From positions 1-59,445 of the IMG/VR virus record IMGVR_UViG_3300023435_000002: DNA of 59,445 nt. The stretch is one strand, 5' to 3'. This stretch comes from a virus. Below, one piece after another: positions 1 to 59,445 of the stretch. The notes beneath the pieces are model-generated. The model ran no database searches and had not been told where the DNA came from. It saw only the letters and a list, made by a program, of their open reading frames with translations. How positions within the stretch are numbered: position 1 is the stretch's first letter; each line of letters starts with the position of its first letter. Both the position numbers and the translations under genes were made by a program.

Positions 1-99
1 TAGAATAAACTCTCCTATAAATGCAGAATCATTAAGAGGTTATAATGTTCAAAGATTATGGTTTTTTAAAGAATTAGACAAACTAGCAGGGGAGAAATT
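1..99. repeat. Direct terminal repeat, copy 1 (identical to 59347..59445)
   Basis: The first 99 nt (tagaataaactctcc...caggggagaaatt) recur exactly as the last 99 nt. An ORF starting at 59228 continues in frame across the junction. Confidence 0.95.
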
Positions 100-106
100 G
101 ATATGA
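1..106 (+). CDS. 3' end of the wrap-around ORF that starts at 59228 (MTLSDKI...ELAGEKLI family, member 3)
   Basis: The frame continues from 59444/45 plus nt 100 (ttg ata tga). It ends ...DKLAGEKLI*, and its stop overlaps the next ATG (ATGA). Confidence 0.6.
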
Positions 107-183
107 AAACTGAAACACAACCAGAAGATTTAATTGATGAAGCAGAATATATTTTCGGAAGAGAGGGAGAGAGAGGACTATGA
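103..183 (+). CDS. Small ORF, 26 aa ([26 protein letters not shown]), hypothetical
   Basis: ATGA overlaps at both ends link it to its neighbours. It is below the ORF-track size cut-off. Confidence 0.3.
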
Positions 184-467
184 ATAACTTCTGTAACTTC
201 TGTAACTCCTGTTACTCCTGTGACTACTGTAACTCCTGTTACTCCTGTGACTCCTGTTACTCCTGTAACTCCTGTTACTTCTGTGACTCCTGTAACTCCT
301 GTGACTCCTGTGACTCCTGTGAAAATCTTGTTAATGGATTTATGTGTATCAATCTAAAGCTAAACAAGAAAGATAAATCTAGATATTGGATATTTAATAA
401 AGAAGTTTCTAAAAAAGAATGGGATACGCGTTATAGAATAGGGGAGGAATTAGATGATGAAGACTAA
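180..467 (+). CDS. Cysteine-repeat protein with Cys at every third residue over about 45 aa, followed by a basic/acidic tail
   Basis: ORF track. The N-terminal part reads (C-[NDY]-[SFY])n with 16 Cys. Its start overlaps the upstream ORF as ATGA. Confidence 0.6.
192..320. repeat. About 14 tandem 9-bp units TGTNACTCC
   Basis: tgtaacttc tgtaactcc tgttactcc tgtgactac ... read directly. Most variation sits at the first base of the NAC codon (A/T/G). Confidence 0.9.
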
Positions 468-564
468 AGAAATAAGACGTGTAATTAATATAATGAGAGA
501 CCTTATAGCTCACTCAATTTCACTACAAGACGCTTATAAAGAATTACTGGAGATGGAAGAATGA
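454..564 (+). CDS. Small ORF, 36 aa ([17 protein letters not shown]...), hypothetical
   Basis: GGGGAGG lies 7 nt upstream. The stop overlaps the next ATG (ATGA). Confidence 0.35.
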   Translation: MMKTKEIRRVINIMRDLIAHSISLQDAYKELLEMEE

Positions 565-740
565 AAACATTAAGTGATAAAATAATAAGTCACAATCCAA
601 ATAAAGATGATAGACTTATCTACGTTAAAGACGTTAAAGAATTTATTAAGGAGTTGAAAAAAGGAATTAACAATGGTTTAAGAGCAGGAAAATTAATACG
701 CAAAGACATCGACGAACTAGCAGGGGAGAAATTAATATGA
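561..740 (+). CDS. MTLSDKI...ELAGEKLI family, member 1 (59 aa)
   Basis: MKTLSDKIISHN...VKDVKEFIKELK...DELAGEKLI*. It shares N-terminal, central and C-terminal motifs with the ORF at 59228 (wrap), and the N-terminus with the ORF at 58080. Confidence 0.5.
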   Translation: MKTLSDKIISHNPNKDDRLIYVKDVKEFIKELKKGINNGLRAGKLIRKDIDELAGEKLI

Positions 741-1111
741 ACTCACTAGACAAATACGGAAATTGTCCGGTATGTAACGAAAGTTGGGATGGTGGGGATA
801 TTCATAAAGATATAAGAAAACACTATTCAGAGCCATTTAAATGGTCAAAACTTATAGGAATTGAAATTAGAGAAAGGTATGACGGAATATCTATTTGGGA
901 ATGTCCATTTTGTAAATCACAATGGGATAGATTCACAAAAGAATTAATAACTAATAGTCAGCAGATAAAAAAGGATGATGAGGTTACACTTACAACCGAA
1001 AATATTCATCTGGAAACCCGAAGCAAAGCAGAGGAAGATAATAAAAAAAGTGATAAGACTGCGGATGTGGATAATCAGTCTGCTGACAATCAACCAAATA
1101 TACATAAATAA
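737..1111 (+). CDS. Zinc-ribbon protein, hypothetical
   Basis: ORF track. Contains CPVC...CPFC pairs and has an ATGA overlap upstream. Confidence 0.65.
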   Translation: MNSLDKYGNCPVCNESWDGGDIHKDIRKHYSEPFKWSKLIGIEIRERYDGISIWECPFCKSQWDRFTKELITNSQQIKKDDEVTLTTENIHLETRSKAEEDNKKSDKTADVDNQSADNQPNIHK

Positions 1112-1138
1112 TATAATATATTTAAAACAAACAATATA

Positions 1139-1146
1139 TTTATATA
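1139..1146 (+). promoter_or_regulatory. TATA-box candidate (TTTATATA)
   Basis: Sits in the intergenic AT-rich stretch. The downstream gene at 1204 has GAGG 9 nt before its ATG. Confidence 0.35.
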
Positions 1147-1203
1147 AGATAAACAATTTAATATATTGTTCTCAAAATATATTTAGTTCAGAGGCAAAAA
1201 AGA

Positions 1204-1719
1204 ATGGTAGAAACAAAGACTGATTATAAACTGCAAGGAAAGAAAAATAGAAAGTCTGGAGCAGACTTTGAAAGAAGAGTTCGTGCAGACTTGAATTCTA
1301 AAGGTTGGATTGTGGATAAGTGGGGGAATAATGTTGAGTTTGGTGGAAGTATATTAGTTCCATCCAAAGATAAACTTATTGGTGTTGATTTTGCAAAAGA
1401 CCACGGAAGACTAATCCAAGCTAAAAATAAATGGGCAGGTCCAAATAGACCAATGATGATGGGTGCTGGATTCCCTGACTTTATAGCATTTAAATTAGTA
1501 CCAGACGTTTTAATAAATACACCAACAACACCAACTTATAAAGTTAATCATTTATACGAAGTAATAGGAGTAGAATGTAAAGTGAACGGCTACCTCAAAC
1601 CAGAAGAAAAAGAAAAGTGTCAATGGCTTCTGGATAATCATATCTTCAGCAAAATCCTCATAGCTAGCAAGACAAAAGAAGGTCGAAAGATTATAGTTAA
1701 ATATAAGGAGTTTAAATGA
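1204..1719 (+). CDS. Holliday-junction-resolvase-like PD-(D/E)xK nuclease (Hjc-like)
   Basis: GADFERRVRADLNSKGW, then PDFIAFK, then GVECK. This matches the E...D...ExK layout of archaeal Hjc-type resolvases. Confidence 0.6.
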   Translation: MVETKTDYKLQGKKNRKSGADFERRVRADLNSKGWIVDKWGNNVEFGGSILVPSKDKLIGVDFAKDHGRLIQAKNKWAGPNRPMMMGAGFPDFIAFKLVPDVLINTPTTPTYKVNHLYEVIGVECKVNGYLKPEEKEKCQWLLDNHIFSKILIASKTKEGRKIIVKYKEFK

Positions 1720-1949
1720 CAGACATAATATCAATTTTATTAAATGAAGAAAGTGCACAATTATTCCCACAAGAGATAAATATAGATGTAGAAGGGGAAC
1801 AATTAAAATTCTATTTATCATACACCGCACATATGGGAGTCAATGATGGACCAACCCACTTAATGATTGAATACAGAGATATCAGACAAGAAATGGGAGA
1901 ATTATTAGAGTATGAAAGAGGTTATGAGGAACCAGAGCAATGCAAATAA
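1716..1949 (+). CDS. Hypothetical protein
   Basis: ORF track. Co-oriented with its neighbours, with an ATGA overlap. Confidence 0.6.
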   Translation: MTDIISILLNEESAQLFPQEINIDVEGEQLKFYLSYTAHMGVNDGPTHLMIEYRDIRQEMGELLEYERGYEEPEQCK

Positions 1950-2203
1950 TTGTAACAACTGACCAGAAGTTAATAGTAGCAACCGGACCTCATGTCAACA
2001 CTACCAATACTCTAGCAAGAAGTATTAATGGTACATTTGCCTGGACTCATGGATGTATTAAGAGACTTGTAGATGAAAATATATTTGAGATTGATACAGA
2101 ACAAAGAAAGGATAATAAAAGAAGCAAACCAGTCAAACTTACAGAAAAAGGTATAAAAATTAGAGATTTATTACTTGAGCTTGAGAAGGTGACAAATGGC
2201 TGA
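1940..2203 (+). CDS. Putative winged-helix DNA-binding protein
   Basis: ...KPVKLTEKGIKIRDLLLELE resembles the wing and C-terminal helix of MarR/PadR-type wHTH proteins. It overlaps both neighbours. Confidence 0.45.
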   Translation: MQIIVTTDQKLIVATGPHVNTTNTLARSINGTFAWTHGCIKRLVDENIFEIDTEQRKDNKRSKPVKLTEKGIKIRDLLLELEKVTNG

Positions 2204-4346
2204 TAAGCAATTATTCCTTCAACACATTCAAGAAAAATATAAAGATATAAAAGTACACTTCATAGACCAACCTAATCATAACATTTGGAAGGCAGAAAAG
2301 ATGTTATCCCAATTAAGTATGAAAGAAATAAATGAAGTTAATCTCCGTAAGATTTTCTCTGATGAAATAGTTTTAGATATTGAAGAACCAGCTGAACTTG
2401 TTAAAATAAGAACCAAGCTCGATGATAAGAATTGGAGTTATTCCGTTTGGTCAACCGGCAGTAGAGGTTATCATATTTCTCTTATATTTGAAGACCTAGC
2501 ACAATATGATATTAAGGAACGAAATATGTTTAGGTCATACATTATAAAAGAATTTGGAACTGATGAAACCAAATCTAGTGAAAGAACATGGTTGGCTTTA
2601 GAACATGCAAAACATTTTAAGACCGGAAATGAAAAGAGATTAATTATAAAAAAGAATGGTAAAATTAATTTACTTCCTAATGCAGTAATAGATTATGTTA
2701 AGAAACTTTCAAAGATGTATGAGGAGAATAAATTAGAACAAGACGAAGACTTCACAGACTTTCTTAGTAATCCCTACTTAAAATGGGTATTAGAAAGAGA
2801 GGAACCATTGATGAATGGAAACAGAAATAGTGTTCTATTCAAGAATCTTGCCGTTGGATTAGTTCGGCATGGTTTGAATGAGCAAGAGATAAAAGATTAT
2901 GCAGAAAAGATAATATTAAAATGTCCTGGAAAATCTATTAGTGAATTTATGGGGTGGGTTCAAAAGGCAATAGTAGGGGAATTTACGGACTATAATATAT
3001 ATGAAATGGTTAAGTGGGCTGAAGAATATGACCATCCAATATTACATAAGCTTGTTGGTGGGGAGGATGATATTAAGAAATTAATGACTACGAAAGATAT
3101 GTGGGATATGATTTGGAATCATGAAATTGTATCACAACCTTTTTGGAAAGATTTATGTTTTTATTCAATGTTATCAGCAGTACTTCAAGAGAAAGAAAAG
3201 GATTATAGAATACATGGTATATTTTCATCATTCACTTCAACTGGAAAGGATGAGGGAATTAATTTAACACAAAAAGTTATTGAAGATTTTGGGTTAAGTA
3301 CATTAACATTAAGTGAGGCAACTGATAAAACTCTTGTAGGTGGAATCAATGAAACTTTAAAAGAATTTAATAGTAAAAATGGATTGGCTGAGGATGAAAC
3401 TAAAATAATTAGAGGTAATGAAGTTTCATATCAAACTCCTATTGAAAAAGGAGTATTGTCAACTTGTCAGTGGTTGGCTTTTCCAGAAGCGGAAAGTATA
3501 TTTAAACCAGGAGCGGCAAATATGAGAGTGCAAAGTATATTACGACAAGCTATGGATAAAAAAAGAAGAGTTGAAAAAGGAGTTGGAGGATTTATAATTA
3601 AAGCAGAAACTAATACTTCAATATTATTAGCATCTTATCCTCTTGATGATGTCATTGGTAAAATATTAGATAATGGATTATTTCAAAGAGTTATATTTTT
3701 TGATGCAAAAATATCTGAGGAGATGAGTGAAATTATTGAGAATCATCAAATAAAAAAAATGTTTAATCCTGATGATATTGATAAATATAATAAGGATATT
3801 TATATATTTCATTTAGTTGAAAAATTAAAGGAGACAAAGATGTGGTACGAAGAAAATAAAAACGAAATAAAATATAAAAATAATGAAATAGGAAATCATT
3901 TAACAATATTAAAAGATAAATTTAAAAAATCATATAGTATGCTACCAAAACATGATAAACATATTTTAGATGCAGTATTACGTAGAGGTATAGTTAATAT
4001 AAATAAGTTATGTATGTTAAATGCTGTTTGGAATCATAAAAAAGTGCTAACAAAAGATACAGTTGAGGAGATGTTTAATTTTTATATTCAGTCATTAAAT
4101 TGTATTAAATACTTACTACTTAAAAAAGATAATAATCAAAAGTTAATGATATCATTACGATATATGTTAAAGGATGGAAAAAGGACTTCGACATTTATAT
4201 ATGAGGAAATGAAAAAACACATGGGTATAACATCAACAAGTGTCTTCGCTAATTTTAAAAAGAAAGCATTGGCACAAAAAGTTGTTGAAGAGATTAAGGA
4301 AGGAAACTTTAGATATTTACAGTTAAATAAGGATTGTATAATGTAA
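2196..4346 (+). CDS. Primase-polymerase (AEP-like) with a large C-terminal domain, possibly a helicase/ATPase
   Basis: VLDIEEP and WSTGSRGYHISLIF resemble prim-pol motifs I and II. The C-terminal roughly 450 aa has only a deviant P-loop-like STGKDEG. Confidence 0.55.
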   Translation: MADKQLFLQHIQEKYKDIKVHFIDQPNHNIWKAEKMLSQLSMKEINEVNLRKIFSDEIVLDIEEPAELVKIRTKLDDKNWSYSVWSTGSRGYHISLIFEDLAQYDIKERNMFRSYIIKEFGTDETKSSERTWLALEHAKHFKTGNEKRLIIKKNGKINLLPNAVIDYVKKLSKMYEENKLEQDEDFTDFLSNPYLKWVLEREEPLMNGNRNSVLFKNLAVGLVRHGLNEQEIKDYAEKIILKCPGKSISEFMGWVQKAIVGEFTDYNIYEMVKWAEEYDHPILHKLVGGEDDIKKLMTTKDMWDMIWNHEIVSQPFWKDLCFYSMLSAVLQEKEKDYRIHGIFSSFTSTGKDEGINLTQKVIEDFGLSTLTLSEATDKTLVGGINETLKEFNSKNGLAEDETKIIRGNEVSYQTPIEKGVLSTCQWLAFPEAESIFKPGAANMRVQSILRQAMDKKRRVEKGVGGFIIKAETNTSILLASYPLDDVIGKILDNGLFQRVIFFDAKISEEMSEIIENHQIKKMFNPDDIDKYNKDIYIFHLVEKLKETKMWYEENKNEIKYKNNEIGNHLTILKDKFKKSYSMLPKHDKHILDAVLRRGIVNINKLCMLNAVWNHKKVLTKDTVEEMFNFYIQSLNCIKYLLLKKDNNQKLMISLRYMLKDGKRTSTFIYEEMKKHMGITSTSVFANFKKKALAQKVVEEIKEGNFRYLQLNKDCIM

Positions 4347-4374
4347 ATAACCTATATGATAGACTATAACAATG

Positions 4375-4382
4375 TTTATATA
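4375..4382 (+). promoter_or_regulatory. TATA-box candidate (TTTATATA)
   Basis: Intergenic, about 40 nt upstream of the ATG at 4423. Confidence 0.35.
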
Positions 4383-4422
4383 CTCTGAATATAATAATAT
4401 TATATAGAAAGGATAAAATAAA

Positions 4423-4692
4423 ATGATAAAAATAAAAGAAAAAACAAAAGACGAACAACAATACATTGGTATTATGAAAAGTGTTTATAAGACCAAACGT
4501 CAACTTGCAATAGTAGCAGGTGTTGGATTAGTATTGGTAGGAGTAGCAACTTTACCAGTTCCATGTGGAAGTATTCAGATGATAGTAGCTGGAGGGATGT
4601 TAATCTTTATTCCAGGTACAAGTCTTAAAAAAGCAAGTAAACAAATAAAGTGGCACATTAAAACTAAAATTAAAATGAGGCAAAACAAATGA
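4423..4692 (+). CDS. Small membrane protein
   Basis: ORF track. Two hydrophobic segments (LAIVAGVGLVLVGVATL and MIVAGGMLIFIPG). Confidence 0.6.
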   Translation: MIKIKEKTKDEQQYIGIMKSVYKTKRQLAIVAGVGLVLVGVATLPVPCGSIQMIVAGGMLIFIPGTSLKKASKQIKWHIKTKIKMRQNK

Positions 4693-4817
4693 AAATATAT
4701 AATTCAGTAGGATGTACAATTGATGGAATTACAGAAAGTGAACTTGAGAAATTCAAGAAAGCTGGATGGATGACAGAAGAAGAATATAAAAAAGCTAATC
4801 CGGAGGAGTTTAAATGA
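4689..4817 (+). CDS. Small ORF, 42 aa, hypothetical
   Basis: MKIYNSVGCTIDG...PEEFK*. ATGA overlaps on both sides, and GGAGG lies before the next gene. Confidence 0.4.
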   Translation: MKIYNSVGCTIDGITESELEKFKKAGWMTEEEYKKANPEEFK

Positions 4818-5275
4818 AAGTAGTAGTTAATAAATGTTATGGAGGATTCGGATTATCAGTAAAAGCTCTTATGAAACTTATAGAAATGAAGTCTGATATT
4901 ATTGAAAAAACTACCGTTCAACATTATTATTGTGGTTCTGATGATTATAAAAAGAGGAACGCTCCATGTTATAACCCTAATTGGAAAGAAAAGTTTGAAA
5001 AAGATTCAAAAGACAAGAAAAGTGATGTAGGAAATGGATTTTATACTTTTGGTTGGGGAGAAACACTAACCGATGATAAATTTATATATGATATAGATAT
5101 ATATAGGTTGGATAGGTCAAACAAGGACTTGATAAAAGTTGTAGAAGATATGGGGGAAGAAGCAAGTGATAGACATGCAAACCTTAAGGTAATAGAAATA
5201 CCAGATGGAGTTGAGTATGAAATTGATGAGTATGATGGAATTGAATCAATACACGAGGTGCATAGGTCATGGTAA
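4814..5275 (+). CDS. Conserved phage protein of unknown function (CYGGFGLS...EYDGxE motifs)
   Basis: NKCYGGFGLS at the N-terminus and IEIPDGVEYEIDEYDGIE near the C-terminus. I recognise this only as a recurrent phage family. Confidence 0.6.
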   Translation: MKVVVNKCYGGFGLSVKALMKLIEMKSDIIEKTTVQHYYCGSDDYKKRNAPCYNPNWKEKFEKDSKDKKSDVGNGFYTFGWGETLTDDKFIYDIDIYRLDRSNKDLIKVVEDMGEEASDRHANLKVIEIPDGVEYEIDEYDGIESIHEVHRSW

Positions 5276-5583
5276 GTAAATTTAATAATTCAGTGAAAAG
5301 AACAAAAAGACCAACAGGTGAAGCGGCGGCATTAAAGTCAACTGGAACCATGTTTGTTGTAGGTGGAGGAGTTATATGTTTAATATCATTACCTCTAGTA
5401 TTAATATTAATAGGAATATTTCCTCTTATAGGTGGACTTATGATGATTATATCTGGAGTTCGTATTCTTAATAGCTCAACATATAATCCGATTCCATGTC
5501 CAAAATGTCATACTAAACTTAATCCATTTAAAGATAGAGTGATATGTACAAAGTGTAAAAATGTTATGGAGGTGACATTATGA
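5269..5583 (+). CDS. Membrane protein with a C-terminal zinc ribbon
   Basis: Two transmembrane-like stretches, then CPKC...CTKC. Confidence 0.6.
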   Translation: MVSKFNNSVKRTKRPTGEAAALKSTGTMFVVGGGVICLISLPLVLILIGIFPLIGGLMMIISGVRILNSSTYNPIPCPKCHTKLNPFKDRVICTKCKNVMEVTL

Positions 5584-5774
5584 TATTTGGAAGATGCCCA
5601 GATTGTAAGGAGATTAAATTCCTAACAAAACATAGTGAAAGTGGAAATCACCAACCTCCATATATTCGTGTATGTAGAAAATGCCATGATGATAGGCACG
5701 GTATAGTAACTAAACCATTAAAAACTAATAAAAAATATGCAAGAGGAACTAAAAGGCAACATAAAAGAAAGTAA
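5580..5774 (+). CDS. Zinc-ribbon protein with a basic tail
   Basis: CPDC...CRKCHDDRH, then KKYARGTKRQHKRK. ATGA overlap. Confidence 0.55.
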   Translation: MIFGRCPDCKEIKFLTKHSESGNHQPPYIRVCRKCHDDRHGIVTKPLKTNKKYARGTKRQHKRK

Positions 5775-5796
5775 TATATGTTACAAAACAATAACA

Positions 5797-5804
5797 TTTA
5801 TAAA
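5797..5804 (+). promoter_or_regulatory. TATA-box candidate (TTTATAAA); the transcript would be nearly leaderless
   Basis: 26 nt separate the box from the ATG at 5831, and there is no Shine-Dalgarno sequence between them. Confidence 0.45.
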
Positions 5805-5830
5805 TATAATAATATTAAATAATATATACA

Positions 5831-6106
5831 ATGGAAAACAAAAATAAAAAATTAAACAGAATAGATAATGTTCAAAGAAACGTGCGGAAAATCGGAGATA
5901 GCTTTTATGTAATAGTTGGAGCCGATGAAATGCGATGGCTAGGGAATCCAGAAATGTTACTGGTAACCTTTGAAAATCTCTTTGAGGAATATACTGAGAT
6001 AGAATGTCCAGTATGTAAAACAAAAGTCGTCCTAAATAATATAGGAGAGGTTTCAGATACTGAGCCTGATGCGGCAAGAGAATTAAATGATGGAGGTAAT
6101 AAATAA
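5831..6106 (+). CDS. Putative AbrB/SpoVT-like DNA-binding protein with a zinc ribbon
   Basis: RKIGDSFYVIVGADEM resembles the swapped-hairpin AbrB motif. CPVCKTK lies downstream. Confidence 0.4.
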   Translation: MENKNKKLNRIDNVQRNVRKIGDSFYVIVGADEMRWLGNPEMLLVTFENLFEEYTEIECPVCKTKVVLNNIGEVSDTEPDAARELNDGGNK

Positions 6107-6531
6107 TGGAAGGTACTAATGATTTAGGATTAGAAGTGATGCCTAACAATTCTGTTGATACTGAAAAGTACAATGGTGTTAGAAGTAAGATTGCAAAGGT
6201 GTATAAGGGTACAAAGTTATCAGATTACGATGAGAATAGTGTCTACAAAGAAGGTTTGCAAAGAGAGCAACCAATAGTTACTGTAGAGACAGACGTAATT
6301 GGAGAAACTGACGCAGGTGAACCAATTACAGTTAAGAATGATATTAACTTAAAGGTTAATCCAAAGACTGGAAACTTGGCGTTCTCTACACATCCAAAAA
6401 GTAACTCAGCGAAAATATTTGCTAAGTTTAATGTAACAACATTTGAAGAGCTTATTGGAAAAGAGTGTTTAGTGGTAGAAAAATGCAATCCGGAAAAGCC
6501 AGACCGAAAATGGTTAACAATTCAATATTAA
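6106..6531 (+). CDS. Hypothetical protein
   Basis: ORF track. TAATG junction with the upstream gene. Confidence 0.6.
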   Translation: MEGTNDLGLEVMPNNSVDTEKYNGVRSKIAKVYKGTKLSDYDENSVYKEGLQREQPIVTVETDVIGETDAGEPITVKNDINLKVNPKTGNLAFSTHPKSNSAKIFAKFNVTTFEELIGKECLVVEKCNPEKPDRKWLTIQY

Positions 6532-6559
6532 GTTAATATTGAAATCACAATAAATGTAT

Positions 6560-6646
6560 TACCTTGCGGGGAATTAAGGTACCCGTTCACAATCACAGCT
6601 CACGAGGGAGTCGACAAGAGCGAGAGTTGCTCCCTCTTCATACTCA
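6560..6646 (+). other. GC-rich structured intergenic element E1 (two hairpins plus a CTCCCTCTTCATACTCA tail)
   Basis: TACCTT/AAGGTA stem (6560-6581) and GGGAG/CTCCC stem (6606-6634). The tail motif is shared with 17072-17090. Confidence 0.4.
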
Positions 6647-6659
6647 AAAAAAAGAAAAA

Positions 6660-6788
6660 ATGATAAAAAATATAAAAAAAGAAACGGTAGAAGAAATAAG
6701 AGCTTTTTTAAAGTTTATTTCTGAAACATATGTCTTTGACCAAATGGCTATAACAGTGGCAAATAGATTAAGGAGAGAAATAAAATGA
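6660..6788 (+). CDS. Small ORF, 42 aa, first gene of the que operon
   Basis: Internal ATG of track ORF 6564..6788. The upstream part of that ORF runs through the structured element E1. ATGA overlap with queD. Confidence 0.4.
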   Translation: MIKNIKKETVEEIRAFLKFISETYVFDQMAITVANRLRREIK

Positions 6789-7204
6789 TAATAAAAGAAC
6801 AAACAAAATTCGATTTCGACTCAGCCCACAGGTTAGTTGGATATAAAGGATTGTGTAATAATTTACATGGTCATATTTGGACAGTTATAATTGATATTGA
6901 AGGAACAGAAAAAGATTTGGATGAGGTTGGAATACTTTGGGATTTTACTAATGTAAAAAAGATAAAGACAATCTTTGACCATAAAACTATTCTAAAGAAT
7001 TGTGATGAGAATCTAGCATTAATTAAAGAAATTAAAAGAACATGTGGAGCAGATGCAGTATTTGTAATGCATGATAATCCAACAGCTGAACATTTAGCTA
7101 TGTTAATTTTACAAACATTAGAACTTGAAAATGATAAGTTAAAGTTTAAAGTAAAAGTTTACGAGACCCCTAAAAGTTATGCGGAGGTGACTTCAAAATT
7201 ATAG
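6785..7204 (+). CDS. queD: 6-carboxy-5,6,7,8-tetrahydropterin synthase
   Basis: FDFDSAHRL...GLCNNLHGHIW (catalytic Cys plus HGH zinc motif). The size of about 139 aa fits. Confidence 0.85.
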   Translation: MIIKEQTKFDFDSAHRLVGYKGLCNNLHGHIWTVIIDIEGTEKDLDEVGILWDFTNVKKIKTIFDHKTILKNCDENLALIKEIKRTCGADAVFVMHDNPTAEHLAMLILQTLELENDKLKFKVKVYETPKSYAEVTSKL

Positions 7205-8616
7205 TGCACGAAATCTTCCGGTCAATTCAAGGGGAATCTACATACTCAGGTAAACCATGTATATTTGTAAGACTTGCTGGTTGCAATCTAAATTGTAGTT
7301 ATTGTCTTGTTGGTAATACTAAAATATTAACACCATTTAATAAATGTAGAAAGGGTATAAAAATAAAAGACTTAAAAAAAGGTGATAAAGTATTTTCTTT
7401 TAATGAAAAAAATAAAAAAATAGAAATAGATACAATAAAAAAAACTTTTTGTCGAGAAGTAAATGAGGTTCTTAAAATAACATTTAAGGATGGATGTAAT
7501 CAAAACGATAGAATATATACAACAAGTGAACATCCTTTTTATGTAGAAGGTAAGTGGATTACAGCTGGAAATTTAAAAATTAATGATGAACTTTGGTTTG
7601 CTGAATCTGTGAAAATTGAAAAAATAAAAAAAGGAAGAGCAAGATTATTTGGAAAAGATAATCCCAACTGGCGAGGAGGTATAGAACAAGCAAAATATAC
7701 TCATTGTCATAAAGAATGGAAACTAATGAGACAAAAAATACTAAAACGAGATGAATATACTTGTAAAAAATGTAAGTCAAAGGAAGACTTAGTGGTACAC
7801 CATATTGATTTTAATACAAGCCATAATACTGAAGATAATCTATGTGTATTATGTAGAAAATGTAATAGTAGTATAAATCATGGAAGATATGATTTTAAAA
7901 TACATAATGGAAAACAAATCATTAAGATAGAAAAAATATCAATAGATTCAAATAAAAAAGCATATATAAGACTATCAGGAAGTCAGAATAAAAAAATAAA
8001 AGTTTATAATATTGAAACTGAAAAAAATAATAATTATTTTGCTCCACGGGTTTTAGTACATAATTGTGATACAAAATATTCAGTTAGAACCTCACAAGGA
8101 AAGATAAAAAGTGTTCGTCAAGTATTTAGTGAAGTAAAAGCATTATATAAAGATGGAGATATAGTTGAGATTACAGGTGGAGAACCAATGTTACAAAAGA
8201 AAGAAGTGTTGGAACTTTCAAGAAAAATAATAAATAAATTGCAAGCTACAGTTTTAATAGAAACAAATGGTAGTATTTTATTAGAAAGAATATCCGAAGA
8301 ACCATATAATATTATTTACATAATGGATTGGAAATGTCCTAGTAGTGGAATGAATGATAAAATGGAATATGTTAATTTAGAAAGACTTACAGAATTTGAT
8401 GAGTTAAAATTTGTAATCGGAACACAAGAAGATTATGATGAAATGAAAAGAATAATTACTAAGTATAATCCAAGGTGTACAATACTAGCGAGTACAGTTT
8501 GGAATAAAATAAAGAGAGAAGATGTAGTAAAACAAATATTAGCAGACGGACTAAATGTTACATTTCAAGTCCAGATACATAAAATAATTTGGGATAAGAA
8601 TAAGAGGGGTGTTTAA
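7204..8616 (+). CDS. queE: 7-carboxy-7-deazaguanine synthase (radical SAM), interrupted by an intein
   Basis: GTG start. EIFRSIQGES...RLAGCNLNCSY-[254 aa]-CDTKY. Removing the insert restores CNLNCSYCDTKY. Confidence 0.85.
   Translation: MHEIFRSIQGESTYSGKPCIFVRLAGCNLNCSYCLVGNTKILTPFNKCRKGIKIKDLKKGDKVFSFNEKNKKIEIDTIKKTFCREVNEVLKITFKDGCNQNDRIYTTSEHPFYVEGKWITAGNLKINDELWFAESVKIEKIKKGRARLFGKDNPNWRGGIEQAKYTHCHKEWKLMRQKILKRDEYTCKKCKSKEDLVVHHIDFNTSHNTEDNLCVLCRKCNSSINHGRYDFKIHNGKQIIKIEKISIDSNKKAYIRLSGSQNKKIKVYNIETEKNNNYFAPRVLVHNCDTKYSVRTSQGKIKSVRQVFSEVKALYKDGDIVEITGGEPMLQKKEVLELSRKIINKLQATVLIETNGSILLERISEEPYNIIYIMDWKCPSSGMNDKMEYVNLERLTEFDELKFVIGTQEDYDEMKRIITKYNPRCTILASTVWNKIKREDVVKQILADGLNVTFQVQIHKIIWDKNKRGV
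7303..8064 (+). mobile_element. Intein (254 aa) with an HNH endonuclease domain
   Basis: Starts CLVGNTKILT. Has block-B-like TSEHPFY. Ends KVYNIETEKNNNYFAPRVLVHN, followed by Cys+1. The internal domain reads CKKC...HHIDFN...EDNLCVLCRKCN (HNH). Confidence 0.8.
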
Positions 8617-8617
8617 G

Positions 8618-8746
8618 ATGAAAAAGGAAAAAAATATAAATACTATAGAAGAGTTATTAAGAAGTAGAAGAAAATACCCACTAGCTACATTATCATTAAT
8701 TAAAGATATTGCAAGAAGAGTTAAAACATTGGAGAAGAAAAAATGA
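8618..8746 (+). CDS. Small ORF, 42 aa, hypothetical
   Basis: The ATG lies 2 nt after the queE stop. ATGA overlap with the next gene. Confidence 0.35.
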   Translation: MKKEKNINTIEELLRSRRKYPLATLSLIKDIARRVKTLEKKK

Positions 8747-9144
8747 AAAATAAAATATACATGAGTTGGGAAGATTTTGGATTAGCTCTTGATGAGTTAG
8801 TTGAAGAGATTGATGATAATTCTTTTGTAGATTATGATGGAGTATTTGGAATGCCAAGAGGTGGACTTCCCGTTGCAGTAGCTCTTTCTCATAAGTTAAA
8901 TTTACCATTAGTATATAATGCAGAAGATATTACAAATAATACATTAGTTGCTGATGATATAAATGATACTGGTAATACTCTTAATGAAATTTCTAAATGT
9001 AATGATATTGCTACAATATATCAAGCTCCGTGGTCGAGTTTCACTTCAAACTTTTTTGTAAGACATAAAGTATCAAAAGATACTTGGATTATATTTCCTT
9101 GGGAAGATTGGGAAACAGAATTAAATACGGAGGATTCGGAATAA
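8743..9144 (+). CDS. Type I phosphoribosyltransferase, Gpt-like (xanthine/guanine PRTase family)
   Basis: YMSWEDF..., PRGGL, VADDINDTGNT (PRPP loop) and KDTWIIFPWE parallel the E. coli Gpt layout as I recall it. Confidence 0.7.
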   Translation: MKNKIYMSWEDFGLALDELVEEIDDNSFVDYDGVFGMPRGGLPVAVALSHKLNLPLVYNAEDITNNTLVADDINDTGNTLNEISKCNDIATIYQAPWSSFTSNFFVRHKVSKDTWIIFPWEDWETELNTEDSE

Positions 9145-9187
9145 TGGAAGAAGTACAAACTACTATACCAGATTTTGAATAATCATA

Positions 9188-9853
9188 ATGTTAGATAAAA
9201 GTAAGTGTGATGTAAAACTTGGAAAGAAGGTGAATAAATATTTAATTAAAAAAAGGGTACAAACTCCTATGAGTCACGATATTTTTTGTGAGGATGATAA
9301 GTTATCAGTAATTGAAGGTGAGATGAGATGTATAATGGAAATGCTTGGATTAGACTTAGAGGATGACAGTCTAAAAGAAACTCCTAAAAGAGTTGCTAAG
9401 ATGTTTGTTAATGAATTATTTTGGGGATTAGAAGAATGTAATTTTCCTAAATGTACAGTTGTGGATAATAAAATGAAATATGATGAGATGGTTTTAGAAA
9501 AGAATATTAAAAGTATGAGTAATTGTGAGCATCATTTTGTAACTATTGATGGAGTGGCTCATATTGCATATATACCAAATAAAAAGGTTCTTGGATTAAG
9601 CAAATTAAATAGAATAGTAGAATACTTTAGTAGACGACCACAAATACAAGAACGATTAACCGAACAAATATTTTATGCTTTAGAGTGTATTTTAGGAACT
9701 TCCGATATTGCAATAGTAATGGAAGGAGAGCATTATTGTGTAAAAAGTAGAGGGGTGGAAGATATTAATAGTAGTACAATCACGAGTAAATTAGGAGGAG
9801 TATTCAAAACAAAGCCAACAGTAAGAGCTGAGTTTATGAGTTTAATAAAATGA
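9188..9853 (+). CDS. folE: GTP cyclohydrolase I
   Basis: ETPKRVAKMF, SNCEHHF, SRRPQIQERLT, EGEHYCVKSRG. Confidence 0.9.
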   Translation: MLDKSKCDVKLGKKVNKYLIKKRVQTPMSHDIFCEDDKLSVIEGEMRCIMEMLGLDLEDDSLKETPKRVAKMFVNELFWGLEECNFPKCTVVDNKMKYDEMVLEKNIKSMSNCEHHFVTIDGVAHIAYIPNKKVLGLSKLNRIVEYFSRRPQIQERLTEQIFYALECILGTSDIAIVMEGEHYCVKSRGVEDINSSTITSKLGGVFKTKPTVRAEFMSLIK

Positions 9854-10569
9854 TTACAATAAAAAAGAATATTAAAGAATTTATTTCTCTTTTAGATATT
9901 ATAAAAAATGTTGCTGCAGAAACTAATTTTGAATTTAGAGAAGAAGGATTGTTTGTAAGGTTTGCTCATTTGTCTGGTTTTTCATTAGGACTTCTAACAT
10001 TAAAGAAAAGTTTCTTTGATGAATATACCATGCCAAAAGAAACTATAATTGCAATTGATACTCTTTTATTTTATAAGATTATTAAAAAATTAGGAAAGAA
10101 AGAATTAAAAATTGAGATTACAGAGAATGGATGTGAAATAAAGGTTGTTTCAGGTAAGTCTTTTTTTGCATTGAAAACTTATACAGTTCCAAAGGATGAG
10201 CGGGATATTCCAAAACCAAACTATGAATCTTCATGGACAATTGATTGTATGGATTTTTTTAATTTAATAACAGAACATTTAGAATTTACTACTGTAGCAA
10301 GATTTGAAAGTAAAGATGATACGTTAAAAACTACAATAAAATCAAATATGATTTCAGGAGAAGTATTTACTACAGCTGTGCCAATATTAAAATGTGACAC
10401 TTTTGCTTTTTATGACATTAGTTATTTAGTTACAGTATTGGGTATAAAATCAATGGTTGATAAAATTGAATTTTCTTTTGGAAAAGATGTACCTTGTAAA
10501 GTTGGATGTCACAATGAAGATATTACATTTGAATGGTATTTGGCTCCTAGAGTGGGGGACGAGGATTAA
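9850..10569 (+). CDS. PCNA-like sliding clamp
   Basis: 239 aa. The N-terminus FISLLDIIKNVAAETNFEFREEGLFVRFAHLSGFSLGLLTL follows the PCNA pattern, and size and position fit. ATGA overlap with folE. Confidence 0.6.
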   Translation: MITIKKNIKEFISLLDIIKNVAAETNFEFREEGLFVRFAHLSGFSLGLLTLKKSFFDEYTMPKETIIAIDTLLFYKIIKKLGKKELKIEITENGCEIKVVSGKSFFALKTYTVPKDERDIPKPNYESSWTIDCMDFFNLITEHLEFTTVARFESKDDTLKTTIKSNMISGEVFTTAVPILKCDTFAFYDISYLVTVLGIKSMVDKIEFSFGKDVPCKVGCHNEDITFEWYLAPRVGDED

Positions 10570-10902
10570 ATGTCAAGCTTTATTTGGATTACTACACAAT
10601 TTGAAGGATTTCACAAATATCCAGACGCACCTGATGAAGTTAAATTTTTAAAATTAACTCATAGACATATATTTAAATTAAAAGTATGGATTGAAGTTTT
10701 TCATGATGATAGAGATATTGAATTCTTTATTTTTAAAAAATATGTAAATACTTTAATTAGTGAATCCAACTTGGATTATATGAGTTGTGAAATGATTAGT
10801 GATAAATTACAAGGGATAATAACTAAAAAATATCCTGATAGAAAAATAAAAATTGAAGTATCAGAAGATGGTGAAAATGGGAGTTATATAGAATATGAAT
10901 GA
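10570..10902 (+). CDS. QueD/PTPS-like T-fold paralog lacking the catalytic Cys
   Basis: TTQFEGFHKYPDAPDEVKFLKLTHRHIFKLKVWIEV aligns by eye to the QueD FxxAHxL...C..LHGHxF segment. It has HRH in place of HGH and no Cys. Confidence 0.45.
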   Translation: MSSFIWITTQFEGFHKYPDAPDEVKFLKLTHRHIFKLKVWIEVFHDDRDIEFFIFKKYVNTLISESNLDYMSCEMISDKLQGIITKKYPDRKIKIEVSEDGENGSYIEYE

Positions 10903-11329
10903 TTTTTGGATTGGTACTGAGATGGAAGGTAGATTCACTGGATTAAGAACATTATTTATTAAGGGTGACCAAAATTTATCTGATATAGTTAAAATATTGA
11001 ATTCTTATAAAGTAATTTCTCATTTATATTTTGGTGCTGGACATCAATATCCTGTTTTTAGATATAATAGAATGATGGAGTTAGTTGATAAAGGATATGT
11101 AATAACATTTGAAATATCAAATGAATGTTTACAATTTGTACCACATCATATTATTAAATGTAAACAAATTCATATGATAGTTACATTTAAAAATAAGAAT
11201 GTTGCTTTATTAAAACCAACAGACACAATCAAAGTTGAGGATAGAACTAATGTTTATGCAACATCATTATGCACTATGTACCATACTGATAAAAATGTGG
11301 CATATGAAGGGGATGTGGTTATAAAATGA
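10895..11329 (+). CDS. Hypothetical protein (144 aa) inside the deazaguanine island
   Basis: ORF track. Overlaps both neighbours. I recognise no motif. Confidence 0.6.
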   Translation: MNDFWIGTEMEGRFTGLRTLFIKGDQNLSDIVKILNSYKVISHLYFGAGHQYPVFRYNRMMELVDKGYVITFEISNECLQFVPHHIIKCKQIHMIVTFKNKNVALLKPTDTIKVEDRTNVYATSLCTMYHTDKNVAYEGDVVIK

Positions 11330-12477
11330 GTACTGTATGGTATTTACCTTTGGAAATTGTAAGTAGTAGGTATACTCAACAACTTTGTGGAAAATGGATA
11401 CCTGACGGTATTAAACAATATATTAAATCAGAGGATACTTTTAAAGTAATAGAAGGTACTTCAATTGATACAGAAATTAAAGTTGGTTGTGTATTGGATG
11501 CAACTGGTAGAGGAATTTATAGTTTAACACAAGTTGCAAAGTTTTTAGAAGAAATAAGAAATGGTAATGTTAAGGATAATGATATTGTTTATATTCAGGA
11601 TATGTGGACACCAGGAATAGAGGCAATTCAATATGCAATTGATTTATATAAAATGAAATTAAAAATATATACAATGTGTCACGCACAATCTGTTGATACA
11701 TATGATTTTACATATACAATGAAGGAATGGATGCGACCAATAGAATTAGGTTATGACAAAATGTTTAAATATGGTGGAATTTTTGTTGGTTCTAGTATTC
11801 ATAAAAAACAATTAAGAAAAGCTGGATTTAAAGCACCAATTTTTATAGTGAGTTTACCTTTTTGTTATAATGAAGTTAAAGAAAGAATAAAAGATTTTCC
11901 TAAAAATAATGAAAACGCAATTGTATTTTCTTCAAGATTGGATTGGGAAAAGAAACCATTATTTATGTTAAGTGTGGTAAAAAAGTTTTTAAAGAAATAT
12001 CCTGATTGGAAAATATATGTTACAACTTCAGGGAAAGAAATAAGAAGTAATCAGGAAGGTGTTGTTAAAAAATTAAGGGATTATGCAAATAAAAATAGTA
12101 GATTTATATTAAAAGAGGGAATAACAAAAGACGAATATTATAGGCTGTTGTGTTCCTCAAAAATACAATTAAATACTTCATTGCAGGATTATGTTAGTTG
12201 GACAGTAATTGAATCTACCATATGTGAATGTGATATTTGTTTTCCAGACTTTAGAAGTTTTCCTGAGTTTATTCCAAATGATAGACTTTATAAAACTTGG
12301 AAAGTAAATAGTGTACTAGAAATATTAGACAAATGTATTACTAATCCTAAAAATCATGATTGGATAGCTAAAATATCTGACTTTGGTCGTTTAACAGAAT
12401 GTAATATTATGTGTAATGATATAAAGCATGAAGTAAATGTATGGGATTCAATTCCTGATTTTATAGATGCAAATTAA
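11326..12477 (+). CDS. Putative GT-B fold glycosyltransferase
   Basis: The C-terminal half (AIVFSSRLDWEKKPLFML...KIYVTTSG...) looks like a GT-B Rossmann domain. The call is weak and based on motifs only. Confidence 0.4.
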   Translation: MSTVWYLPLEIVSSRYTQQLCGKWIPDGIKQYIKSEDTFKVIEGTSIDTEIKVGCVLDATGRGIYSLTQVAKFLEEIRNGNVKDNDIVYIQDMWTPGIEAIQYAIDLYKMKLKIYTMCHAQSVDTYDFTYTMKEWMRPIELGYDKMFKYGGIFVGSSIHKKQLRKAGFKAPIFIVSLPFCYNEVKERIKDFPKNNENAIVFSSRLDWEKKPLFMLSVVKKFLKKYPDWKIYVTTSGKEIRSNQEGVVKKLRDYANKNSRFILKEGITKDEYYRLLCSSKIQLNTSLQDYVSWTVIESTICECDICFPDFRSFPEFIPNDRLYKTWKVNSVLEILDKCITNPKNHDWIAKISDFGRLTECNIMCNDIKHEVNVWDSIPDFIDAN

Positions 12478-13612
12478 AATTCCTGAATTGAATAGTAGAT
12501 ACATTCCTGTTCATGGTGGTTATGGTCATGTAGAAAAACATATGAATTGGTGGAGTGCTGATTCTCCTTATTTATATGAATTTGGATTATTTAATTTATT
12601 ACACTTTAAAAAAGAACAGATGAATATTATTAGAGGTCAATCTCCTAATATGTTTATTTTAACTGATAGTGGAGGTTTCCAGGTTGTTTCAGGTACTTGT
12701 AATTTGAATTGGGAAACTTCAATTTTACAACAAATTAGATTAAAAGCATCAAAAATATTTTCGTTAGATAAACCAACAGTACACCAAAAGGCATCAGAGG
12801 GTTCATTAACAAATTTTGTTTACATGAATGATACGGAGGCATTTGCAACTATTAAAGATAATTTTGATGTTGCTTTAAAACAATCAAAATATTTAAAAGA
12901 AAAATACCCTGAGGAATTTAAAAAATTTTGTTATATTATGCAAGGTAAATCAATTAATCAAATTGACTATAATATGAACCTATTTAAAGAGGAATTAGGT
13001 GGTGTTGATAAGTATTTGGAATATTTTCCTGGTGGAATAGTATATGCCTCAAAGGGTGGTGATAACTTATTTATTTCTATGGCAGCAAGACATGCCTATG
13101 ATAATTTTGTTTCTAAAGGAATTTATGTACATTTTTTAGGTATGGGTTCATTTTATAGAATGATTATTTTAATTAGAAATATGATTTCAACTTTTGATAG
13201 TTCAACATTATTACAAGGTGTACGAGTAAATGAATTTATTAATCCTTTAAATTTAAATAACACATTACAATTATCATCAGAAAATTTATCTGGTTTTACG
13301 AAGGAGTTTTGTGTATGTCCTGTTTGTAGTGTAACAGATTATCATGATTTAATGAAAAATGATAAACAAGAAATTGGAAGAAAATGTACAATGCACAACC
13401 TATGGCATTTATTAAAAATGAATATATTTTTGGATTCAATTCCTAAGGACAATTACACAACTATTATAATTAAAAATTTTAAAATAAGTGATGATGTTAA
13501 ACGTTCTTTAGAATTTTTAGATTGTTGCGACCAATATGGGTTTAACATTGCCTATAATAAGTATAAACACTATCTTAAAAAAGATATAACTAAACAAACA
13601 AGTTTATTTTAA
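12467..13612 (+). CDS. dpdA: DpdA-like DNA 7-deazaguanine transglycosylase (TGT superfamily)
   Basis: LTDSGGFQV catalytic motif and CVCPVCS...TMHNLWH zinc site. At 381 aa it has no PUA or C-terminal ArcTGT domains. Confidence 0.8.
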   Translation: MQIKIPELNSRYIPVHGGYGHVEKHMNWWSADSPYLYEFGLFNLLHFKKEQMNIIRGQSPNMFILTDSGGFQVVSGTCNLNWETSILQQIRLKASKIFSLDKPTVHQKASEGSLTNFVYMNDTEAFATIKDNFDVALKQSKYLKEKYPEEFKKFCYIMQGKSINQIDYNMNLFKEELGGVDKYLEYFPGGIVYASKGGDNLFISMAARHAYDNFVSKGIYVHFLGMGSFYRMIILIRNMISTFDSSTLLQGVRVNEFINPLNLNNTLQLSSENLSGFTKEFCVCPVCSVTDYHDLMKNDKQEIGRKCTMHNLWHLLKMNIFLDSIPKDNYTTIIIKNFKISDDVKRSLEFLDCCDQYGFNIAYNKYKHYLKKDITKQTSLF

Positions 13613-13613
13613 A

Positions 13614-15512
13614 ATGATAACTAACAAAATACCTAAAAATACTCTAATTTATGATATAGAATGTGCTACTTATGGTTATGATGTTAGTGATACTAAAAAT
13701 CATAAAATGAAATTCTTTGGTGCTTATAGTTATAAAACAAAACAATATTATGTTTATCAAAATTTATCTGATATACAAAAAATAATAAATCAACATAAAT
13801 TTATTGTTGGGTTTAATACAAAAAATTATGATAATCCAATTATAGAACAATCTGGAATAGATATTACATATAAAATAAAAATAGATTTATATAAGATAAT
13901 TCAACAACGAATGAGTTCAATAAAATTTAAAGATTCAGTTTTGGCATATCATTTACCAAGTTTAAGTTTAGATGTTATTACGCAAGTCTTAGGTTTGACA
14001 GATGATAGTAGTAAGAAATTAGATTTTGATTATACTCTTTTAAATAAAGAAGAATTTATGGATGAAGAAATTACTTTAATTGAAACCTATACTAAACGAG
14101 ATATTGAAATCACTAAGAAGTTGTGGGAATATGTGGTGAACACATTTGATAGTTGGAAACATCATTTACATCCCGATGATGCTAAAAAATTAAAACATTT
14201 AAGTTGTGCTCCTAGTGTTTATGCTTATAAAGTAATATGTGATAAAGTTGGTCTTGAAGAAATTTATGATGACGATGCAGAATATACTTCAAGTTTGCGA
14301 GAAGGTGGTTATGTTGCTTATCCAGCTTGTGAAAAACTAGAAGGTAATATCTATTGCTTAGATTTTGCATCGTTGTATCCACATATAATGATTCAATGTA
14401 ATTTGTATGGTAGAAATAAACAAGTGGATTATGGTTGGCACGGTAATGATAAATTTAAAATAAATGGATATTATGAAAATAAAGATATAAATAAAATTAG
14501 TTGGGCCCTACTTCAAATTTATAAAGAAAGAAAGGAACTAAAAAAGAAAAAGGATAAAAAAGAATATGGACTGAAAATTGTAATGAATACTATTTATGGT
14601 CTACTTAGGAATCCAGTTTTTAAAAGTGTATTTGATGATGTAGCAGGAAATGATTGTTGTTTGTTAGCACAACAATGGATTAAACTAGCAATGCAAAAAT
14701 ATAAAGATGAAGGATATAATGTTTTTTATGGAGATACTGATAGTGTTTATTTGGAGGATGTTTTTAATGATGAAGAAAAAATGTTAAGACATAAGGAAGA
14801 AGTTATTGCAGACATAAAAAATAACATTCCTTTTCCACAAGATACTTTTGATATGGATATAGATTATAAAATAGATTTTATTCATTTTTTTAAAGGTGGA
14901 CATAAAAAAGAAGATTCAGAAGTTGAAGGAGATGATATAAAAAATAAGGAATTAGGTCTTATGAAAAAGAATTATATTTTTGTATATGATGATAAAGGAG
15001 AGAAAAAAGTATTTATTAAAAATTTAGGTATTGTTAAAAGAAGTAATTCTAAATTAAGTAAGAAAATATTTTGGGAAAAAATGACACCATATATTTTAAA
15101 GTCACATGTTGCAAAGTTCCCAGACCAACAAATAAAAGAATGGATACATGAGGAATTAAATAAGGATATATATCAATTATCTAAAAGAGTATCTGTTAAA
15201 AAGTTAAGTTCATATAAAAGTAAAAATTGTATGAATGCACAAGCACACGAATATATTCCAAAGGGTGAAACTTCAAAACTTGGTCCAGGATTTCATTTTT
15301 TAATTCCAAATAAAAAATTTGGTATTGGAAAAAGTATGGCGAAATATTGTACAATTCAAGAATATAAAAAATATCTTACATATAATGATTTAAATTTGAA
15401 TCCTATTTTGAAAGAATTGAAATATTTTAATTCAGAGTTTGAATTGGAAATATTAAGAAAGAAAAAATATATCCCGATTGAAAAAAGAATGGAACAAAAA
15501 GGATTATGGTAA
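13614..15512 (+). CDS. polB: Family B DNA polymerase
   Basis: Exonuclease motifs YDIECAT, FNTKNYDNPII and YTKRDIEIT. Polymerase motifs LDFASLYPHIM, KIVMNTIYG and YGDTDSVY. Confidence 0.93.
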   Translation: MITNKIPKNTLIYDIECATYGYDVSDTKNHKMKFFGAYSYKTKQYYVYQNLSDIQKIINQHKFIVGFNTKNYDNPIIEQSGIDITYKIKIDLYKIIQQRMSSIKFKDSVLAYHLPSLSLDVITQVLGLTDDSSKKLDFDYTLLNKEEFMDEEITLIETYTKRDIEITKKLWEYVVNTFDSWKHHLHPDDAKKLKHLSCAPSVYAYKVICDKVGLEEIYDDDAEYTSSLREGGYVAYPACEKLEGNIYCLDFASLYPHIMIQCNLYGRNKQVDYGWHGNDKFKINGYYENKDINKISWALLQIYKERKELKKKKDKKEYGLKIVMNTIYGLLRNPVFKSVFDDVAGNDCCLLAQQWIKLAMQKYKDEGYNVFYGDTDSVYLEDVFNDEEKMLRHKEEVIADIKNNIPFPQDTFDMDIDYKIDFIHFFKGGHKKEDSEVEGDDIKNKELGLMKKNYIFVYDDKGEKKVFIKNLGIVKRSNSKLSKKIFWEKMTPYILKSHVAKFPDQQIKEWIHEELNKDIYQLSKRVSVKKLSSYKSKNCMNAQAHEYIPKGETSKLGPGFHFLIPNKKFGIGKSMAKYCTIQEYKKYLTYNDLNLNPILKELKYFNSEFELEILRKKKYIPIEKRMEQKGLW

Positions 15513-15520
15513 AAATAACC

Positions 15521-15567
15521 CTTTATAAACATTGTTATGTTGTAGTATATATGTAAAGGTTTATAAA
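15521..15567 (+). promoter_or_regulatory. Two TATA-box candidates (TTTATAAA at 15521 and at 15560)
   Basis: Lie in the intergenic region after polB. AAAGG precedes the second box. Confidence 0.4.
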
Positions 15568-15635
15568 GTAACTAATATAATAATATATATAAGAAAACAT
15601 AATGGATAACACCATTAAAAAAAATACAAAATAAA

Positions 15636-15827
15636 ATGGAAACAAAAATAAATAAAAACAAAACGAAAACAGAAATGCTTTCGGAGTTGATGGAAGTTCA
15701 ACATAGAATAGGTGGGTATAATGGATTAGGATACCTAAAAAGTAGAAGTGTTGCAGAAGTAAAAGAGTGTTACAATGGTGCAATAGAACTTGGGATAATA
15801 AAGTCTCAAATGGAGGAAGGCAAATGA
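15636..15827 (+). CDS. Hypothetical protein
   Basis: ORF track. Ends ...QMEEGK* with the junction GGAGGAAGGCAAATGA. Confidence 0.55.
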   Translation: METKINKNKTKTEMLSELMEVQHRIGGYNGLGYLKSRSVAEVKECYNGAIELGIIKSQMEEGK

Positions 15828-16048
15828 GAATAGAAGAAGAATCAGACAATGTTGGAGACATTGTTGCTGAAGCTGAAGTAAATTTAGGGTTTGAAAAACC
15901 TTGTATTACAGAAGAAGAATTAGATGAGCAAGAAGCAGAAGAAGCACAAAACAAATGTAAGTTTTGTAATAGAGTGATTGGCGACTATGTAAGCAACTAC
16001 CATATAGGTTGCTACAGACAAATGAAAAAGTTGGAGGAAAGCAAATGA
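15824..16048 (+). CDS. Acidic protein with a CxxC...C motif
   Basis: Internal ATG of track ORF 15767, with an ATGA junction. Ends ...KLEESK*, and the junction is nearly identical to the previous one. Confidence 0.5.
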   Translation: MRIEEESDNVGDIVAEAEVNLGFEKPCITEEELDEQEAEEAQNKCKFCNRVIGDYVSNYHIGCYRQMKKLEESK

Positions 16049-16269
16049 GATTTGATGAAGCAGAAAAGATGTTCGCAGAAGAACAAAGAGTAGAAGAACA
16101 AGAAGAACAAACACCATTCCAAAGAATGGATGGTTTGATAAAGATATCAGATGGAGAGAAAATTAAATCTGGAATTAAGTCTATTATTGAAGACTTGAAA
16201 GAAGAAGGATTTAGTATAGAAGAAATTTACGAGTTCATTTCTGAAATCGTAATGGGAGCAATAAAATGA
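16045..16269 (+). CDS. Acidic hypothetical protein
   Basis: Internal ATG of track ORF 16009, at the junction GGAGGAAAGCAAATGA. Confidence 0.5.
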   Translation: MRFDEAEKMFAEEQRVEEQEEQTPFQRMDGLIKISDGEKIKSGIKSIIEDLKEEGFSIEEIYEFISEIVMGAIK

Positions 16270-16448
16270 GTTTAGAAATAACTAAAGAAGAATTTATGGC
16301 TTATGAAACAGTAAGACAATCAGGCATAACAAATATGTTTATGGTTTCAACCGTATGCGATTTGTCTGAATTAGATAAAGATGTAGTTATGGAGATAATG
16401 AAGAACTACGAAGAACTGAAAAATAAATACATGGAGGATAAAAAATAA
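16266..16448 (+). CDS. Small conserved phage/plasmid-type protein (YETVRQSGITNMF motif)
   Basis: ORF track. The motif is familiar to me from a family of unknown function; this rests on recollection only. Confidence 0.55.
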   Translation: MSLEITKEEFMAYETVRQSGITNMFMVSTVCDLSELDKDVVMEIMKNYEELKNKYMEDKK

Positions 16449-16449
16449 A

Positions 16450-16629
16450 ATGGAAAATATAGAACAACAAGCAGTTACTATTGAACAGAAAGACTCAATT
16501 AAGTTGACAAAAAACAGCAAAGGTTACAATTGGGAAATAAGGATTGTGGCTAGAGAAGGAATTGATTTGCTTGAACAGATTGAATTTGTTGATAAGAAGC
16601 TACGAGAAAAGTACGGAGAGGGACAATGA
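16450..16629 (+). CDS. Small ORF, 59 aa (...TKNSKGYNWEIRIV...)
   Basis: The ATG lies 1 nt after the previous stop. ATGA junction downstream. Confidence 0.45.
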   Translation: MENIEQQAVTIEQKDSIKLTKNSKGYNWEIRIVAREGIDLLEQIEFVDKKLREKYGEGQ

Positions 16630-16748
16630 GTATTGTCTATTGTCCAAAGTGTTGCCGGAATGTAGATAGTGACTACGTAGAAATGTCCGAAGATGGAACT
16701 ACTTGTTTTGAGTGTTCCATTGAAACTAAAGCGGAGGTTGTAAAATGA
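16626..16748 (+). CDS. Small zinc-ribbon ORF, 40 aa
   Basis: CPKCC...CFEC. ATGA junctions on both sides. Confidence 0.4.
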   Translation: MSIVYCPKCCRNVDSDYVEMSEDGTTCFECSIETKAEVVK

Positions 16749-16888
16749 AACTATGGGTATGCCCAAACTGCTACAGACGGTCAATGAAAAGTGATAATAT
16801 TACAATGTCACTTTGTTCATGTGGTGAGTATATGGAACAAGGTGAATGTAAAAAACAAGCACAAGAATTAATTAATGAGATTGATTAA
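16745..16888 (+). CDS. Small zinc-ribbon ORF, 47 aa
   Basis: CPNC...CSCG. ATGA junction upstream. Confidence 0.4.
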   Translation: MKLWVCPNCYRRSMKSDNITMSLCSCGEYMEQGECKKQAQELINEID

Positions 16889-16896
16889 TTAAACAA

Positions 16897-16982
16897 GCCC
16901 CAGTAGTTTAATGGTAGAACTCGGAAGGAGGTCGCTTCGGTGGACATGGAAGGAGACACAGGTTCGAATCCTGTCTGGGGCA
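16897..16982 (+). tRNA. tRNA-like gene (86 nt) with an aberrant central region; anticodon not assignable
   Basis: Canonical acceptor stem (GCCCCAG/CTGGGGC), D arm (GTTT-AATGGTA-GAAC) and T arm (ACAGG-TTCGAAT-CCTGT). The 37 nt between them contain a duplicated GGAAGGAG and no canonical anticodon arm. Confidence 0.45.
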
Positions 16983-17147
16983 TTGGGAACTAATACAGAA
17001 GCTAGGTAAAGTCACGTGAAAATCGTGTGAAGCCCAAATTGGGAGAGTGTAGTTAAGTCTTAGGACACTAGCTCTCCCTTTTCATACTCATGGGCAATGG
17101 GGAAATGTTCAGTTACCATAAAACAAGCAGACGAACCTAAGCCCATG
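16983..17147 (+). ncRNA. Structured RNA candidate E2 (three helices) directly 3' of the tRNA-like gene
   Basis: TTGGG/CCCAA (16983-17037, enclosing CACG/CGTG), GGGAGAG/CTCTCCC (17041-17078) and CATGGGC/GCCCATG (17089-17147). It is GC-richer than its surroundings and has no ORF. Confidence 0.4.
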
Positions 17148-17190
17148 TCATAATTATATTTTGTAACATATATATTATAACATAAAAGGT

Positions 17191-17198
17191 TTTATATA
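17191..17198 (+). promoter_or_regulatory. TATA-box candidate (AAAAGG-TTTATATA)
   Basis: A purine-rich BRE-like AAAAGG lies immediately upstream. It precedes the glycosylation island. Confidence 0.45.
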
Positions 17199-17255
17199 TA
17201 GATTACACTTTAATATAATATAAAATAAAATTGGAGATATTAAAAAATAGAATTT

Positions 17256-17795
17256 GTGGTATATTTTAATAAAGATAACAAGTGGGAAAAAAGAGTGATA
17301 GTGTCACCAAGTGGTGCAGATGAAAATTTCTTTAGAACATTAAAAATCAGAACTCAACAAGAAATAAATGATATAAGAGCTAGACTCAAGAAACTTATAA
17401 AAATAGAAAGTTATAAACCTACAGCATTAAATATTGATGACCAACCACTTGTAGATTCCCTTGTACGAATAAGAAAACTTAATCAATTTACATTAGATAA
17501 ATTAAAATGTATTCTTTTAAAAGATGAATATATTATTTGTCCACATTGTAATGGACTAATGTATAAAAAACCATTGGATGTATCATTTAAAAAAATAGGA
17601 AATAATATTATTCTAACAGAAAAACATAAATATACTAATATTGAATATATTTATAGTTGTCCAAATTGTGTATTTTTTATAAGAGAATGTGATTATTTAA
17701 ATGAAATAAGATATAAAGAATTAAGAGAATCTTTAATAACAAGTGGAGAAGTATTTGTACCAAATAAATTCGGAACGTATTATTATATCAAATGA
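17256..17795 (+). CDS. Zinc-ribbon protein, hypothetical
   Basis: ORF track (GTG start). CPHCNG...CPNC. Confidence 0.55.
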   Translation: MVYFNKDNKWEKRVIVSPSGADENFFRTLKIRTQQEINDIRARLKKLIKIESYKPTALNIDDQPLVDSLVRIRKLNQFTLDKLKCILLKDEYIICPHCNGLMYKKPLDVSFKKIGNNIILTEKHKYTNIEYIYSCPNCVFFIRECDYLNEIRYKELRESLITSGEVFVPNKFGTYYYIK

Positions 17796-18037
17796 GAAAA
17801 AAAGGGTCAGTAAATTATCAATATAAAATAAGACAAGTTGCTCAAAATCAACAAGGTACTCTTATACATGCTATTACAATCCCAAATTTTATTGCAGAAA
17901 AATTTAAAAATACAAAATTTATTTTAAAATTAGAAAATAATTGTATGATATTTAGTTCTGGATGTGATATAAAAGTTATGTCTAAAGATGATTCCTTTTT
18001 TGATAAATATACAAAAGAAAAGGAGATTGTACAATGA
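17792..18037 (+). CDS. Hypothetical protein, possibly AbrB-like
   Basis: GTLIHAITIPNFIAEKF weakly resembles a SpoVT/AbrB hairpin. ATGA overlaps. Confidence 0.5.
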   Translation: MRKKGSVNYQYKIRQVAQNQQGTLIHAITIPNFIAEKFKNTKFILKLENNCMIFSSGCDIKVMSKDDSFFDKYTKEKEIVQ

Positions 18038-19281
18038 CAAAAAATATAACTTGGCTTTCCGATAGTGCATTCTTACCAACTGGGTATGCCACTATGACTC
18101 TACATATTTTAAATGGATTATCAGAATTAAAAAATGAAGATGGAACTCCAAAATATAATTGTCATCAATTAGCTCATAATTATGTAGGACAAACTCAAAT
18201 TCCAGGAACTACTTTTGAAGATGGAACTAAAACTAACTTTACAATTCATGGAAATGGATTAAGACCATATTGTCAAGATATTATTACCCATAAATTACAA
18301 GAATTAGATACAGATGTATTTGTTACGTTATTAGATACTTTCATGGTGGCACCATTCTATCCACAACATGATTTTGGTAAAGCAAAAACAGTGTTCTATT
18401 ATCCAAGTGATGGTGGTTCAGGGTTACCTTTTGGATGTGAAACTACATTACAAAAAATGGATAAATCTATTTCAATGAGTAGATATGGAAAAGAACAAGT
18501 GGAAAGTATGCATAAAATTTCAAGTGGATTTATTCCACATGGTATTAATATAGATATGTTTCATCCATTAGAACCAGAACAAAAAATTGAAATTAAAAGA
18601 ATAATGGGAATTAAAGATAAGTTTGTTATTGGAACAGTCGCAAGAAATCAAGGTAGAAAAATGTTAGATAGAACAATTAAAGCCTTTGCATTATTTGCAG
18701 AGGGTAGAGATGATGTAGTTTTAGTTATGCATTGTGACCCTCAAGACCCAGCGGCAGTATCTTCTTTACCACAATTGATTGAAAGATATGGAGTACAGAA
18801 TAAAGTAATTTTTACTGGTATGAGATATTTTAAAGGATTTACATATGACCAAATGAATGACGTGTTTAATTGTATGAATATGTTTATACTCACCACTTCT
18901 GGAGAAGGTTTTGGAATGCCTATATTAGAAGCCATGGCATGTGGAGTTCCAGCTTTAGTAACTAACTATACAACCACTCAAGAGTTAGTTTTGGATAATG
19001 ATGCCGGATTGGGAATAAATTTAGTAGGAACAGAAGAAGACGAAAATCCAAAGGTCCATGAAAATGAAATAGTTAATGGAACAATAACTGGTGGATTTGC
19101 TGTTGAAAGAGGAATTTGTTGTTTAAAGGATGCAGCACTAAAAATGAAATTCTTTTATGATAATAGAGAAGAAGGAATACGAATGGGAAAAAATGGTAGA
19201 AAAGCAGTATTAAAACAATATGATTGGAAATTAATTATAAATCAGTGGGATGAAGTTATGGAGGAACTAACTAGATTATGA
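18034..19281 (+). CDS. Glycosyltransferase, GT-B (family 4-like)
   Basis: FVIGTVARNQGRK... and TTSGEGFGMPILEAMACGVPALVTNYTTTQELV (EX7E region). Confidence 0.8.
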   Translation: MTKNITWLSDSAFLPTGYATMTLHILNGLSELKNEDGTPKYNCHQLAHNYVGQTQIPGTTFEDGTKTNFTIHGNGLRPYCQDIITHKLQELDTDVFVTLLDTFMVAPFYPQHDFGKAKTVFYYPSDGGSGLPFGCETTLQKMDKSISMSRYGKEQVESMHKISSGFIPHGINIDMFHPLEPEQKIEIKRIMGIKDKFVIGTVARNQGRKMLDRTIKAFALFAEGRDDVVLVMHCDPQDPAAVSSLPQLIERYGVQNKVIFTGMRYFKGFTYDQMNDVFNCMNMFILTTSGEGFGMPILEAMACGVPALVTNYTTTQELVLDNDAGLGINLVGTEEDENPKVHENEIVNGTITGGFAVERGICCLKDAALKMKFFYDNREEGIRMGKNGRKAVLKQYDWKLIINQWDEVMEELTRL

Positions 19282-20465
19282 GTCAGGTAGATTTAGTTAA
19301 CTTAAATGAAAGAGGAATACTTGACCATGCGGGTGATAGAGTTCCAACAGGATTATTAAGTATAGCTAGTTCAATGAGAGCTAAAGGACATCCCACAGAT
19401 ATATATGATTTAAATAAATTTTCTGAGGAGGCTTTTGTTGAACATGTTAATTATAGTGAACCTGATGCAGTGGGAATATCAGTTTACACAAGTCCAATGT
19501 TAGAGAGAGCCAAAGAGTTAGCCGGAAGATTAAAAGGAAAAACTAGATTAGTAGCAGGTGGATATCATGCAACAGCAATGCCGGAAAGCCTATTACCATA
19601 TTTTGATGCAGTAGTAGTTGGAGAAGGAGAGAATGCACTTGAAAGAGCATTAAGAGAAGATGGAGTAATTCCAAGAGATACTCCAGACTTAAATGAAACT
19701 CCTAATATAAACTTAAATGAATTAGGGGAATATACAATTGATGGAAGACAAGGAACAATGATAACAAGTAGAGGATGTCCTTATTCGTGTTCATTCTGTG
19801 GTAATTTTTCAAGTAAAGTAAGAGATGAACCACTTTGGAAAATGCAAGAACAAATAAGACAATTAGAAAAAAATGGAGTAGAGTCAGTTTATTTTTTAGA
19901 TGACATGTTTACCTTACGAGAAGATAGAATGGATGAAATAGGAATGATGGCACAGAATGCTGGGTTGGCATTTAGAGCTACAACTAGAGCAGACTCTCTA
20001 AATGATAGTAAGTTAGATAAATTAAAATCAAGAGGATGTGAAGTATTAAGTTTGGGAGTAGAGAGTGGGAATGAAGAAATACTAAAGAGAATTAATAAAA
20101 GGGAAACACCAGAACAAATATATGAAGCAGTAAGAAAGGCTGGAGAGAGAGGAATAGATACTAAAGGTTTCTTTATAATGGGACTTCCAGGAGAGACAGA
20201 AGATACAGCTAGGGATACAATGAACTTTTCAAGAAAACTTAAAAAAGCAGGAATGAAGCAAGCAGACTTTTACTATCTTTGTCCCTTCCCTGGAACTCCA
20301 ATATGGAATTACCCAGAGAAATTCGGAATAACTATAAAAGATAGAGATTTTACTAAATATTTACAAGCCGGTCAAAGTGCAAGATGTGTAATAGATACTG
20401 AAGAATTAAGTGCACAAAGAATCGAGGAACTAACAGAGGAGGCTAGAAGACAATGGAAAAATTAA
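19278..20465 (+). CDS. B12-binding-domain radical SAM enzyme
   Basis: N-terminal Rossmann-like LLSIASSMRAKGH...AVGISVYTS...LVAGGYHAT, then ITSRGCPYSCSFCGN (CX3CX2C). Confidence 0.8.
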   Translation: MSQVDLVNLNERGILDHAGDRVPTGLLSIASSMRAKGHPTDIYDLNKFSEEAFVEHVNYSEPDAVGISVYTSPMLERAKELAGRLKGKTRLVAGGYHATAMPESLLPYFDAVVVGEGENALERALREDGVIPRDTPDLNETPNINLNELGEYTIDGRQGTMITSRGCPYSCSFCGNFSSKVRDEPLWKMQEQIRQLEKNGVESVYFLDDMFTLREDRMDEIGMMAQNAGLAFRATTRADSLNDSKLDKLKSRGCEVLSLGVESGNEEILKRINKRETPEQIYEAVRKAGERGIDTKGFFIMGLPGETEDTARDTMNFSRKLKKAGMKQADFYYLCPFPGTPIWNYPEKFGITIKDRDFTKYLQAGQSARCVIDTEELSAQRIEELTEEARRQWKN

Positions 20466-21697
20466 TAGTAATGATTATGGGACAGAATTGTGAAAAATTT
20501 ATTAAGATGTGTTTAGATAGTACTGAAGATGCAGATGCAAGAATATATTGTGATGGTGGTAGTACGGATTCAACTCTTGATATAGTAGAGAATAGAATAG
20601 GAAAGAAGTCAATAATAAGCAATAAGTATGACCAAGAGGATAAAAAGATGAATGGAAAGCAAAGGAACTTTTATTTAAAATATTTGAAAGAAAACTATCC
20701 AGACCATTGGGCACTTTGTTTAGATGCTGACGAAGTAGTAGAAGACTTGAGTAAGATTAAAGAGTTTATTAACGACCCATTAGGAGAAGGTTTGTTTTCT
20801 GTAAAGATGAGACATTTGATTCAGGATTTAGCGCATGAGGATGCAACTGCTGAAACTCATTATGTTCTAAACAGATTGTTTAAAATAAATAAAGCCGATA
20901 AATATCCAGAAGTTGAACATCCAGTGTTACAAGGTGAAGTAGTGGGAGGAACAGCTTGTACGACAATCTGGCATCTTGCGTACATTCCAAACTTATGGGA
21001 CATCAAGAAACGTTATGATAGCCACATGAAAAAGTCACAAATGCACACACCAGAGTATTTAGCAAGTTGGTACAAAGCACATTTGTTTGGTCAATATCCA
21101 ACTAAACAATTCAACCCTGTGGAGTTACCAAAAGTAATATTAGATGAATTTGGGCTTGATAAGGATGAACTTTATTTTATGAATAGAGGATTGGAGACTA
21201 AACATTTTATAATGGCTAAGCAATGGCACAACTTTTTTGATGATGATGATAAAATGTTTGAAGTATTAGAATTTGGTTGTGGTAGAGCACCGTACGGATA
21301 TGCATTTGATATGATTGATGAAGAATGTTATATGGGAATAGAATTAAGTAAATATGCAGTAGACAATTCATTACTTCGTCACGATGTTTTGCAAGGTAAT
21401 GTAATTGATTGTTACCTTGAAACAGAAGTTAAATTAGTGATAGCATTTGATTTATTAGAACATCTAAAATATAAAGACTTAGATAAAGCTATTAACAATA
21501 TAATAAACCATTCAAGTAAATACATTCTAATAAGTGTTCCAGTACTAGGAGACCCAAACCTAGAAGCAGACCCAACACATATAATCAAAGAAACTAAAGA
21601 ATGGTGGATTAAACAATTCACAGACAAAGATTTAAAATTAATTAAAACACCAGAACATTTTCTGTTTAAGGAGCAGATTATGATATTTGAAAAATGA
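20453..21697 (+). CDS. Fusion of a GT-A (family 2-like) glycosyltransferase and a class I SAM methyltransferase
   Basis: N-terminal part: IMGQNCEKFIKMCLDS...YCDGGSTDSTLDIV...LDADE. C-terminal part: VLEFGCGRAPYG...AFDLLEHL. Confidence 0.65.
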   Translation: MEKLIVMIMGQNCEKFIKMCLDSTEDADARIYCDGGSTDSTLDIVENRIGKKSIISNKYDQEDKKMNGKQRNFYLKYLKENYPDHWALCLDADEVVEDLSKIKEFINDPLGEGLFSVKMRHLIQDLAHEDATAETHYVLNRLFKINKADKYPEVEHPVLQGEVVGGTACTTIWHLAYIPNLWDIKKRYDSHMKKSQMHTPEYLASWYKAHLFGQYPTKQFNPVELPKVILDEFGLDKDELYFMNRGLETKHFIMAKQWHNFFDDDDKMFEVLEFGCGRAPYGYAFDMIDEECYMGIELSKYAVDNSLLRHDVLQGNVIDCYLETEVKLVIAFDLLEHLKYKDLDKAINNIINHSSKYILISVPVLGDPNLEADPTHIIKETKEWWIKQFTDKDLKLIKTPEHFLFKEQIMIFEK

Positions 21698-21846
21698 AAC
21701 TACAAGAATACTTAAAAAAATCACTAGAAGAAATATCTAAACAATGTATAACCACTGCAGAAATAGAATTAATATTAGACGATAAATTAAACGTAACTGA
21801 AAAAGGCCATCAAAGAATTTCTTTAACATTATACACAATAAAATGA
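21694..21846 (+). CDS. Small ORF, 50 aa, hypothetical
   Basis: ATGA junctions on both sides fill the 146-nt gap in the track. Confidence 0.4.
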   Translation: MKLQEYLKKSLEEISKQCITTAEIELILDDKLNVTEKGHQRISLTLYTIK

Positions 21847-22358
21847 ACTACACACATAGAGATTTAGCAATGGAAGAAGTTGAAAAGTTTAGAGAAGAGA
21901 ACTTCCCACAAAGAGTTTTGGAAATAGGCGCAGGGCATAATTCTTTTGAATATATTTTTAATGCTAATAGATATACTTGTATTGATAATCAATCTCAATA
22001 CAAAGGGAAATCAATAAAGATGGATGTTCATAATATGACATTTGAAGATGATGAATTTGATTGTGTATTTATGTGTCACGTTGCAGAACATTTTATTAAT
22101 CTAGCACAAGCATTTTCAGAAATAAAAAGAGTACTAAAAGATGGTGGAAAAGTATTTAGTATTACACCTAATAATTGTGAACATCAGATTTTAAAAGGTG
22201 ACGGAGACCATATATTTGTATTAGGACCAATGCAATGGATTAGATTATTAGCTAATTTAGGATTTAAAAATATTAAAAGTTATAAACAAATGACATGGAA
22301 AGAAGGACAGATTCTAAAGGAACAAGATTATAATATAATAACGGTGGCTGAAAAATGA
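21843..22358 (+). CDS. Class I SAM-dependent methyltransferase
   Basis: VLEIGAGHNS, FDCVFMCHVAEHF, LKDGGKVF. Confidence 0.75.
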   Translation: MNYTHRDLAMEEVEKFREENFPQRVLEIGAGHNSFEYIFNANRYTCIDNQSQYKGKSIKMDVHNMTFEDDEFDCVFMCHVAEHFINLAQAFSEIKRVLKDGGKVFSITPNNCEHQILKGDGDHIFVLGPMQWIRLLANLGFKNIKSYKQMTWKEGQILKEQDYNIITVAEK

Positions 22359-23212
22359 AAAGAATAGATGGACTAATTGATGTAATGATTTGTACAAGAG
22401 ATAGGCCCACAGAACTTGCACTATTACTTCAAAGTTTAAGAACTCAAACATATCAGAAGTTTGATTTGTATATAGTGGATGATTGTAGTGGTACACCACT
22501 GAATAACTTCCATTTTTTAGGTTGTATGATTAATAGATTAAAATTAGAAGGTCATAAAGTAAAGGTAGTTAGAAATGATTTTACATTAGGAGTAAGTAAG
22601 AATAGACAAAAGGCAGTTGATTTAGTTATGAAAGAAGGTTATGGAGAATTATGTGCTAGGTTGGATGATGATGTTATTGTGGAACCTGATTATTTTGAGA
22701 AGTTGCTAATAGTTTTAGATAAAGGATATGATTTTGCTTCTGGAATCACCTCCCCTTTTATGAATGAAAATCCAAAAAGAAAAACAGAATTTGTTAAACC
22801 TATAATCAACGAAGTCGTATTAGGGGAGGCTGGTGATATCATTAAGAATGGTGATGATTGTGGATATGAATACCTAGATACAGCAATCATACCCACTCAC
22901 CACTTTAGAAGTTGTGGAATATATAAAAAGACTATTCATGATGCAGGAGTAGATTATTTTAATCATTTTGGTAAACATGGATATAGAGAAGAACAAATTC
23001 TTAGTTTTAGAATGATACTTGCCGGATTTAAGATTGGTGTTCACACTACAGCAAATGCTAGGCATCTATTAACACCAAGTGGTGGAGAGAGATTTGCTAC
23101 TCAAAATGAAATGGTTCAAGAGAATGAAAAAGAATTACATAGATGGACAAAAGAACAATTTGAAAAGAATGGAGATTTTATTAGTAAATATACTGAGGAG
23201 GTTTTGAAATGA
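22355..23212 (+). CDS. Glycosyltransferase, GT-A (family 2)
   Basis: DVMICTRDRPTELALLLQSLRTQTYQKFDLYIVDDCS and RLDDD. Confidence 0.8.
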   Translation: MKRIDGLIDVMICTRDRPTELALLLQSLRTQTYQKFDLYIVDDCSGTPLNNFHFLGCMINRLKLEGHKVKVVRNDFTLGVSKNRQKAVDLVMKEGYGELCARLDDDVIVEPDYFEKLLIVLDKGYDFASGITSPFMNENPKRKTEFVKPIINEVVLGEAGDIIKNGDDCGYEYLDTAIIPTHHFRSCGIYKKTIHDAGVDYFNHFGKHGYREEQILSFRMILAGFKIGVHTTANARHLLTPSGGERFATQNEMVQENEKELHRWTKEQFEKNGDFISKYTEEVLK

Positions 23213-23508
23213 AAATAATTAATATTCCAAGACAATCTGGAAAAACAACTACTATAATAAAAGAAATGTTAAACACTAAAAATGACGTAATGGTTGTATT
23301 TTCTCAAATGTCAAAAGAACTTATAGTAAAAGATAATCCTACTTTAAAAAATAGAGTATTGACAATAGATGAATGTAGAGAAATTAATAGACTTAGAGGA
23401 TTTAGAAAAATACACATTGATAATTTAAATGAATGTTTAGGTATATTTGGAGAAGTAGGAATAGTCACAATGACTAACTATCCAGTAAAAGGAGAATTTG
23501 AAATATGA
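23209..23508 (+). CDS. Small P-loop NTPase
   Basis: PRQSGKTTTI Walker A motif. 99 aa. Confidence 0.5.
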   Translation: MKIINIPRQSGKTTTIIKEMLNTKNDVMVVFSQMSKELIVKDNPTLKNRVLTIDECREINRLRGFRKIHIDNLNECLGIFGEVGIVTMTNYPVKGEFEI

Positions 23509-23741
23509 AATTGCAATTAGAACTTTGGAAAGTAAATGGGATAGATGGAGGGACTAGGATTCGTTATAATAGAAGTGCTGAGTGGGAGCATATGAGTGAA
23601 GAATTGATGATTGGAGGATTTGCCCAAGGATTAACTACATTACCAGAATTGTGTAAATATGAACCCGAAAATGCTCCGCCATATATTGATGTATTAGTCA
23701 ATTTTATAATAGAAGGTAAAGTGGCGGTGTTGATACAATGA
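23505..23741 (+). CDS. Hypothetical protein
   Basis: ORF track. ATGA overlaps. Confidence 0.55.
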   Translation: MKLQLELWKVNGIDGGTRIRYNRSAEWEHMSEELMIGGFAQGLTTLPELCKYEPENAPPYIDVLVNFIIEGKVAVLIQ

Positions 23742-24874
23742 AAGTAAATTTGTATGGTTCAATCTGGGGCTGCTCAGGATATGCAAATCATACTAAACAT
23801 TTAGTTAATGCATTATGTGATATTGGTGTAGACGTTTCTCTACAATCACAAGTTCCTCAAGGATGGGAAAGGGTTGTTAATGATAATGAATTAAAGATGA
23901 TTACTAAACCAATTCACATGGATGGAATAGATTTAATGATTGACCTACCTACAAATTGGAAAATGGTATCTAGTGAGAGACAACCATTTATTGGATTCTT
24001 AGTTTGGGAGGGAGATAAAATTCCTGAGTATTGGATTGATTATTTATTAGATGATGCAGTTACACAGATTTGGGTTCCTAGTCAGCATACAAAGAAGGCT
24101 ATTGAGAATACTATAGCTAATATGAAAAATGACGAATTTCCAATATTATCTACAAACGAAATTAATATACTAAATAAAATAAAAATAGTACCTCACGGAG
24201 TAGATAAAGAAATATTCAAACCGGAAGAACCTAAAAAAGAGAAAGAAGTATTCACATTCATAGCTACTAAAGGCTGGAGGCACAACTTAGATAGAGGAGG
24301 TTTACAATATCTAATAAAAGCATACTCAGAAGAATTTACATCTAAGGATAAAGTGGAGATGTTGATTAAACTAAATACTGCTTATGGTATTCCAGATATT
24401 CAACAATTACTAACAGAATTAGATATTAAAAACGTGGATAAACCCAAGTTGTCATTTATTACTCAAGAGATGACTCTTAAAGACCTTAATAATTTTTATA
24501 ATTATGGGGATGTATTTGTTTCTACAACAATGGCAGAAGCATTTAATCTCGGAGGAATAGAAGCAATGGCTTGTGGTAAACCTACTCTACAAACTAACTT
24601 CGGTGGACAAACGGATTATATGACAAGGGATAATAGTTTTAAAATAAATAAAGGTGAAATGATTCCAGTTACTTGGGAAACAATGTATGAGGAAGTTTGT
24701 TGGTTTAAACCGGATATAGATGATATTAAGAAACAACTAAGATATTGTTTTGAGAATAAAGATATAGTAAAAGCAAAAGGAAAGAATGCAAAACTAACTA
24801 CTGATAAATGGACATGGATAGAGAGTGCGAAGAAAGCAAAAGTATGTTTAGAGGAGATTAATAATGACAAATAA
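23738..24874 (+). CDS. Glycosyltransferase, GT-B (family 4-like)
   Basis: VFVSTTMAEAFNLGGIEAMACGKPTLQTNFGGQTDYM. Confidence 0.75.
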   Translation: MKVNLYGSIWGCSGYANHTKHLVNALCDIGVDVSLQSQVPQGWERVVNDNELKMITKPIHMDGIDLMIDLPTNWKMVSSERQPFIGFLVWEGDKIPEYWIDYLLDDAVTQIWVPSQHTKKAIENTIANMKNDEFPILSTNEINILNKIKIVPHGVDKEIFKPEEPKKEKEVFTFIATKGWRHNLDRGGLQYLIKAYSEEFTSKDKVEMLIKLNTAYGIPDIQQLLTELDIKNVDKPKLSFITQEMTLKDLNNFYNYGDVFVSTTMAEAFNLGGIEAMACGKPTLQTNFGGQTDYMTRDNSFKINKGEMIPVTWETMYEEVCWFKPDIDDIKKQLRYCFENKDIVKAKGKNAKLTTDKWTWIESAKKAKVCLEEINNDK

Positions 24875-25013
24875 ACTAACACCACTGAAAGCAATTAAGG
24901 AATATTGTAAGGAACAATGTTGTGCCGGAGATAAACCATCCTGGAAGGGATGTTTAGATACGGATTGTCCACTTTATAGGTTCAGAACAGGCGTAAAACA
25001 AAAAGCTGAGTAA
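24864..25013 (+). CDS. Small Cys-rich phage protein, 49 aa (CCxG...CxxxDCPLYxFR motif)
   Basis: MTNKLTPLKAIKEYCKEQCCAGDKPSWKGCLDTDCPLYRFRTG. The motif is familiar to me from small phage proteins. Confidence 0.5.
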   Translation: MTNKLTPLKAIKEYCKEQCCAGDKPSWKGCLDTDCPLYRFRTGVKQKAE

Positions 25014-25109
25014 ATATACCACTATTTCTTTTTATAGTCTAAAACAGGCACTATTTATATATAGAAAATAACAAATAACGTAGTTCTATGACTAATCATG
25101 CATACAAAG

Positions 25110-25180
25110 TAGCACCACCAGGAATCGAACCTGGAGAGGAGGGTCATGAGCCCAACATGTTATCATTACATCATGGAGCT
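25110..25180 (-). tRNA. tRNA-Met(CAU)-like with initiator-type features; imperfect
   Basis: AGCTCCA..TTGGG-CTCATGA-CCCTC..CCAGG-TTCGATT-CCTGG-TGGTGCT-A. It has A1:U72 and three G:C pairs closing the anticodon stem. Against it: a U4:U69 mismatch, two mismatches at the top of the anticodon stem, and no GG in the D loop. Confidence 0.5.
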
Positions 25181-25183
25181 ATA

Positions 25184-25254
25184 CGCCTTAACTGAGAATT
25201 GAACTCAGGTCTCCTGCTCGACAAACAGGTATATTGCCACTATACTATTAAGGC
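25184..25254 (-). tRNA. tRNA-Asp(GUC)
   Basis: GCCTTAA-TA-GTAT-AGTGGCA-ATAT-A-CCTGT-TTGTCGA-GCAGG-AGAC-CTGAG-TTCAATT-CTCAG-TTAAGGC-G. All arms pair. No encoded CCA. Confidence 0.85.
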
Positions 25255-25288
25255 AAAATAATAAAAAATAAAAATAAAAATAAAAATT
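25255..25288 (-). terminator. Oligo-T tract array (minus-strand sense)
   Basis: T5-6 runs separated by single A residues, immediately downstream of the stop of 25302..25940. Confidence 0.45.
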
Positions 25289-25301
25289 AAGAAAAGCTTA
25301 T

Positions 25302-25940
25302 TTAAGCCTCTCTTGAATATTCTACAGTTAGACCAGTTAAGTATGATTCGTCAACTTCTGCGTCTTCAAAATCATCATCAAAGTCTAAATCGTCTATAGT
25401 AACCTTAAATACATCAAGCCTTGATTTGTATTCTTCACTTTCATCATCCTCGATGAAGTAGAATACCTTTACGTCAAACTTAACCTTTAAGTTATTTTTA
25501 ACTTCTACATCTAAAACCTTGATTTCTGTAATATCCTTATAGCTATCTATATCAACACCGTATAAAACTAATGCATCATAAACTGCTCGCTTAAAATCTT
25601 TTGATTCAACTGACTCAGTTGCTAGTTCTAAAGCCATAGCTTCAGTAGATTCATCTTCGAACTCTGCTTTTGTAAGAATATATTCCCCAGAATAATCAGC
25701 CGACTGTCTATCAGTAGTATCATTAACATTATTGTTATTAACCACTGTATTAGTGCTTGCTGGTATTACTATATTACTAACTGCTTGACTTACGATTGCC
25801 ACAACTTCATCAGTTGTTGCTAATCCTGATAGGTCTACTTCTGGTGCATCTACTTTTATGTTATTTACTAACACAAACATTCCGAGTCCCAAAAGAACAA
25901 CCAAAACAATTGCTGTAATTATTAATCCTTTTTCTTCCAT
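25302..25940 (-). CDS. N-terminally anchored acidic protein
   Basis: ORF track. LIITAIVLVVLLGLGMFVLV transmembrane segment, and an acidic C-terminus. Confidence 0.65.
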   Translation of the reverse strand: MEEKGLIITAIVLVVLLGLGMFVLVNNIKVDAPEVDLSGLATTDEVVAIVSQAVSNIVIPASTNTVVNNNNVNDTTDRQSADYSGEYILTKAEFEDESTEAMALELATESVESKDFKRAVYDALVLYGVDIDSYKDITEIKVLDVEVKNNLKVKFDVKVFYFIEDDESEEYKSRLDVFKVTIDDLDFDDDFEDAEVDESYLTGLTVEYSREA

Positions 25941-26095
25941 TTATTTTTCCTCCTTGAATTTAATTAAGAACCTTGTCAAAGACAATGGGTATCGCGATAC
26001 CGTTGCGATTGTGAATATCCTCTCCATACTATTATCTATATTTTTTACCATATATAAATGTTTTTGTTGTGTACTTTTATGTGTATTTTCTATTA

Positions 26096-27811
26096 TCAAC
26101 TTATTTTCCCTCCAGAATTAACTACAAAGGAACATCCTGAACCTTGATATATTATTTGACCTGTGGAATTAAAATCTAATGTAGAATTTATCTTAACGGT
26201 TCCACTACCAAGTAATGATAGATTTCCATTGATACTTATTGATGAATTTATGAAACAATTATCTGAACAATCTATATCCCAATTTCCTGAACCATCATAA
26301 TTACAAGTGTTTCCTACTGGTGCTGAAATGTACGTTACAGTTAGTTTAGGACCTTCTGCTGTTGGATGTTCTTTGGAAGCAAATTCTGAATAAAAATGAC
26401 TTGTTGAATTAAGCCAAAACCCTATATCGTTTTTTGAATTATCTATTACATATTGAAAAGAAGTATTTGTAACTGTAAAATTATAAATCGTTCCGATTGA
26501 AGATGTGGTGATTGTATCTTCTGGAGTAGTATTGCAATTTGTATAATTATCAAGAGAATTTCCACATGGCTGGTTATTCCATGTCAAATCGTTCTCATCT
26601 AGTGTATTTGTTCCAGTTGAATTTATCCAACCATTATAAAGATTATGCAAATTGATATTTCCAGATCCATCAATAGATGTTGTCTCTAACGATAATGTAG
26701 CATTTAATATTGTTGTTCCGGCAAGAGAAGATATATTAAAAGATAAATATGAGCTATAACTTTCATCATAATATTCATGTGCACATAGTAAAACCTCGTC
26801 GTCTGTACCACTATTCATTACTGAGTCTGGTGTTTCGCTATATACCCATCCGTCATTCAAATTCTCACTATCGGCATCTTGTAATATTACAATAGTTGAA
26901 TTTGCTCCAATATGTAATTCTTTTCCTAAATCAATTTTTATTATTTCTACGCCAATTCCTTTTTCAGATAATGACTCTTCTAACACCATATTCTTTGATA
27001 AATCTTTTTCAGATATATTTTTTGAAAATATTTTTATTTGATGACTTTCTCCATCCTTAATATCAATTTTAATCGAAGTATAATTATAGTCTAAACATTC
27101 AACGTCTGGATCATCTTTTGAATCTTTCTTGACAATACATTTTATTCCACTATTTTTTAGACTTTTAGCTTCTTCTATCTTTTTCCATGTGCTATCCTCT
27201 TCTACAAATCTAATTCCTGAATAAAGCGTCAAAGTTTTAGTCCCATCCTGATTGCTTATGGTTTCAGTTGTTGGAGTTCTTATAGATTTTATCTTAGCAT
27301 CCCAAACTGGGTCCAAGTATTCATCGTTTGCCCCGAATCCCCATTTGACTACATCATTTGGATTTTTCTTAATTTCAACTAGTCTAAATTCTTTTGTCGA
27401 GTATCTTGGAAATCTAAAAACATAAACTTTGTCTTGTATAGGTTTGGTGTCTTCAGTAAAATCTATACAACGCCAACCTTTGAATCCTATCCTCTGACCA
27501 TTCTTAAGAGTACATGCACATGAACCCGTGGCCGAACATCTACCATCCTTTGTAAATAAAGCATAGTCTTCTATATTGGGACTAAAATCTAATTGAATCT
27601 CATCTTGATTAAAAATATCCACATCATACCTTGTTGGATTTCTTACACTAAATTCAGAAATACATGGATTCTCATATGAACCTTCACAACTAAAATTACC
27701 AGTCTGGTCTGTTATTATAAATCCAAAGTTTGATTGAAGTAGAAAAAATAAACCTAGAATAGTTGTAACTGATGCAGCAACCCCAGCTCCAATCTTTGTC
27801 CAACGTCTCAT
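26096..27811 (-). CDS. N-terminally anchored or secreted sequon-rich protein (possible receptor-binding or surface protein)
   Basis: GAGVAASVTTILGLFFLL hydrophobic N-terminus. At least 15 N-x-S/T sequons read by eye, and many Cys. Confidence 0.65.
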   Translation of the reverse strand: MRRWTKIGAGVAASVTTILGLFFLLQSNFGFIITDQTGNFSCEGSYENPCISEFSVRNPTRYDVDIFNQDEIQLDFSPNIEDYALFTKDGRCSATGSCACTLKNGQRIGFKGWRCIDFTEDTKPIQDKVYVFRFPRYSTKEFRLVEIKKNPNDVVKWGFGANDEYLDPVWDAKIKSIRTPTTETISNQDGTKTLTLYSGIRFVEEDSTWKKIEEAKSLKNSGIKCIVKKDSKDDPDVECLDYNYTSIKIDIKDGESHQIKIFSKNISEKDLSKNMVLEESLSEKGIGVEIIKIDLGKELHIGANSTIVILQDADSENLNDGWVYSETPDSVMNSGTDDEVLLCAHEYYDESYSSYLSFNISSLAGTTILNATLSLETTSIDGSGNINLHNLYNGWINSTGTNTLDENDLTWNNQPCGNSLDNYTNCNTTPEDTITTSSIGTIYNFTVTNTSFQYVIDNSKNDIGFWLNSTSHFYSEFASKEHPTAEGPKLTVTYISAPVGNTCNYDGSGNWDIDCSDNCFINSSISINGNLSLLGSGTVKINSTLDFNSTGQIIYQGSGCSFVVNSGGKIS

Positions 27812-30800
27812 TATGAAACCTCTATTACTAAATCTGTTCCATTAAAATATATACTTGATTCTTGTGCATCACCATAATATGTTCTTGAATCTTCTGCAAT
27901 ATAAACATTCTCTATTTCATCAGAAGTACTTCCAATATTCTCTCCATTAGTATCTAAATATCCTCCTAGTTGTGGAGTTGTATCCGTCATTATACTTTGA
28001 AGAGCTGTACTTAAACAAGCCCCAGTATTTAAACAAAATTCTGTAGAATTAACTTGCGCATCAAAAGTATAAAGACTTGCATCTGTAAATTGTAGAATGT
28101 CGTTTGTACTATCAAATTCTATTTGAGAATTTTCATCTAAAGCAGAATTAACAAATACTAGAATAGAATCAGCATTAACACCAACAATTCCTATTTTATC
28201 TTTTACACCAAAAAGATTGCTACCTAATGCAGAAGAATATCCATCAACCATTGGGAATCCCGCACCAAGATAGTTTATGAAATTAAAATATGATGAGCCA
28301 TCTCCTATATATGAATCAAAAGATAAATTAGTATAACCCAATGCTGTAAAATTAGTTGTTACTAAATTACTATCTATAGTCAATTCGCTAACTCCAGACC
28401 TGTAAAGAGTTGTATCTGATGACAATCCAAATGAAATCCCATTTGCACTATCTGTTGTATCTACTAATGAACTTAACCATAAAGCACTTGTATCTGCACC
28501 TTCAACTACAATTCCATAATCAATTAATGCTCCAGTTTGGTCTCTAATCATTACTCCAGCATTAGCCAATCCACCTACACTATCAGCAACATTAACACCG
28601 AAAGACAGTCCTTCATTTCTAGGAGTAACTCCATCATAATCAGTTATCTCTCTAGTTATATCTAATCCATATAATGAACCTCCAAATGAAGTTGTATCAC
28701 CTGCATTTGAATCTGTCCATGTTACATAAGCTTTTAATCCTTCATAAATAACTCCAGAAACTCCAGACACACCATCAGCTCTACCCTCTACACCTATTAA
28801 TGCAAAAGCACTTGCAATGTTATCTTCTGCTAGTCCTAACACACCTAATCCATGACCAGAGTTTGTGTTTCCTTCACTTTTTATATATCCATATAAACTA
28901 ATAGGAACAGCACCATTTGCAAACTCTCCAGTATAAGAATTTCTTGTGGCATAATTTATTCCAGCAACTCCATCTTTTTCATATAACAATGACATATTCC
29001 CAACAATATCTACTTTCGATTGTGGTGTTGCAGTTCCTATTCCTAAATCACTTGTAGTATTATAAATTGAAGTTGCAGTAGAAACCCAAGGAGAACTCCC
29101 ACCACTCTCAAAAGCGTCATACGTAGCGTTATATGTTGAAAGATAACTTGCATTATTCAAAGAGCCAGCATAGCTTTCATTATAAGTTGTTGTCCAACTT
29201 GCATTATTAGCAGTCACTATTCCATCAGTATAATCATTGGCTTCTGTTAAATTTCCATCTATCATTCCAGTAATTTCTTCTTTAGTAAACATATCAGCAA
29301 TTTTTAGGAAAACGGAATTTATCCAACTACTCTGACTAAAATTGACATCATCTGTATAAGTATTCGCTGGAGTTGTTTGGTTATACATCCATTTATCATA
29401 ATCTAATGCAGACCAGTTTGAATTAAAACTTGCCTGAAAATCCACAAAACTAAAATCCCCACCACCGGCAACGGCAGAACACTGGATAGTTCCATTTGGA
29501 TATACTCCAATCATTTTATCATTTCCTGCACAATTTGTTTCTACAATATTATTAAATCTTGCACTTTCATTAGTATCTATTGTGTGTGCACCAGTGATAA
29601 ACCCTAATCCTTCCACATAAGTTTGGTCTACTCCGAGAGTTTGATTATAACCCCATAAATAACTCGCATAAAGTGTATCTGCATAAGTTTGATTCCAACT
29701 AGAATTATCTCCTGCAGCAGAAGCATAAGTTGCGTTGTATGTTGAACTCCAAATGTCATTATATAAATTATAAGTTGCAGTTGTTTGATTATAATCCCAC
29801 TCAATTCCTGAATAAAGTAGATTTGCTCTAGTTTCATTCCAACTTAAATTCCCTCCAGTTGTTCCAATCGGAGCATATAATGTGTTAGCAAATGTCTGAT
29901 TCCAAGAAGAATTGTCTCCAGTTGATGCTGCATATGTCGCATTGTATGTTGAGCTCCAAATATCATTGTATAGAGTATAAGTAGAGGTTGTTTGATTATA
30001 ATCCCACTCAATTCCTGCATACAATAAATTTGCTCTAGTTTCATTCCAACTCAAATTTCCTCCTGTGGAACCTATTGCCGCATAAAGTGTATTTGCAAAA
30101 GTTTGATTCCAAGAAGAATTATCTCCTGTCCCACCTGCTGCATAGGTTGCATTATAAGTAGAGTAGTCACCAATCAAGTTTCCAGTAAAGTTTAAATCTC
30201 CGTTTACTACAAGTTTTTGATTCGGAGAAACTTCATCTATTCCTACATTTCCACCCATAATTGCCATTGAATTTGGTTGTTCAAAATTGTATTCGCTTGA
30301 GTTTAATCCTATTCCGAATGAACTTGTACCTGATACATTAATCCTGTTTCCCATTGCTGTTGAAATTCCACCAGACGCTATAGTGTTTACTCCAGTTGCA
30401 AAGTCAAAAGCCTTTTCTGCTTTAACTCCAGAGCCTATTGCAAAAGAATTTATTCCGGAGGCATTCGCATTGTCACCTATTGCTACGGCAAAATCACCAG
30501 TTGCACTTGCACCTACACCACCTACAACTAATCCACCACCATTTATAAGTCTTATATCTAGCTTAGCTGTTGGTTCTGTTGTACCTATTCCAATATTACC
30601 ACTATCATAAGAAATATTTGCTCCGTCTGATGTCCATTGGCTAGAAATTTTATTATCATAAGTTGTGTTGAAGGTTGAGCCACTCATATCACTTAAACAA
30701 TTTCCACCAGTTATACAAAAGTCTAGGGACGAATTAACTTGTGCATCAAAACTATATCCCCCACTTGCATCTTCAAACTTCATAATATCATTTGTTCTAT

Positions 30801-33750
30801 CAAAGTCTATTAAAGCATCTTCGTCTAATCCAGCATTGCCAAATAATAAAGAAGGATCCCCATTCACTCCAATTATGCCAAAAGAATCTTTAGCTGTTAG
30901 CATATATCCTTCAAGGGCATTAGAATAAGAGTCTATCATTGGAAGCCCCATTCCTCCATAATTAATAATTCCTAGATATGATGTTCCATCTCCAACATAT
31001 GTTTCAAAAGATAAATTTGTATTTCCTGTTACAATTAACCCACTTGTTAAATTCATTGGTATAGTGGTATTATATGCTAGTAATTGGTTATTCGATATAT
31101 TCCAATACTTTGTATCTGTCATGTTATATCCCCACTTAATATCAGAGTAAAGTGTATTTGCAAAAGTTTGATTCCAGCTTAAATTTCCAGTATTTATATT
31201 TCCTAAACAATCCCCTCCATCTATACAGAAATCTGTTGCATTAACTATGGCATCAAAAGAATAATAACTAGCATCTGTAAAATATCCTTTTTCTATACTT
31301 CCATTAAATCCTATATTCATACTTGCAAGAGTTACAGAATCAGTAAATAATAATGTTGGGTCTTTATCACCTGCTACTGATGTTTCTTCTTGGCTACCAA
31401 TAATTGCTAAAACATTTTTTACAGCTGTAGCATTTCCCAAAGCTCCATCACTAACACCTTTAATCATAGCATATTTTCCTACACCAAACCCAGAGAAATC
31501 TAATTCTTCAAAGGTTAAATATTGATTATCGTTTCCAAATTTACTTCCAATTTCAGTAGTTATGTTTCCACTAAATAATCCATTACCATCAACATAAAGA
31601 TTTCCTCCTCCTGGAGTTACATTAAATTCTCCTTCAACCATATTTCCTCTTGTAATATTTAAATAATTTACACTAGAATTATAACTTATTTTATAAGCTG
31701 TTTCATTTTCTGAATCTTCTAAAATTATGCTTGGTTCACCTTTCGCTATTTTTAGATTCTCTTCTAAGTCATCTCCAGGAGTATATTTATTATTCCAAAA
31801 GTCTAACTTTCCAGCTGGCATTATTCCACTTAAAGCATTTGTTGCTATCCTTGTAGCTTGTGCAAAGAAAGAATCTGATAAATGATTACAATTTCCATTA
31901 TCATCACAATTATCAAGTCCTCCAAGGTTATTATGATTTATTGGTGCATCCAAACCAGTCCAATCTGAACCATTCCATGTATAACCAACTGCTTCATCTT
32001 CTACAATAACTGCCCATCCAAGCATAGGAGTATCAAAAGTCCAATTTGTTGAATTATAAGTTGTTATATTATTTTCACTTCCAGTCCATTCTGTTGCAGT
32101 TGCAGCCGATATTTCTACTGTTCCAAAAGTTAGGAAAGTATCCATGTTTGCAATATTTTCATACTCAGTATTAATCCATTCATCACTTCTTTGAATGGTT
32201 GAAATTCTTACTTCATCCATAGTACCACTGCAAAGATATTGTGTTAATGTTCCTACACCACTTGACATAAGTTTTACAGAAGTTACTGTAGATTGTATGG
32301 AAGGAGTTGCTGTACCTGATTGGACTTCTCCATCTAATAAAAGATGGGCTGTAGTTCCATCTGAACTAAATACCGTCTGATGCCATTCCCCATCACTAAA
32401 AATATTTCCACCATAAACTGTCTTACCATTAAACCATAATCCATTATTTCCATAACCTAAAATAAAAGCAGAACTATAACTTGAAACAGAATCAGCCTGA
32501 GTTACTATATACTTGCTTCCAGATGGAATATTTTTAGCCCAAACTGAAATAGTAAAAGGACCAGAAGGTAAATCTGTATTTATATTGGTATCTGCATAAT
32601 CATTAATACCATCGAAAGATTGTGCTGAAGATAATATACCAGTTGTTTCTGAAACTCCGTTCTTTAAATCACCAATATAAGAACCAGTTGAATCATTTAT
32701 TGCTGTTGCATTTAAATTCTCCATATGGAATACTGCTTCATAATCTGAATCCCATGTGCCTAAACTATCTTCTTGAGAAGTTGCAACACTATTTCCATAA
32801 TACATATAAATTATTGTATCAGTTAAATTTGCAATTACTGGAACTTCAACATGAGCCTCTAAATATTTTGTACCAGTTCCATCATCATAATAAACTAATT
32901 CGTGAGAAAGTTTGGTTGTTTTATCTGAACTTGTAAATAATATATCATCCCCATCTGTTTGTGCTTTTCCAAATATACTATTTCCACTATCATCAATTAT
33001 TATTGTTACTGGAAAATTAGTTTGATTAGCTTCTACTTGGTCTGATTCTATTGTTACGGATTGTCTATAATCCCATGCACCAGCTGCTCCATACCAATCT
33101 CCTCCAACTGTAAAAGGAATTATATATCTATCTCCTGTATCTGGAGTTAGAGGTGGTGATAAAACTGATTTACTTAAAACTGACTTCTTCCAAGTTGAAG
33201 AAGAATTACCTAGATTTATAGAACCAGCAATTTCTTGTAGTTGTCCTTCAACTGATGTTTCTACAAAAAAAGCTCCTTCGTCTAATGTCGTTACATATTG
33301 AGCTCGTACAAATTCATTCTGGTATAATTCATTTGTTATATCATAAACTAAAGCCTGTCCTTCTTGTGATGCTATAATTGCAATAGTTTCATTGTCAGTA
33401 AAGTTCATAAATATTGGTGTTATTTCATTCCAAAATTCCAAACAAATAGTCTCATTTTGTAAACATAATTTTGAAGCATTTACTGTCCCATCAAAATTAA
33501 ATAATCCAGTAGTATTTGAACCAGTTAGACTTACATATCTTGTATCTAATGTAGTATTTAAATGAGTTTCATTAAATTCTAAATCCCCACTATTACTATA
33601 AAACCATGTGGTAGCAAAGTCTCTTATATCCTCACCAAATCCATAAAAATCTAATTTACCAGTAAATGGACTATAAGTTGTAGGTAATGCACTTGCTACA
33701 CCTAACATAACTATACACATAAACGCAATAACTAATATTTTTTTATCCAT
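27811..33750 (-). CDS. Giant (1979 aa) adhesin or tail-fibre-like protein with a signal peptide, a ConA/LamG-like domain and internal repeats
   Basis: I chose the start at MDKKILVIAFMCIVMLGVASA (ATGGATAA overlap with the upstream stop). SFDGINDYADT...FTISVWAKN resembles LamG/ConA. Contains 69-aa tandem repeats and a roughly 110-aa domain present three times. Confidence 0.75.
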   Translation of the reverse strand: MDKKILVIAFMCIVMLGVASALPTTYSPFTGKLDFYGFGEDIRDFATTWFYSNSGDLEFNETHLNTTLDTRYVSLTGSNTTGLFNFDGTVNASKLCLQNETICLEFWNEITPIFMNFTDNETIAIIASQEGQALVYDITNELYQNEFVRAQYVTTLDEGAFFVETSVEGQLQEIAGSINLGNSSSTWKKSVLSKSVLSPPLTPDTGDRYIIPFTVGGDWYGAAGAWDYRQSVTIESDQVEANQTNFPVTIIIDDSGNSIFGKAQTDGDDILFTSSDKTTKLSHELVYYDDGTGTKYLEAHVEVPVIANLTDTIIYMYYGNSVATSQEDSLGTWDSDYEAVFHMENLNATAINDSTGSYIGDLKNGVSETTGILSSAQSFDGINDYADTNINTDLPSGPFTISVWAKNIPSGSKYIVTQADSVSSYSSAFILGYGNNGLWFNGKTVYGGNIFSDGEWHQTVFSSDGTTAHLLLDGEVQSGTATPSIQSTVTSVKLMSSGVGTLTQYLCSGTMDEVRISTIQRSDEWINTEYENIANMDTFLTFGTVEISAATATEWTGSENNITTYNSTNWTFDTPMLGWAVIVEDEAVGYTWNGSDWTGLDAPINHNNLGGLDNCDDNGNCNHLSDSFFAQATRIATNALSGIMPAGKLDFWNNKYTPGDDLEENLKIAKGEPSIILEDSENETAYKISYNSSVNYLNITRGNMVEGEFNVTPGGGNLYVDGNGLFSGNITTEIGSKFGNDNQYLTFEELDFSGFGVGKYAMIKGVSDGALGNATAVKNVLAIIGSQEETSVAGDKDPTLLFTDSVTLASMNIGFNGSIEKGYFTDASYYSFDAIVNATDFCIDGGDCLGNINTGNLSWNQTFANTLYSDIKWGYNMTDTKYWNISNNQLLAYNTTIPMNLTSGLIVTGNTNLSFETYVGDGTSYLGIINYGGMGLPMIDSYSNALEGYMLTAKDSFGIIGVNGDPSLLFGNAGLDEDALIDFDRTNDIMKFEDASGGYSFDAQVNSSLDFCITGGNCLSDMSGSTFNTTYDNKISSQWTSDGANISYDSGNIGIGTTEPTAKLDIRLINGGGLVVGGVGASATGDFAVAIGDNANASGINSFAIGSGVKAEKAFDFATGVNTIASGGISTAMGNRINVSGTSSFGIGLNSSEYNFEQPNSMAIMGGNVGIDEVSPNQKLVVNGDLNFTGNLIGDYSTYNATYAAGGTGDNSSWNQTFANTLYAAIGSTGGNLSWNETRANLLYAGIEWDYNQTTSTYTLYNDIWSSTYNATYAASTGDNSSWNQTFANTLYAPIGTTGGNLSWNETRANLLYSGIEWDYNQTTATYNLYNDIWSSTYNATYASAAGDNSSWNQTYADTLYASYLWGYNQTLGVDQTYVEGLGFITGAHTIDTNESARFNNIVETNCAGNDKMIGVYPNGTIQCSAVAGGGDFSFVDFQASFNSNWSALDYDKWMYNQTTPANTYTDDVNFSQSSWINSVFLKIADMFTKEEITGMIDGNLTEANDYTDGIVTANNASWTTTYNESYAGSLNNASYLSTYNATYDAFESGGSSPWVSTATSIYNTTSDLGIGTATPQSKVDIVGNMSLLYEKDGVAGINYATRNSYTGEFANGAVPISLYGYIKSEGNTNSGHGLGVLGLAEDNIASAFALIGVEGRADGVSGVSGVIYEGLKAYVTWTDSNAGDTTSFGGSLYGLDITREITDYDGVTPRNEGLSFGVNVADSVGGLANAGVMIRDQTGALIDYGIVVEGADTSALWLSSLVDTTDSANGISFGLSSDTTLYRSGVSELTIDSNLVTTNFTALGYTNLSFDSYIGDGSSYFNFINYLGAGFPMVDGYSSALGSNLFGVKDKIGIVGVNADSILVFVNSALDENSQIEFDSTNDILQFTDASLYTFDAQVNSTEFCLNTGACLSTALQSIMTDTTPQLGGYLDTNGENIGSTSDEIENVYIAEDSRTYYGDAQESSIYFNGTDLVIEVS
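29637..30165. repeat. About 2.5 tandem copies of a 207-bp (69-aa) unit inside the giant gene
   Basis: The unit GDNSSWNQTFANTLYA.IG.TGGNLSWNETRANLLY.GIEWDYNQTT.TY.LYNDIWSSTYNATYA starts at 30126, 29919 and 29712 in minus-strand sense. Confidence 0.85.
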
Positions 33751-34159
33751 AAACAAATGTTCCCCTATCATTCCATACTTTATCAAATACAGTGCTACTT
33801 CCAGCGAACTCTATATCAGTAACATTATATCCATCATAAGTTAATTTTTGAATCTGCCACGAAGCCCCAGATTTATTTGCTCCTGGAACTGCCTTTCCTA
33901 TATATTCTTGAACTGCTCCCGAATAAGCTATTGTGGTTTTATATTGTTCTTCTGAATGAACTCCACCACTTATAAATAAAGAAGAATTAGTTATTGCAAC
34001 ACTTCCTGTTATATTAGAACCTAAATCACTAAAGTTTTGTATCCACGATTGCGAACCAGTTGTTGCACTTATACCTTCTGTTTGAACTAAAAGTCTGTTA
34101 CCACTATTAACACTTGCTAAATATCCTGCACCGTTTCCGTCTACTATTGTTTCCGCCAT
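33743..34159 (-). CDS. Hypothetical tail-associated protein
   Basis: ORF track. Position lies between membrane-protein genes and the giant gene. Confidence 0.6.
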   Translation of the reverse strand: MAETIVDGNGAGYLASVNSGNRLLVQTEGISATTGSQSWIQNFSDLGSNITGSVAITNSSLFISGGVHSEEQYKTTIAYSGAVQEYIGKAVPGANKSGASWQIQKLTYDGYNVTDIEFAGSSTVFDKVWNDRGTFVYG

Positions 34160-34164
34160 TGTAA

Positions 34165-34392
34165 TTACTTACTTTCGTAAGTTCCTAATAACTTGTATAA
34201 AAAATTAACTATAAAAGGTAAAATAGTTGCTACTAAAGTTTCTGCACTACCAAAGTCTATTACTCCGGCTAAGTTACCGATGTAACCTATTGCTGCAGCA
34301 CCCAACGTAATCAAAAGAGATTTTCCAATCTTTTTCAATCCAGTCATGTCTAACTTACCTGCTGTCATTAATTTAATTTTTTGTTTTGCCAT
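34165..34392 (-). CDS. Small membrane protein (holin-like size)
   Basis: Start taken at MAKQKIK (TAATG junction with the upstream stop). Two hydrophobic helices. Confidence 0.5.
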   Translation of the reverse strand: MAKQKIKLMTAGKLDMTGLKKIGKSLLITLGAAAIGYIGNLAGVIDFGSAETLVATILPFIVNFLYKLLGTYESK

Positions 34393-34664
34393 TATAATGT
34401 GATTATGCATACCCCTGCTATTGATATTGCTGTACAAACAACACCAGTGAGTACTGTTATTATTTTCCATTGTGTTTTAATTTCTGTTATGATTGATTGT
34501 GGAACATGAGTTGACTGATGATTAAATAGTTCTGTCATACGACCATTTAGATTATCTCCCAAATTGCTTACTGCTATTTTTATTTCGTTTGTTGCTTTTT
34601 CCATATTATTTACTTTTTGTTCTAACACTAATCCAAAGGTACACGAACCATCTTTTTTTGTCAT
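34392..34664 (-). CDS. Tail-anchored small membrane protein
   Basis: ORF track. C-terminal IITVLTGVVCTAISIAGVCIITL. Confidence 0.55.
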   Translation of the reverse strand: MTKKDGSCTFGLVLEQKVNNMEKATNEIKIAVSNLGDNLNGRMTELFNHQSTHVPQSIITEIKTQWKIITVLTGVVCTAISIAGVCIITL

Positions 34665-35009
34665 TTATTTTTTGAATACGTATTTTAATTTTTGGATTGC
34701 ATATTGATATGGAGTTGGGTTTCCTGGCTCCTTAAAGTAAAATGAAATGTTAATAATGAATGCTACTAATATTATAATACTTGAAAGAGAAAATCCGAAT
34801 CCTATCAAACAAAGTATCAAACCAAACCACTCATGTCCTAAGAAATCATAAAAGGAAAAATGTCCATATGAATATAAATGTTCTATCATTAAAATAACTC
34901 CAGCCAATGCAATAAGTTCTAGGATTGGTGAACGAATACTTATATAAAAAGCTCCAGCTATTAAAATAAATCCTAATAGTTTTTTTACTTCTTGTTTTAT
35001 GTATTCCAT
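34665..35009 (-). CDS. Polytopic small membrane protein
   Basis: ORF track. Three to four hydrophobic segments. Confidence 0.6.
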   Translation of the reverse strand: MEYIKQEVKKLLGFILIAGAFYISIRSPILELIALAGVILMIEHLYSYGHFSFYDFLGHEWFGLILCLIGFGFSLSSIIILVAFIINISFYFKEPGNPTPYQYAIQKLKYVFKK

Positions 35010-35011
35010 TT

Positions 35012-36253
35012 TTAATATAAGTTGTACTTAACCGCTTGTTCAGTCACATTATCTGTTTTACTTAAGTCTGTTCGTGTGATTACTATCCTTCTCCAAAGCG
35101 CAGTGCCTGCCGTTGGTCTAGCAATTTCTCCGTTGTTTACATCTGTATAATTTGACCCACCATCAGCAGAAATGCTTATTTGTTCACTACTTGTTGCATC
35201 TATTGTTGAATTAATTGAGACAATGGCGTTATCAGTTGAAGCAACTGTATCTTTAAAGATTAAAGTACCATTTCCTGCGCCCTCATTGGCAAGAGTATCT
35301 GCTGCAGTAAAAAGTGGAATTGAATCATCTCCAAAATAATCAACCAAAGTAGTTGTATCTCCAGTAACATTATCAACCCAAGTTATATCTCCCTTACAAA
35401 TAATTATTCCGACAACATGAGAAGCATTTGCAGCTGGACCTCCTGCAGATAATTGGACTTGCACTGTAGCTGGATTAGACTTATCATCTGCACTTGTGTC
35501 AGTTTCAGTTTCATCGCTAACTGCACCTCCAGCTCCAGACGATGCTGTATTCAAAACTGTCGCACTTGGCATTTCCCAATTACAAGTAGTAGTTTGAGAA
35601 TCTGCGTTAACAGTACAATAAGACCAAGAATTTGTATTTGTATTAGTTGACGTATCATCAAAGGTCCCATCATAAGTTCCTGCAGCAACAGTACCACCAA
35701 CTTTAGAATCAATCATATGTGCTTGCTTTCCAACATCTCCAGCATCACTAACTTTAACAGCAGTAACAGAAGTAAACATATCAATCATAGGCGTTTCTGA
35801 TTTAGTGATAATTCCTGCGCCTCCAGTTCCGTCTCCCCACCAAAGAGACTTATGAACTTTAGCTTTTTGAACTTCAGATGTTCCAGTTGTTGCATAAACC
35901 AACCATGCACCAGAATTAATTTGTATTACTTCAACATCATTTGTTTTCTGTGTCCAAGCATCGCTAAAGCTTGTTGCTTCAATGATGGCATAATTGAGAA
36001 CCCCACTCAAATCAGTCAATTTATATATATCATCAGTAGAATCATAAACAAACCCATAATTTACATCTGCATCATCAGAAGCAAAAACTGAATATTTTAC
36101 ATTATCTAAATTAGGGGTAGTGGAATTATAAAGTTTTGAATCAAACCCAATATAAGCAGCATTAAAAAGTAGTTGGGAAGTATCTAAGAAATTTAAACCT
36201 ATGGCATTCATTACTTCATCTGCATCTGCTACTTGTCCATTTATTATTGTCAT
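35012..36253 (-). CDS. Tail fibre or baseplate-associated protein, hypothetical
   Basis: ORF track. Thr/Ser/Gly/Asp-rich. AAGGAGAT lies 8 nt before the ATG. Confidence 0.6.
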   Translation of the reverse strand: MTIINGQVADADEVMNAIGLNFLDTSQLLFNAAYIGFDSKLYNSTTPNLDNVKYSVFASDDADVNYGFVYDSTDDIYKLTDLSGVLNYAIIEATSFSDAWTQKTNDVEVIQINSGAWLVYATTGTSEVQKAKVHKSLWWGDGTGGAGIITKSETPMIDMFTSVTAVKVSDAGDVGKQAHMIDSKVGGTVAAGTYDGTFDDTSTNTNTNSWSYCTVNADSQTTTCNWEMPSATVLNTASSGAGGAVSDETETDTSADDKSNPATVQVQLSAGGPAANASHVVGIIICKGDITWVDNVTGDTTTLVDYFGDDSIPLFTAADTLANEGAGNGTLIFKDTVASTDNAIVSINSTIDATSSEQISISADGGSNYTDVNNGEIARPTAGTALWRRIVITRTDLSKTDNVTEQAVKYNLY

Positions 36254-36321
36254 TAGATTTTAATCTCCTTCATTTTGTTAAATTTTAGAATATAAAGTGT
36301 CATACTTATATATTAAATTAT

Positions 36322-36361
36322 GGTAAGTTATTTAAAAAGGTAATAATAAATATTATATTAT
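36322..36361 (-). promoter_or_regulatory. Late-module conserved intergenic element R1 (TATA-like TTTAAATAA plus an upstream AT-rich box, in minus-strand sense)
   Basis: ggtaagttatttaaaaaggtaataataaatattatattat. It matches 42152..42191 at 39 of 40 positions and shares 34 nt with 50891..50924. Confidence 0.55.
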
Positions 36362-36727
36362 TTAAAATATCTCAATTGTGTTCTCAATCTGCAGCTCATT
36401 TGTACCATCAAACTCAACTGCTGTGAAACCATTGTGAGTTAATATACTTCCAACACCTGCTGCACCCGAAGCAACTAAACCAACTTCTGTTAAAGATATT
36501 CCGCTCATCTCAATACTATTCCAATTTGACTGAGTAGTTATCTTTTTAGATACCGTAAAATCTATACTGCCACCAGTGAATGCTTGTCTATCAACTTCAT
36601 TAAATAATGTTGTATCCGAAATTGCAACTGCGCCACTACCACTACCTATTGCAGTGTACTCTAATACTGGAATATTACTTCCCATTCTTATTGCATTATA
36701 TTCTTTACCATATGTTGTTATTACCAT
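36362..36727 (-). CDS. Hypothetical tail/baseplate protein
   Basis: ORF track. Confidence 0.6.
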   Translation of the reverse strand: MVITTYGKEYNAIRMGSNIPVLEYTAIGSGSGAVAISDTTLFNEVDRQAFTGGSIDFTVSKKITTQSNWNSIEMSGISLTEVGLVASGAAGVGSILTHNGFTAVEFDGTNELQIENTIEIF

Positions 36728-36747
36728 TTTTATCCTCCTGTATTTAA

Positions 36748-38292
36748 TTAAAAATATCCTCCACTATGAACTACACTATATGGTCCAAAAGCACTTCCAG
36801 TAGTTCCCCATTTATCTGTTTCCCATATACCAAATGCAGGACTATTCCAAATCATTACACTGCCAGTTATGGTTCGAGTTTTAACTAATAACCCACTTTG
36901 CCTTACTCCAATACTTCCGGTGAATTGTTCTAGTCTAGTTATAATATCAGTATCCTGAATATCACCACCCTTTAAAGCATTTACATCTTTTATTAAATTT
37001 CCAATCTTATCTGTTATGTCTTGAATTTTTTTATTAAGAGTCAAAGTGATTGCTGATGAACCAAAAGATGTTTCTGGAGTTAATTTATATTTAACATTTA
37101 AAATAGTAAACTCACTTGAGGATATTCCATACGAAGGTAAGTCAACAATAACTGTATTCCCAACTATATATCTTGTTGTTGTTTTTAGTGTAACTGTAAT
37201 TCTTGTTGGCGGATTATTACTAAGTGATAATTCAGTTTTTAATCTATCTGCGGCTGTAGTTGGGTCTTTAATATCATTATCCACTATTACTTTTGATATT
37301 GGTCCATATAAATTAATTGAATCTCTATTTAATCCAAATTTAACAATAGGAATATCTTTTTGATAATCAACTGTTATACTTCCTCCAGAAGTCGGAATAC
37401 TATCACCAATATTTGTGCCTGAAATAAATACTATTTGTTGGTCGAAAAAGTCTACTAAGTAATTTGTTCCAGAACCTTCTTGTGAAAGATTATTATAGAT
37501 TCCACCAGTTTGTACACTACCCAAATAACTTACAGAAGTATTATGGGGTCTATTATTTAATGTAAAAACACTTCCACCAAGAGGACTTCCAACATTAAAA
37601 GTTTCAACTGGTGCATTTACTAATGTTCTATCTCCATATACCCATACTTTATTTACAACTCCTTCTCGTGTGCTTTTAGCTCTGGCTGAAAGAGTATTTG
37701 TATTATTTAATGTATCACCTGAAGATATTGCTTCTTTCTTTTTAAAATTTAAGTCAAAATTAACATCTACATAAAACATATATCCAGATTCTTCAGCAAG
37801 TCTTTTTATTCCCTCATATACATTAACATGATTAAAAGCAATTCGTTGAATAGTTGTTGTAGTTGTATCCACATTAGTTGTTGTAATACCTTCAACATAT
37901 TTACTAATAATATCTTTAATTATTACCGATACTTCTTGATTAGTATATACCTCTGGTTCAATAGTTACATCCTGTAATCTAGAAGTCAAATCTCTTCCGG
38001 TTAAAGTTATTCTTTCATTATTGGACTTAAATTTATGACCAAAATCTACATTCTCAATTATACCACTAAAGACTTTTGTTGTTGCTGGGGATGAATCATC
38101 TACATAAATCTCTATTGTTTGACCAACCGAGAATGTTGTATTATAAATATCATTTATATTTAATAAAGATACACTGAAATTACTACTAATACCATACTCA
38201 GAAGTTGAGTTAGTTAAATCTAATGAACTGAAATCTGTATAATCAACTGAATTAATAACCAGTCGTGTATAAAGAGTCATCTTATATACCAA
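36748..38292 (-). CDS. Distal tail / baseplate hub-like protein
   Basis: Assigned because it lies immediately after the tape measure gene and overlaps it by 11 nt. 514 aa. Confidence 0.5.
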   Translation of the reverse strand: MVYKMTLYTRLVINSVDYTDFSSLDLTNSTSEYGISSNFSVSLLNINDIYNTTFSVGQTIEIYVDDSSPATTKVFSGIIENVDFGHKFKSNNERITLTGRDLTSRLQDVTIEPEVYTNQEVSVIIKDIISKYVEGITTTNVDTTTTTIQRIAFNHVNVYEGIKRLAEESGYMFYVDVNFDLNFKKKEAISSGDTLNNTNTLSARAKSTREGVVNKVWVYGDRTLVNAPVETFNVGSPLGGSVFTLNNRPHNTSVSYLGSVQTGGIYNNLSQEGSGTNYLVDFFDQQIVFISGTNIGDSIPTSGGSITVDYQKDIPIVKFGLNRDSINLYGPISKVIVDNDIKDPTTAADRLKTELSLSNNPPTRITVTLKTTTRYIVGNTVIVDLPSYGISSSEFTILNVKYKLTPETSFGSSAITLTLNKKIQDITDKIGNLIKDVNALKGGDIQDTDIITRLEQFTGSIGVRQSGLLVKTRTITGSVMIWNSPAFGIWETDKWGTTGSAFGPYSVVHSGGYF

Positions 38293-40153
38293 TAGTATTA
38301 TTTAATTTTTCGTTCAATGCTTCAGATATATTATCTGGGTCTACTCCATTAACATTTTCAATATTTATGGTAGTAGTTGACTTCTGTTGTTCTTCTGCAT
38401 CAAATCCTATTTTATCTTTTACTGAATCAAGTAACAGTTGTCCTTCTAAATCTAATTTGTTACTTAGCATTTTTTGTTCAGCTTCTAAATTTAATTTTAA
38501 TGCACCAATATCTGTTAGTTCACCTTTTATACTACTTAGGTCAACATTTGGAACTAATGGAATACTAATTTTTGTTACTCTGTTTGCTATTCGTATTAAT
38601 GTATTAATAAAGTCTATTGCCTTTTGAATTTTTTTACCTATATAATCTACAATTGCATTCCAAACATTAAATGCAACATTTTTCATAGTTGCCATTGCTA
38701 TTTCAAAACTATCTTTTACTTTTTGCCAAGCCATTTGTAAGGCTTTTGATACATATATCATAACACTTAGTAATGAAACTAATATATTTTTCCAATTTTT
38801 AATTAATGCAATTATCCATATAATCGGTCCACCTAATAATAATAACGCAACTTTTAGCTTTGTAGACATTTCTTCCCATTGTCTAAAAATAATAATTGCC
38901 GCGGTTATTCCTATAATAATTGCTGCAATAATTAATAACCAAGGAGAAGCCACAAGAGTTAAAATTCCTATTGCTACTGATAATGCACCAACTGCTATTG
39001 TAACTAATCCAAATATAACAATGGCTTCTCGGACTGCTGGATTTGCGTTCTCCCATTTGTCCGTTACCCACGCTATTGCTGTTGATAATGCCTCTACTAT
39101 TGGTAAAAGAACTTCTTTAATAACATTGCCAAGTTCCTCCTGAGCATTTTGAGCATTACTCATAGCCTGTCCCCATTTATAATCCATAGTATCTGAAACA
39201 TCTGCTAATTGTTTGTTCGCCAATCCTGCTGAGTCTGTAACAATATCAATTGAATTGGCAACATTTTCAGCACCCAATCCTACTAATGGCATAATACCTT
39301 TTAATGCCCGTTTATTAGCAAACAATGTCGCTATCGCTTCTGAATCATTATCAACAGAACCAGTTAGCATTTTTATAGAAGCATTTAATCCTTCCTGTTC
39401 CACCATTGAAGCGGCACTTTCATATCCTAATATCTTAACAGCATCTTTCATAGCATCTGTAGGTTTCAAAAACGACATCATAATCTGTGACAAGGATGTA
39501 CCAGTTTCTGCACTACTTGACATAAATTTAGTCAATCCGGCAAATGTTCCTGCCGCTTCTTCTAAGGATATTCCCATTTGTCCGGCCATTGTTGCTACTT
39601 CTGGAAAAGCCACTGCTAATTCTCCCATAGTAGTTTGACCAGCTTTTACTGTACCCGCAAATATATCTGTAATCTTGGCTGCATCCTCTGCGCCCATATC
39701 ATATGCGGCCATAGTTTTTGTTAAAGCATTAATAACTTGTTCTTGGTCTGCCATACCACCAACACTTGAAACTATTGCGGCATCCATAACTAATTGTGCA
39801 TCAGCAACATCTGTAATTCCTGCTGATATTGTTTGATACAACCCATCTAATACATCTAGTTGGTCACCTTGATTACCTAACTTTACATTTGAATCTTTTA
39901 CATATTCTGCAAATATTTTTTGTGCATCCTGACCTTCATCTAGTAATGTATTTACTCTAGCAAATCCTGTTTCCACTTCATTTGCAGATTTTACTGCACC
40001 CATCATACCTTTTGCTAGTACAACACTTACTCCACCTGCTACAATTGCTGCAGTTCTAAAATTACTTAATGAAGTTTTTGCTTTATTAAAAACTGTACTA
40101 AATTTATCTTTAGCACTTATAATAATCTCAACCGCATTTCCACCTAATACCAT
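38282..40153 (-). CDS. Tail tape measure protein
   Basis: 623 aa, Ala/Gly-rich helical. LGNQGDQLDVLDGLYQTISAGI... is a TMP-core-like segment. It has a central hydrophobic block and follows the chaperone gene. Confidence 0.8.
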   Translation of the reverse strand: MVLGGNAVEIIISAKDKFSTVFNKAKTSLSNFRTAAIVAGGVSVVLAKGMMGAVKSANEVETGFARVNTLLDEGQDAQKIFAEYVKDSNVKLGNQGDQLDVLDGLYQTISAGITDVADAQLVMDAAIVSSVGGMADQEQVINALTKTMAAYDMGAEDAAKITDIFAGTVKAGQTTMGELAVAFPEVATMAGQMGISLEEAAGTFAGLTKFMSSSAETGTSLSQIMMSFLKPTDAMKDAVKILGYESAASMVEQEGLNASIKMLTGSVDNDSEAIATLFANKRALKGIMPLVGLGAENVANSIDIVTDSAGLANKQLADVSDTMDYKWGQAMSNAQNAQEELGNVIKEVLLPIVEALSTAIAWVTDKWENANPAVREAIVIFGLVTIAVGALSVAIGILTLVASPWLLIIAAIIIGITAAIIIFRQWEEMSTKLKVALLLLGGPIIWIIALIKNWKNILVSLLSVMIYVSKALQMAWQKVKDSFEIAMATMKNVAFNVWNAIVDYIGKKIQKAIDFINTLIRIANRVTKISIPLVPNVDLSSIKGELTDIGALKLNLEAEQKMLSNKLDLEGQLLLDSVKDKIGFDAEEQQKSTTTINIENVNGVDPDNISEALNEKLNNTIGI

Positions 40154-40154
40154 T

Positions 40155-40322
40155 TTATCTCCTTTTTTGTTTTGCTTTACGCATTGCCTTTTCTCTATCC
40201 TTATTAACTTTCTTTATATATACACAAGCTTGCTTATGTTCTCGTAAAGTTAATTCCTTGACATCTCGTAAAGACCATTTAAAATAATCACAAAGAGCCA
40301 GTTCTGACCTTATTCTTTTGTC
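40155..40322 (-). CDS. -1 frame extension of the tail assembly chaperone (candidate G-T type frameshift product)
   Basis: The -1 frame reads RIRSELALCDYFKWSLRDVKELTLREHKQACVYIKKVNKDREKAMRKAKQKRR* from ACAAAAG at the end of 40310..40558 up to 1 nt before the TMP ATG. Confidence 0.4.
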   Translation of the reverse strand, partial: DKRIRSELALCDYFKWSLRDVKELTLREHKQACVYIKKVNKDREKAMRKAKQKRR

Positions 40323-40558
40323 TGAACTGGATTCGGAAAATCCTGTTTATCAAGTCCATTGAACTTGGTAATCTCCTTAGTTAGCTTAATTCCTGCTTGC
40401 ATTGTTAACTCATCATAATCAGCATCTGACATTTCTGTTGAAAGTTGAACTAATTGTTTTGCGGCTTCACTCTTGTTATCACTAAATGATGTTGCATCTT
40501 TATACTTTAACTCTTTCAAAGTATATGATTTTTCTCCTACTGTAATTGTTTGTTCCAT
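40310..40558 (-). CDS. Tail assembly chaperone (G-like)
   Basis: 82 aa and acidic. Lies between the tail tube and tape measure genes. Confidence 0.55.
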   Translation of the reverse strand: MEQTITVGEKSYTLKELKYKDATSFSDNKSEAAKQLVQLSTEMSDADYDELTMQAGIKLTKEITKFNGLDKQDFPNPVQTKE

Positions 40559-40598
40559 TGTTTTTTAACCTCCTGTTTGTTTACTTACTATCTAATTT

Positions 40599-40624
40599 AA
40601 AAAAATAAAAAAAAAATAAAAAAA
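40599..40624 (-). terminator. Oligo-T terminator after the tail tube gene
   Basis: In minus-strand sense: TTTTTTTATTTTTTTTTTATTTTTTT, 6 nt after the stop of 40631..41629. No hairpin is needed under the archaeal model. Confidence 0.55.
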
Positions 40625-40630
40625 GCTTGT

Positions 40631-41629
40631 TTACCAAGCGTTGTACTTCTCTACTAAATCATTAACTACTACAATACAATTCGACGGTCGAATTGTTGCA
40701 CCATATTCAATAACTCCTTCCGCTGGTGTTGGTGTTGACATTTCTGTAATGTTACATCCACTCATTATGAAGAATGCTTCTTCACTTCCAGTAGTTTGAG
40801 AAACTTCTAACATACAATTAAATGTACTACCACCTTGATAGTATGTATCGTATAGCGTTCTAGCCCATTCCGAAGTTGCATCTAAAGTTAATTCAAAAGA
40901 ATAATCTCTATTCTCTGGAATTTGTCCAGCTGCTACTTTACTTCCATTCAAATAATGTTTAGTTGCTAAATTGTTATTAATAGTCCATGTGAAATCTTTT
41001 ACTTCATCTAAAGTTGTACCACTTGGTACGTGTATTTGACAATCACTAAAGATGTACGGTCGTGTAGAATCTTTATCTTTGATATTACTAATATCTGTTG
41101 TTTTACTTCCAACACTTACACTTTGACCTTTATAACTTACTTCACAATTTACTGGCTCACCTTCTGTAGCACTTATACTAACACTATCAACGGTACAACC
41201 ACCGTATGTTCTTACTAAATTATTTCCATCACTTAGTTTCTGTGCATCTTGTACAGTAAAGCTAGCAAACGGATTTAATGTTCCTGATGTTGCTACATAA
41301 GAATCATCACTATTTGCTTCAACTAAATTATGTAAATAAGGACTTGGACTTCCTGAGTCTACCATTGAACCCATAGCGAATCCAACCATCTTCCAATCTT
41401 GAGGATGGAAAGTTAATGTACCTTCATAGTCTTTTGTTGAATTAATATACTGACCAACGTTCCTATCACCTACACCAACATATCTTTCTTCGATGTAATT
41501 AACAGATTCTCCGGGGTCATGTGTTTGTACTAATCCAATCCAGTTACCACTCGTTCCTGTTTTAGTTGCGTATGTTCCTGATTCGTAGAAAAATGTTACT
41601 TGCGCATCATTCCCTACATATATACCCAT
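40631..41629 (-). CDS. Major tail (tube) protein
   Basis: Assigned from its position upstream of the chaperone and tape measure genes. It is followed by a strong oligo-T tract, and GGAGGT precedes the ATG. Confidence 0.55.
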   Translation of the reverse strand: MGIYVGNDAQVTFFYESGTYATKTGTSGNWIGLVQTHDPGESVNYIEERYVGVGDRNVGQYINSTKDYEGTLTFHPQDWKMVGFAMGSMVDSGSPSPYLHNLVEANSDDSYVATSGTLNPFASFTVQDAQKLSDGNNLVRTYGGCTVDSVSISATEGEPVNCEVSYKGQSVSVGSKTTDISNIKDKDSTRPYIFSDCQIHVPSGTTLDEVKDFTWTINNNLATKHYLNGSKVAAGQIPENRDYSFELTLDATSEWARTLYDTYYQGGSTFNCMLEVSQTTGSEEAFFIMSGCNITEMSTPTPAEGVIEYGATIRPSNCIVVVNDLVEKYNAW

Positions 41630-41655
41630 ATTTTTTTACCTCCATATTAATTTAA

Positions 41656-42093
41656 TTATGACAATATCGTAGAGTATTCAAAATTCATTACCATTGACTT
41701 TGGTTTTTTTGAACCCTCCTCTTCAATCGGAACTGCAGAAGTTAATCTAAATCCATAGATTTTTTCTTCATTTGTACCATTTGCACCATATTGAATTTGT
41801 CGTAATCTGTCAACTACTAAGCTAGTTAAACCATCTTTTTCTTTTTCATTTCTAGCCCACACTCTAATCTCTACCATTAATGTAGCCCATTGTTGTTCAG
41901 ATGCCATTCCTAGACTTCTTGTATCTATATCAACTGCTTTAAGTGTTATAATTGGATATCTTACATCTACTTCTGGATAAGATGTCATAACAAAACCACT
42001 TCCTCTACTAAGAGGGTCTGTTATATTTGTACGTAAGTCATTACGTAAGAATAGGATAATATCCTTAATAAATGTGGTGCTACTTATAGTCAT
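41656..42093 (-). CDS. Tail terminator / tail completion-like protein
   Basis: Assigned from gene order only. Confidence 0.4.
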   Translation of the reverse strand: MTISSTTFIKDIILFLRNDLRTNITDPLSRGSGFVMTSYPEVDVRYPIITLKAVDIDTRSLGMASEQQWATLMVEIRVWARNEKEKDGLTSLVVDRLRQIQYGANGTNEEKIYGFRLTSAVPIEEEGSKKPKSMVMNFEYSTILS

Positions 42094-42151
42094 TTTTGGT
42101 TTCCTCGCTTGGATTATACTAAACTCGCTTGCTTAATATAATAAAAATAAG

Positions 42152-42191
42152 GGTAAGTTATTTAAAAAGGTTATAATAAATATTATATTAT
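42152..42191 (-). promoter_or_regulatory. Late-module conserved intergenic element R2
   Basis: ggtaagttatttaaaaaggttataataaatattatattat. It abuts the stop of 42192..42560. Confidence 0.55.
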
Positions 42192-42560
42192 TTATAGTTT
42201 ATTTAAATCGGCTTGTATAAAGGAATTTACTTTAGATTTATTCCTATTAAGTGAATTCTGAAAATGTCGTCTTGGTGATATTCTTGAAGTTCCATACTCT
42301 AAATATTTTGCATAATCAACATCACTGAATATAGTAGCAGATTCTTTACTTGATTTACTTTTAACACTTCCAAGAAATTTTCCTGTATCAACACTTGTTG
42401 GTTCTGCATTTCTTCCTGCAACAGATTGTTTAACTTCACTTTCAATAAATAAAGCAACCTTATTCATTGCTGATGCAATTAACATTTCTGATTGCTTATT
42501 TTTTGCTGCTAAATATAAAGTAGTTTTAGGTATTCCCTTAATTTTAAAAGAAATTGTCAT
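42192..42560 (-). CDS. HK97 gp10-like head-tail joining protein
   Basis: ...VDYAKYLEYGTSRISPRRHF... is typical of the gp10 family, and the size fits. Confidence 0.6.
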   Translation of the reverse strand: MTISFKIKGIPKTTLYLAAKNKQSEMLIASAMNKVALFIESEVKQSVAGRNAEPTSVDTGKFLGSVKSKSSKESATIFSDVDYAKYLEYGTSRISPRRHFQNSLNRNKSKVNSFIQADLNKL

Positions 42561-42982
42561 TAATACACACTTCCGTTTTGATGATATCTAATATATATTT
42601 TCTTATAAACATCTTCATTAGAAAGATTTAAGAGTTTTACCCCGTCCGGAATGATACTATAATATTCTGATGCCGGACTTCCTAGTCCAATTAATACATT
42701 GCCACTAACATCTACTGAGCCATTAATATAAAGTTTTTTATCCTTAGTTAGGAGTTTCCCTTGCTCCATTAATACAGCATCCTCACTCCCAAACTTATTT
42801 TTTATAGGTAAAAGAATCCCAGAAGTAAATGTAGTTCCGGATACTTGTGTATAAGTATATTCATCATCATAATCAGATGAACCAGCTGAACCAGTAAAAG
42901 AAGTAACTGTGATTTGTCTTCCGTATGGCATCAATGTATTCATACCATCTGTAAAAATATCTAAAGAAGTCATTTTATACAC
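42560..42982 (-). CDS. Head closure / head-tail adaptor-like protein
   Basis: Assigned from gene order. TAATG-type junctions. Confidence 0.4.
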   Translation of the reverse strand: MYKMTSLDIFTDGMNTLMPYGRQITVTSFTGSAGSSDYDDEYTYTQVSGTTFTSGILLPIKNKFGSEDAVLMEQGKLLTKDKKLYINGSVDVSGNVLIGLGSPASEYYSIIPDGVKLLNLSNEDVYKKIYIRYHQNGSVY

Positions 42983-43271
42983 CCCATACTTTCTTGAATG
43001 CCATTGTATTTGTTAAGTCCTCTAACATGACCATTCCAATCTGTTTAAAAGAATCAGAAGCATCTTTATAATTTTGCTTACTGTTAGTAATTTTTAAATC
43101 ATCAATCTGAGCCGATTGCACACTAATAGTTGCACCTATTATATCATATATTTGAGCTGTAGAAAGATTAGTAATAACTGGTTGATATTTTTCAGGCACT
43201 GCTGAATCATCAATATTAGTCCCAGTAAAGTTTTCAACAACTGCTGTTTGTTGAAATATAATATTATTCAT
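42975..43271 (-). CDS. Head-tail connector-like protein
   Basis: Assigned from gene order only. Confidence 0.4.
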   Translation of the reverse strand: MNNIIFQQTAVVENFTGTNIDDSAVPEKYQPVITNLSTAQIYDIIGATISVQSAQIDDLKITNSKQNYKDASDSFKQIGMVMLEDLTNTMAFKKVWGV

Positions 43272-43357
43272 GGTAGTACCACTTATAGATGTTGGAACAT
43301 TTGTTGGTCCAACTATATTTGTAATATGCTCTGCAAACGACCCAATTGACCAAAGAG

Positions 43358-43951
43358 CTATTTTAATTTACCTCCAAAATAATTTTTCCAATCATTTCTT
43401 TTAAAATTTGTTTGCATATAACAACTAATACATAAACTTATTAAATTATCTTCATTATTATTTTTCTTGTTATAATCTATATGGTGTATTGATAGTTTTC
43501 GTACTAATTTCTTTTCAGAATAATTACATTCTTTACATTTAAATCCATCTCTTTTTCTTATTTTATGTTTAAGTGTTTTATTAAATTCTTGAGGGTATTC
43601 TTCGAATGATTTTCCACCTTTCCAATTTGAACCTTTTTTACCTTTTTGTCTTTTACTCATTAATTGTTTATATTGTGATGAATATTTTTTTCCTGTTGTT
43701 GGATTAATATATCCTTCATTATATTTTTTCTCCCATGTTTGTTTCATTTTTATTTTTGTTTCTTTTGGCAGAATATTACCTTTATGTTTATTACTATTTT
43801 TTAATAATATTTCATTTCCTTTTATAGTACCATATTCTTCTATTACAGAAATACCTTTACGATGACTTTTTTTACCTAATCGTTTTTTAATTTGATTGTT
43901 TCTATAATTACAATCTTTCCAAAGACTTTTTGTCTTTTCTCCGCGGGGCAT
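43358..43951 (-). CDS. Free-standing HNH homing endonuclease
   Basis: GSNWKGG...RKRDGFKCKEC...SIHHIDYNKKNNNEDNLISLCISC. Its ATG abuts the stop of the upstream gene (TAAATG). Confidence 0.8.
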   Translation of the reverse strand: MPRGEKTKSLWKDCNYRNNQIKKRLGKKSHRKGISVIEEYGTIKGNEILLKNSNKHKGNILPKETKIKMKQTWEKKYNEGYINPTTGKKYSSQYKQLMSKRQKGKKGSNWKGGKSFEEYPQEFNKTLKHKIRKRDGFKCKECNYSEKKLVRKLSIHHIDYNKKNNNEDNLISLCISCYMQTNFKRNDWKNYFGGKLK

Positions 43952-44275
43952 TTAAACTCCTCTCCCTGTTACGGTTGTTGAATAAGTTGCTGCACCCGAT
44001 ACATAAGCTACTGATGTTCTTATATATGGAATATGTTGTTCATAATTAAATACATCCGATTGTATACTTGTGCCTGAAGTATATAATTTACTACCGAGTG
44101 TACTCCAAACTGTACTATCAGCACTTTGTTCGATTGTTACAATCCCACTAGTATTTGCAAGAGCTTGTGTGTATACACTTTTTCTTGTAATCCTTGAAAT
44201 ATCAATTGCACTTCCAGTAGTACTAACCACTACACTTCCTAAATTAATTTCATTAACTATATCTGCTATTACCAT
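43952..44275 (-). CDS. Hypothetical structural protein (Ser/Thr/Val-rich)
   Basis: ORF track. Confidence 0.55.
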   Translation of the reverse strand: MVIADIVNEINLGSVVVSTTGSAIDISRITRKSVYTQALANTSGIVTIEQSADSTVWSTLGSKLYTSGTSIQSDVFNYEQHIPYIRTSVAYVSGAATYSTTVTGRGV

Positions 44276-44298
44276 GTTGTCCTCCTTGTGTTATTTAA

Positions 44299-44829
44299 TT
44301 ATAATCCAACTGCAATCCAACTGAATTCGTCTGAAGCGTTTGCACCTTCTGTGTAAAAACTTCCTGCGTTAACGCTTCCTGCTGGAACCATTATTCCGTC
44401 TGTTGCTGTCAAATTAGTAACTGTGACTATTGGGGTACTTGTTGTACCAGATGTAAAAGCCGTTGAGAAAACTTTCCATAAGTTAGAACCTGCTGTTAGC
44501 GTTGAAGAACCTGCTTGTATACTCGCTCCATATACTGATGTCTTTGAACCTACACCAACTGAATGTAATGCACCTTCTGAATTTAAGTGAAAAGCATTTC
44601 CACTTGCTGCAACATCTACATAAAGATTTTGAGCAACCATTACTTGTCCATATATTGCATTACCTACACCACTTACATATGTACTATATACACTTTCTGC
44701 GTTTACAGTTTTCTCTGCATATATATCTGTACCACTAATGCTTATTCCAATTATGTTTTCAGTTGAAGATGCTGGTTGATTAACTTCTTCAAAACCTAGT
44801 CCATCTGTTGTACTATTATTTGCTGTCAT
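44299..44829 (-). CDS. Hypothetical structural protein (Gly/Ser/Thr/Ala-rich)
   Basis: ORF track. GGAGGT precedes the ATG. Confidence 0.6.
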   Translation of the reverse strand: MTANNSTTDGLGFEEVNQPASSTENIIGISISGTDIYAEKTVNAESVYSTYVSGVGNAIYGQVMVAQNLYVDVAASGNAFHLNSEGALHSVGVGSKTSVYGASIQAGSSTLTAGSNLWKVFSTAFTSGTTSTPIVTVTNLTATDGIMVPAGSVNAGSFYTEGANASDEFSWIAVGL

Positions 44830-44850
44830 TATTTTTTAACCTCCTAAAAT

Positions 44851-45060
44851 TTAAATTAAATCTGCTGTCCATTCTGAACCTGCTCCACCATTTGGACTAT
44901 TGTTTCGATACAATGTTCCATTAGTTGCATCCCACAATAATGTGCCGGATGTTGCAAGAACAATTTCGTCTGGTGCACCCACTCCTTGCATTACCTCTGG
45001 TAAACCAAAACCTGCTGCCAAACTTTGTTGTGCTGGACCTGTTATACTTCCTGTTGTCAT
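44851..45060 (-). CDS. Small hypothetical structural protein
   Basis: ORF track. AGGAGG precedes the ATG. Confidence 0.5.
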   Translation of the reverse strand: MTTGSITGPAQQSLAAGFGLPEVMQGVGAPDEIVLATSGTLLWDATNGTLYRNNSPNGGAGSEWTADLI

Positions 45061-45082
45061 TTATATTTTCCTCCTAATTATT

Positions 45083-45385
45083 TTAATTTATCCTACCGCA
45101 GTGTGGACATATTCCATACGTATTTTCTTTGGGTAGTGTTAAATTACAACTATTACATCTTACATTAAATAAGTCTTTTTCAACAACTTCTTCAGCCATT
45201 GTATTTAACTTTTTATCATCGTAATACTCAATGAGTTTTGCAACTATATCATTTTGCAAGCCTACCTTATTAATCTTTAAGGCATCCACTAACTCTTGTT
45301 CTGTATCGAACATTCTAAAAATATCTTTAGATGTTTCTTTACCTATTCCGTTTATCTGTTGTAGTTTTTTATAATTCCATTCCAT
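45083..45385 (-). CDS. Helix-hairpin-helix plus zinc-ribbon protein
   Basis: INGIGKETSKDIF (HhH) and CNSC...CPHCG. Confidence 0.55.
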   Translation of the reverse strand: MEWNYKKLQQINGIGKETSKDIFRMFDTEQELVDALKINKVGLQNDIVAKLIEYYDDKKLNTMAEEVVEKDLFNVRCNSCNLTLPKENTYGICPHCGRIN

Positions 45386-45413
45386 GGATTGTTTCTCCTG
45401 TGTTTGATTGATT

Positions 45414-45444
45414 AAAAAAAATAAAAAAAAATAAAAAAAATAAA
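45414..45444 (-). terminator. Oligo-T terminator after the major capsid gene
   Basis: In minus-strand sense: T8-A-T9-A-T8, about 17 nt after the stop of 45461..46324. Confidence 0.55.
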
Positions 45445-45460
45445 TTTATTCTTAATCTGC

Positions 45461-46324
45461 TTAAGCTGTAGTGATTTTTGCAACTGCTGATGAACGTAGT
45501 ATCTGAGCAACAATTCTCTGTGTTACTGATGCTGCGGACATATCGCAATTTGGTAAATCGAATCTATCTATCATTACTGGTCTCTTCTCTGCAATAGCGT
45601 AAGCTTGCGCCTTGTCGTATATATAAGCATATTTGCTATATGTAGAACTTGGAGCTGCATTTGTTGAAAACCGAATAACATTTAGTCCGTATACTCTTCC
45701 AATGAATCCTGTAGCTAACATTTCCCTTGAGCCTAGCTTATCTGCTTCAACGAATGTATCAATATTTCTCATATCGTTTATTACTTCGTTTCCTGCTGCA
45801 AGAGTTGTTGCGTTAAAGTCGCTATCGTCTAGATACTGAATTGCTCGTGTAATGTTTGCTATTGTTATAGCAGCACCACCGGCAACTGTATTAGCTGCAC
45901 TATCTAATGCAGTAATAACTAAGTTTGTTTCATTCTCAGCAAATCTTTTACCTGCAATCTTAATGTTGTGTTCTAGTAAATTCCACTTCGCATCTTCCAT
46001 TAATTCTTTAGTAATTCTAATTGCAACACCGTACTTTACGGGTTTCAAATTAGTTGATGTATAATCAGCATTGTCTAAAGGTATCTCTGCACCTTCTGCA
46101 ACTACTCGAACATCCATTGTATTAGCTGTTGCTAAATCAATGTCTATTGAACTTCCTGGAATTTGAGCTGGACCGAATACTATTGCGGCTTCACTTCTTG
46201 GTAATAGTGCTTTCTCAGTTTCTTCTATTAAAGTATCATAAATTTTCTTTACGATTAATAGAGAGCCCTCTGTAGCAATACCAGTGTTTAATAGTTCTTG
46301 TATTGTTTCCATTTTAAAAAGCAT
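45461..46324 (-). CDS. Major capsid protein, HK97-fold-like
   Basis: Assigned from gene order (protease-scaffold, small protein, then this gene), from ...VKYGVAIRITKELMEDAKWNLLEHNIKIAGKRFAENETNLV..., and from the strong terminator downstream. An alternative start is METIQ at 46312. Confidence 0.75.
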   Translation of the reverse strand: MLFKMETIQELLNTGIATEGSLLIVKKIYDTLIEETEKALLPRSEAAIVFGPAQIPGSSIDIDLATANTMDVRVVAEGAEIPLDNADYTSTNLKPVKYGVAIRITKELMEDAKWNLLEHNIKIAGKRFAENETNLVITALDSAANTVAGGAAITIANITRAIQYLDDSDFNATTLAAGNEVINDMRNIDTFVEADKLGSREMLATGFIGRVYGLNVIRFSTNAAPSSTYSKYAYIYDKAQAYAIAEKRPVMIDRFDLPNCDMSAASVTQRIVAQILRSSAVAKITTA

Positions 46325-46781
46325 TAAAACCGACTAAAGCATATTCACCTGCGATTGCACCTGTTAGAGCACGACCAATTTTCTTTCCTGCTGTACCTGC
46401 ACTATCTTTATCAGATGTTACAATGAACGAACCTAAATTCGCCACTAAACTTGAACCACCTGTTAGTACTGGTTGACTTGAATAAACTGAACCAGCGCAT
46501 CCTACTATGAATACACCATCAACAGCTACTGAACATGCTGCACCTGAAGCAGTATCTTGTAGAGCCATTCCTAAGAATTGAGCACCACTTGCACCACCTG
46601 CAATTGTTACATCACTTGAAACAAACGTATTTAGACCTGAACTTACTACATCTGGGACACCACTAGCATAAACCAAAGCACCGCCTGAGATGATTTCTCT
46701 TGCGTATGCTGTTATTACTTTTGGAGCACCGAAATCTAGGACTTGTATAGCACCTAATGGGTTACTTAATTGTGTAGCCAT
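46314..46781 (-). CDS. Possible head decoration / capsid accessory protein
   Basis: Gly/Ala/Ser-rich, 155 aa, directly upstream of the capsid gene. Confidence 0.4.
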   Translation of the reverse strand: MATQLSNPLGAIQVLDFGAPKVITAYAREIISGGALVYASGVPDVVSSGLNTFVSSDVTIAGGASGAQFLGMALQDTASGAACSVAVDGVFIVGCAGSVYSSQPVLTGGSSLVANLGSFIVTSDKDSAGTAGKKIGRALTGAIAGEYALVGFNAF

Positions 46782-46782
46782 T

Positions 46783-47835
46783 TTATTTCTTGTAGAATGA
46801 CATTCCTACCTTATCTGCTGATTCTATTGTGTACTTAGAGTCAAGTGACTCTTCTGCATCCTCAACAGCAACTTCAGACTTCGTGTCGGGTTCGTTATCT
46901 TCTGATTCCTCTGCTTCTTTTGATTCCTCTTCAGCTTCTGGTTCTTCTGCTTCTGCCTCTTTCGAAACTTCTTCAGCTTCCTCAGCAACTTCTTCCTCTT
47001 TAACCTCTTCAGCTGGTTGTTCATCAACTTCTTCTAGTGATTCAGTAATAACCTTTAGTGCGTCAAATGCTAATCCTTTCTTTTCAGTAATTTTTAGCTT
47101 CTCACATAACTTTGAGTATTTGCTGGCTAGTTCGTTGAATCGTTCCTCTTTCAAAGTCTTAAATTCTGTTTTAAGTGCATCGAATTCTTCTTGAGTTACA
47201 TTAGATTCAGCAACGTTTTCTTTTCCTTCTGTCATATTTTTTAACCTCCTATAATTTAATTCCTTATCTGAATAGTCAGATGATTGTGATTTGGATTCTT
47301 CTTTTTTAGAATCCTCTTGTGTAATGTCTAAAATATCTTCTTCTATTTCTGCATCTACTGATTTAAATGCTTCAATTATAGTATTTTTTTGTATTTGTTT
47401 TCCTGTTGATTCATCAATCTTAAATGATTGAGCAATAGAAGTACCTTTTACTCCAGGAGTTGGGGTTAAACTTAATTCCATTGCATGAATATCTTTTGCT
47501 ATCATAACATCACTATCTTCGCTTTCTTTTACTAATCTACCAACAATTGCTCCAATAGATACTTCCTTAATTCTTCCATCTTCTATTTTCTCTACGACTT
47601 TAGTAACATCCTCTTTTACCCAGCCAGAATAACTTACAGAAGACCCGTTATCTAACGTTTCAGAAGTAGTAACTAAACCAACAGTTGAATCAACTTCACT
47701 TTTATGGTCTTTAAGAATTGGTTTGTCAGTAAGTGTATTTGCAAATTTTGAAAGCTCTTCCTTAGAATATAAAACTCCATTTAAACTTACACCTTCTCTT
47801 ATTGCAATACCATTTACATTAATTTTTTTACTCAT
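46783..47835 (-). CDS. Prohead protease fused to an acidic scaffold-like C-terminus
   Basis: Start moved to the first ATG (MSKKINVNG); the track start is TTG. GIAIREGVSLNGVLYSKEEL...PILKDHKS resembles HK97-type prohead proteases. The C-terminal half is an E/K-rich coiled coil. Confidence 0.6.
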   Translation of the reverse strand: MSKKINVNGIAIREGVSLNGVLYSKEELSKFANTLTDKPILKDHKSEVDSTVGLVTTSETLDNGSSVSYSGWVKEDVTKVVEKIEDGRIKEVSIGAIVGRLVKESEDSDVMIAKDIHAMELSLTPTPGVKGTSIAQSFKIDESTGKQIQKNTIIEAFKSVDAEIEEDILDITQEDSKKEESKSQSSDYSDKELNYRRLKNMTEGKENVAESNVTQEEFDALKTEFKTLKEERFNELASKYSKLCEKLKITEKKGLAFDALKVITESLEEVDEQPAEEVKEEEVAEEAEEVSKEAEAEEPEAEEESKEAEESEDNEPDTKSEVAVEDAEESLDSKYTIESADKVGMSFYKK

Positions 47836-47956
47836 TGTCTTTAAACTCAATAGAACTCAATGGTTGTATTTCTGCATTAAAAATAACTTTAACATTTTCG
47901 GCTATAATTATATTGCCGTCTTCATCAAGTTTATTTTTTTGTATTTTTGTTTCCAT
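47828..47956 (-). CDS. Small ORF, 42 aa (METKIQKNKLDEDGNIIIAENV...)
   Basis: Its ATG lies about 21 nt downstream of the TATA-like box of element R3. Its stop overlaps the next ATG. Confidence 0.4.
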   Translation of the reverse strand: METKIQKNKLDEDGNIIIAENVKVIFNAEIQPLSSIEFKDNE

Positions 47957-47973
47957 TATATAGATTTTAATTA

Positions 47974-48010
47974 GAGTTTATTTATAAACATAATAATAAA
48001 TATTATATTA
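47974..48010 (-). promoter_or_regulatory. Late-module conserved intergenic element R3
   Basis: gagtttatttataaacataataataaatattatatta shares the ataataaatattatatta core and a TTTATAAATAA box. Confidence 0.5.
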
Positions 48011-48316
48011 TTTAATCTCAAAGTATTCCTCACGTTGTCGCAGTCTATTAGTTGATTTATTGTCTCCCATTATATTTTTTTCTCCTAAATGTAATCTTGC
48101 TTGTATTGATTCTAAGCTATCCTGTAATATATTTGCCTGTCCTGCTTGCAATGGAGTTTTTACTGTTCCACTTCCTGTATAATCCTCCCAATTACCAGTA
48201 ACAACCACACTTTCATTGTCTAACGATTCTTCTCCTGTTTTACAAGTACAAACAAAGTCGGTAGTTTGATTACTAACAATATGTTCTTGACCACAATGAG
48301 GACACCTGATTATCAT
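48008..48316 (-). CDS. Zinc-ribbon protein, hypothetical
   Basis: CPHCGQ...CTCK. Confidence 0.55.
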   Translation of the reverse strand: MIIRCPHCGQEHIVSNQTTDFVCTCKTGEESLDNESVVVTGNWEDYTGSGTVKTPLQAGQANILQDSLESIQARLHLGEKNIMGDNKSTNRLRQREEYFEIK

Positions 48317-48768
48317 TTCTTATATCTCACTATAAACTTAACAGAACTTTCTTTTGCTCCATTAATGTAAAAGTATAATGGTCCATTCATACAATAACGT
48401 GCGACATTATATTCTGAAACACCTTTAGCTGTTTTATATACAGTTTCTATTCTAACTGGTAAGTATTTTGTTTTTATAAATTGTGGAATATCTAAAATTT
48501 CAATACCCTCGTTAACCATTCCAACTTTTATTTGTAGTGGGTCAACAATAGTAGTATCTACTCTTTGTATTATAACACATTCAAGCATTCCACTAATTTT
48601 AGGTGAAATAAATTCTGCTTCTCCAGAGGTAAGTGTGTTTAAACTAATTTCTATTTCTTTATAACTTGAAGTTATACTTGTTTTAGAAGTAACACGCTCT
48701 TCAATAAGTTCAGCTTTATTTGCTATATCTTGAACTTCTATATCATCTATTGTATTAAGCTCTTCCAT
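48313..48768 (-). CDS. Hypothetical protein
   Basis: ORF track. ATGA overlap. Confidence 0.6.
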   Translation of the reverse strand: MEELNTIDDIEVQDIANKAELIEERVTSKTSITSSYKEIEISLNTLTSGEAEFISPKISGMLECVIIQRVDTTIVDPLQIKVGMVNEGIEILDIPQFIKTKYLPVRIETVYKTAKGVSEYNVARYCMNGPLYFYINGAKESSVKFIVRYKK

Positions 48769-48769
48769 A

Positions 48770-48913
48770 TTAATCCTTTAATAATTCTAATGCAGAATTA
48801 TTTATTTTATTTTGAATTTTCATAAAGCATGTACCACACATAAGTTTTCCATATGCTTGAACTAATGCACCTTCTACGCATCCTTCATTCTGACATTCCG
48901 GTCTTTCTCCCAT
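48770..48913 (-). CDS. Small Cys-rich ORF, 47 aa
   Basis: MGERPECQNEGCVEG...CGTC. TAATG junction with the portal stop. Confidence 0.4.
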   Translation of the reverse strand: MGERPECQNEGCVEGALVQAYGKLMCGTCFMKIQNKINNSALELLKD

Positions 48914-50865
48914 TATAATGCCACCACCGGAGATGTAGTACACCTACAATTTACATGAAAAGGAATTATTCCATAAGCCTCATCAATTGGATATATATTT
49001 CCATTCTCTGCTTCACATATTGCACATGTTCTATCTGAAAGAGCGGCAACAACTCGTACATTTTCTACTTGTTTATTTTTATAACTATCCAATGCTCCAA
49101 TATTTGCTAATCTAACAGTTTCTGTTCTAGCAATAGCATTTGTCCTAGCTTTTTTCCCTATTATTATTTTTTCTTTATCAACGGATGTTTTAGTATGAGC
49201 ATATAAATCTCTTATCTTTACATCTTCAGTTAATTTCTTTTCAATTTGCTTAATTGATAAGTTCTTTGAAAAGCCTTCTGACATTACTTCTCTTAATTTC
49301 TCAATATCTCGCTTATTTAAATAACCTGCAGCAATTTCAGTTTGTGTAATAGCTCTTAATTGTTTAAATTCATCTCTAGCAATTACCGAAACAATATTTT
49401 CCTCTAAATCATCAAGATTAAAATCAACCCACTCTTTAATTGTTATATCCGCACCCTCTTTTATATTATTTGTATTACAATGATTACAAGTATTACCTAC
49501 AACTAACTCTTTATATGCACCCTTAACTGATTCCCTAGAATCTTGTCCTGGAACTTTTGGTAAAGGCTCGGCTTCCTCTCTTTCTCTTTCTGCTTTCTGC
49601 ATTTCCTCTTTCATTTTTGCTTCATCTTCTAATTGTTTCTCAATCTCTAGCCCCATAATACCTGACATTTGTTTTTCCAATTCAAGTCTTAATACATTAC
49701 TTAATAATGGATTCTTAATCATCTCTGATAACTTAGTTATGAGTTCTAATTTGTTATCAAAGCTTTGTTCCCCCCATTTAATATTAAATTTAACATCTTT
49801 TTTATTTTTCTTTAAAACTTGTATTAATACTTTTGTTTCTAATAAGGTATCAATATCATCCTGTAAAGATTTAATCATTCTTTCAAATCCATCCATCTGA
49901 ACTTCTGCTAATCCTTCAGGTACAGAGCCTTTTCCTAATAATACTTCTGGAACTTGGAATGCTGTTGATAATAATTGATAGTCATTGTCTAAAACAGTAT
50001 CAAATTTATCTCCGAAATTACCAAAATCAACTCCTTTTATATCTATATTTGGACCAGTTACCCACTCAGTTCTATCATCCATAAATTGTAAAGACTTACT
50101 AAAGGCATCAATATCCGCTTGTTTTGGGTAGTCTTTAGTAGCAATATCACCCATTTTAACATGAACTGGATTAGAACTCTTTCTTTTTACTAATCTATGT
50201 AAAGATTTTTGAGTACTTAAAAAATTCATAATAATTTGTTTAGCTGGAAATATTCTTCCAAGCCCATAAGAGCAATCTGCACCTTTATTCAGTGGATAGT
50301 GCATTATTTCGTCGGGTGTAAATGTTATAATATCATCCTCTCTTATTGAAGATTTATTTCCAAGGTATTGATTATATTCTTTTATTTTACCTTTATCATT
50401 TCGCTTGACATACATAGTATTTGCATTTATATTCTTTAATCGTATTCCAACATTCTCTTTATTAACTCCTGCAACTTCCATAAATCCATTACCTTTTACT
50501 ATTGCTTCTCTAAGCCATGGTTTAAGAGTAGTGGTTAAATCTGTATCCTCAATCCAATCATTTAATATCTTTTTACCAGCCGCATCTTCACACTCTATAA
50601 AGATTCCTGGACCAATAACAAAATCTATAATCTTATCAGTAATTGCAGACACGACACCAAAATTATCATTTATCAATGCCATCTCTGCAAAGTCGAATGG
50701 ATGAACATCACCTAATTTTTTAGTAATATTAGTTTTATATTTTTCGTCTAACTGAGAAGTAGATGAACTTTTAAAAGATATATCATTACCTTCAGTACTT
50801 TGCTCAAAAACAAAAACTGACTCTTTAATCTGTGGGGATTGTTTGAAGGGGTTAGAGAACTTCAT
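48913..50865 (-). CDS. Portal protein fused to a MuF / SPP1 gp7-like minor head domain
   Basis: 650 aa, downstream of the terminase genes. The C-terminus ARTETVRLANIGALDSY...CAICEAENG...PFHVNCRCT carries the MuF-type signature. Confidence 0.7.
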   Translation of the reverse strand: MKFSNPFKQSPQIKESVFVFEQSTEGNDISFKSSSTSQLDEKYKTNITKKLGDVHPFDFAEMALINDNFGVVSAITDKIIDFVIGPGIFIECEDAAGKKILNDWIEDTDLTTTLKPWLREAIVKGNGFMEVAGVNKENVGIRLKNINANTMYVKRNDKGKIKEYNQYLGNKSSIREDDIITFTPDEIMHYPLNKGADCSYGLGRIFPAKQIIMNFLSTQKSLHRLVKRKSSNPVHVKMGDIATKDYPKQADIDAFSKSLQFMDDRTEWVTGPNIDIKGVDFGNFGDKFDTVLDNDYQLLSTAFQVPEVLLGKGSVPEGLAEVQMDGFERMIKSLQDDIDTLLETKVLIQVLKKNKKDVKFNIKWGEQSFDNKLELITKLSEMIKNPLLSNVLRLELEKQMSGIMGLEIEKQLEDEAKMKEEMQKAEREREEAEPLPKVPGQDSRESVKGAYKELVVGNTCNHCNTNNIKEGADITIKEWVDFNLDDLEENIVSVIARDEFKQLRAITQTEIAAGYLNKRDIEKLREVMSEGFSKNLSIKQIEKKLTEDVKIRDLYAHTKTSVDKEKIIIGKKARTNAIARTETVRLANIGALDSYKNKQVENVRVVAALSDRTCAICEAENGNIYPIDEAYGIIPFHVNCRCTTSPVVAL

Positions 50866-50884
50866 TTTATATATTATAAATTAT

Positions 50885-50924
50885 GGTTGTTTATTTAAAA
50901 AGGTAATAATAAATATTATATTAT
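50885..50924 (-). promoter_or_regulatory. Late-module conserved intergenic element R4
   Basis: ggttgtttatttaaaaaggtaataataaatattatattat. The TATA-like box lies about 25 nt upstream of the portal ATG, so the transcript would be nearly leaderless. Confidence 0.55.
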
Positions 50925-51521
50925 CTATCTTCCTATTGTATACCCTCTGGCAGTAGGCATTTCCCTTCTACTAAAGAATAAAGCAGATAATGCAAGGGCA
51001 CAAACCAAGTCATCATGCTCTCTTGAATCATGAAATATCCTTTTCTTTTGAACATTTTCTATTCTTGAACTCCTTTGTCCTGTAAATTCAAATTTGATTG
51101 ATAATAATTGTTTTATAAGCTTCCTATCTAAATCAGAATAAATTAATTTCTTCTCTTGCATAAGAAGTCTTAAATTTTCAAACATTTCTGTTTTACTTTC
51201 TTGTGTAAACTTAATTGGCTCTACTATATTACCTAATTCTTCAACTAACATATCACCAACACCCTCACCCAGTCCGGTAACGTCAGGATATATCTTATCA
51301 AAGTTAAATTTAGAGTGTAGATATAAAGCAAACTGAGTTAGTTCAATAGTATTACACTTATCAATGGTATGAGTATAAACAACTTTTATTTGCCCGTCTC
51401 CTGTCATCTTCTTTTGGAGTATTACAAATCCGGCTTCATCATTTCCACTCGTGGCGGGGTCAATTCCAAGAGTATAAATTGCTTTTGGAATTTTATCTGG
51501 ATGGTAATTAAATTGTATCAT
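50925..51521 (-). CDS. terL: Terminase large subunit, nuclease (RNase H-like) domain, as a separate ORF
   Basis: LGIDPATSGNDEAGFVIL, ...HDDLVCALALS. Confidence 0.7.
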   Translation of the reverse strand: MIQFNYHPDKIPKAIYTLGIDPATSGNDEAGFVILQKKMTGDGQIKVVYTHTIDKCNTIELTQFALYLHSKFNFDKIYPDVTGLGEGVGDMLVEELGNIVEPIKFTQESKTEMFENLRLLMQEKKLIYSDLDRKLIKQLLSIKFEFTGQRSSRIENVQKKRIFHDSREHDDLVCALALSALFFSRREMPTARGYTIGR

Positions 51522-52288
51522 ATTATAAGGTACTGATAGCCCTCCTGTGATTGCTTAACTAAACTATATTCAAAGAAAGCATTCTCATCCTCAACAAACT
51601 CGGCTTCATACTCCTGTCTAAATTCTATATCTAACAAATCACGTTTCTGTTCTTTAATAAACTCTTTACTATATTGTCCAACCTCAACAACCTCTCTCCA
51701 ATCCACCTTAACTAATACATACTCGGATTCTTTATCATAACAACTCCTATAAAAATGATTCTTCCCTAATGGTGTACCTATTTTAATTACTTGACCATTT
51801 GGCTTTGATGCAATCATTGGAATAACTACTTGACTAACAACCTTATCCCCAATAACACCAGCTTCCTCTAATACTACAATGTCGGCTGTATATCCTCTCA
51901 TACTTCTACCCTCATTACCTTCCGGTAAACTTAATATTCTACTACCAGTTGCAAGTTTAAGTTCTCTAGCAGTATCCTTTATTATAAGGTCATGTAATAA
52001 TGGATTACCAACAACAAACTCTCTTATCTTCTCATATAATTCATCAGACTGATTCTGTGTTGGTGATGCAATAACAATAGTTATACATTCTGTAATTGCT
52101 CTAAAAGTTAAATATGCAGATAGGTTAAATGACTTACCGCTCTGTCTACACCATAATCCTGTAACTCGTTTATTAGTCATACAAGCATTAAGAAATTTCT
52201 CTTGATAAGGATAAGGAGTAAAATTAAACCAACATTGACAAAAGTCTACAATCTCACTCTTCCTTTTTAAGTTCGATTTGTTTGTCAT
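51518..52288 (-). CDS. terL: Terminase large subunit, ATPase domain, as a separate ORF
   Basis: YPYQEKF, WCRQSGKS (Walker A), ADIVVLEEAG (Walker B). It ends at the usual inter-domain position with an ATGA overlap. Confidence 0.75.
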   Translation of the reverse strand: MTNKSNLKRKSEIVDFCQCWFNFTPYPYQEKFLNACMTNKRVTGLWCRQSGKSFNLSAYLTFRAITECITIVIASPTQNQSDELYEKIREFVVGNPLLHDLIIKDTARELKLATGSRILSLPEGNEGRSMRGYTADIVVLEEAGVIGDKVVSQVVIPMIASKPNGQVIKIGTPLGKNHFYRSCYDKESEYVLVKVDWREVVEVGQYSKEFIKEQKRDLLDIEFRQEYEAEFVEDENAFFEYSLVKQSQEGYQYLII

Positions 52289-52820
52289 TATTATCAGCGC
52301 CTACTAACATATACATTTTCTCTCTTTCTTGACGCCAAGTATTTATTTTATCTTTAAACACTTCAACATTAACATTAAGATTTCTTTGAGTAGCTGGATA
52401 GAATGATTTCTTTAAGTCAGCTAACTTTCCTATAAATCTTTCAGCAACTTTAATCTTCTTATCATCATCCAAATCTGGATTATCTAAATATCCCATTATC
52501 ATATTCATTAATTTGTTTGTATTAATTGATATATCCTCTTCAGTAAGTGTATGTATATCAGTGTCTGTTATTTCTGTATTAATAACATTCATAATTTGTT
52601 TAGGGGTCATATCTTGTGCAAGAGCTTCTTGTATTTTAGGATTATTCCTTATTATTCTACGAAGTCTTTCTGATGAGATTGATTCGTTTAATTTATCATC
52701 TACCGTCTTTCCAATATTATCTTTTACTTTATCTATAATCTCGTCAGTTACATTAAGTTCTAGTAATTCGTCCATTTCAGATGGTCTTAATCCTTTACTC
52801 TCTTCCTTTTTATTTACCAT
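52254..52820 (-). CDS. Possible terminase small subunit
   Basis: Assigned only because it lies upstream of terL. Acidic, 188 aa. Confidence 0.35.
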   Translation of the reverse strand: MVNKKEESKGLRPSEMDELLELNVTDEIIDKVKDNIGKTVDDKLNESISSERLRRIIRNNPKIQEALAQDMTPKQIMNVINTEITDTDIHTLTEEDISINTNKLMNMIMGYLDNPDLDDDKKIKVAERFIGKLADLKKSFYPATQRNLNVNVEVFKDKINTWRQEREKMYMLVGADNNDKQIELKKEE

Positions 52821-53109
52821 GATGTTTTTCCTCTTCGGCCATTAATTCTAAATTAGCTTTTCTTTTTCTTGTAAACTCTTTTGATTCTTCTCTTAATTTC
52901 TCGGCTTGTGCTTGTTGTTTATCTACATATGCAGAAATTAATCTAGTAATAAAATCATCTGGAATTATTCTTCCTTCAACTACACAAAATCTATTCTTAT
53001 ATATGGCTATTTCATTTGAGAAACCACTAAATCTATCTTCGTTAGCTAATACTATTGGTAATGCATATGATAATTTTACTCTGTAGTCGTCTCTTTCTCT
53101 TTCATTCAT
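52810..53109 (-). CDS. Hypothetical protein
   Basis: ORF track. Confidence 0.55.
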   Translation of the reverse strand: MNERERDDYRVKLSYALPIVLANEDRFSGFSNEIAIYKNRFCVVEGRIIPDDFITRLISAYVDKQQAQAEKLREESKEFTRKRKANLELMAEEEKHHGK

Positions 53110-53112
53110 TTA

Positions 53113-53183
53113 TGGACCAAACGAGAATCGAACTCGTGGCTCTTCCGTGCAAGGGAAGTATATTCCCACTATACTATTGGCCC
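53113..53183 (-). tRNA. tRNA-Ala(UGC)
   Basis: GGGCCAA-TA-GTAT-AGTGGGA-ATAT-A-CTTCC-CTTGCAC-GGAAG-AGCC-ACGAG-TTCGATT-CTCGT-TTGGTCC-A. Carries the G3:U70 identity pair. Confidence 0.85.
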
Positions 53184-53226
53184 TCACCATTCCTTTAAGC
53201 CGAATGGTTCTGCGTAAAATAAAAAG

Positions 53227-53688
53227 TTATTCTTTCTTAACGGGTTTAGCTTCTTCTTTTTTATTCATCTCTTCGATTGGAACGAATATACTAAATCCAT
53301 GACCTCTCTTCTTACATTTATAATTTCTATAAACACCAACCTTTACACTTTGTCGCATATTGTCGATTAGTTTATCTTCTACAACTGGTGTTTCATCTAT
53401 AAAGTCAAATATATCATCTTCTCCATATTTATCTAAGTTTATTTTATTAAATATACTTACCTTTGAATCTGGATTAAATCTCATCTCGTCCGATACTCTA
53501 TCTAACTCTAATTCAAAATCATTTCTTGCACAAGCTGCATCATACGGCTTGAATAGTTTTTGAAATTGTTGTTGTTTCTTTGAAACTTCTTTTAAGAACA
53601 TATTCAGAGTTCCAGGTGTACCTATCTCTACAAAATCCTTCTTCTCATCAGCTGTTGCTTTTCTTATTATTCCTATTTGGTCTGCCAT
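53227..53688 (-). CDS. Hypothetical protein
   Basis: ORF track. GGAGGT precedes the ATG. Confidence 0.6.
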   Translation of the reverse strand: MADQIGIIRKATADEKKDFVEIGTPGTLNMFLKEVSKKQQQFQKLFKPYDAACARNDFELELDRVSDEMRFNPDSKVSIFNKINLDKYGEDDIFDFIDETPVVEDKLIDNMRQSVKVGVYRNYKCKKRGHGFSIFVPIEEMNKKEEAKPVKKE

Positions 53689-53728
53689 TTTTGTTTTACC
53701 TCCTATAATTTAATTCCTCTTTATATTT

Positions 53729-54013
53729 CTACTCAGCGTCTTCATCTACTACCTCTTTAACTTCTACGCCATTCTCTATCTGCTTATTCAATTCAACTAT
53801 TGTATTCTTGTTTAATTCAATAGCATTTACTGCTTCTGTCTTTTGTGCTTCAAACTCTTTCCTCTGCCTATCAAAGTTTACTTGTAAACCTTCATCTAAC
53901 ATTAAGTCACAATATTTAATCATATACATTGCTCCTTTTGTTTCAAAGTCCATTCTAGCTATTTGCTTCTCCATGAAGCTCTTTTCTTCTTTTGTTAGTT
54001 CTCTTGTTGTCAT
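53729..54013 (-). CDS. Coiled-coil hypothetical protein
   Basis: ORF track. AGGAGG precedes the ATG. Confidence 0.55.
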   Translation of the reverse strand: MTTRELTKEEKSFMEKQIARMDFETKGAMYMIKYCDLMLDEGLQVNFDRQRKEFEAQKTEAVNAIELNKNTIVELNKQIENGVEVKEVVDEDAE

Positions 54014-54056
54014 TATTTTATCCTCCTATTATTTAATTTATTAATATACAAGAGGA

Positions 54057-54317
54057 TTATTCCTCTTGTTCTCGTTCTGCCTTAACCTCTGGATTTCTAC
54101 AGTCATCTGTTTGATTCTGTCTTAGTCCACCGGCTAACTTACCTTTTTTACTTCCGTCTTTTTGTCCGTGTTCTTTTTTCATCTCTTTTACCTCCTTTGA
54201 ATCTTTACTAAATACCTTTCTATCTTTCCACTCTTCTTGCTTTCCTTCATTCCATGTGTTTACTGGTCTTAAATAACCACACACTCTGGAATATACTTCA
54301 CATTTTGTTTTTACCAT
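54057..54317 (-). CDS. Stand-alone NrdD C-terminal glycyl-radical-domain-like protein (86 aa)
   Basis: Start taken at MVKTKCEVYSRVCGYLRPVNTWNEGKQEEWKDRKVF (ATGGTAA overlap with the upstream stop). This matches the RVCGYLG...FNAGKQEEVKRR C-terminus of class III ribonucleotide reductases as I recall it. Confidence 0.6.
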   Translation of the reverse strand: MVKTKCEVYSRVCGYLRPVNTWNEGKQEEWKDRKVFSKDSKEVKEMKKEHGQKDGSKKGKLAGGLRQNQTDDCRNPEVKAEREQEE

Positions 54318-54523
54318 CTTGATTCTATTAGTGAAATGATTGCAGCAACTATTATCACTACTATAATCACCGCTATAATTATAGCCCACGGTATTAGTAT
54401 AGGACTCAATACCCACCACCAAGACCAGTCAATAACACTTGTTATTTTAAATGCTATAAATAAAAGAGTAAGAAATCCGAAGAATCCTATACCACCATTA
54501 TAATTTATTTTACTTTCACTCAT
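54311..54523 (-). CDS. Small membrane protein
   Basis: ORF track. Two hydrophobic helices. Confidence 0.55.
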   Translation of the reverse strand: MSESKINYNGGIGFFGFLTLLFIAFKITSVIDWSWWWVLSPILIPWAIIIAVIIVVIIVAAIISLIESRW

Positions 54524-54690
54524 TGTTTTACCTCCATTTTATTTATTTGATTGATTGTTCCGTCTAATGCCACTTGTAACCATTTACTCAAATTAAACCA
54601 TTCTCGGTTTCTCCTTATCCATGTTATCTGGTCCGGTCGTAAGCTTACACTCATTCCTTCTCTTTTTTGACAAACTCTATTTCTTGTCAT
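54520..54690 (-). CDS. Ribbon-helix-helix-like DNA-binding protein (56 aa)
   Basis: MSVSLRPDQITWIRRNREWFNLSKWLQVALD fits the RHH strand-helix-helix pattern. ATGA junction downstream. Confidence 0.45.
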   Translation of the reverse strand: MTRNRVCQKREGMSVSLRPDQITWIRRNREWFNLSKWLQVALDGTINQINKMEVKQ

Positions 54691-54811
54691 CCTCTACCTC
54701 CAGTTTATCAATACACTTCACACATAATCCCATATCTATACCAAAATAGGCATAATCATTACCACATTCACATATACCTCGTTTAAATCCTTTAGGAATA
54801 TCTCTAGTCAT
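54677..54811 (-). CDS. Small zinc-finger ORF (44 aa)
   Basis: Start taken at MTRDIPKGF (ATGACTAG overlap with the upstream stop). CECG...CVKC. Confidence 0.4.
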   Translation of the reverse strand: MTRDIPKGFKRGICECGNDYAYFGIDMGLCVKCIDKLEVEDDKK

Positions 54812-55478
54812 AATCCACCAACCTACTTTTATCCATACTCCTACTTTTAGCTCCACATATCTCACACCATGAATCTCCACAAGAACATTCTTTTGGTGGC
54901 TCTATATTATTAACTATCTTCTCTTTTAACTCTTTGAAGTCTTTAATCTTAGATTCAACAAATACAACATCTAACTCGTAATTAAATTGTTTAAGGTTAC
55001 AATTGTCTTTATTCATATATAAAATCATTCCTCGCGGTATCCCAAGATAATACATATAAAATTGTAATTGGGATTGATATTCAGCACTAGCATCCTTCAA
55101 AGAATTAAATACCCATTGACTACAACTCTTTATCTCTAGTACGTAGAGGTTTCCTTCTTTCGGGTCTGCATCCGGACATTTAATTATACAATCTGCTCTT
55201 CCATGAAACAACTCATTCTCTACAGCTGTTATCTCTGAGGATATGAGGATTCCCATTTCAACTAAATATTTGTTAAGCAACTCGTGAACAGAATTACCTA
55301 AATCCAGAACTCTCTTAACTCTCGGAGTGAATTTCTTTGCCTTTGGATTCTTAATATTATTATAGATTATCCAAGGTGCTTTACCTAATTCAGAAACATG
55401 AAAGTAATCTCGCTCTTTACTTACCCACTCTTTCTTTTCAAGGTGTTCATCAATTTGTTTTATTATATCAAACTCCAT
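54804..55478 (-). CDS. PD-(D/E)xK nuclease, Cas4/RecB-like
   Basis: GRADCII, YVLEIKS, QLQFYMYY, and a C-terminal Cys cluster CSCGDSWCEIC. Confidence 0.6.
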   Translation of the reverse strand: MEFDIIKQIDEHLEKKEWVSKERDYFHVSELGKAPWIIYNNIKNPKAKKFTPRVKRVLDLGNSVHELLNKYLVEMGILISSEITAVENELFHGRADCIIKCPDADPKEGNLYVLEIKSCSQWVFNSLKDASAEYQSQLQFYMYYLGIPRGMILYMNKDNCNLKQFNYELDVVFVESKIKDFKELKEKIVNNIEPPKECSCGDSWCEICGAKSRSMDKSRLVDYD

Positions 55479-55502
55479 TATATTAATAATTAATAATGTT
55501 TA

Positions 55503-55539
55503 GAGTTTATAAAGGTAGTAAAATAAATAATATTATTTA
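55503..55539 (-). promoter_or_regulatory. Conserved intergenic element R5 (first minus-strand promoter candidate)
   Basis: gagtttataaaggtagtaaaataaataatattattta. The TTTATAAA box lies 27 nt upstream of the ATG at 55478. Confidence 0.5.
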
Positions 55540-55894
55540 TCAATTGTAAGCCCTTCTAAGCGCTTTTTAGCGAGTGGACTGATGTTTGTATCAGTCACTA
55601 TTCATCTGTTGTTATTGTAGTGTATTAATAAAAAATCAAAAAAAAAATAAAAAAAATAAATACATATTCTTATAGTTTTTTCTACCATAAAATATTCCAT
55701 TTTTCCTCTTAAAAAATTCTGTCATTAATTTTAAATGAAAAAAACCATATCTATTTTTTATTTTTAAAAAATCGTTTCCTCCAAAAAAATTTTTACCCCA
55801 AGCAAAATTCACGAATCTAAAAATAGGTTTTTAAAAACCATAGATTTAATGGTCTTACGGGTTAATAAGGTTAATTCCCTATTTTTAAATCGTT

Positions 55895-55917
55895 AAAAAT
55901 AGACTAAAAATAGATAT
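55895..55917. repeat. Left arm of a perfect 23-bp inverted repeat
   Basis: aaaaatagactaaaaatagatat is the reverse complement of 56000..56022. Confidence 0.9.
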
Positions 55918-55999
55918 GGTAAAAACCACACATTCCTGTCATAATATATAATTTCATTTAATAATATATAATAATATATAATAATTGCTTATTTTTTCA

Positions 56000-56022
56000 A
56001 TATCTATTTTTAGTCTATTTTT
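56000..56022. repeat. Right arm of a perfect 23-bp inverted repeat
   Basis: atatctatttttagtctattttt. An 82-bp AT-rich spacer separates the arms. Confidence 0.9.
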
Positions 56023-56120
56023 ATAAAATAAAAAATAGATATTGTCTGTTTCATTAAATCATAATGACAACTCACACCATAATTCACACCAATAAACCTA
56101 TATACTACAACACCTATAAG

Positions 56121-56128
56121 TATATAAA
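56121..56128 (+). promoter_or_regulatory. TATA-box candidate (TATATAAA) for the rightward early genes
   Basis: 21 nt upstream of the ATG at 56150. Confidence 0.4.
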
Positions 56129-56149
56129 GAAGCTAATATAATTTTATAT

Positions 56150-56314
56150 ATGAAAAACAAAAAAGATGATATTAACCAAACACAAAGTTTAATTAAATGT
56201 CCAAATTGCGATGAACAAATGAATCTAAGCGATACTTGTGATAATTGTAATTACAAAGATTTAAGTTCACAAAATGGCGTGAAACAGGGAAATGACGCCG
56301 AGGTGAAAGAATGA
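56150..56314 (+). CDS. Small zinc-ribbon ORF, 54 aa
   Basis: CPNC...CDNC. Ends at the junction GAGGTGAAAGAATGA. Confidence 0.45.
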   Translation: MKNKKDDINQTQSLIKCPNCDEQMNLSDTCDNCNYKDLSSQNGVKQGNDAEVKE

Positions 56315-56487
56315 AAAAAGAAATAATGATTAAAGAAATGATGAAGTTAACAAGAGAGTTTATTCTTTTAACAAGCCTTAAGAGAAATTATGAAGATATA
56401 AGGAGTTCTTTAGTTCAAATGAGAGAAGAGGTTATACAATTAAAGCAAGACGCTCTTTCAGAATCAAACGAGGTGAAGAAAGAATGA
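56311..56487 (+). CDS. Small coiled-coil ORF, 58 aa
   Basis: ATGA junctions at both ends. Ends GAGGTGAAGAAAGAATGA. Confidence 0.45.
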   Translation: MKKEIMIKEMMKLTREFILLTSLKRNYEDIRSSLVQMREEVIQLKQDALSESNEVKKE

Positions 56488-56627
56488 ATTATTATTATAT
56501 GGAACTTGGTGCAATAACTTTAACAGTATTGATATTAGTAATATCACAAGTTTTTTTACAAACAAAAGAATTTATCAAACACAACGCATTAGAGGGGTAC
56601 TCGCTGTTGGATGTGGAAAATGAGTAA
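56484..56627 (+). CDS. Small membrane ORF, 47 aa
   Basis: LGAITLTVLILVISQVFL. Ends ...KHNALEGYSLLDVENE*. Confidence 0.4.
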   Translation: MNYYYMELGAITLTVLILVISQVFLQTKEFIKHNALEGYSLLDVENE

Positions 56628-56850
56628 TTGGGTAGGAAAAAGAATGATGAATCCTAGGGGGGATATTGGAATAGTTATGAATGATGACAACGGGTTTTCT
56701 AGAATATTAGAAGTTAAATTTGAGGATGGGTTAAAGCAAGACTTATGGTTATCAAATACTGGTGATAATCCAGAAGAGAGTCGTAATTGGAGTTGGGAAT
56801 ATAAGGACAGAGATACAAATAAAATGAAGTGGGTAAAATGGGGAAAATGA
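56611..56850 (+). CDS. Hypothetical protein
   Basis: ORF track. An alternative ATG is at 56620. Confidence 0.55.
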   Translation: MWKMSNWVGKRMMNPRGDIGIVMNDDNGFSRILEVKFEDGLKQDLWLSNTGDNPEESRNWSWEYKDRDTNKMKWVKWGK

Positions 56851-56996
56851 AAGGTTGTGGAAAAATAATTAACAAAAGATTCTTTAGCAATAGAGATAAT
56901 CAAATTTGTGGAAGAAGAGGTTATCTATGTCTACCATGTTCAGATAAAGAAGACGCAGTGCAGGGAAATCACGCTGTTGGGAGTAAAAATGGGTAA
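56847..56996 (+). CDS. Small Cys-rich ORF, 49 aa
   Basis: MKGCGKIINKRFF...CGRRGYLCLPC. ATGA junction upstream, and it overlaps the methyltransferase start. Confidence 0.4.
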   Translation: MKGCGKIINKRFFSNRDNQICGRRGYLCLPCSDKEDAVQGNHAVGSKNG

Positions 56997-57486
56997 ACAA
57001 TTAATACCAAAAGGTGGAAATGATTGTGTGCAAACACCATTAGAAGATTGTAAAAAATTAGTTAATTATTTTAAACCACATGGGAGAGTGTTAGAGCCAT
57101 GTAAAGGTGATGGTAATTTTTTACAGGCATTTAAAGAATTTGGATTAATAGATACTTACTGGTGTGAAATAAAAGAAGATTTAGATTTTTTCGATTGTGA
57201 TGATAAGTTTGATTGGATAATTACTAATCCACCTTTTAGTAAATTTAGAAAGTTTTTACAACACTCAATGAAACTAGCAGATAATGTAGTATTTTTGGCG
57301 ACAGTAAATCATATATGGCTTAAAGCAAGAATGAGAGATATAAAAGAACATGGATTTGAAATTAAAGAAATAGTTCCGATAGAAACACCAAACACTTTTC
57401 CACAAAGTGGTTTTCAAGTTGGTTGGATTTATTTAAAGAAAAACAACGCCTTTGCCACAGATTCGGTAACGGGGGATGGAAAATGA
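56989..57486 (+). CDS. DNA N6-adenine methyltransferase (NPPF motif)
   Basis: Start moved to MGKQLIPKGG. VLEPCKGDGNF (motif I) and WIITNPPFSKF (motif IV). Confidence 0.7.
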   Translation: MGKQLIPKGGNDCVQTPLEDCKKLVNYFKPHGRVLEPCKGDGNFLQAFKEFGLIDTYWCEIKEDLDFFDCDDKFDWIITNPPFSKFRKFLQHSMKLADNVVFLATVNHIWLKARMRDIKEHGFEIKEIVPIETPNTFPQSGFQVGWIYLKKNNAFATDSVTGDGK

Positions 57487-57608
57487 TAGGAGACAAAGAT
57501 GATTTTCAAACATATGATGAAATGTTTAAAGCATTTGAAGGACTTGATAATAGATTAGAGAAATTAGAAAACAAAATATTAAACTTAGATGTCGAGGTTG
57601 AAGTATAA
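57483..57608 (+). CDS. Small ORF, 41 aa
   Basis: Internal ATG of track ORF 57423, at an ATGA junction. Confidence 0.4.
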   Translation: MIGDKDDFQTYDEMFKAFEGLDNRLEKLENKILNLDVEVEV

Positions 57609-57766
57609 TGGAAGAACGTCAAGCAGAAATAGAAGGAATAATAAGTTGGATGTCTGGTTATATTTTTATAATGTCTGGACATCCAACATTAAAAGAAGAA
57701 ATAAAAAGATTAGAGGAGTTGGTATTCGAAGCACATAGGAAGTCAGCACTGGAGGAGAAATCATAA
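57608..57766 (+). CDS. Small ORF, 52 aa
   Basis: TAATG junctions on both sides. Confidence 0.4.
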   Translation: MEERQAEIEGIISWMSGYIFIMSGHPTLKEEIKRLEELVFEAHRKSALEEKS

Positions 57767-58083
57767 TGGGAATTAAGATAATTGGTGTTAAAATTGTAGG
57801 ACTATGTAGTAAATGCAGAAAAGATGGTGATGAAACACCAAAAAATAAATATGGGTTTATTTATGATGATGAAGATATTTCTTGTGTTGGGTGTGCATTT
57901 GGAGATTGTGTAAATGACATTATAAATAAAGAAGTAAAAGATAGAACAGAAGAAGAGCATATGCAATTAGTAACCCACTACGGTGGAGTTAGAGAATACC
58001 TTTTATCAATGGGGAAGTTTAAAGATGTACCGATAAACAACGCACTCTCTACGAAAGGGGAAACTCAAGGGGGAAAGAAATGA
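57766..58083 (+). CDS. Cys-rich hypothetical protein
   Basis: ORF track. CSKC...CVGCAFGDC. Confidence 0.55.
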   Translation: MGIKIIGVKIVGLCSKCRKDGDETPKNKYGFIYDDEDISCVGCAFGDCVNDIINKEVKDRTEEEHMQLVTHYGGVREYLLSMGKFKDVPINNALSTKGETQGGKK

Positions 58084-58304
58084 CACTAAGTGATAAGATA
58101 ATTCAAAGTTGTGAATATCCTCAAAGTGAATATCCATCTATTGATGTTGAAGATGTTAAACAATCTATTAATAGAGTTAAAGAAAGAATAAAAGATAGTG
58201 AATTTAAATTAGACCCTAAGAATTTAATGTGGGAAGATGTTTGTATGATTATGGATGAAGAGTTTGGAGACGCATTTGCCACAGAAAGTGAGGAAAAATC
58301 ATAA
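58080..58304 (+). CDS. MTLSDKI family, member 2 (N-terminus only)
   Basis: MTLSDKIIQS... shares its N-terminus with the ORFs at 561 and 59228. Confidence 0.55.
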   Translation: MTLSDKIIQSCEYPQSEYPSIDVEDVKQSINRVKERIKDSEFKLDPKNLMWEDVCMIMDEEFGDAFATESEEKS

Positions 58305-58438
58305 TGGGATATTTTATAGGGTTACTTATTGGAATAGTAATGGGATTTTATTGGGGTTATATTTTTAGAGGTCATAATGAAATAAAAATAATTAACAACG
58401 CACTTGCCACAGATTCAGTAACGGAGGAGAAATTATAA
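58304..58438 (+). CDS. Small membrane ORF, 44 aa
   Basis: MGYFIGLLIGIVMGFYWGYIF...NNALATDSVTEEKL*. TAATG junctions. Confidence 0.4.
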   Translation: MGYFIGLLIGIVMGFYWGYIFRGHNEIKIINNALATDSVTEEKL

Positions 58439-59241
58439 TGCAATACTCAATAAACGAATTTATAAAAATATGCAGCAATACTCTACCAATAAAAGGACCA
58501 ATATATGAATTTGGTTCCTTTCAAGTTAAGGGACAAGAGCACATTGCAGATTTAAGGTCGATGTTTGAAGGAATAAAATATGTTGGAACTGATATGCGGA
58601 AAGGAATTGGCGTTGACAAAGTTATGAACTACCAAAAGATTCCTCTAAAAAACAAAAGCATCAGTACATCAATTTGTTGTGACACATTAGAACATACAGA
58701 ATATCCAAGAAAAGCAATGAAAGAATTGCATAGAGTTTTAAAAGATAAGGGAATTTGCATAATTACTTCGGTCTTTAAATTTCCAATTCATGATTATCCT
58801 TATGATTATTTTAGGTACACAGAGAAGGCATTTGAAAGTTTGTTAAAAGATTTCGATTCAATATATGTTACCTCTTATGGTGCTGACGAATTTAATCCAA
58901 TAACAGTAGTTGGAATCGGAGTAAAAGATAAGAATTTTTTCAAAAATAAAAATAACTTTAAAACCAAAATAAATCAATGGAAAGAAAAATATGATGAATC
59001 AGCCCTAAGAGAAAAGATATATAACCTTTACGTACCATTGATTATTAGAGCCATGTTTAAATTAACAAAGTTTATAATTAGAGAAATTATTGTAAGGATG
59101 TTTCCGTCAGTTCATAAAAGGATAGTTGGCATGAAAGTTAATAAAGATACAGAAATGAATATAGACACATTAGATATTCACATGGCAACTAGACAAAATC
59201 AATTTAAAAGTTTACTGGAGGATAAAAATGACATTAAGTGA
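58438..59241 (+). CDS. Class I SAM-dependent methyltransferase-like protein
   Basis: KYVGTDMRKGIGVD, CCDTLEHTEYPRKAMKELHRVLKDKGICII. Confidence 0.6.
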   Translation: MQYSINEFIKICSNTLPIKGPIYEFGSFQVKGQEHIADLRSMFEGIKYVGTDMRKGIGVDKVMNYQKIPLKNKSISTSICCDTLEHTEYPRKAMKELHRVLKDKGICIITSVFKFPIHDYPYDYFRYTEKAFESLLKDFDSIYVTSYGADEFNPITVVGIGVKDKNFFKNKNNFKTKINQWKEKYDESALREKIYNLYVPLIIRAMFKLTKFIIREIIVRMFPSVHKRIVGMKVNKDTEMNIDTLDIHMATRQNQFKSLLEDKNDIK

Positions 59242-59445
59242 TAAAATACAACATAAAAAGATTTCTATCGGGTGGGATGCAAATAAAAAGAATAATGATT
59301 ATTTAGACTTAAATGACGTCAAAGAATTTATTAAGGAATTGAAAGATAGAATAAACTCTCCTATAAATGCAGAATCATTAAGAGGTTATAATGTTCAAAG
59401 ATTATGGTTTTTTAAAGAATTAGACAAACTAGCAGGGGAGAAATT
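59228..59445 (+). CDS. MTLSDKI...ELAGEKLI family, member 3 (5' part; continues at nt 100 via the circular junction)
   Basis: MTLSDKIQHKK...[47 protein letters not shown]. The frame is kept across 59445 to 100. Confidence 0.6.
   Translation, partial: MTLSDKIQHKKISIGWDANKKNNDYLDLNDVKEFIKELKDRINSPINAESLRGYNVQRLWFFKELDKLAGEK
59347..59445. repeat. Direct terminal repeat, copy 2 (identical to 1..99)
   Basis: Exact 99-nt identity, read directly. Confidence 0.95.

Follow-up and report, generated by a model that had tools for sequence, protein, structure and literature searches.

The FolE, QueD and QueE families convert GTP into 7-carboxy-7-deazaguanine (CDG). In phages that carry the CDG genes without QueC, a further protein, DpdL, has been found, and the name was given to two proteins, one from Cellulophaga phage phiST, the other from Acidovorax phage ACP17 (PMC10516641). 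The phiST protein was proposed to be a CDG decarboxylase, and in phiST DNA all G is replaced by 2'-deoxy-7-deazaguanine (dDG), which was characterized in that phage in 2023 (Cui 2023, PMC10516641). The decarboxylase activity is a prediction only, modelled on the free base, and coexpression of DpdL and DpdA of either phiST or ACP17 in E. coli yielded no dDG (PMC10516641).

We analyzed a window of 59,445 nucleotides from an uncultured, tailed virus (IMG/VR record IMGVR_UViG_3300023435_000002), in which positions 6785-13612 probably constitute a QueC-independent, DpdL-type 7-deazaguanine DNA-modification module that is cotranscribed with replication genes. Like phiST, which possesses FolE, QueD, QueE, DpdL and DpdA3 (PMC10516641), the window virus combines the CDG genes with a DpdL that bears the LxxxHRHxF signature, and lacks QueC. 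The same QueC-less gene set lies between the CDG genes and the polymerase in phiST, where dDG reaches 100%, and a homologous small phosphoribosyltransferase (PRT; gp064, 30% identical to that of the window) is encoded away from the phiST cluster. However, the DpdA3 of phiST is short (259 aa) and bears no detectable similarity to the 381-aa, zinc-site-bearing DpdA of the window, and in the phiST cluster a MazG-like NTP pyrophosphohydrolase is accompanied by a small ATPase. A whole-genome HMM search of phiST found neither the GT4 glycosyltransferase nor the orphan protein u144 described below, and its polymerase is a PolIII-alpha, whereas the window virus has PolB with PCNA.

ACP17 also resembles the window virus in gene content. 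Its block ASD50402-ASD50406 encodes consecutively a u144-like protein (ASD50402), a long TGT-like DpdA (ASD50403; hhalign probability 83%), a GT4-like protein (ASD50404, the second-best structural match in BFVD), DpdL (ASD50405; 49% identity) and QueE, which corresponds to the four-gene set of the window plus QueE. QueD, FolE (65% identity) and QueE flank the set, and QueC is lacking. DpdL was named in Cui 2023 (PMC10516641), while its neighbors are annotated as hypothetical. On the other hand, the gene order is different, the backbone is that of a T4-like bacterial myovirus, QueD reads CxxxHGY instead of CxxxHGH, and no PRT was found within the ~16-kb locus around DpdL.

Gene content of the island

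A sequence-only reading of the window had recognized FolE, QueD, QueE and a TGT-family protein in this region, and all four genes were found where it had placed them, on the + strand and with every motif it had quoted. Its description of co-oriented genes that mostly overlap slightly and end 1 nt upstream of a family B polymerase agrees with the gene coordinates: six junctions are overlaps (1, 4, 4, 8, 4 and 11 nt), one is a gap of 43 nt, at one the genes abut exactly, and 1 nt separates the last gene from the polymerase. That polymerase (PolB; 13614-15512, +; PF00136, E = 3.3e-10; NCBIfam DNA polymerase II models, E = 2e-13) is the boundary of the island and its replication context. Five further island genes had gone unrecognized: an XGPRT-like PRT, DpdL, u144, a GT4 glycosyltransferase, and a PCNA-type sliding clamp (9850-10569, +; NCBIfam archaeal sliding-clamp models, E = 1.8e-17; PF00705, E = 1.4e-4), the last of which is a replication gene inside the island and not a pathway enzyme.

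QueD, a 6-carboxytetrahydropterin synthase (6785-7204, +), matched Pfam PTPS (PF01242, E = 1.1e-22) and phrog_2389 (E = 1.7e-22), and its CNNLHGH fits the canonical CxxxHGH. QueE, the radical SAM CDG synthase (7204-8616, +), matched the NCBIfam QueE models with E values of 2e-52 (TIGR03963) and 2.5e-45 and is split by an HNH-containing intein (Pfam Intein_splicing, E = 2.6e-10; PT-HINT, E = 8.7e-18). As set by alignment to the intein-free QueE alleles of two relatives, L005 and L007, the intein is exactly 254 aa long and lies inside the CxxxCxxC cluster motif, between CNLNCSY and CDTKY; the intein-free allele of L005, a near-identical virus, is CNLNCSYCDTKY. FolE, a GTP cyclohydrolase I (9188-9853, +), scored 304 bits against NF006824 (cut-off 202; E = 3.7e-91), matched PF01227 (E = 7e-62), contains ETPKRVAKMF, CEHHF and SRRPQIQERLT, and is 64.5% identical to FolE of ACP17. 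The small XGPRT-like purine PRT (8743-9144, +; PF00156, E = 9e-7; NF006613 xanthine PRT, E = 3e-12; phrog_8995, E = 2e-18) is conserved in relatives with a QueC-type protein and in a Tara Oceans lineage, and its phage homologues occur in 7-deazaguanine phages, including phiST, the Campylobacter CP220 group and Flavobacterium immuto phages.

The last gene of the island encodes a DpdA-type guanine transglycosylase of the TGT superfamily (12467-13612, +; PF01702, E = 7e-5; arcTGT TIGR00432, E = 1.3e-6), whose translation contains DSGGFQV and CVCPVC. A profile of 31 homologues matched solved TGT structures (E = 1e-7), and D67-SGGFQ, D101, D244 (TFD) and the zinc site C282/C284/C287/H310 (CxCPxC...H) are invariant. 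There are 49 metagenomic homologues, and the gene stands directly upstream of PolB in every relative locus that reaches PolB. A tblastn search of 50,697 phage records gave no match, no relative was found in 185,579 species-representative cellular genomes, and the clade matched none of the DpdA1, DpdA3, DpdA4 and bDpdA references tested. The context of the gene suggests specificity for DNA over tRNA.

A cassette in place of QueC

The absence of QueC, QueF and an amidotransferase from the 59 kb, as claimed by the earlier reading, was upheld by several scans. The six-frame translation of the window contains no SGGxDS motif. Neither QueC nor QueF, ArcS or a GATase turned up in Pfam scans, which covered the island and all other ORFs apart from two tail ORFs (571 aa and 1991 aa). 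A profile-HMM check, of the kind that the reading had proposed for the ORFs at 6660-13612, also detected no QueC-like protein: an HMM built from the QueC, QueC-like and Gat-QueC proteins of relatives had no match among all six-frame ORFs of at least 50 aa, the tail ORFs included.

DpdL (10570-10902, +), a QueD-like T-fold protein and a proposed CDG decarboxylase, matched phrog_17812 (E = 4.7e-29), and its LKLTHRHIF fits the signature LxxxHRHxF. By tblastn it is 48.7% identical to DpdL of ACP17 (E = 4e-26) and 34.8% identical to that of phiST (E = 3e-12). This resemblance makes it likely that a DpdL bypass, for which there is a published precedent, accounts for the missing QueC. The earlier suggestion that a base derived from CDG without QueC is processed by neighboring genes thus gains support from DpdL, but the core would not be uncharacterized chemistry, since DpdL, as a proposed decarboxylase, and the dDG product have already been described in phiST. 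A narrower form of the proposed new derivative survives for u144 and GT4, both absent from phiST.

The orphan protein u144 (10895-11329, +; 144 aa) is a conserved partner of DpdL with 152 cluster representatives (E<=1e-3). It has no relative in Pfam or the PDB, its single-sequence AlphaFold2 model reached a pLDDT of 39, and two metagenomic proteins, P0190 and P0202, are natural fusions of DpdL (N-terminal) and u144 (C-terminal). The adjoining gene encodes GT383, a GT4-like retaining GT-B glycosyltransferase of 383 aa (11326-12477, +) with 731 metagenomic homologues. Its AlphaFold2 model (pLDDT 92.6) matched BshA, MshA, PimA and sucrose-phosphate synthase in the PDB (Foldseek E = 1e-13 to 1e-10), and its invariant R204-x4-K209 and D288-x7-E296 align to RLDK and RDGMNxxxLE of a Tps1 chain. 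BshA, MshA, PimA and OtsA, retaining GT-B enzymes of GT4/GT20, and phage DNA glucosyltransferases share with it the two-Rossmann fold and the R-x4-K and D/E-x7-E donor-binding residues. In sequence, GT383 is just 10-14% identical to the solved structures that ranked highest. Given the modelled GT4 fold and the invariant donor-binding residues, GT383 is probably active.

Known phage DNA glycosyltransferases use 5-hydroxymethyl pyrimidines as substrates, and Pfam scans of the window, again save the two tail ORFs, found no thymidylate-synthase-like hydroxymethylase. Unlike those enzymes and the GT4/GT20 enzymes, GT383 has 7-deazaguanine gene sets as its exclusive context. DpdL is present in all 18 isolate phage records with a GT match, and among 12 GT-bearing loci tabulated by HMM, u144 occurs in 11, QueC in none and a TGT-like ORF in 10 (11 if ACP17, where it was seen by hhalign alone, is counted). 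QueD, QueE and FolE adjoin the GT in all four further metagenomic contexts, in one of which an NDP-sugar epimerase/dehydratase adjoins it as well. Together, u144 and GT accompany 7-deazaguanine gene sets that lack QueC in many phages unrelated to one another, ACP17, PA5oct and BUCT-ZZ01 among them, and a Tara Oceans lineage has both with a TGT-like ORF, without detectable DpdL. Four other DpdL phages lack both within 20 kb on either side of DpdL, and phiST, whose dDG was measured, lacks both in its whole genome, so the pair is not needed for dDG as such. No description of u144 or the GT4 partner was found in the literature searched. They are new conserved partner genes, which may modify the base further. 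The GT4 is most likely a genuine component of the module, and at one step or another would use an NDP-sugar as donor for a sugar transfer. Against such a step stands that 7-deazaguanine offers no evident hydroxyl to which a sugar could be attached.

Relatives from metagenomic loci, with DpdA proteins 40-58% identical to that of the window, share the order QueD-QueE-PRT-PCNA-FolE-[X]-DpdA-PolB. Slot X is occupied by DpdL, u144 and GT not only in the window but also in four more distinct loci (L009/L019, L010, L018 and L020). In others of the same virus lineage, with the same gene order, the slot holds a PP-loop enzyme, be it QueC, Gat-QueC or a divergent QueC-like protein (L007, L023, L053, L028, L030 and L034), so that dPreQ0, dG+ or related bases would be expected there. 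Some of these have putative extra enzymes (HAD-like, GT2, methyltransferase, aminotransferase and nucleoside deoxyribosyltransferase-like), and one, L007, has a downstream glycan and radical-SAM cluster in common with the window virus. As the relatives encode their own QueC-type protein at the DpdL slot, a cassette swap is indicated rather than dependence on a host QueC.

Proposed pathway and alternatives

FolE, QueD and QueE, the latter after splicing of its intein, would turn GTP into CDG. DpdL, a homologue of a predicted enzyme, would then act on CDG instead of QueC, probably with u144, and remove the carboxyl group to yield 7-deazaguanine, which DpdA, judging from its family and context, would insert, in exchange for guanine, into the double-stranded viral DNA once this has been replicated. 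The released guanine could be recycled by the PRT to GMP and GTP, feeding FolE, and the GT4 might attach its sugar either to the modified DNA or to the base while still free, or to a precursor of that base. The exchange would render the genome resistant to G-dependent restriction. With a DpdL core and the partner genes u144 and GT4, the final nucleoside would be either dDG itself or a dDG-type derivative that has been elaborated further and may be glycosylated; the explanation as a whole is likely.

Incorporation at replication, in which the PRT would turn the free 7-deazaguanine base into a nucleotide and kinases and a reductase would carry this on to the dNTP for insertion by PolB, with DpdA in a minor or proofreading role, is unlikely. 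PRT homologues do occur in exactly those phage groups whose G is replaced completely (100%), namely phiST, the CP220 group and Flavobacterium immuto_2-6A, the island sits between clamp and polymerase, and a predicted nucleoside 2-deoxyribosyltransferase-like ORF adjoins QueC in L023. However, the same PRT domain is fused to the FolE N-terminus in Vibrio phage VpKK5, a member of the Queuovirinae, and related Queuovirinae, among them 9g and CAjan, replace just ~1/4 to 1/3 of G, at specific DNA motifs, a partial pattern that would be impossible by the polymerase route. Moreover, the catalytic residues of DpdA are strictly conserved, and no dGTPase or MazG-type enzyme that could deplete dGTP was found in the Pfam scans of the window (same coverage).

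It is quite unlikely that CDG itself is inserted to give dCDG, and that DpdL, u144 and GT then work on its carboxyl group within the DNA or have an unrelated function. Such a base is natural in Sulfolobus virus STSV-2, a phage DpdA2 inserts CDG with low efficiency in queC-deleted E. coli, the carboxylate is a conceivable acceptor for derivatization, and the Tara lineage has GT and u144 without DpdL. Against this, GT4 enzymes are not known to form acyl glycosides. No CDG was detected in the DNA of phiST, which has the same DpdL-containing set, and DpdL was modelled on the free base (PMC10516641).

The sequence-only reading had also offered a borrowed host QueC, with which, and possibly other host enzymes, preQ0 would be made and inserted by DpdA to give dPreQ0 or a derivative; this is now disfavored and very unlikely. 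The window has no viral QueC, and the same DpdA family co-occurs with QueC in relatives, so the pocket may accept preQ0; only two alignment columns distinguish the DpdA group of DpdL-type viruses from that of QueC-type viruses. Yet phiST, with the same QueC-less set, has dDG and not dPreQ0 (PMC10516641). DpdL phages carry the CDG genes without QueC, and the QueC slot of the window is not vacant but filled by DpdL, u144 and GT, a module with QueC in 0/12 loci. In favor of a host enzyme, many bacteria and archaea possess QueC.

The window virus encodes a tRNA-Asp(GTC), a type that bears queuosine in bacteria. That the TGT-family enzyme targets viral or host tRNA, the island being a translational auxiliary module, is nevertheless highly improbable: the DpdA profile matches tRNA TGTs (E = 1e-7) better than it does 7ui4, a solved DNA transglycosylase from bacteria (E = 0.89), and DpdA retains the complete zinc site that is typical of tRNA TGTs, but DpdA has no relative among the 185,579 species-representative cellular genomes, its gene adjoins PolB both here and in every relative locus reaching PolB, the variation among QueC, Gat-QueC and DpdL in relatives is typical of phage DNA systems, and the DpdL phages tested have the modification in their DNA (PMC10516641).

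Gene layout, the missing QueC and DpdL

The window is a genome-like contig of a tailed virus (59.4 kb, 30% G+C) from anoxic or saline metagenomes, in which Pfam recognized an HK97-type capsid protein, a terminase, a portal/MuF protein, a tail tube and a tape measure. Neither megablast of the island nor tblastn of the presumed major capsid protein gave a match among 50,697 phage records, leaving the virus with no cultured relative there and no clue to its host. Throughout the island (6785-13612), all ORFs lie on the + strand and are close-packed. It opens with QueD (6785-7204; CNNLHGH; Pfam PTPS, E 1.1e-22) and an intein-bearing QueE (7204-8616; intein and HINT domains), followed by a 45-aa ORF without assignment (8609-8746), a small XGPRT-like phosphoribosyltransferase (PRT; 8743-9144; PF00156, E 9e-7; xanthine PRT model, E 3e-12; phrog_8995, E 2e-18), FolE (9188-9853; 304 bits against a cut-off of 202) and a PCNA-type clamp (9850-10569; NCBIfam sliding clamp, E 1.8e-17). 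Next come a 110-aa ORF containing LKLTHRHIF, without a Pfam or NCBIfam match (10570-10902), a 144-aa orphan without a Pfam, NCBIfam or PHROG match (u144; 10895-11329), a 383-aa glycosyltransferase (GT383; 11326-12477; Glycos_transf_1, a weak match, E 0.0026) and a 381-aa TGT-family protein, DpdA (12467-13612; PF01702, E 7e-5; arcTGT model, E 1.3e-6). A family B polymerase, PolB (13614-15512, +), begins 1 nt past DpdA.

FolE, QueD and spliced QueE would convert GTP to 7-carboxy-7-deazaguanine (CDG), a chemistry established for these families. After conceptual splicing, the radical SAM motif CxxxCxxC of QueE reads CNLNCSYC, and the NCBIfam QueE model TIGR03963 matches at E 2e-52, scoring under its curated cut-off, since the intein breaks the match in two. 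The intein is exactly 254 aa long (7303-8064), lies between CNLNCSY and CDTKY within the CxxxCxxC motif, contains an HNH-type homing endonuclease region, and takes the third cluster cysteine as its +1 Cys. A near-identical virus (L005) carries an intein-free QueE allele, so that the presence of the intein is polymorphic in the population.

Of the canonical preQ0 pathway (FolE, QueD, QueE and QueC), QueC, a PP-loop ATPase marked by SGGxDS and a Cys cluster at its C-terminus, was not found in the window. The SGGxDS motif is absent from all six frames; Pfam detected no QueC, QueF, ArcS or amidotransferase in the island or in the other ORFs of the window, two large tail ORFs excepted; and an HMM derived from seven viral sequences (QueC, QueC-like and Gat-QueC) matched no six-frame ORF of the window. 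The sequence-only reading had described a QueC-less island and proposed a profile search for the enzyme; motifs, family matches and the negative QueC searches (motif, Pfam and HMM) bore out this description in every particular.

The puzzle of the missing QueC is already answered by the published DpdL route to 7-deazaguanine DNA. DpdL, a QueD-like T-fold protein and proposed CDG decarboxylase, was defined as having LxxxHRHxF where QueD has CxxxHGH (PMC10516641). LKLTHRHIF in the 110-aa ORF is this signature, and aligns with the motif in the ACP17 and phiST proteins and throughout the matched records. By tblastn, 29 of the 50,697 phage records matched, with 48.7% identity to ACP17 DpdL (E 4e-26) and 34.8% to that of phiST (CGPG_00067; E 3e-12); the ORF also matched phrog_17812 (E 4.7e-29). 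The DpdL cluster of phiST likewise lies between CDG genes and polymerase, and phiST DNA has all of its dG replaced by 2'-deoxy-7-deazaguanine (dDG) (PMC10516641). This signature, homology and layout make the QueC-less arrangement a known type, and on this point the virus is one more DpdL member, an uncultured tailed virus encoding PolB and PCNA. The proposed decarboxylation of CDG to 7-deazaguanine by DpdL, probably together with u144, is a predicted activity that rests on homology to an enzyme itself predicted. DpdL plus DpdA of ACP17 or phiST did not yield dDG in E. coli, and the authors suggested missing enzymes (PMC10516641). On the whole, we consider a DpdL-type, QueC-independent 7-deazaguanine modification of DNA likely. 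A side observation concerns gp176 of Vibrio phage Bakedbeans (L069, 19179-20360), a 383-aa protein in a 394-aa open frame, which has a full C-terminal DpdL domain and a second, partial DpdL-like match upstream of it; it may be a tandem T-fold protein.

QueC-type relatives and a marine lineage described below also have PRT. Its phage homologues occur in phiST (gp064, 30% identity), the Campylobacter CP220 group, Flavobacterium immuto_2-6A and Synechococcus phage BUCT-ZZ01, and stand alone in phiST, the CP220 group and the Flavobacterium immuto phages. Complete replacement of G was reported for phiST, the CP220 group and immuto_2-6A. In VpKK5 (Queuovirinae), orf32 (L062, 5917-6819) is a 300-aa PRT-FolE fusion with PRT as the N-terminal ~110 aa, and in Stenotrophomonas, Pseudomonas, Sphingomonas and Variovorax phages the PRT match falls, at the level of annotation, under a CDS named GTP cyclohydrolase. 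This recurrence of PRT across 7-deazaguanine phages, once fused to FolE, is new relative to the literature searched; the key literature on 7-deazaguanine phage DNA makes no mention of PRT. One use of such an enzyme would be a replication-stage route, in which PRT supplies the modified nucleotide. In the related Queuovirinae 9g and CAjan, only approximately a quarter to a third of G is reported to be replaced, at specific DNA motifs. Partial, motif-specific replacement of this kind, in relatives of the phage with the PRT fusion, does not fit a polymerase route and favors guanine salvage; the nucleotide route appears improbable here. We infer instead that PRT recycles guanine, returning the base released by DpdA to GMP and then to GTP for FolE.

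Interchangeable cassettes between FolE and DpdA

Insertion of CDG itself, with dCDG as the resulting nucleoside, is an alternative that we regard as quite improbable; phiST DNA contained no dCDG (PMC10516641). A further alternative, raised first by the sequence-only reading, is that the virus borrows QueC from its host and places dPreQ0 in its DNA. The relatives of the virus, whose loci were collected through metagenomic homologues of its DpdA, bear on this point. They share the order QueD-QueE-PRT-PCNA-FolE-[X]-DpdA-PolB, in which slot X, the interval between FolE and DpdA, is occupied by different genes. It contains DpdL, u144 and the glycosyltransferase (GT) in the window and in L009/L019, L010, L018 and L020; canonical QueC in L007, L023, L035, L041, L042 and others; a 468-aa Gat-QueC fusion in L053; a divergent PP-loop QueC-like protein (SGGMDC...CGNCKPC) in L028, L030 and L012; and a similar variant with SCGIDS in L034. 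Within this set of loci, the PP-loop enzyme is missing only in the sublineage of the window. The slot there is occupied, not empty, which argues against a borrowed host QueC; moreover, QueC was found in none of 12 GT-bearing loci. dPreQ0 made with host QueC appears very improbable.

Some QueC-type loci carry extra slot enzymes, which sequence reading labels as a HAD-like protein of 85-109 aa, a GT2, a methyltransferase, a class-V-like aminotransferase, a dehydrogenase-like protein and a nucleoside 2-deoxyribosyltransferase-like protein. Finishing cassettes are interchanged at the FolE-DpdA junction, a hot spot in this virus lineage, and their variety suggests several deazaguanine derivatives inside one lineage. 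A 264-aa ORF of L045 (2971-3765) combines the first half of FolE with the last third of a DpdA-family protein; either the assembly is chimeric here or a deletion has removed the cassette.

The u144 and GT4 partners of DpdL

The DpdL reading leaves u144 and GT383 to be placed. The u144 family comprises 152 cluster representatives and has no Pfam or PDB relative, profile searches having given noise; weak leucine-rich-repeat matches were discounted as compositional, and a single-sequence AlphaFold2 model was too poor to use (pLDDT 39). Homology to the small ATPase gp041 of phiST, encoded next after DpdL, was rejected (hhalign probability 0.4%). Two metagenomic proteins, P0190 (264 aa) and P0202 (265 aa), are natural fusions of an N-terminal DpdL with the HRHxF motif to a C-terminal u144. 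The AlphaFold2 model of GT383 (pLDDT 92.6) has a GT-B fold, and Foldseek placed retaining GT4 enzymes closest to it (BshA, MshA, PimA and others; E 1e-13 to 1e-10, TM 0.58-0.64). All 39 homologues compared keep R204-x4-K209 and D288-x7-E296, which correspond in alignment to RLDK and RDGMNxxxLE of a Tps1 chain, residues that bind phosphate, sugar and ribose in OtsA-type enzymes. Given the modeled GT4 fold and the kept donor-binding residues, GT383 is probably an active NDP-sugar transferase. An NDP-sugar epimerase/dehydratase beside a GT homologue in L066 is the sole hint on sugar transfer.

The GT383 family contains 731 proteins, including some from Tara Oceans contigs. All 18 phage records with a GT383 match are among the 29 with DpdL, and the genes are often adjacent. 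In ACP17, consecutive genes encode a u144-like protein, DpdA, a GT-like protein, DpdL and QueE, and this GT is the second-best structural match to GT383 among viral models. An HMM survey of the 12 GT-bearing loci, which have very different viral backbones, found u144 in 11 and DpdL in nine; a TGT-like ORF was detected in 10 by HMM, or 11 with ACP17, where it was seen by hhalign alone. Four further members of the GT family, chosen at random and including the one in L066, all adjoin QueD, QueE and FolE. By these fusions and this co-occurrence, u144 and GT383 belong to the 7-deazaguanine module. The usual company of DpdL, namely u144 (sometimes fused to it) and a GT4, is new relative to the literature searched; on DpdL, glycosylated deazaguanine or a role of PRT, this consisted solely of Cui 2023 (PMC10516641), PA5oct restriction data and the dDG-containing Vibrio phage VP1. 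The earlier suggestion that unassigned neighbors may process the base has gained in DpdL a member of a known family, and in u144 and GT383 partners linked by co-occurrence, whose chemistry stays speculative.

DpdL systems fall into two classes. The whole genome of phiST has DpdL with neither u144 nor GT, and neither gene was found within 20 kb of DpdL in Rhizobium phage RHph_I1_18, Aeromonas phage Ahp1, or Vibrio phages Bakedbeans and D479. The measured product, dDG, thus comes from the class that lacks u144 and GT; having both genes, the window falls in the other class. PA5oct, which carries GT, has a G modification of unidentified nature in its DNA (PMC12191111), and both this modification and the failure of DpdL plus DpdA to yield dDG in E. 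coli fit the two-class view. Both u144 and GT also occur in an abundant marine lineage (L058, L064 and L065; Tara Oceans and other contigs, 37-152 kb) encoding RNR, Cpn10/Cpn60, an RFC-like clamp loader and PolB. These contigs have a QueD-like protein with CxxxHGY in place of CxxxHGH, QueE, FolE, u144, a GT 52% identical to that of the window, and a TGT-like protein of 394 aa that lacks the Zn motif; in L058 and L064 a PRT of 168 aa was called as well, and neither DpdL nor QueC was detectable in the three. Their gene content may resemble that of magroviruses from Marine Group II archaea.

For the final base of the window virus, plain dDG is possible and so, held just as tentatively, is a further elaborated base; these judgments overlap with that on the DpdL route as a whole and are not meant to sum to one. 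GT383 might add a sugar at some step or play an accessory role. Conceivably, though by less than an even chance, u144 and the GT4 act on a deazaguanine intermediate made without QueC, adding a sugar or elaborating it in some other way, so that an undescribed 7-deazaguanine base reaches the DNA. If so, the elaborated base would be common to the lineage of the window, abundant marine viral lineages and cultured phages, the latter being ACP17, the PA5oct group, Xanthomonas X1/BUDD, Burkholderia BCSR5, Sinorhizobium Phosso and Synechococcus BUCT-ZZ01. The u144-GT step could then also explain the failed reconstitution with ACP17 DpdL and DpdA, and not that with phiST, which is without both genes. 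For ACP17, ASD50402 and ASD50404 can be named as candidates for the missing enzymes of the DpdL pathway. Cultured phages may hold an additional DNA base, and PA5oct DNA already has its G modification (PMC12191111).

The transglycosylase and other features of the window

Homologues of the window's DpdA number 49 in metagenomes and zero in the phage isolate collection. Residues D67 (DSGGFQ), D101-x-P103, D244 (TFDSS) and the Zn ligands C282, C284, C287 and H310, which form the CxCxxC...H site, are invariant in 31 homologues; DSGGFQ aligns to TDSGGFQ of solved TGTs, and D244 to their nucleophile region FDC. The family profile matched eukaryotic, bacterial and archaeal tRNA TGT structures at E 1e-7 to 6e-6, and the bacterial DNA-guanine transglycosylase 7ui4 at E 0.89 (11.6 bits), too weakly to be classed with bacterial DpdA. 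No similarity was detected to the DpdA1 VpKK5 orf33 (hhalign probability 1%) or to the DpdA3 phiST gp042 (2%, with the limited sensitivity of a single reference sequence). The family HMM had no match in the phiST genome, and tblastn had none in the 50,697 phage records. DUF6610 (PF20314), representing DpdA4, was not matched either, PF01702 being the sole Pfam match at E<=0.1. By hhalign, the family is weakly related to long TGT-like proteins found in ACP17 (83%) and in the marine lineage (95%). The protein was therefore filed, by sequence, as a TGT-superfamily DpdA of a separate clade. A Zn-site clade that pairs interchangeably with QueC, Gat-QueC, QueC-like and DpdL cassettes is likewise new relative to the literature searched.

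DpdA lies directly against PolB in the window, as it does in all relatives' loci long enough to include PolB, and its family had no relative in 185,579 species-representative cellular genomes (one per GTDB species) and no provirus or host link. From this context, we infer that it acts on DNA and not on tRNA; tRNA as the target, a role consistent with the match to tRNA TGT structures, is highly improbable. By its family and setting, DpdA would replace G in double-stranded DNA by 7-deazaguanine. Only two alignment columns, T104 and N116, separate DpdL-type from QueC-type DpdA. Residue 104 (12776-12778) is Thr in five of five DpdL-type viruses and Pro in 12 of 12 QueC-type relatives, and adjoins the invariant D101-x-P103 substrate-binding region. 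The split may mark a specificity switch; it is confounded with phylogeny and only suggestive, because the DpdL-type sequences are at the same time each other's nearest relatives.

A second cluster (18034-24874, +) encodes a GT1, a B12-binding radical SAM protein, a GT2-methyltransferase fusion, a methyltransferase, a GT2 and another GT1. A pathway-specific role in base processing was rejected, since the QueC-type L007 has the same cluster, with its first part conserved, and the cluster is therefore not tied to the DpdL cassette; it probably serves glycan or virion modification. The first ORF (180-467, +; 95 aa) opens with a run of CxxC-type repeats and was assigned no family match. The large terminase (50925-52288, -) is apparently encoded by two ORFs with a 4-nt overlap, one for the ATPase part (51518-52288, -; Terminase_6N) and one for the nuclease part (50925-51521, -; Terminase_6C). 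Three tRNA genes on the - strand (25109-25255 and 53113-53183) specify Met(CAT), Asp(GTC) and Ala(TGC); tRNA-Asp(GUC) is of the type that bears queuosine in bacteria. Finally, a 121-aa ORF (54057-54422, -) matches NrdD over its C-terminal ~45 residues alone (PF13597, E 6e-9), and may be a stand-alone glycyl-radical 'spare part' domain.

Follow-up and report, generated by a model that had tools for sequence, protein, structure and literature searches.

To our knowledge, phage DNA has so far yielded eight derivatives of 7-deazaguanine, none of them carrying a sugar, and the only route proposed for 2'-deoxy-7-deazaguanosine (dDG), through DpdL and DpdA, has never been reconstituted. DpdL, a Cys-less QueD paralog with the motif LxxxHRHxF, was put forward in 2023 as the decarboxylase of 7-carboxy-7-deazaguanine (CDG), an activity never demonstrated (PMC10516641). 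The DNA of phage phiST contains plain dDG, and expression of dpdL together with dpdA from either ACP17 or phiST in E. coli gave no dDG, and the authors suggested that further enzymes could be required; the DpdA3 and DpdA4 enzymes, expressed alone in E. coli, were inactive (PMC10516641). That study (Cui, Hutinet et al., NAR 2023; PMC10516641) makes no mention of a glycosyltransferase or a phosphoribosyltransferase, and our search of the literature found no published link of a glycosyltransferase to DpdA or DpdL.

The locus considered here lies in a 59,445-nt stretch of viral DNA (IMG/VR record IMGVR_UViG_3300023435_000002; the whole stretch is called the window below) that shows no nucleotide similarity to known phages at blastn sensitivity. 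With the dDG pathway of phiST it shares FolE, QueD and QueE in the absence of QueC, a DpdA-family transglycosylase, and an LxxxHRHxF QueD paralog homologous to ORF1, the first of three genes directly upstream of dpdA. Unlike the window, phiST has DpdL and DpdA without ORF2 and without a glycosyltransferase, none being found within 8 kb on either side of phiST dpdL. The phiST gene at the place of ORF2, CGPG_00066, was considered as its equivalent and rejected, the two proteins being unrelated by hhalign (probability 0.2%).

Gene content of the locus

QueD (CPH4 synthase; 6785..7204, on the plus strand like all genes given here) was identified by Pfam PTPS at E 1.1e-22, and its translation shows the catalytic CxxxHGH motif as CNNLHGH. 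QueE (CDG synthase, a radical SAM enzyme; 7204..8616) is interrupted by a 254-aa intein with an HNH endonuclease (nt 7303-8064), inserted within the cluster motif, CNLNCSY|C; with residues 34-287 removed, the spliced sequence of 216 aa shares 58% identity with the QueE of locus L003, which is uninterrupted. Then follow a purine phosphoribosyltransferase of the xanthine/guanine type (8743..9144; Pfam Pribosyltran, E 9e-7; PDB relatives 1vdm and 4z1o), which is found in long loci and kept in most related clusters, and FolE (GTP cyclohydrolase I; 9188..9853; Pfam GTP_cyclohydroI, E 7.2e-62). Homology identifies FolE, QueD and QueE as the enzymes predicted to make CDG. The absence of QueC reported in the earlier note holds within the window, which may be a partial genome: there is no SGGxDS PP-loop in any frame and no Pfam match among the ORFs scanned.

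The three genes of interest, ORF1 (10570..10902, 110 aa), ORF2 (10895..11329, 144 aa) and ORF3 (11326..12477, 383 aa), begin one base past the stop of an upstream clamp gene and run into dpdA (12467..13612). Their coordinates confirm that they are coupled by overlaps upstream of dpdA, as had been described: ORF1 and ORF2 share 8 nt (ATGAATGA), ORF2 and ORF3 share 4 nt (ATGA), and ORF3 overlaps dpdA by the 11 nt originally given. A second cluster in the window carries four more glycosyltransferases.

ORF1, a DpdL

The assignment of ORF1 starts from its match to phrog_17812 (E 4.7e-29) and from tblastn matches to the DpdL of ACP17 (48.7% identity, E 4e-26) and to phiST CGPG_00067 (34.8% identity, E 3e-12), among 29 matches in phage records. 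Its segment LKLTHRHIF fits the LxxxHRHxF pattern at the site where the window's own QueD has CNNLHGH, and at the family level DpdL and QueD align by hhalign with a probability of 93.8% (E 1.8e-7, 117 columns), with the Leu placed on the catalytic Cys. The surroundings are those in which DpdL is found, with FolE, QueD, QueE and DpdA present in the window and QueC not. ORF1 is therefore, as was suspected from the letters alone, a T-fold QueD paralog without the Cys; it is not an unassigned gene, since the family was named in 2023 (PMC10516641), but DpdL, a putative CDG decarboxylase.

ORF2, a remote relative of QueE

ORF2 had been taken for an orphan. This is not the case: an exhaustive HMMER search recovered a family of 152 representative clusters, and it was the only search to do so, as Pfam, PHROGs, NCBIfam, tblastn against phages, a word-indexed protein search and profiles against the PDB returned nothing or the query alone. 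The family was not found in bacterial or archaeal genomes, and we consider it new, that is, previously undescribed. Across 61 aligned sequences Glu9, Glu11 and Phe21 are invariant, and Glu73, Lys113, Tyr137 and Asp140 are almost so.

Two lines of evidence point to QueE as a remote relative. The ORF2 model (pLDDT 95.6) has E. coli QueE as its closest fold, at a TM of 0.51, a Foldseek probability of 0.82 and an E of only 0.48; the fold search against the PDB gave no significant match (best E 0.058), and resemblances to DNPH1/Rcl nucleotide hydrolases and to metallo-beta-lactamases were dropped as weak (TM <= 0.37). In profile comparison, ORF2 aligns with a 34-sequence QueE alignment over about 130 columns (hhalign probability 48%, E 1.8e-4), as against a probability of at most 0.5% for seven control families; an earlier comparison with 6 QueE sequences had covered only the N-terminal 25 columns, at 4.8%. 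The motifs that correspond are GxExEGxxxGxxTLFI with QGEGxxxGxPxxFvR of QueE, YFGAG with TGGEP, ITxE with IETNG, and IKxE with lKFVv. Neither CxxxCxxC nor Cx14CxxC, the 4Fe-4S motifs, occurs in the 61 aligned sequences, and hhalign places a gap at the cluster loop; without that loop, radical SAM chemistry would be impossible for ORF2. Nor does ORF2 conserve the site at which QueE has an Arg for binding the CPH4 carboxylate (PMC5347944). Taken together, a QueE-like origin is moderately supported by profile and model, and no other relative was found. With QueE as its only remote relative and with acidic residues, Lys, His and Tyr conserved, ORF2 has the look of an enzyme; it probably acts as one, or as a subunit that binds the base.

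Natural DpdL::ORF2 fusion proteins (P0321, P0141 and P0153) were found, and one such fusion gene is followed by the glycosyltransferase and then by a 420-aa ORF at the place where DpdA would be expected.

ORF3 and its DpdA neighbor

The GT-B-like character attributed to ORF3 is borne out by its AlphaFold2 model (pLDDT 92.8), which has two Rossmann-like domains in a GT-B arrangement and finds BshA, MshA, PimA and glycogen synthase in Foldseek (E 1e-13 to 1e-10). The best 50 PDB matches are all of the GT4, GT5 or GT20 type and act on small molecules and polymers, and neither the T4 alpha- or beta-glucosyltransferase nor any other known DNA glucosyltransferase is within them. ORF3 itself scores 17.8 bits against Pfam Glycos_transf_1, below the cut-off of 26.4, and 32 of 40 members of its family match PF00534 at E <= 0.01. 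In those 40 sequences, at a mean column identity of 55%, Arg204, Lys209 and the pair Asp288-x7-Glu296 are invariant, their counterparts in the alignment with a GT-B enzyme of known structure being its RLDK and DGMN..LE motifs; the equivalent of the E-x7-E motif is thus D-x7-E, with Asp rather than Glu as the first acidic residue. On fold and motifs together, ORF3 is assigned as a GT4-type GT-B glycosyltransferase. Since the donor-binding Arg and Lys and the D-x7-E are kept and the fold is confident, it looks catalytically active, as a prediction from sequence and model.

There are 731 homologs of ORF3, annotated by JGI as cell-wall glycosyltransferases. With bacterial and archaeal genomes also searched, the family is confined to viral or virus-like contigs, the only occurrences in the bacterial and archaeal data being four viral-looking MAG contigs. 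Its median pI of 5.9 is not notably basic and so gives no sign of DNA binding; isoelectric points proved uninformative as a hint in this respect.

The DpdA-like DNA guanine transglycosylase carries in its translation the DSGGFQ motif, with the catalytic Asp, and the zinc motif CxCxxC...H, and it has motif-level matches to the DpdAs of other clusters, its DSGGFQ lining up with the same motif in one of them. Against Pfam TGT it reaches 22.4 bits, below the cut-off of 26.3 (E 7.3e-5), and it has no tblastn match in GenBank phages; an iterated DpdA HMM gave 86 ORF matches across the loci examined.

Conservation of the gene neighborhood

Synteny was surveyed in the best 80 of 218 glycosyltransferase loci, of which 68 were non-duplicate and had upstream sequence. 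In every one of these 68, ORF2, DpdL or both lie within 1.6 kb of the glycosyltransferase (ORF2 only in 42, both in 20, DpdL only in 6), and DpdA adjoins it in 63 of 67, immediately downstream in 60 and upstream in 3; because they come mostly from related marine phages, the counted loci are not independent observations. The association is common to all 8 deep glycosyltransferase lineages, cut at 50% identity, and is kept despite a shuffled gene order in the distant loci L091-L093. More than 200 viral contigs carry the glycosyltransferase gene, and the gene set occurs in the cultured phages ACP17, PA5oct, X1, BCSR5, BUCT-ZZ01 and Phosso. The neighborhood is thus conserved in related viral contigs, a check that the earlier note had called for, and with the gene fusions this synteny strongly supports its view that all three genes belong functionally with dpdA.

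Related clusters also carry extra glycosyltransferases and a sugar epimerase. In BCSR5 and X1 a PIG-L/LmbE-like deacetylase, the X1 protein being linked to that of BCSR5 at E 2e-11, immediately precedes ORF2 in the ORF2-glycosyltransferase unit; no deacetylase occurs in the window. A 238-aa protein downstream of DpdA, conserved in the marine loci, has no Pfam or PDB match and, from its size and its neighbors, a dUTPase and a clamp loader, may belong outside the module, as a sliding clamp.

What the module may make

The gene context makes it plausible, and considerably better founded than when first suggested from the sequence alone, that the three genes convert CDG, or the base once installed, into something else, possibly a glycoside. 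The reading that we prefer, at a probability of about one half, is more specific: ORF1, ORF2, ORF3 and dpdA would make up a single conserved module for tailoring and insertion in a 7-deazaguanine DNA-modification pathway that has no QueC, with a glycosylated 7-deazaguanine in DNA as its product. DpdL, as a descendant of QueD, and ORF2, as a descendant of QueE that has lost its Fe-S cluster, would retain the pterin- and deazapurine-binding scaffolds of their parent enzymes and act jointly on the deazapurine base, most likely to take off or alter the 7-carboxyl group. DpdA would insert the tailored base into phage DNA in exchange for guanine, and the phosphoribosyltransferase probably recycles the released guanine to GTP for the pathway. 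ORF3 would move a sugar from a nucleotide-sugar to the tailored base, acting on DNA once the base is inserted or on the free base immediately beforehand; candidate acceptors are the exocyclic N2, which is the site glycosylated in huimycin, the 7-substituent and C7. The synteny, the DpdL::ORF2 fusions, the active look of the glycosyltransferase and the enzyme-like look of ORF2, the GT4 precedent in huimycin, the contrast with phiST, the failure of dpdL plus dpdA to give dDG in E. coli and the resistance of PA5oct DNA to restriction enzymes that cut G-containing sites all count in favor of this reading, as do the extra glycosyltransferases, the epimerase and the BCSR5/X1 deacetylase of related clusters. 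On the other side, neither CDG nor 7-deazaguanine has an evident hydroxyl to accept a sugar, the best 50 Foldseek matches of ORF3 contain no known DNA glucosyltransferase, and its family is not notably basic. The score of ORF3 below the Pfam cut-off, the relatedness of most counted loci, the moderate support for the link of ORF2 to QueE and the second glycosyltransferase cluster of the window also count against it.

The phiST precedent also suggests a more modest outcome, since DpdL without QueC is the combination in the phage where dDG was measured (PMC10516641). The end product in DNA could then be plain dDG, with ORF2 as the missing helper of DpdL or as the true decarboxylase, and with a glycosyltransferase that has some other target, be it a different DNA base, proteins of the virion or the envelope of the host, and that is placed here only through early-gene co-expression. 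The fusions tie ORF2 to DpdL and not to the glycosyltransferase, the JGI label of the homologs is that of cell-wall enzymes, and the separate multi-glycosyltransferase cluster suggests a capacity for glycosylation outside DNA; given those four further enzymes, sugar chemistry may also, or instead, serve other targets. However, co-expression alone hardly explains an adjacency to DpdA in 63 of 67 loci and a proximity to ORF2 or DpdL in 68 of 68, over 8 lineages and through rearranged gene orders. Moreover, the glycosyltransferase family is found only on viral or virus-like contigs, and no hydroxymethylase for another base was found among the window ORFs scanned. We judge this outcome rather unlikely.

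Two further accounts leave the glycosylated DNA base aside. The module might make a soluble glycosylated deazapurine, either a base glycoside like huimycin or a nucleotide formed by the phosphoribosyltransferase as in tubercidin, that would serve as an inhibitor or signal during infection. A GT4-type enzyme does glycosylate a free 7-deazapurine base in huimycin synthesis, tubercidin clusters likewise join CDG, a phosphoribosyltransferase and a decarboxylase without QueC, the phosphoribosyltransferase of the phage cluster is conserved, and the structures nearest to the glycosyltransferase are those of enzymes acting on small molecules. Nevertheless, the most constant neighbor of the glycosyltransferase is DpdA, a DNA transglycosylase, it is the DNA itself that is resistant in PA5oct, and the phosphoribosyltransferase resembles guanine/xanthine salvage enzymes, which fits the recycling of released guanine; a soluble product thus appears improbable. 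It is harder still to credit a role for ORF3 as a GT-B scaffold, non-catalytic or moonlighting, with whose help DpdA would achieve full replacement of guanine (through base flipping or DNA handling, for instance), and for ORF2 as a carrier delivering the base. The inactivity of DpdA3 and DpdA4 alone in E. coli (PMC10516641) and the tight translational coupling of the glycosyltransferase and DpdA genes would suit such a role, but the four donor-binding and acidic residues (Arg204, Lys209, Asp288, Glu296) are invariant in 40 sequences whose mean column identity is 55%, which argues that nucleotide-sugar chemistry has been retained.

Returning to a module for a glycosylated base in DNA, we extend it to the cultured phages only tentatively. 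Phages including ACP17, PA5oct, X1, BCSR5 and BUCT-ZZ01 might replace guanine with a glycosylated 7-deazaguanine by means of a GT4 enzyme obligately coupled to DpdA, the base being tailored by a two-component enzyme, DpdL and ORF2, that arose from inactivated copies of QueD and QueE, and the sugar being elaborated in some lineages by deacetylation to glucosamine or by added glycosyltransferases. Two conserved and previously unnoticed partners have come to light, a QueE-like protein that is in some cases fused to DpdL and a glycosyltransferase adjacent to DpdA, and they offer a concrete explanation for the failed reconstitution of dDG. If the preferred reading is true, these phages would provide the first case of a deazapurine in DNA that bears a sugar. 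Such a hypermodification is predicted to affect restriction, CRISPR and glycosylase-based defenses as well as the sequencing of these phages, and the module is a source of candidate enzymes with which deazapurines in DNA could be tagged with sugars. In evolutionary terms it would also exemplify how the two pathway enzymes on either side of one intermediate can be duplicated, stripped of their original catalytic groups and redeployed together.

Comparison with known systems

The alpha- and beta-glucosyltransferases of the T-even phages are GT-B enzymes that glucosylate 5-hydroxymethylcytosine in DNA from a nucleotide-sugar. ORF3 is likewise a phage GT-B protein, although it is only predicted to decorate an already modified DNA base; no specific similarity between the two was seen in the best 50 Foldseek matches, ORF3 being GT4-like, and its acceptor would be a 7-deazapurine without a hydroxymethyl group. 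The view that a sugar-decorated 7-deazaguanine had not been reported stands for DNA and fails elsewhere, as huimycin and the dapiramicins are N2-glycosylated 7-deazapurine bases outside DNA (PMC7439116), and mannosyl- and galactosyl-queuosine in vertebrate tRNA place a sugar on a 7-deazaguanine derivative within a nucleic acid (PMC12518689). In the tRNA case, the substrate is RNA and the sugar sits on the cyclopentene diol of queuosine, which the pathway of the window could not make. Kinship of ORF3 with the tRNA queuosine mannosyltransferase was also considered and set aside, as Pfam scans gave no match to the N-terminal domain of that enzyme.

Closer in chemistry is HuiG, which puts GlcNAc on the exocyclic N2 of a 7-deazapurine base (PMC7439116; bioRxiv 10.64898/2026.04.15.718813). 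It resembles ORF3 in class and in gene context, being a GT4-type enzyme (PF13439) beside homologs of FolE, QueD and QueE; in contrast to the phage system, huimycin is an actinomycete secondary metabolite, glycosylated as the free base and built from preQ0 after O-methylation, so that QueC is present. In structure, the best matches of ORF3 (E 1e-13) are MshA and BshA, the retaining GT4 GlcNAc transferases of mycothiol and bacillithiol synthesis, at an identity of 10-15% and with an acceptor domain unrelated in sequence. The deacetylase of BCSR5 and X1 belongs to the family of MshB and BshB, the enzymes that follow MshA and BshA.

Results

The window (G+C ~30%) is a fragment of a tailed-phage genome, and its minus strand carries genes for capsid, tail tube and terminase; because an identical ORF2 protein is also found on a 77-kb contig, the window may not be a complete genome. 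The deazaguanine cluster lies on the plus strand and comprises QueD (6785-7204; Pfam PTPS, E 1e-22), QueE (7204-8616), a purine phosphoribosyltransferase of the guanine/xanthine type (8743-9144), FolE (9188-9853; E 7e-62), a PCNA-like sliding clamp (9850-10569), ORF1 (10570-10902, 110 aa), ORF2 (10895-11329, 144 aa), ORF3 (11326-12477, 383 aa) and a dpdA-like ORF (12467-13612). As the earlier note had described, the last four genes overlap (successively by 8, 4 and 11 nt) and no QueC was found: there is no SGGxDS PP-loop in any frame of the window and no Pfam match to QueC among its larger ORFs. Next after dpdA is an ORF of family-B DNA polymerase size; DNA_pol_B domains occur in its counterpart in L003, a related phage contig.

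Several other features of the window deserve mention. The clamp gene sits inside the deazaguanine cluster, between FolE and ORF1 and abutting the ORF1 start codon, and is placed likewise in L003 and another relative, L008. QueE is split by a 254-aa intein (7303-8064) that carries an HNH homing endonuclease and breaks up the radical-SAM cysteine motif between CNLNCSY and the following C; its removal leaves a normal 216-aa QueE, and L003 has no intein. The large terminase (minus strand, 50925-52288) occupies two ORFs with a 4-nt overlap, Terminase_6N (51518-52288) and Terminase_6C (50925-51521), which may reflect gene splitting, a frameshift or an error in sequencing. Near the right end, one ORF (56908-57486) looks like part of an EcoRI-like adenine methyltransferase and another (58438-59241) encodes a further SAM methyltransferase, and DNA methylation may operate alongside the deazaguanine system in this phage.

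ORF1, previously listed as unassigned, falls into the same family as the published DpdL: it matches phrog_17812 (E 4.7e-29) and, by tblastn, 29 phage records, including Acidovorax phage ACP17 (48.7% identity) and Cellulophaga phage phiST (34.8%). DpdL is the name given to phiST protein CGPG_00067 (Cui, Hutinet et al., NAR 2023, PMC10516641), from a phage in whose DNA every G is replaced by 2'-deoxy-7-deazaguanosine (dDG). The assignment of DpdL as a decarboxylase of 7-carboxy-7-deazaguanine (CDG) is a proposal, based on its being a QueD paralogue with CxxxHGH changed to LxxxHRHxF, and no dDG was obtained from dpdL plus dpdA of phiST or ACP17 expressed in E. coli (PMC10516641). In ORF1 the altered motif reads LKLTHRHIF, and family-level hhalign pairs DpdL with QueD at 93.8% probability, the DpdL Leu sitting on the QueD Cys, in agreement with the first reading of ORF1 as a Cys-less QueD paralogue. 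Judged by its sequence, ORF1 is a new member of the known DpdL family, whose function is a proposal only. In Vibrio phage Bakedbeans (L103, 9212-10363) and Chryseobacterium phage MA9V-3 (L104, 9434-10315), both without the glycosyltransferase, DpdL forms the C-terminal part of proteins of 383 and 293 aa, respectively, with no Pfam match to either N-terminal part.

ORF2 had been considered an orphan, and standard searches gave no match; an exhaustive HMMER search nevertheless recovered a family of 152 representative clusters, with proteins of 140-170 aa. Across 61 aligned sequences, three residues never vary (Glu9, Glu11 and Phe21) and Gly7, Gly12, Gly16, Thr19, Leu20, Tyr45, Ala48, Glu73, Lys113, Tyr137 and Asp140 are nearly invariant, a conservation pattern that looks like that of an enzyme. 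The AlphaFold2 model, though confident (pLDDT 95.6), has no significant neighbor in the PDB (best E 0.058), where E. coli QueE ranks first by TM-score and probability (6nhl_B; TM 0.51, probability 0.82). In a viral structure library it matches ACP17 protein A0A218M2X8 (TM 0.73-0.79), presumably the 132-aa gene directly upstream of ACP17 dpdA, equated by organism and length only. When the ORF2 profile was aligned with 34 QueE sequences from related loci, hhalign gave 48% probability (E 1.8e-4, 127-136 columns), as against at most 0.5% for seven control families of the same loci. The aligned motifs run colinear: GxExEGxxxGxxTLFI, YFGAG, ITxE and IKxE of ORF2 with QGEGxxxGxPxxFvR, TGGEP, IETNG and lKFVv of QueE. 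ORF2 has a gap where QueE carries its cysteine-rich cluster loop, and therefore cannot be a radical SAM enzyme. The position equivalent to QueE Arg27, which salt-bridges the carboxylate of CPH4, the QueE substrate (PMC5347944), is variable in ORF2. ORF2 represents a new, widespread family, for which an origin from QueE is likely, though not proven.

For ORF3, the earlier assignment as a GT-B-like glycosyltransferase was borne out. It has 731 homologues, the best 120 at 49-70% identity over 96-100% of length; 32 of 40 sampled family members match Pfam Glycos_transf_1, the window protein itself falling below threshold. The model (pLDDT 92.8) matches BshA, MshA, PimA, glycogen synthase and sucrose-phosphate synthase (E 1e-13 to 1e-10), and T-even DNA glucosyltransferases are absent from the top 50 structure matches. 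When aligned by profile with a solved GT-B enzyme, the invariant Arg204, Lys209, Asp288 and Glu296 coincide with the donor-binding motifs RLDK and D/E-x7-E. By sequence and model, ORF3 is a genuine GT4-type glycosyltransferase.

This glycosyltransferase is encoded by 218 IMG/VR stretches, of which we examined the best 80, together with cultured phages and distant loci. After removal of duplicates, 68 loci extend at least 1 kb upstream of the gene, most of them from related marine phages; within 1.6 kb lie ORF2 only (42 loci), ORF2 and DpdL (20) or DpdL only (6), and in none of the 68 are both lacking. A DpdA-like gene directly follows the glycosyltransferase in 60 of 67 loci with downstream sequence and precedes it in 3, and FolE, QueD, QueE and the phosphoribosyltransferase are close by in most long loci. 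The association is present in all 8 lineages defined at 50% glycosyltransferase identity. In an independent look-up of three distant ORF2 homologues, the glycosyltransferase and DpdL adjoin in all three and DpdA is near in two, with differing gene orders. Cultured phages read ORF2-DpdA-GT-DpdL-QueE (ACP17), ORF2-GT-DpdA-DpdL-QueE (X1), ORF2-GT-DpdA (BCSR5), DpdA-GT-DpdL (PA5oct), GT'-DpdA-DpdL-GT (BUCT-ZZ01, GT' being a second glycosyltransferase) and DpdL-GT (Phosso). DpdL (residues 1-110) and ORF2 (residues 125-262) occur naturally fused in three proteins (P0321, P0141 and P0153); downstream of one is the glycosyltransferase, then a 420-aa ORF that is a putative DpdA by position only. ORF2 and the glycosyltransferase are absent within 8-10 kb on each side of DpdL in the phiST group, RHph_I1_18, Ahp1, D479, Bakedbeans and MA9V-3, and were not found in cellular genomes, except on virus-like MAG contigs. 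CGPG_00066 of phiST, considered as an ORF2 equivalent, is unrelated to ORF2.

Discussion

The reading of these genes as converters of CDG, or of the base in DNA, is thus supported in part. That ORF1, ORF2, ORF3 and dpdA form one functional module is highly probable (roughly 0.85 to 0.9), and comparative sequence evidence establishes DpdL and ORF2 as working partners. DpdL derives from the enzyme that makes CPH4 and ORF2 probably from the one that uses it, and neither retains the parental catalytic group. The simplest scheme, we infer, is that the two proteins hold the deazapurine or pterin ring and modify CDG, the plainest reaction being the decarboxylation already proposed for DpdL; DpdA would then insert the tailored base and the glycosyltransferase would add a sugar to it. 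The phosphoribosyltransferase, embedded in the deazaguanine cluster and kept in most related loci, resembles guanine/xanthine salvage enzymes. It may reuse the guanine that DpdA sets free, or it could make a CDG nucleotide by a tubercidin-like route.

A glycosylated deazaguanine in DNA as the end product is a close call, with odds that we put at even or slightly less. We expect the glycosyltransferase to add a sugar to the base, given its conserved donor site, the very high conservation of its N-terminal (acceptor) half, and its place beside DpdA in 63 of the 67 loci. Supporting hints come from PA5oct, whose modified DNA resists restriction enzymes with G-containing sites (PMC12191111); from huimycin, whose biosynthesis uses a GT4-type enzyme to N-glycosylate a 7-deazapurine base at its exocyclic N2 (PMC7439116; bioRxiv 10.64898/2026.04.15.718813); and from further sugar genes near the DpdA, glycosyltransferase and DpdL genes in Synechococcus phage BUCT-ZZ01 (L002, 6010-7353) and in three other related clusters (L092, 2660-3673; L093, 4530-5342; L091, 8894-9871), namely GT4 or GT2 genes and, in L091, an NAD-dependent sugar epimerase/dehydratase. 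Against a glycosylated base stand the lack of an obvious hydroxyl acceptor on CDG and 7-deazaguanine, the absence of any sign of DNA binding in the ORF3 family, and a separate window cluster with four more glycosyltransferases. This second sugar-chemistry cluster (18034-24874) reads GT4, B12-binding radical SAM enzyme, GT2, SAM methyltransferase, GT2 and GT4; among other candidate roles, it may extend or methylate a sugar attached to DNA, glycosylate virions or act on the host surface. L003 has a GT4 gene ~8 kb downstream of dpdA.

If the predicted product is true, it would be a new DNA modification, and the prediction is directly testable on cultured phages; the module may also explain the published failed reconstitution. 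The claim that no sugar-decorated 7-deazaguanine had been reported stands for DNA, where a literature search found no publication on a glycosylated deazaguanine, and fails outside DNA. A further hint in favor of a sugar comes from Burkholderia phage BCSR5 (L099, 11264-12631) and Xanthomonas phage X1 (L098, 5837-7025), in which two genes directly upstream of ORF2-GT-DpdA encode a PP-loop ATPase resembling PAPS reductase and a PIG-L/LmbE-like deacetylase (N-terminal APHVDDE), with weak Pfam scores for the BCSR5 pair (E 4.7e-5 and 4.7e-4). This echoes the way in which mycothiol and bacillithiol synthesis combine a GT4 enzyme, a deacetylase and an ATP-dependent ligase (MshA/MshB, BshA/BshB), and the analogy hints at a GlcNAc donor and a glucosamine-containing or amide-linked product in these two phages. 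The one DpdL paper that the literature search turned up makes no mention of glycosyltransferases or phosphoribosyltransferases (PMC10516641). Set against what is published, ORF1 is already known, and ORF2 and the link to a glycosyltransferase add new parts to a type of system already described.

Follow-up and report, generated by a model that had tools for sequence, protein, structure and literature searches.

A conserved block of glycan-building genes in a complete 59-kb tailed-virus genome, with the virus's own surface proteins as candidate acceptors

The window, meaning the whole stretch of DNA analysed, is 59,445 nt long; it is a complete genome and has a terminal repeat of 99 bp. It encodes HK97-type capsid, portal, terminase, tail tube and tape-measure genes, which confirms the earlier claim that the enzyme set described here is virus-encoded; the host of this 59-kb tailed virus is probably an archaeon. 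The glycan block occupies 17256-25013 on the plus strand and contains 12 ORFs, all in the same orientation. These ORFs, and the motif preceding them, are:

17191..17198, plus strand: TATA-like motif TTTATATA, 58 nt 5' of the first ORF
17256..17795, plus strand: 179-aa ORF outside the conserved module; on inspection its two CxxC pairs look zinc-ribbon-like
17792..18037, plus strand: 81-aa ORF without a family match, adjoining the 5' side of GT1a and weakly conserved there in relatives
18034..19281, plus strand: GT1a, a GT4-like GT-B glycosyltransferase (Glycos_transf_1 69.5 bits, 3e-19; phrog_2170 2e-37)
19278..20465, plus strand: B12-binding radical SAM enzyme (rSAM) of class-B architecture, both Pfam domains above cut-off
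20453..21697, plus strand: GT2 (GT-A) glycosyltransferase fused to a class I SAM methyltransferase (GT2-MT), with DAD motif D91/D93 and motif I G275/G277
21694..21846, plus strand: 50-aa ORF with ATGA coupling at both ends, strain-specific
21843..22358, plus strand: free class I SAM methyltransferase (Methyltransf_11 53 bits, 5e-14; motif LEIGAG)
22355..23212, plus strand: GT2 (GT-A) glycosyltransferase (Glycos_transf_2 54.7 bits, cut-off 23.3, 1.5e-14; DDD motif)
23209..23508, plus strand: 99-aa ORF containing a GKTT motif that resembles Walker A, strain-specific
23505..23741, plus strand: 78-aa ORF, strain-specific
23738..24874, plus strand: GT1b, a second GT4-like GT-B glycosyltransferase (Glycos_transf_1 34.2 bits, 2e-8; phrog_2170 1e-25)
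24864..25013, plus strand: 49-aa Cys-rich ORF that closes the block, annotated as a gene in a near-identical contig

The initial annotation described a single co-oriented, overlap-coupled block, and the junctions bear this out: adjacent ORFs overlap at all 11, in the ATGA form at nine, and an apparent 145-bp gap is occupied by the 50-aa ORF at 21694-21846. The composition of the island is that of the rest of the genome. The statistics do not back the further claim of a single TATA-like box in front of the block: TTTATATA occurs 23 times in the genome against 15.3 ± 3.6 expected, so the motif at 17191 does not identify a promoter. FolE, QueD, a QueE-like rSAM, a TGT/DpdA-like protein and PolB are encoded by neighbours co-oriented with the block, and a phosphoribosyltransferase is present within the 7-deazaguanine module upstream of the island.

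All the enzyme calls made earlier (two GT4-like GT-B enzymes, the rSAM, the GT2-methyltransferase fusion, the free methyltransferase and the GT2) hold at the positions listed. GT1a and GT1b both pass the Pfam Glycos_transf_1 cut-off of 26.4 bits, cover phrog_2170 end to end and retain the EX7E motif, as EGFGMPILE in GT1a and EAFNLGGIE in GT1b, with E291 and E299 invariant in alignment A2 (10 GT1a plus GT1b sequences). They are predicted to be retaining-type GT4-like GT-B enzymes. GT1b and GT1a are distant paralogues (22% identity), and GT1b is kept as the final gene of the conserved frame in relatives, while copies of GT1a are 43-48% identical in most related viral loci, with a minimum of 30% in L103.

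The rSAM scores 73.8 bits for the B12-binding domain (cut-off 32.1) and 106.4 bits for Radical_SAM (cut-off 29.5). Its motif CPYSCSFC spans residues 167-174, and the CxxxCxxC cysteines C167, C171 and C174 are invariant in alignment A1. Foldseek of the AF2 model (pLDDT 89.9) matched MgmA, AprD4, TsrM, OxsB, TokK and CysS with TM values of 0.70-0.79. With MgmA/QCMT, TsrM, TokK, OxsB, CysS and AprD4 it has in common an N-terminal Rossmann B12-type domain, the rSAM core and CxxxCxxC, at only 19-22% identity, and its size of ~400 aa corresponds to a simple scaffold like that of MgmA and AprD4. The closest solved relatives are AprD4, a non-cobalamin sugar diol-dehydratase, and MgmA/QCMT, a protein C-methylase; as the two are about equally near, C-methylation by the rSAM is not established. 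To our knowledge, base-off cobalamin binding has no diagnostic sequence motif. AprD4 does not bind cobalamin (PMC12931638). Assignment as a named equivalog (BchE, HpnP/R, PhpK, MgmA, AprD4 or GenK-type) was rejected, every NCBIfam score lying far under its cut-off (AprD4 69.5/500 bits, BchE 82/481, MgmA 79/360; best match TIGR04013, 123 bits against 251), and the names 'BchE' and 'YgiQ' carried by homologues in databases are probably misleading. Gene context points to a sugar as substrate, over a protein, antibiotic or tetrapyrrole.

The GT2-MT copy in this genome is just sub-threshold for both domains (GT2 23.2 bits against 23.3; Methyltransf_23 18 against 27). The fusion is confirmed by PHROG matches to both halves (C-terminal half phrog_27380, 1e-10), by over 600 full-length homologues in its family, the majority of which pass PF00535 and PF13489, and by a two-domain AF2 model (pLDDT 92). 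Residues D91, D93, G275 and G277 are invariant among homologues. The nearest PDB structures to the GT-A half are SunS and ThuS, which are soluble peptide glycosyltransferases; the TM of ~0.3, taken over the two-domain query, is low, and the resemblance of the model may be generic GT-A similarity. Other matches to the fusion are GT and GT-MT proteins from cyanophages, giant viruses and Che8, and structural matches to its methyltransferase half include many SAM methyltransferases, among them DnrK, MtfA, DesVI and BelI. The free methyltransferase has a 63% identical copy in L001-L003. The GT2 at 22355 is found at 35-68% identity in every related viral locus whose fetched stretch extends there; its single PDB sequence match is PglI, with weak NCBIfam matches to AglG, PglI and EpsD.

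The smaller ORFs contribute little to this picture. The 179-, 50-, 99-, 78- and 49-aa ORFs are strain-specific filler outside the conserved module, and the 179-aa ORF yielded nothing in Pfam, NCBIfam, PHROG or PADLOC and no homologue in related loci, identical strains excepted. The 81-aa ORF has counterparts in the same place in L089, L095, L101 and L262 (tblastn, 29-38% identity). The 'P-loop protein' of the initial annotation keeps its GKTT motif and loses its family call, since the AAA_14 match of this 99-aa ORF (E 0.004) is below cut-off and the ORF is not conserved beyond the same strain.

As first described, the enzymes are soluble: no island protein contains a 19-residue Kyte-Doolittle window of at least 1.6, and no multi-span membrane protein was found in the island by this measure. 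The reported lack of sugar-nucleotide synthesis, flippase and oligosaccharyltransferase genes also held in a Pfam scan of all genome ORFs of at least 188 aa, and accessory genes of related viruses gave no tblastn match to the 59,445-nt genome. PADLOC defence models matched none of the island glycosyltransferases, the sole island match being a generic rSAM match to candidate family PDC-M51A.

The proposed comparison with related genomes was carried out, and it shows that the frame GT1a, rSAM, GT2-MT, GT2, GT1b is kept around a variable middle, located between GT2-MT and GT2, in some 14 different viral contigs apart from this genome; in near-identical strains the island is identical. The island is thus no oddity of one 59-kb virus, as first supposed, and its sequences indicate a module conserved throughout a lineage of uncultured tailed viruses with PolB and PCNA. 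In relatives, the variable middle holds a 4,6-dehydratase/epimerase, an SDR, an E1-type TPP enzyme, a NUDIX protein, a PfkB kinase, a nucleotidyltransferase, another rSAM and additional GT2 and methyltransferase genes, and by its predicted enzymes is a donor-sugar tailoring cassette like those of surface-glycan loci. Most members of the lineage carry nucleotide-sugar tailoring enzymes inside the island and this genome does not, so that its island is, on gene content, the minimal form of the module and would need host-made sugar donors.

Cellular homologues of the rSAM are located in surface-glycan clusters, next to DegT, GT2, UDP-GlcNAc 2-epimerase, epimerase/dehydratase and Wzx genes. Homologues of GT1a in cultured phages lie within head modules in phiPsal1, Mae-JY09 and S-CBS4 and elsewhere in two of five phages. 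The order in phiPsal1 is MCP, GT1, MT, GT2, neck, with similar arrangements in Mae-JY09 and S-CBS4; the phiPsal1 GT1 shares a PHROG-level family with GT1a, to which it is 25% identical (5e-22). According to PMC12363180, which cites Freeman 2023, glycosylation of Che8, Corndog and Myrna virions by phage glycosyltransferases has been shown experimentally.

Two candidate acceptors are encoded beyond the block:

26096..27811, minus strand: 571-aa protein carrying a hydrophobic anchor at its N-terminus and the carbohydrate-binding module CBM96 (9e-9); second candidate acceptor, or else a partner
27811..33786, minus strand: 1991-aa fibre-/adhesin-like protein, candidate acceptor, with a Sec-type signal peptide, DUF2793, DUF2341 and YadA_head

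The 1991-aa protein contains 70 N-x-S/T sequons against 35.2 ± 5.1 in shuffled sequences (z = 6.8, reached in 0 of 2000 shuffles), and the 571-aa protein 16 against 9.4 expected (z = 2.5). The excess is absent from the capsid, tube, portal, TMP and baseplate proteins, and the sole fibre-like ORF of a relative, partly covered and with Laminin_G_3 (L004), has none (z = 0.8). The 1991-aa protein is regarded as the prime candidate acceptor. Given its Sec signal peptide, it may also be N-glycosylated extracellularly by a host pathway, independently of the island.

A decorated, methylated oligosaccharide would, in the reading preferred here, be built stepwise on the cytoplasmic side, with structural or surface proteins of the virus itself as acceptors, a proposal with about even chances of being correct. 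The four soluble transferases, two GT4-like GT-B and two GT-A GT2, would add sugars successively from nucleotide sugars presumably made by the host. The methyltransferase domain of the fusion and the free methyltransferase could carry out O- or N-methylation of these sugars, and the rSAM a single radical-based sugar modification, either C-methylation or an AprD4-like dehydration. The product would be a short decorated oligosaccharide, foremost on the 1991-aa protein, attached by direct protein glycosylation or through a lipid-linked intermediate handled by a host flippase and oligosaccharyltransferase. Order of action, donors, rSAM chemistry and acceptor are what we infer from the gene set. 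The cytoplasmic methylated-glycan machinery proposed in the initial annotation stands as a soluble, virus-encoded glycan-building enzyme set, its C-methylation step excepted. Virion proteins as targets are favoured by the 1991-aa neighbour with its twofold sequons, the head-module phage GT homologues and the SunS/ThuS match; against them count the co-orientation of the block with replication and DNA-modification genes, not structural genes, and the two of five cultured-phage GT1 homologues outside head modules.

The most serious alternative, though a doubtful one, is that the viral enzymes alter a host lipid-linked oligosaccharide or envelope precursor and thereby change the S-layer or cell-surface glycan; superinfection exclusion, altered adhesion or defence evasion might then result, and viral proteins would not be the main target. 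The mix of GT4, GT2 and methyltransferase genes (in relatives also epimerase, dehydratase and nucleotidyltransferase) is similar to that of surface-glycan clusters in cells, where the cellular rSAM homologues reside, one with a Wzx flippase, and the PglI, AglG and EpsD matches of the GT2 at 22355 agree with this. Peripheral glycosyltransferases acting on lipid-linked acceptors, as in the Pgl pathway, often have no transmembrane segments, and a host-surface role has been proposed for glycan genes of archaeal viruses (10.1101/2021.07.29.453957; PMC13452462). However, an initiating phosphoglycosyltransferase, flippase, polymerase and OST are absent from this genome and from related islands, the phage homologues occur in head modules, and a complete four-GT frame across otherwise divergent viruses suggests a self-contained viral glycan, not a host-specific edit. 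A captured host exopolysaccharide fragment, which the initial annotation had named among the findings that would speak against its reading, is contradicted by the conservation data: recurrence in about 14 viral contigs marks an old viral module, not a recent host capture. That the island is a functionless, recently acquired piece of such a locus is scarcely credible. Each enzyme is generically similar to EPS and LPS enzymes, but for every gene the closest homologues come from viruses (37-68% identity in close relatives), the rSAM is at most 41% identical to cellular MAG homologues, gene order and catalytic motifs are kept, composition matches the genome and the genes are tightly ATGA-coupled.

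DNA glycosylation is unlikely. Here the glycosyltransferases would place a methylated glycan on a modified viral base and so block host nucleases, perhaps together with the 7-deazaguanine module. The co-orientation with FolE, QueD, the QueE-like rSAM, the TGT/DpdA-like protein and PolB, repeated in L089, L099 and L101, fits this, as does a C5 DNA methylase directly 3' of GT1b in the L004 group and adjoining GT1b in L117. Phage GT-A/GT-B enzymes attach mono- to trisaccharides to 5hmC (10.1101/2023.12.21.572611), and glycosylated 7-deazapurine small molecules exist (10.64898/2026.04.15.718813). Known phage DNA glycan clusters likewise use several viral GT-A/GT-B enzymes in series on host NDP-sugars, joining a C5-MT and a 5mYOX/TET or ThyA-like hydroxymethylase to the transferases, and some island relatives have an adjacent C5-MT. 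They differ in possessing a base-hydroxymethylating enzyme: TET/5mYOX, ThyA-like hydroxymethylase and C5-MT were not found here by Pfam among all ORFs of at least 188 aa, a relative's C5-MT used as tblastn query gave no match to this genome, and no hydroxyl-bearing base is predicted. The glycosyltransferases and tailoring enzymes of the island outnumber those of described DNA systems (10.1101/2023.12.21.572611). Four glycosyltransferases, three methylating functions and deoxy- or branched-sugar cassettes also surpass any known DNA glycan, no TGT lies within 5-10 kb 5' of the island in L001, L004 and L007, and no relationship to the island glycosyltransferases was detected for the 383-aa neighbour of the TGT. 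A soluble glycosylated, methylated metabolite, such as a deazapurine glycoside or an aminoglycoside-like compound, is very improbable. The likeness of the fusion's methyltransferase half to the natural-product and sugar methyltransferases DnrK, MtfA, DesVI and BelI, the closeness of the rSAM to AprD4 of apramycin biosynthesis and the phosphoribosyltransferase of the deazaguanine module would suit it, whereas a transporter, regulator and scaffold-forming enzyme are absent, the module is kept in lytic-type tailed viruses adjoining morphogenesis genes, and we know of no such product in viruses of this size.

Glycosylation of the virus's own proteins can be set beside several known systems. Archaeal Agl and bacterial Pgl pathways likewise combine GT4 and GT2 enzymes with a methyltransferase (an AglP-like role); nucleotide-sugar enzymes occur in island relatives, and the sequon-rich secreted candidate acceptor next to the island is reminiscent of their N-glycosylation. 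They differ in their lipid-carrier-initiating enzyme, flippase and AglB/PglB, none of which is encoded in this genome or related islands, and no island protein gave an equivalog-level NCBIfam match to an Agl/Pgl enzyme. The Che8, Corndog, Myrna and phiPsal1 cassettes, as here, pair phage-encoded soluble GT-B and GT-A transferases with a SAM methyltransferase and have virion proteins as presumed acceptor, the present system being known from its genes; a Che8 GT has a weak structural resemblance to the GT2-MT fusion. Their one to few glycosyltransferases are encoded inside the head or tail module of phages with bacterial hosts, whereas the present block shares the orientation of replication genes; the searches made found neither a B12-domain rSAM nor a GT2-MT fusion in those cassettes. 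The PBCV-1 capsid is glycosylated in the cytoplasm by a machinery (including A064R and A111/114R) that, like the one proposed here, is viral, organelle-independent and builds a methylated glycan stepwise on a structural protein (PMC7826918). PBCV-1 is a giant eukaryotic virus without a radical SAM step, and the likeness drawn here is one of function. It extends to domain fusion: A064R, a GT-GT-MT protein, joins transferase to methyltransferase, in its case a sugar O-methyltransferase (PMC7826918), as does the fusion at 20453..21697.

The island at 17256-25013 comprises 12 same-strand ORFs that overlap at all 11 junctions, nine of them through ATGA; its apparent single gap is filled by a 50-aa ORF, and the end coordinate in the initial annotation coincides with the stop codon of a 49-aa Cys-rich ORF. 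The enzyme set and coordinates proposed there are confirmed by domain scans, PHROG profiles, alignments and a structural model of the fusion protein. GT1a (18034-19281) and GT1b (23738-24874), distant paralogues at 22% identity, exceed the Pfam Glycos_transf_1 cut-off and match phrog_2170 end to end, each retaining an EX7E motif that is invariant across ten aligned relatives. The radical SAM enzyme (rSAM, 19278-20465) scores above the Pfam cut-offs for both B12-binding and Radical_SAM and carries CPYSCSFC, whose three cysteines are invariant in the family alignment. In the GT2-methyltransferase (GT2-MT) fusion at 20453-21697, the window copy scores slightly under threshold for both domains, and PHROG profiles match both halves. 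Among its more than 600 homologues, the best 120 are all full-length at 52-68% identity, mostly with PF00535 and PF13489; D91-x-D93 and the glycines of MT motif I are invariant in the alignment, and the predicted structure (pLDDT 92) displays a GT-A half and a Rossmann MT half. By Pfam, the ORF at 21843 is a clear SAM methyltransferase and that at 22355 a clear GT2. The 99-aa ORF at 23209-23508, described as a P-loop protein, has a single domain hit, a sub-threshold match to AAA_14. The TATA-like motif TTTATATA is indeed present at 17191 but is not distinctive: the window contains 23 copies, where 15.3 ± 3.6 are expected. The described lack of membrane anchors holds, a hydropathy scan detecting no transmembrane-grade hydrophobic segment in any island protein. 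Among the PADLOC defence-system models, the island belongs to none.

About 100 homologues of the rSAM were found, sharing 40-60% identity with it, each of ~400 aa and all metagenomic. Scored only where the fetched stretch of a contig covers it, the frame GT1a, rSAM, GT2-MT, a variable segment, GT2 and GT1b is present on the inspected contigs with an rSAM at least 36% identical, on one contig with a 30% identical rSAM, and on both contigs reached via the GT2-MT fusion. These contigs are viral, bearing genes for terminase, portal, baseplate, ParB-methylase, PolB and PCNA. Comparison with related genomes, which had been recommended as a check, shows the frame to be common to about 14 distinct viruses besides the window, duplicates removed; contigs carrying an identical rSAM carry an identical island. 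The 81-aa ORF directly 5' of GT1a is the sole small ORF kept in place, weakly, and the 179-, 50-, 99-, 78- and 49-aa ORFs are strain-specific. None of 50,697 phage records matched the island by blastn, and IMG/VR searches anchored on the 571-aa protein (26096-27811) or a baseplate protein found no close relatives. Recent capture of a host exopolysaccharide fragment is ruled out by this viral conservation and because the cellular rSAM homologues are distant (at most 41% identity) and lack the remaining island genes, while the composition of the island matches the rest of the genome. The island is very probably a glycan-assembly module conserved among viruses and present here in its minimal form.

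Because an exact 99-bp direct repeat occupies both window ends, the window represents a complete genome of ~59.3 kb, terminally redundant or circularly assembled. Its GC content is ~30%, and its genes form two divergent blocks. The minus-strand block encodes an HK97-type capsid protein, a portal-MuF fusion, a two-ORF large terminase, tail tube, tape measure and baseplate proteins, and the plus-strand block encodes PCNA, family-B DNA polymerase (PolB), a 7-deazaguanine module and the island.

Features of the genome outside the island
1-99 and 59347-59445: direct terminal repeat, 99 bp, exact
16897-16982, plus strand: atypical tRNA match (Rfam, 50.7 bits, E 9e-10)
25109-25255, minus strand: tRNA Met-CAT and tRNA Asp-GTC, canonical
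45461-46324, minus strand: HK97-type capsid protein (domain scan)
50925-51521, minus strand: terminase nuclease half (Terminase_6C)
51518-52288, minus strand: terminase ATPase half (Terminase_6N), overlapping the nuclease half
53113-53183, minus strand: tRNA Ala-TGC, canonical
54057-54422, minus strand: 121-aa ORF resembling the C-terminus of NrdD (profile match, E 4e-10)

A host among the archaea is suggested by PCNA and PolB together with the archaeal MAG bins of relatives (Heimdallarchaeaceae for L090, Promethearchaeota for L262), MAG binning of viral contigs being weak host evidence. The nearest cellular rSAMs, in unclassified archaeon or DPANN MAGs, point the same way. Membership in the Asgard verdandiviruses is rejected, as that family has genomes of ~20 kb without replication genes. 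The 121-aa ORF matches NrdD (anaerobic ribonucleotide reductase) only at the extreme C-terminus (profile positions 524-562 of 562); since this region bears the glycyl-radical site, the ORF could represent a protein of the 'spare-part' type, and it gives a hint that the host is anaerobic. Two of the three canonical tRNA genes, Met-CAT and Asp-GTC, lie where the strands converge, just past the island. The Rfam match just upstream of the island contains ~15 extra nt in the anticodon-arm region and is not called by ARAGORN, intron option included; it may represent a tRNA that contains an intron or is atypical in some other way. Folding predicts stable hairpins downstream of it, in 16983-17150.

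The segment between GT2-MT and GT2 is the variable part of the locus. In the window it holds the 50-aa ORF and the methyltransferase, nothing else. In the closest relative (fusion 68% identical) it encodes an E1-type TPP enzyme, a NUDIX protein, a 4,6-dehydratase-like protein, an epimerase/reductase and an SDR; the contig in the Promethearchaeota MAG bin adds a nucleotidyltransferase, both E1 subunits and a small GT2, and L089 carries a second (SPASM) rSAM, a split transketolase-/E1-like enzyme, a PfkB kinase, a nucleotidyltransferase and an epimerase. These enzymes make or tailor nucleotide sugars. By analogy with deoxysugar pathways in general, the combination of a 4,6-dehydratase, an E1 alpha/beta pair and a reductase suggests a branched deoxysugar as the product of the relatives' cassettes. 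None of these cassette genes is detected in the window by tblastn; the reported absence of sugar-nucleotide synthesis genes therefore holds for this genome, as the minimal state of a frame-plus-cassette locus. Loci whose exposed glycans are subject to diversifying selection are typically organised in this way. A phosphonate pathway in the relatives (split TPP enzyme plus cytidylyltransferase) is rejected, PEP mutase occurring in no viral island.

The predicted structure of the rSAM (pLDDT 89.9, pTM 0.86) superimposes about equally on MgmA/QCMT, AprD4, TsrM, OxsB, TokK and CysS (TM 0.70-0.79), and sequence profiles rank AprD4 highest, followed by MgmA and then OxsB, TsrM and TokK. AprD4 dehydrates a sugar 1,2-diol and binds no cobalamin, and the residue that MgmA C-methylates is a glutamine in a protein (PMC12931638). 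The rSAM comes near none of the NCBIfam equivalog cut-offs. Gene context is more informative than these matches: all four archaeal or DPANN homologues examined sit among nucleotide-sugar or glycan genes, namely DegT, GT2 and UDP-GlcNAc 2-epimerase (L009), DegT and epimerase (L014), a cytidylyltransferase-PEP-mutase fusion and epimerase (L013), and NDP-sugar synthesis genes, Wzx and a sulfotransferase (L091). On this basis we conclude that the island rSAM is a sugar- or glycan-tailoring radical enzyme, and the strong PF02310 match makes C-methylation plausible. On L013, a 224-kb archaeal MAG contig, the homologue immediately follows the cytidylyltransferase-PEP-mutase fusion (8685-11260), a pairing reminiscent of Fom1/Fom3 in fosfomycin biosynthesis; by analogy, the substrate for C-methylation there might be a CMP-activated phosphonate that ends up in a glycan. 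Homologues called 'BchE' or 'YgiQ' in databases are probably misnamed.

The chances are about even that the acceptor of the glycan consists of viral structural or surface proteins, a reading favoured by phage homologues in head modules, likeness to SunS and ThuS, and adjacent sequon-rich anchored proteins. The cultured-phage relatives of GT1a (~25% identity) lie in the head module in three of five phages. The phiPsal1 order of MCP, GT1, SAM-MT, GT2 and neck resembles the island in miniature, and TJE1 carries a nucleotidyltransferase-kinase-epimerase-MT-GT cassette ahead of the terminase; the S-EIVl homologue is an exception to head-module placement. For the GT-A half of the fusion, the nearest PDB structures are SunS and ThuS, both of them soluble and able to glycosylate peptides directly. 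In a viral structure library, this half matches cyanophage and giant-virus GT and GT-MT proteins, and weakly a Che8 GT. Three consecutive genes for N-terminally anchored proteins are immediately convergent to the island.

Signal/anchor protein genes convergent to the island
25302-25940, minus strand: signal/anchor protein
26096-27811, minus strand: signal/anchor protein, 571 aa
27811-33786, minus strand: signal/anchor protein, 1991 aa

The 1991-aa protein carries a Sec-type signal peptide (MDKKILVIAFMCIVMLGVASA|LP) and DUF2793, DUF2341 and YadA-head domains. Its 70 N-x-S/T sequons represent a twofold excess over the 35.2 ± 5.1 expected (z = 6.8, 0 of 2000 shuffles); z is ~2.5 for the 571-aa CBM96 protein and a 138-aa protein, and the same shuffle test finds no excess in capsid, tube, portal, tape-measure or baseplate proteins. 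Sequon enrichment is a signature of N-glycosylated surface proteins. In relatives, whose flanks seldom extend to fibre genes, it is absent from one partial Laminin_G_3 ORF. Since the 1991-aa protein has a signal peptide, a lipid-linked glycan built or edited by the viral enzymes could be transferred to it by the host oligosaccharyltransferase. It is unusual for a cytoplasm-assembling virus to have a giant fibre or adhesin that is secreted. The 571-aa protein combines its CBM96 carbohydrate-binding module with 15 cysteines. Experimental precedents include phage-encoded virion glycosylation in Che8, Corndog and Myrna (Freeman 2023, as cited in PMC12363180) and a viral GT-MT fusion that takes part in assembling a glycan in the cytoplasm, PBCV-1 A064R (PMC7826918).

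Attachment of the glycan to viral DNA instead of protein is unlikely, and slimmer still are the chances of its elaborated version, in which an archaeal virus would hypermodify its DNA without oxygen. In that version, the B12-domain rSAM would either stand in for the TET-type step, which depends on O2, or modify the sugar. A methylated oligosaccharide would be assembled on a modified base by the four GTs together with the methyltransferases, and the 7-deazaguanine module encoded 4-10 kb upstream might cooperate.

Genes of the 7-deazaguanine DNA-modification module (6785-13612, plus strand; five genes named)
6785-7204, plus strand: QueD/PTPS
7204-8616, plus strand: QueE-like radical SAM, intein-containing (PT-HINT and Intein_splicing domains)
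8743-9144, plus strand: phosphoribosyltransferase
9188-9853, plus strand: GTP cyclohydrolase I (FolE)
12467-13612, plus strand: TGT/DpdA-like protein, directly before PolB

The island shares its strand with FolE, QueD, the QueE-like rSAM, the TGT/DpdA-like protein and PolB, an arrangement of island and deazaguanine genes repeated in L089, L099 and L101, and in one relative group a C5 DNA methylase follows GT1b (L004, 17795-18448). Phage GTs do make mono- to trisaccharides on 5hmC, but these glycans require a C5-MT with a TET-type oxygenase, or a ThyA-like hydroxymethylase (10.1101/2023.12.21.572611), and domain scans and tblastn find none of the three encoded in the window. Moreover, the 383-aa neighbour of the TGT is unrelated to the island GTs, and several relatives have no TGT within 5-10 kb upstream of the island. 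This 383-aa ORF (11326-12477, plus strand), beside DpdA, was considered as a fifth GT on a weak Glycos_transf_1 match (E 0.0026) and rejected (hhalign against the island GT-B profile, 0.5% probability; best PDB search E 0.045). It is paired with a TGT/DpdA-like gene in L099 (306-2610; 67% and 63% identity). In L117, a C5 cytosine DNA methylase adjoins the last island glycosyltransferase on the opposite strand. QueC, encoded by L089, is not found in the window by Pfam or by tblastn with a relative's QueC, which would predict a modified base of the carboxy-deazaguanine type rather than the preQ0 type.

Virus-encoded glycosylation is known experimentally from giant algal viruses and a few actinobacteriophages, and the present module would extend it to an abundant, uncultured lineage of tailed viruses, probably archaeal; the GT2-MT fusion alone has more than 600 metagenomic homologues. 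In the module, a cobalamin-type radical SAM enzyme accompanies a fixed transferase frame and a sugar-tailoring cassette that can be exchanged, much as in serotype loci; in the literature searched, no description was found of this frame or of a B12-type radical SAM in a viral glycosylation module. If the product decorates the virion or an adhesin, this would suggest that archaeal viruses use glycans to recognise hosts or to evade immunity. The enzyme set, compact and soluble, is also a resource for making unusual sugars, methylated or branched, and the 'BchE'/'YgiQ' auxiliary-metabolic-gene labels given to this rSAM family in virome surveys, likely misannotations, are corrected here. Some viral homologues of the island B12-rSAM contain inteins (P0062, P0092, P0099), and in the window a free-standing HNH ORF (43358-43951) shares 38% identity over 98 aa with a section of the intein-containing ORF at 7204-8616.
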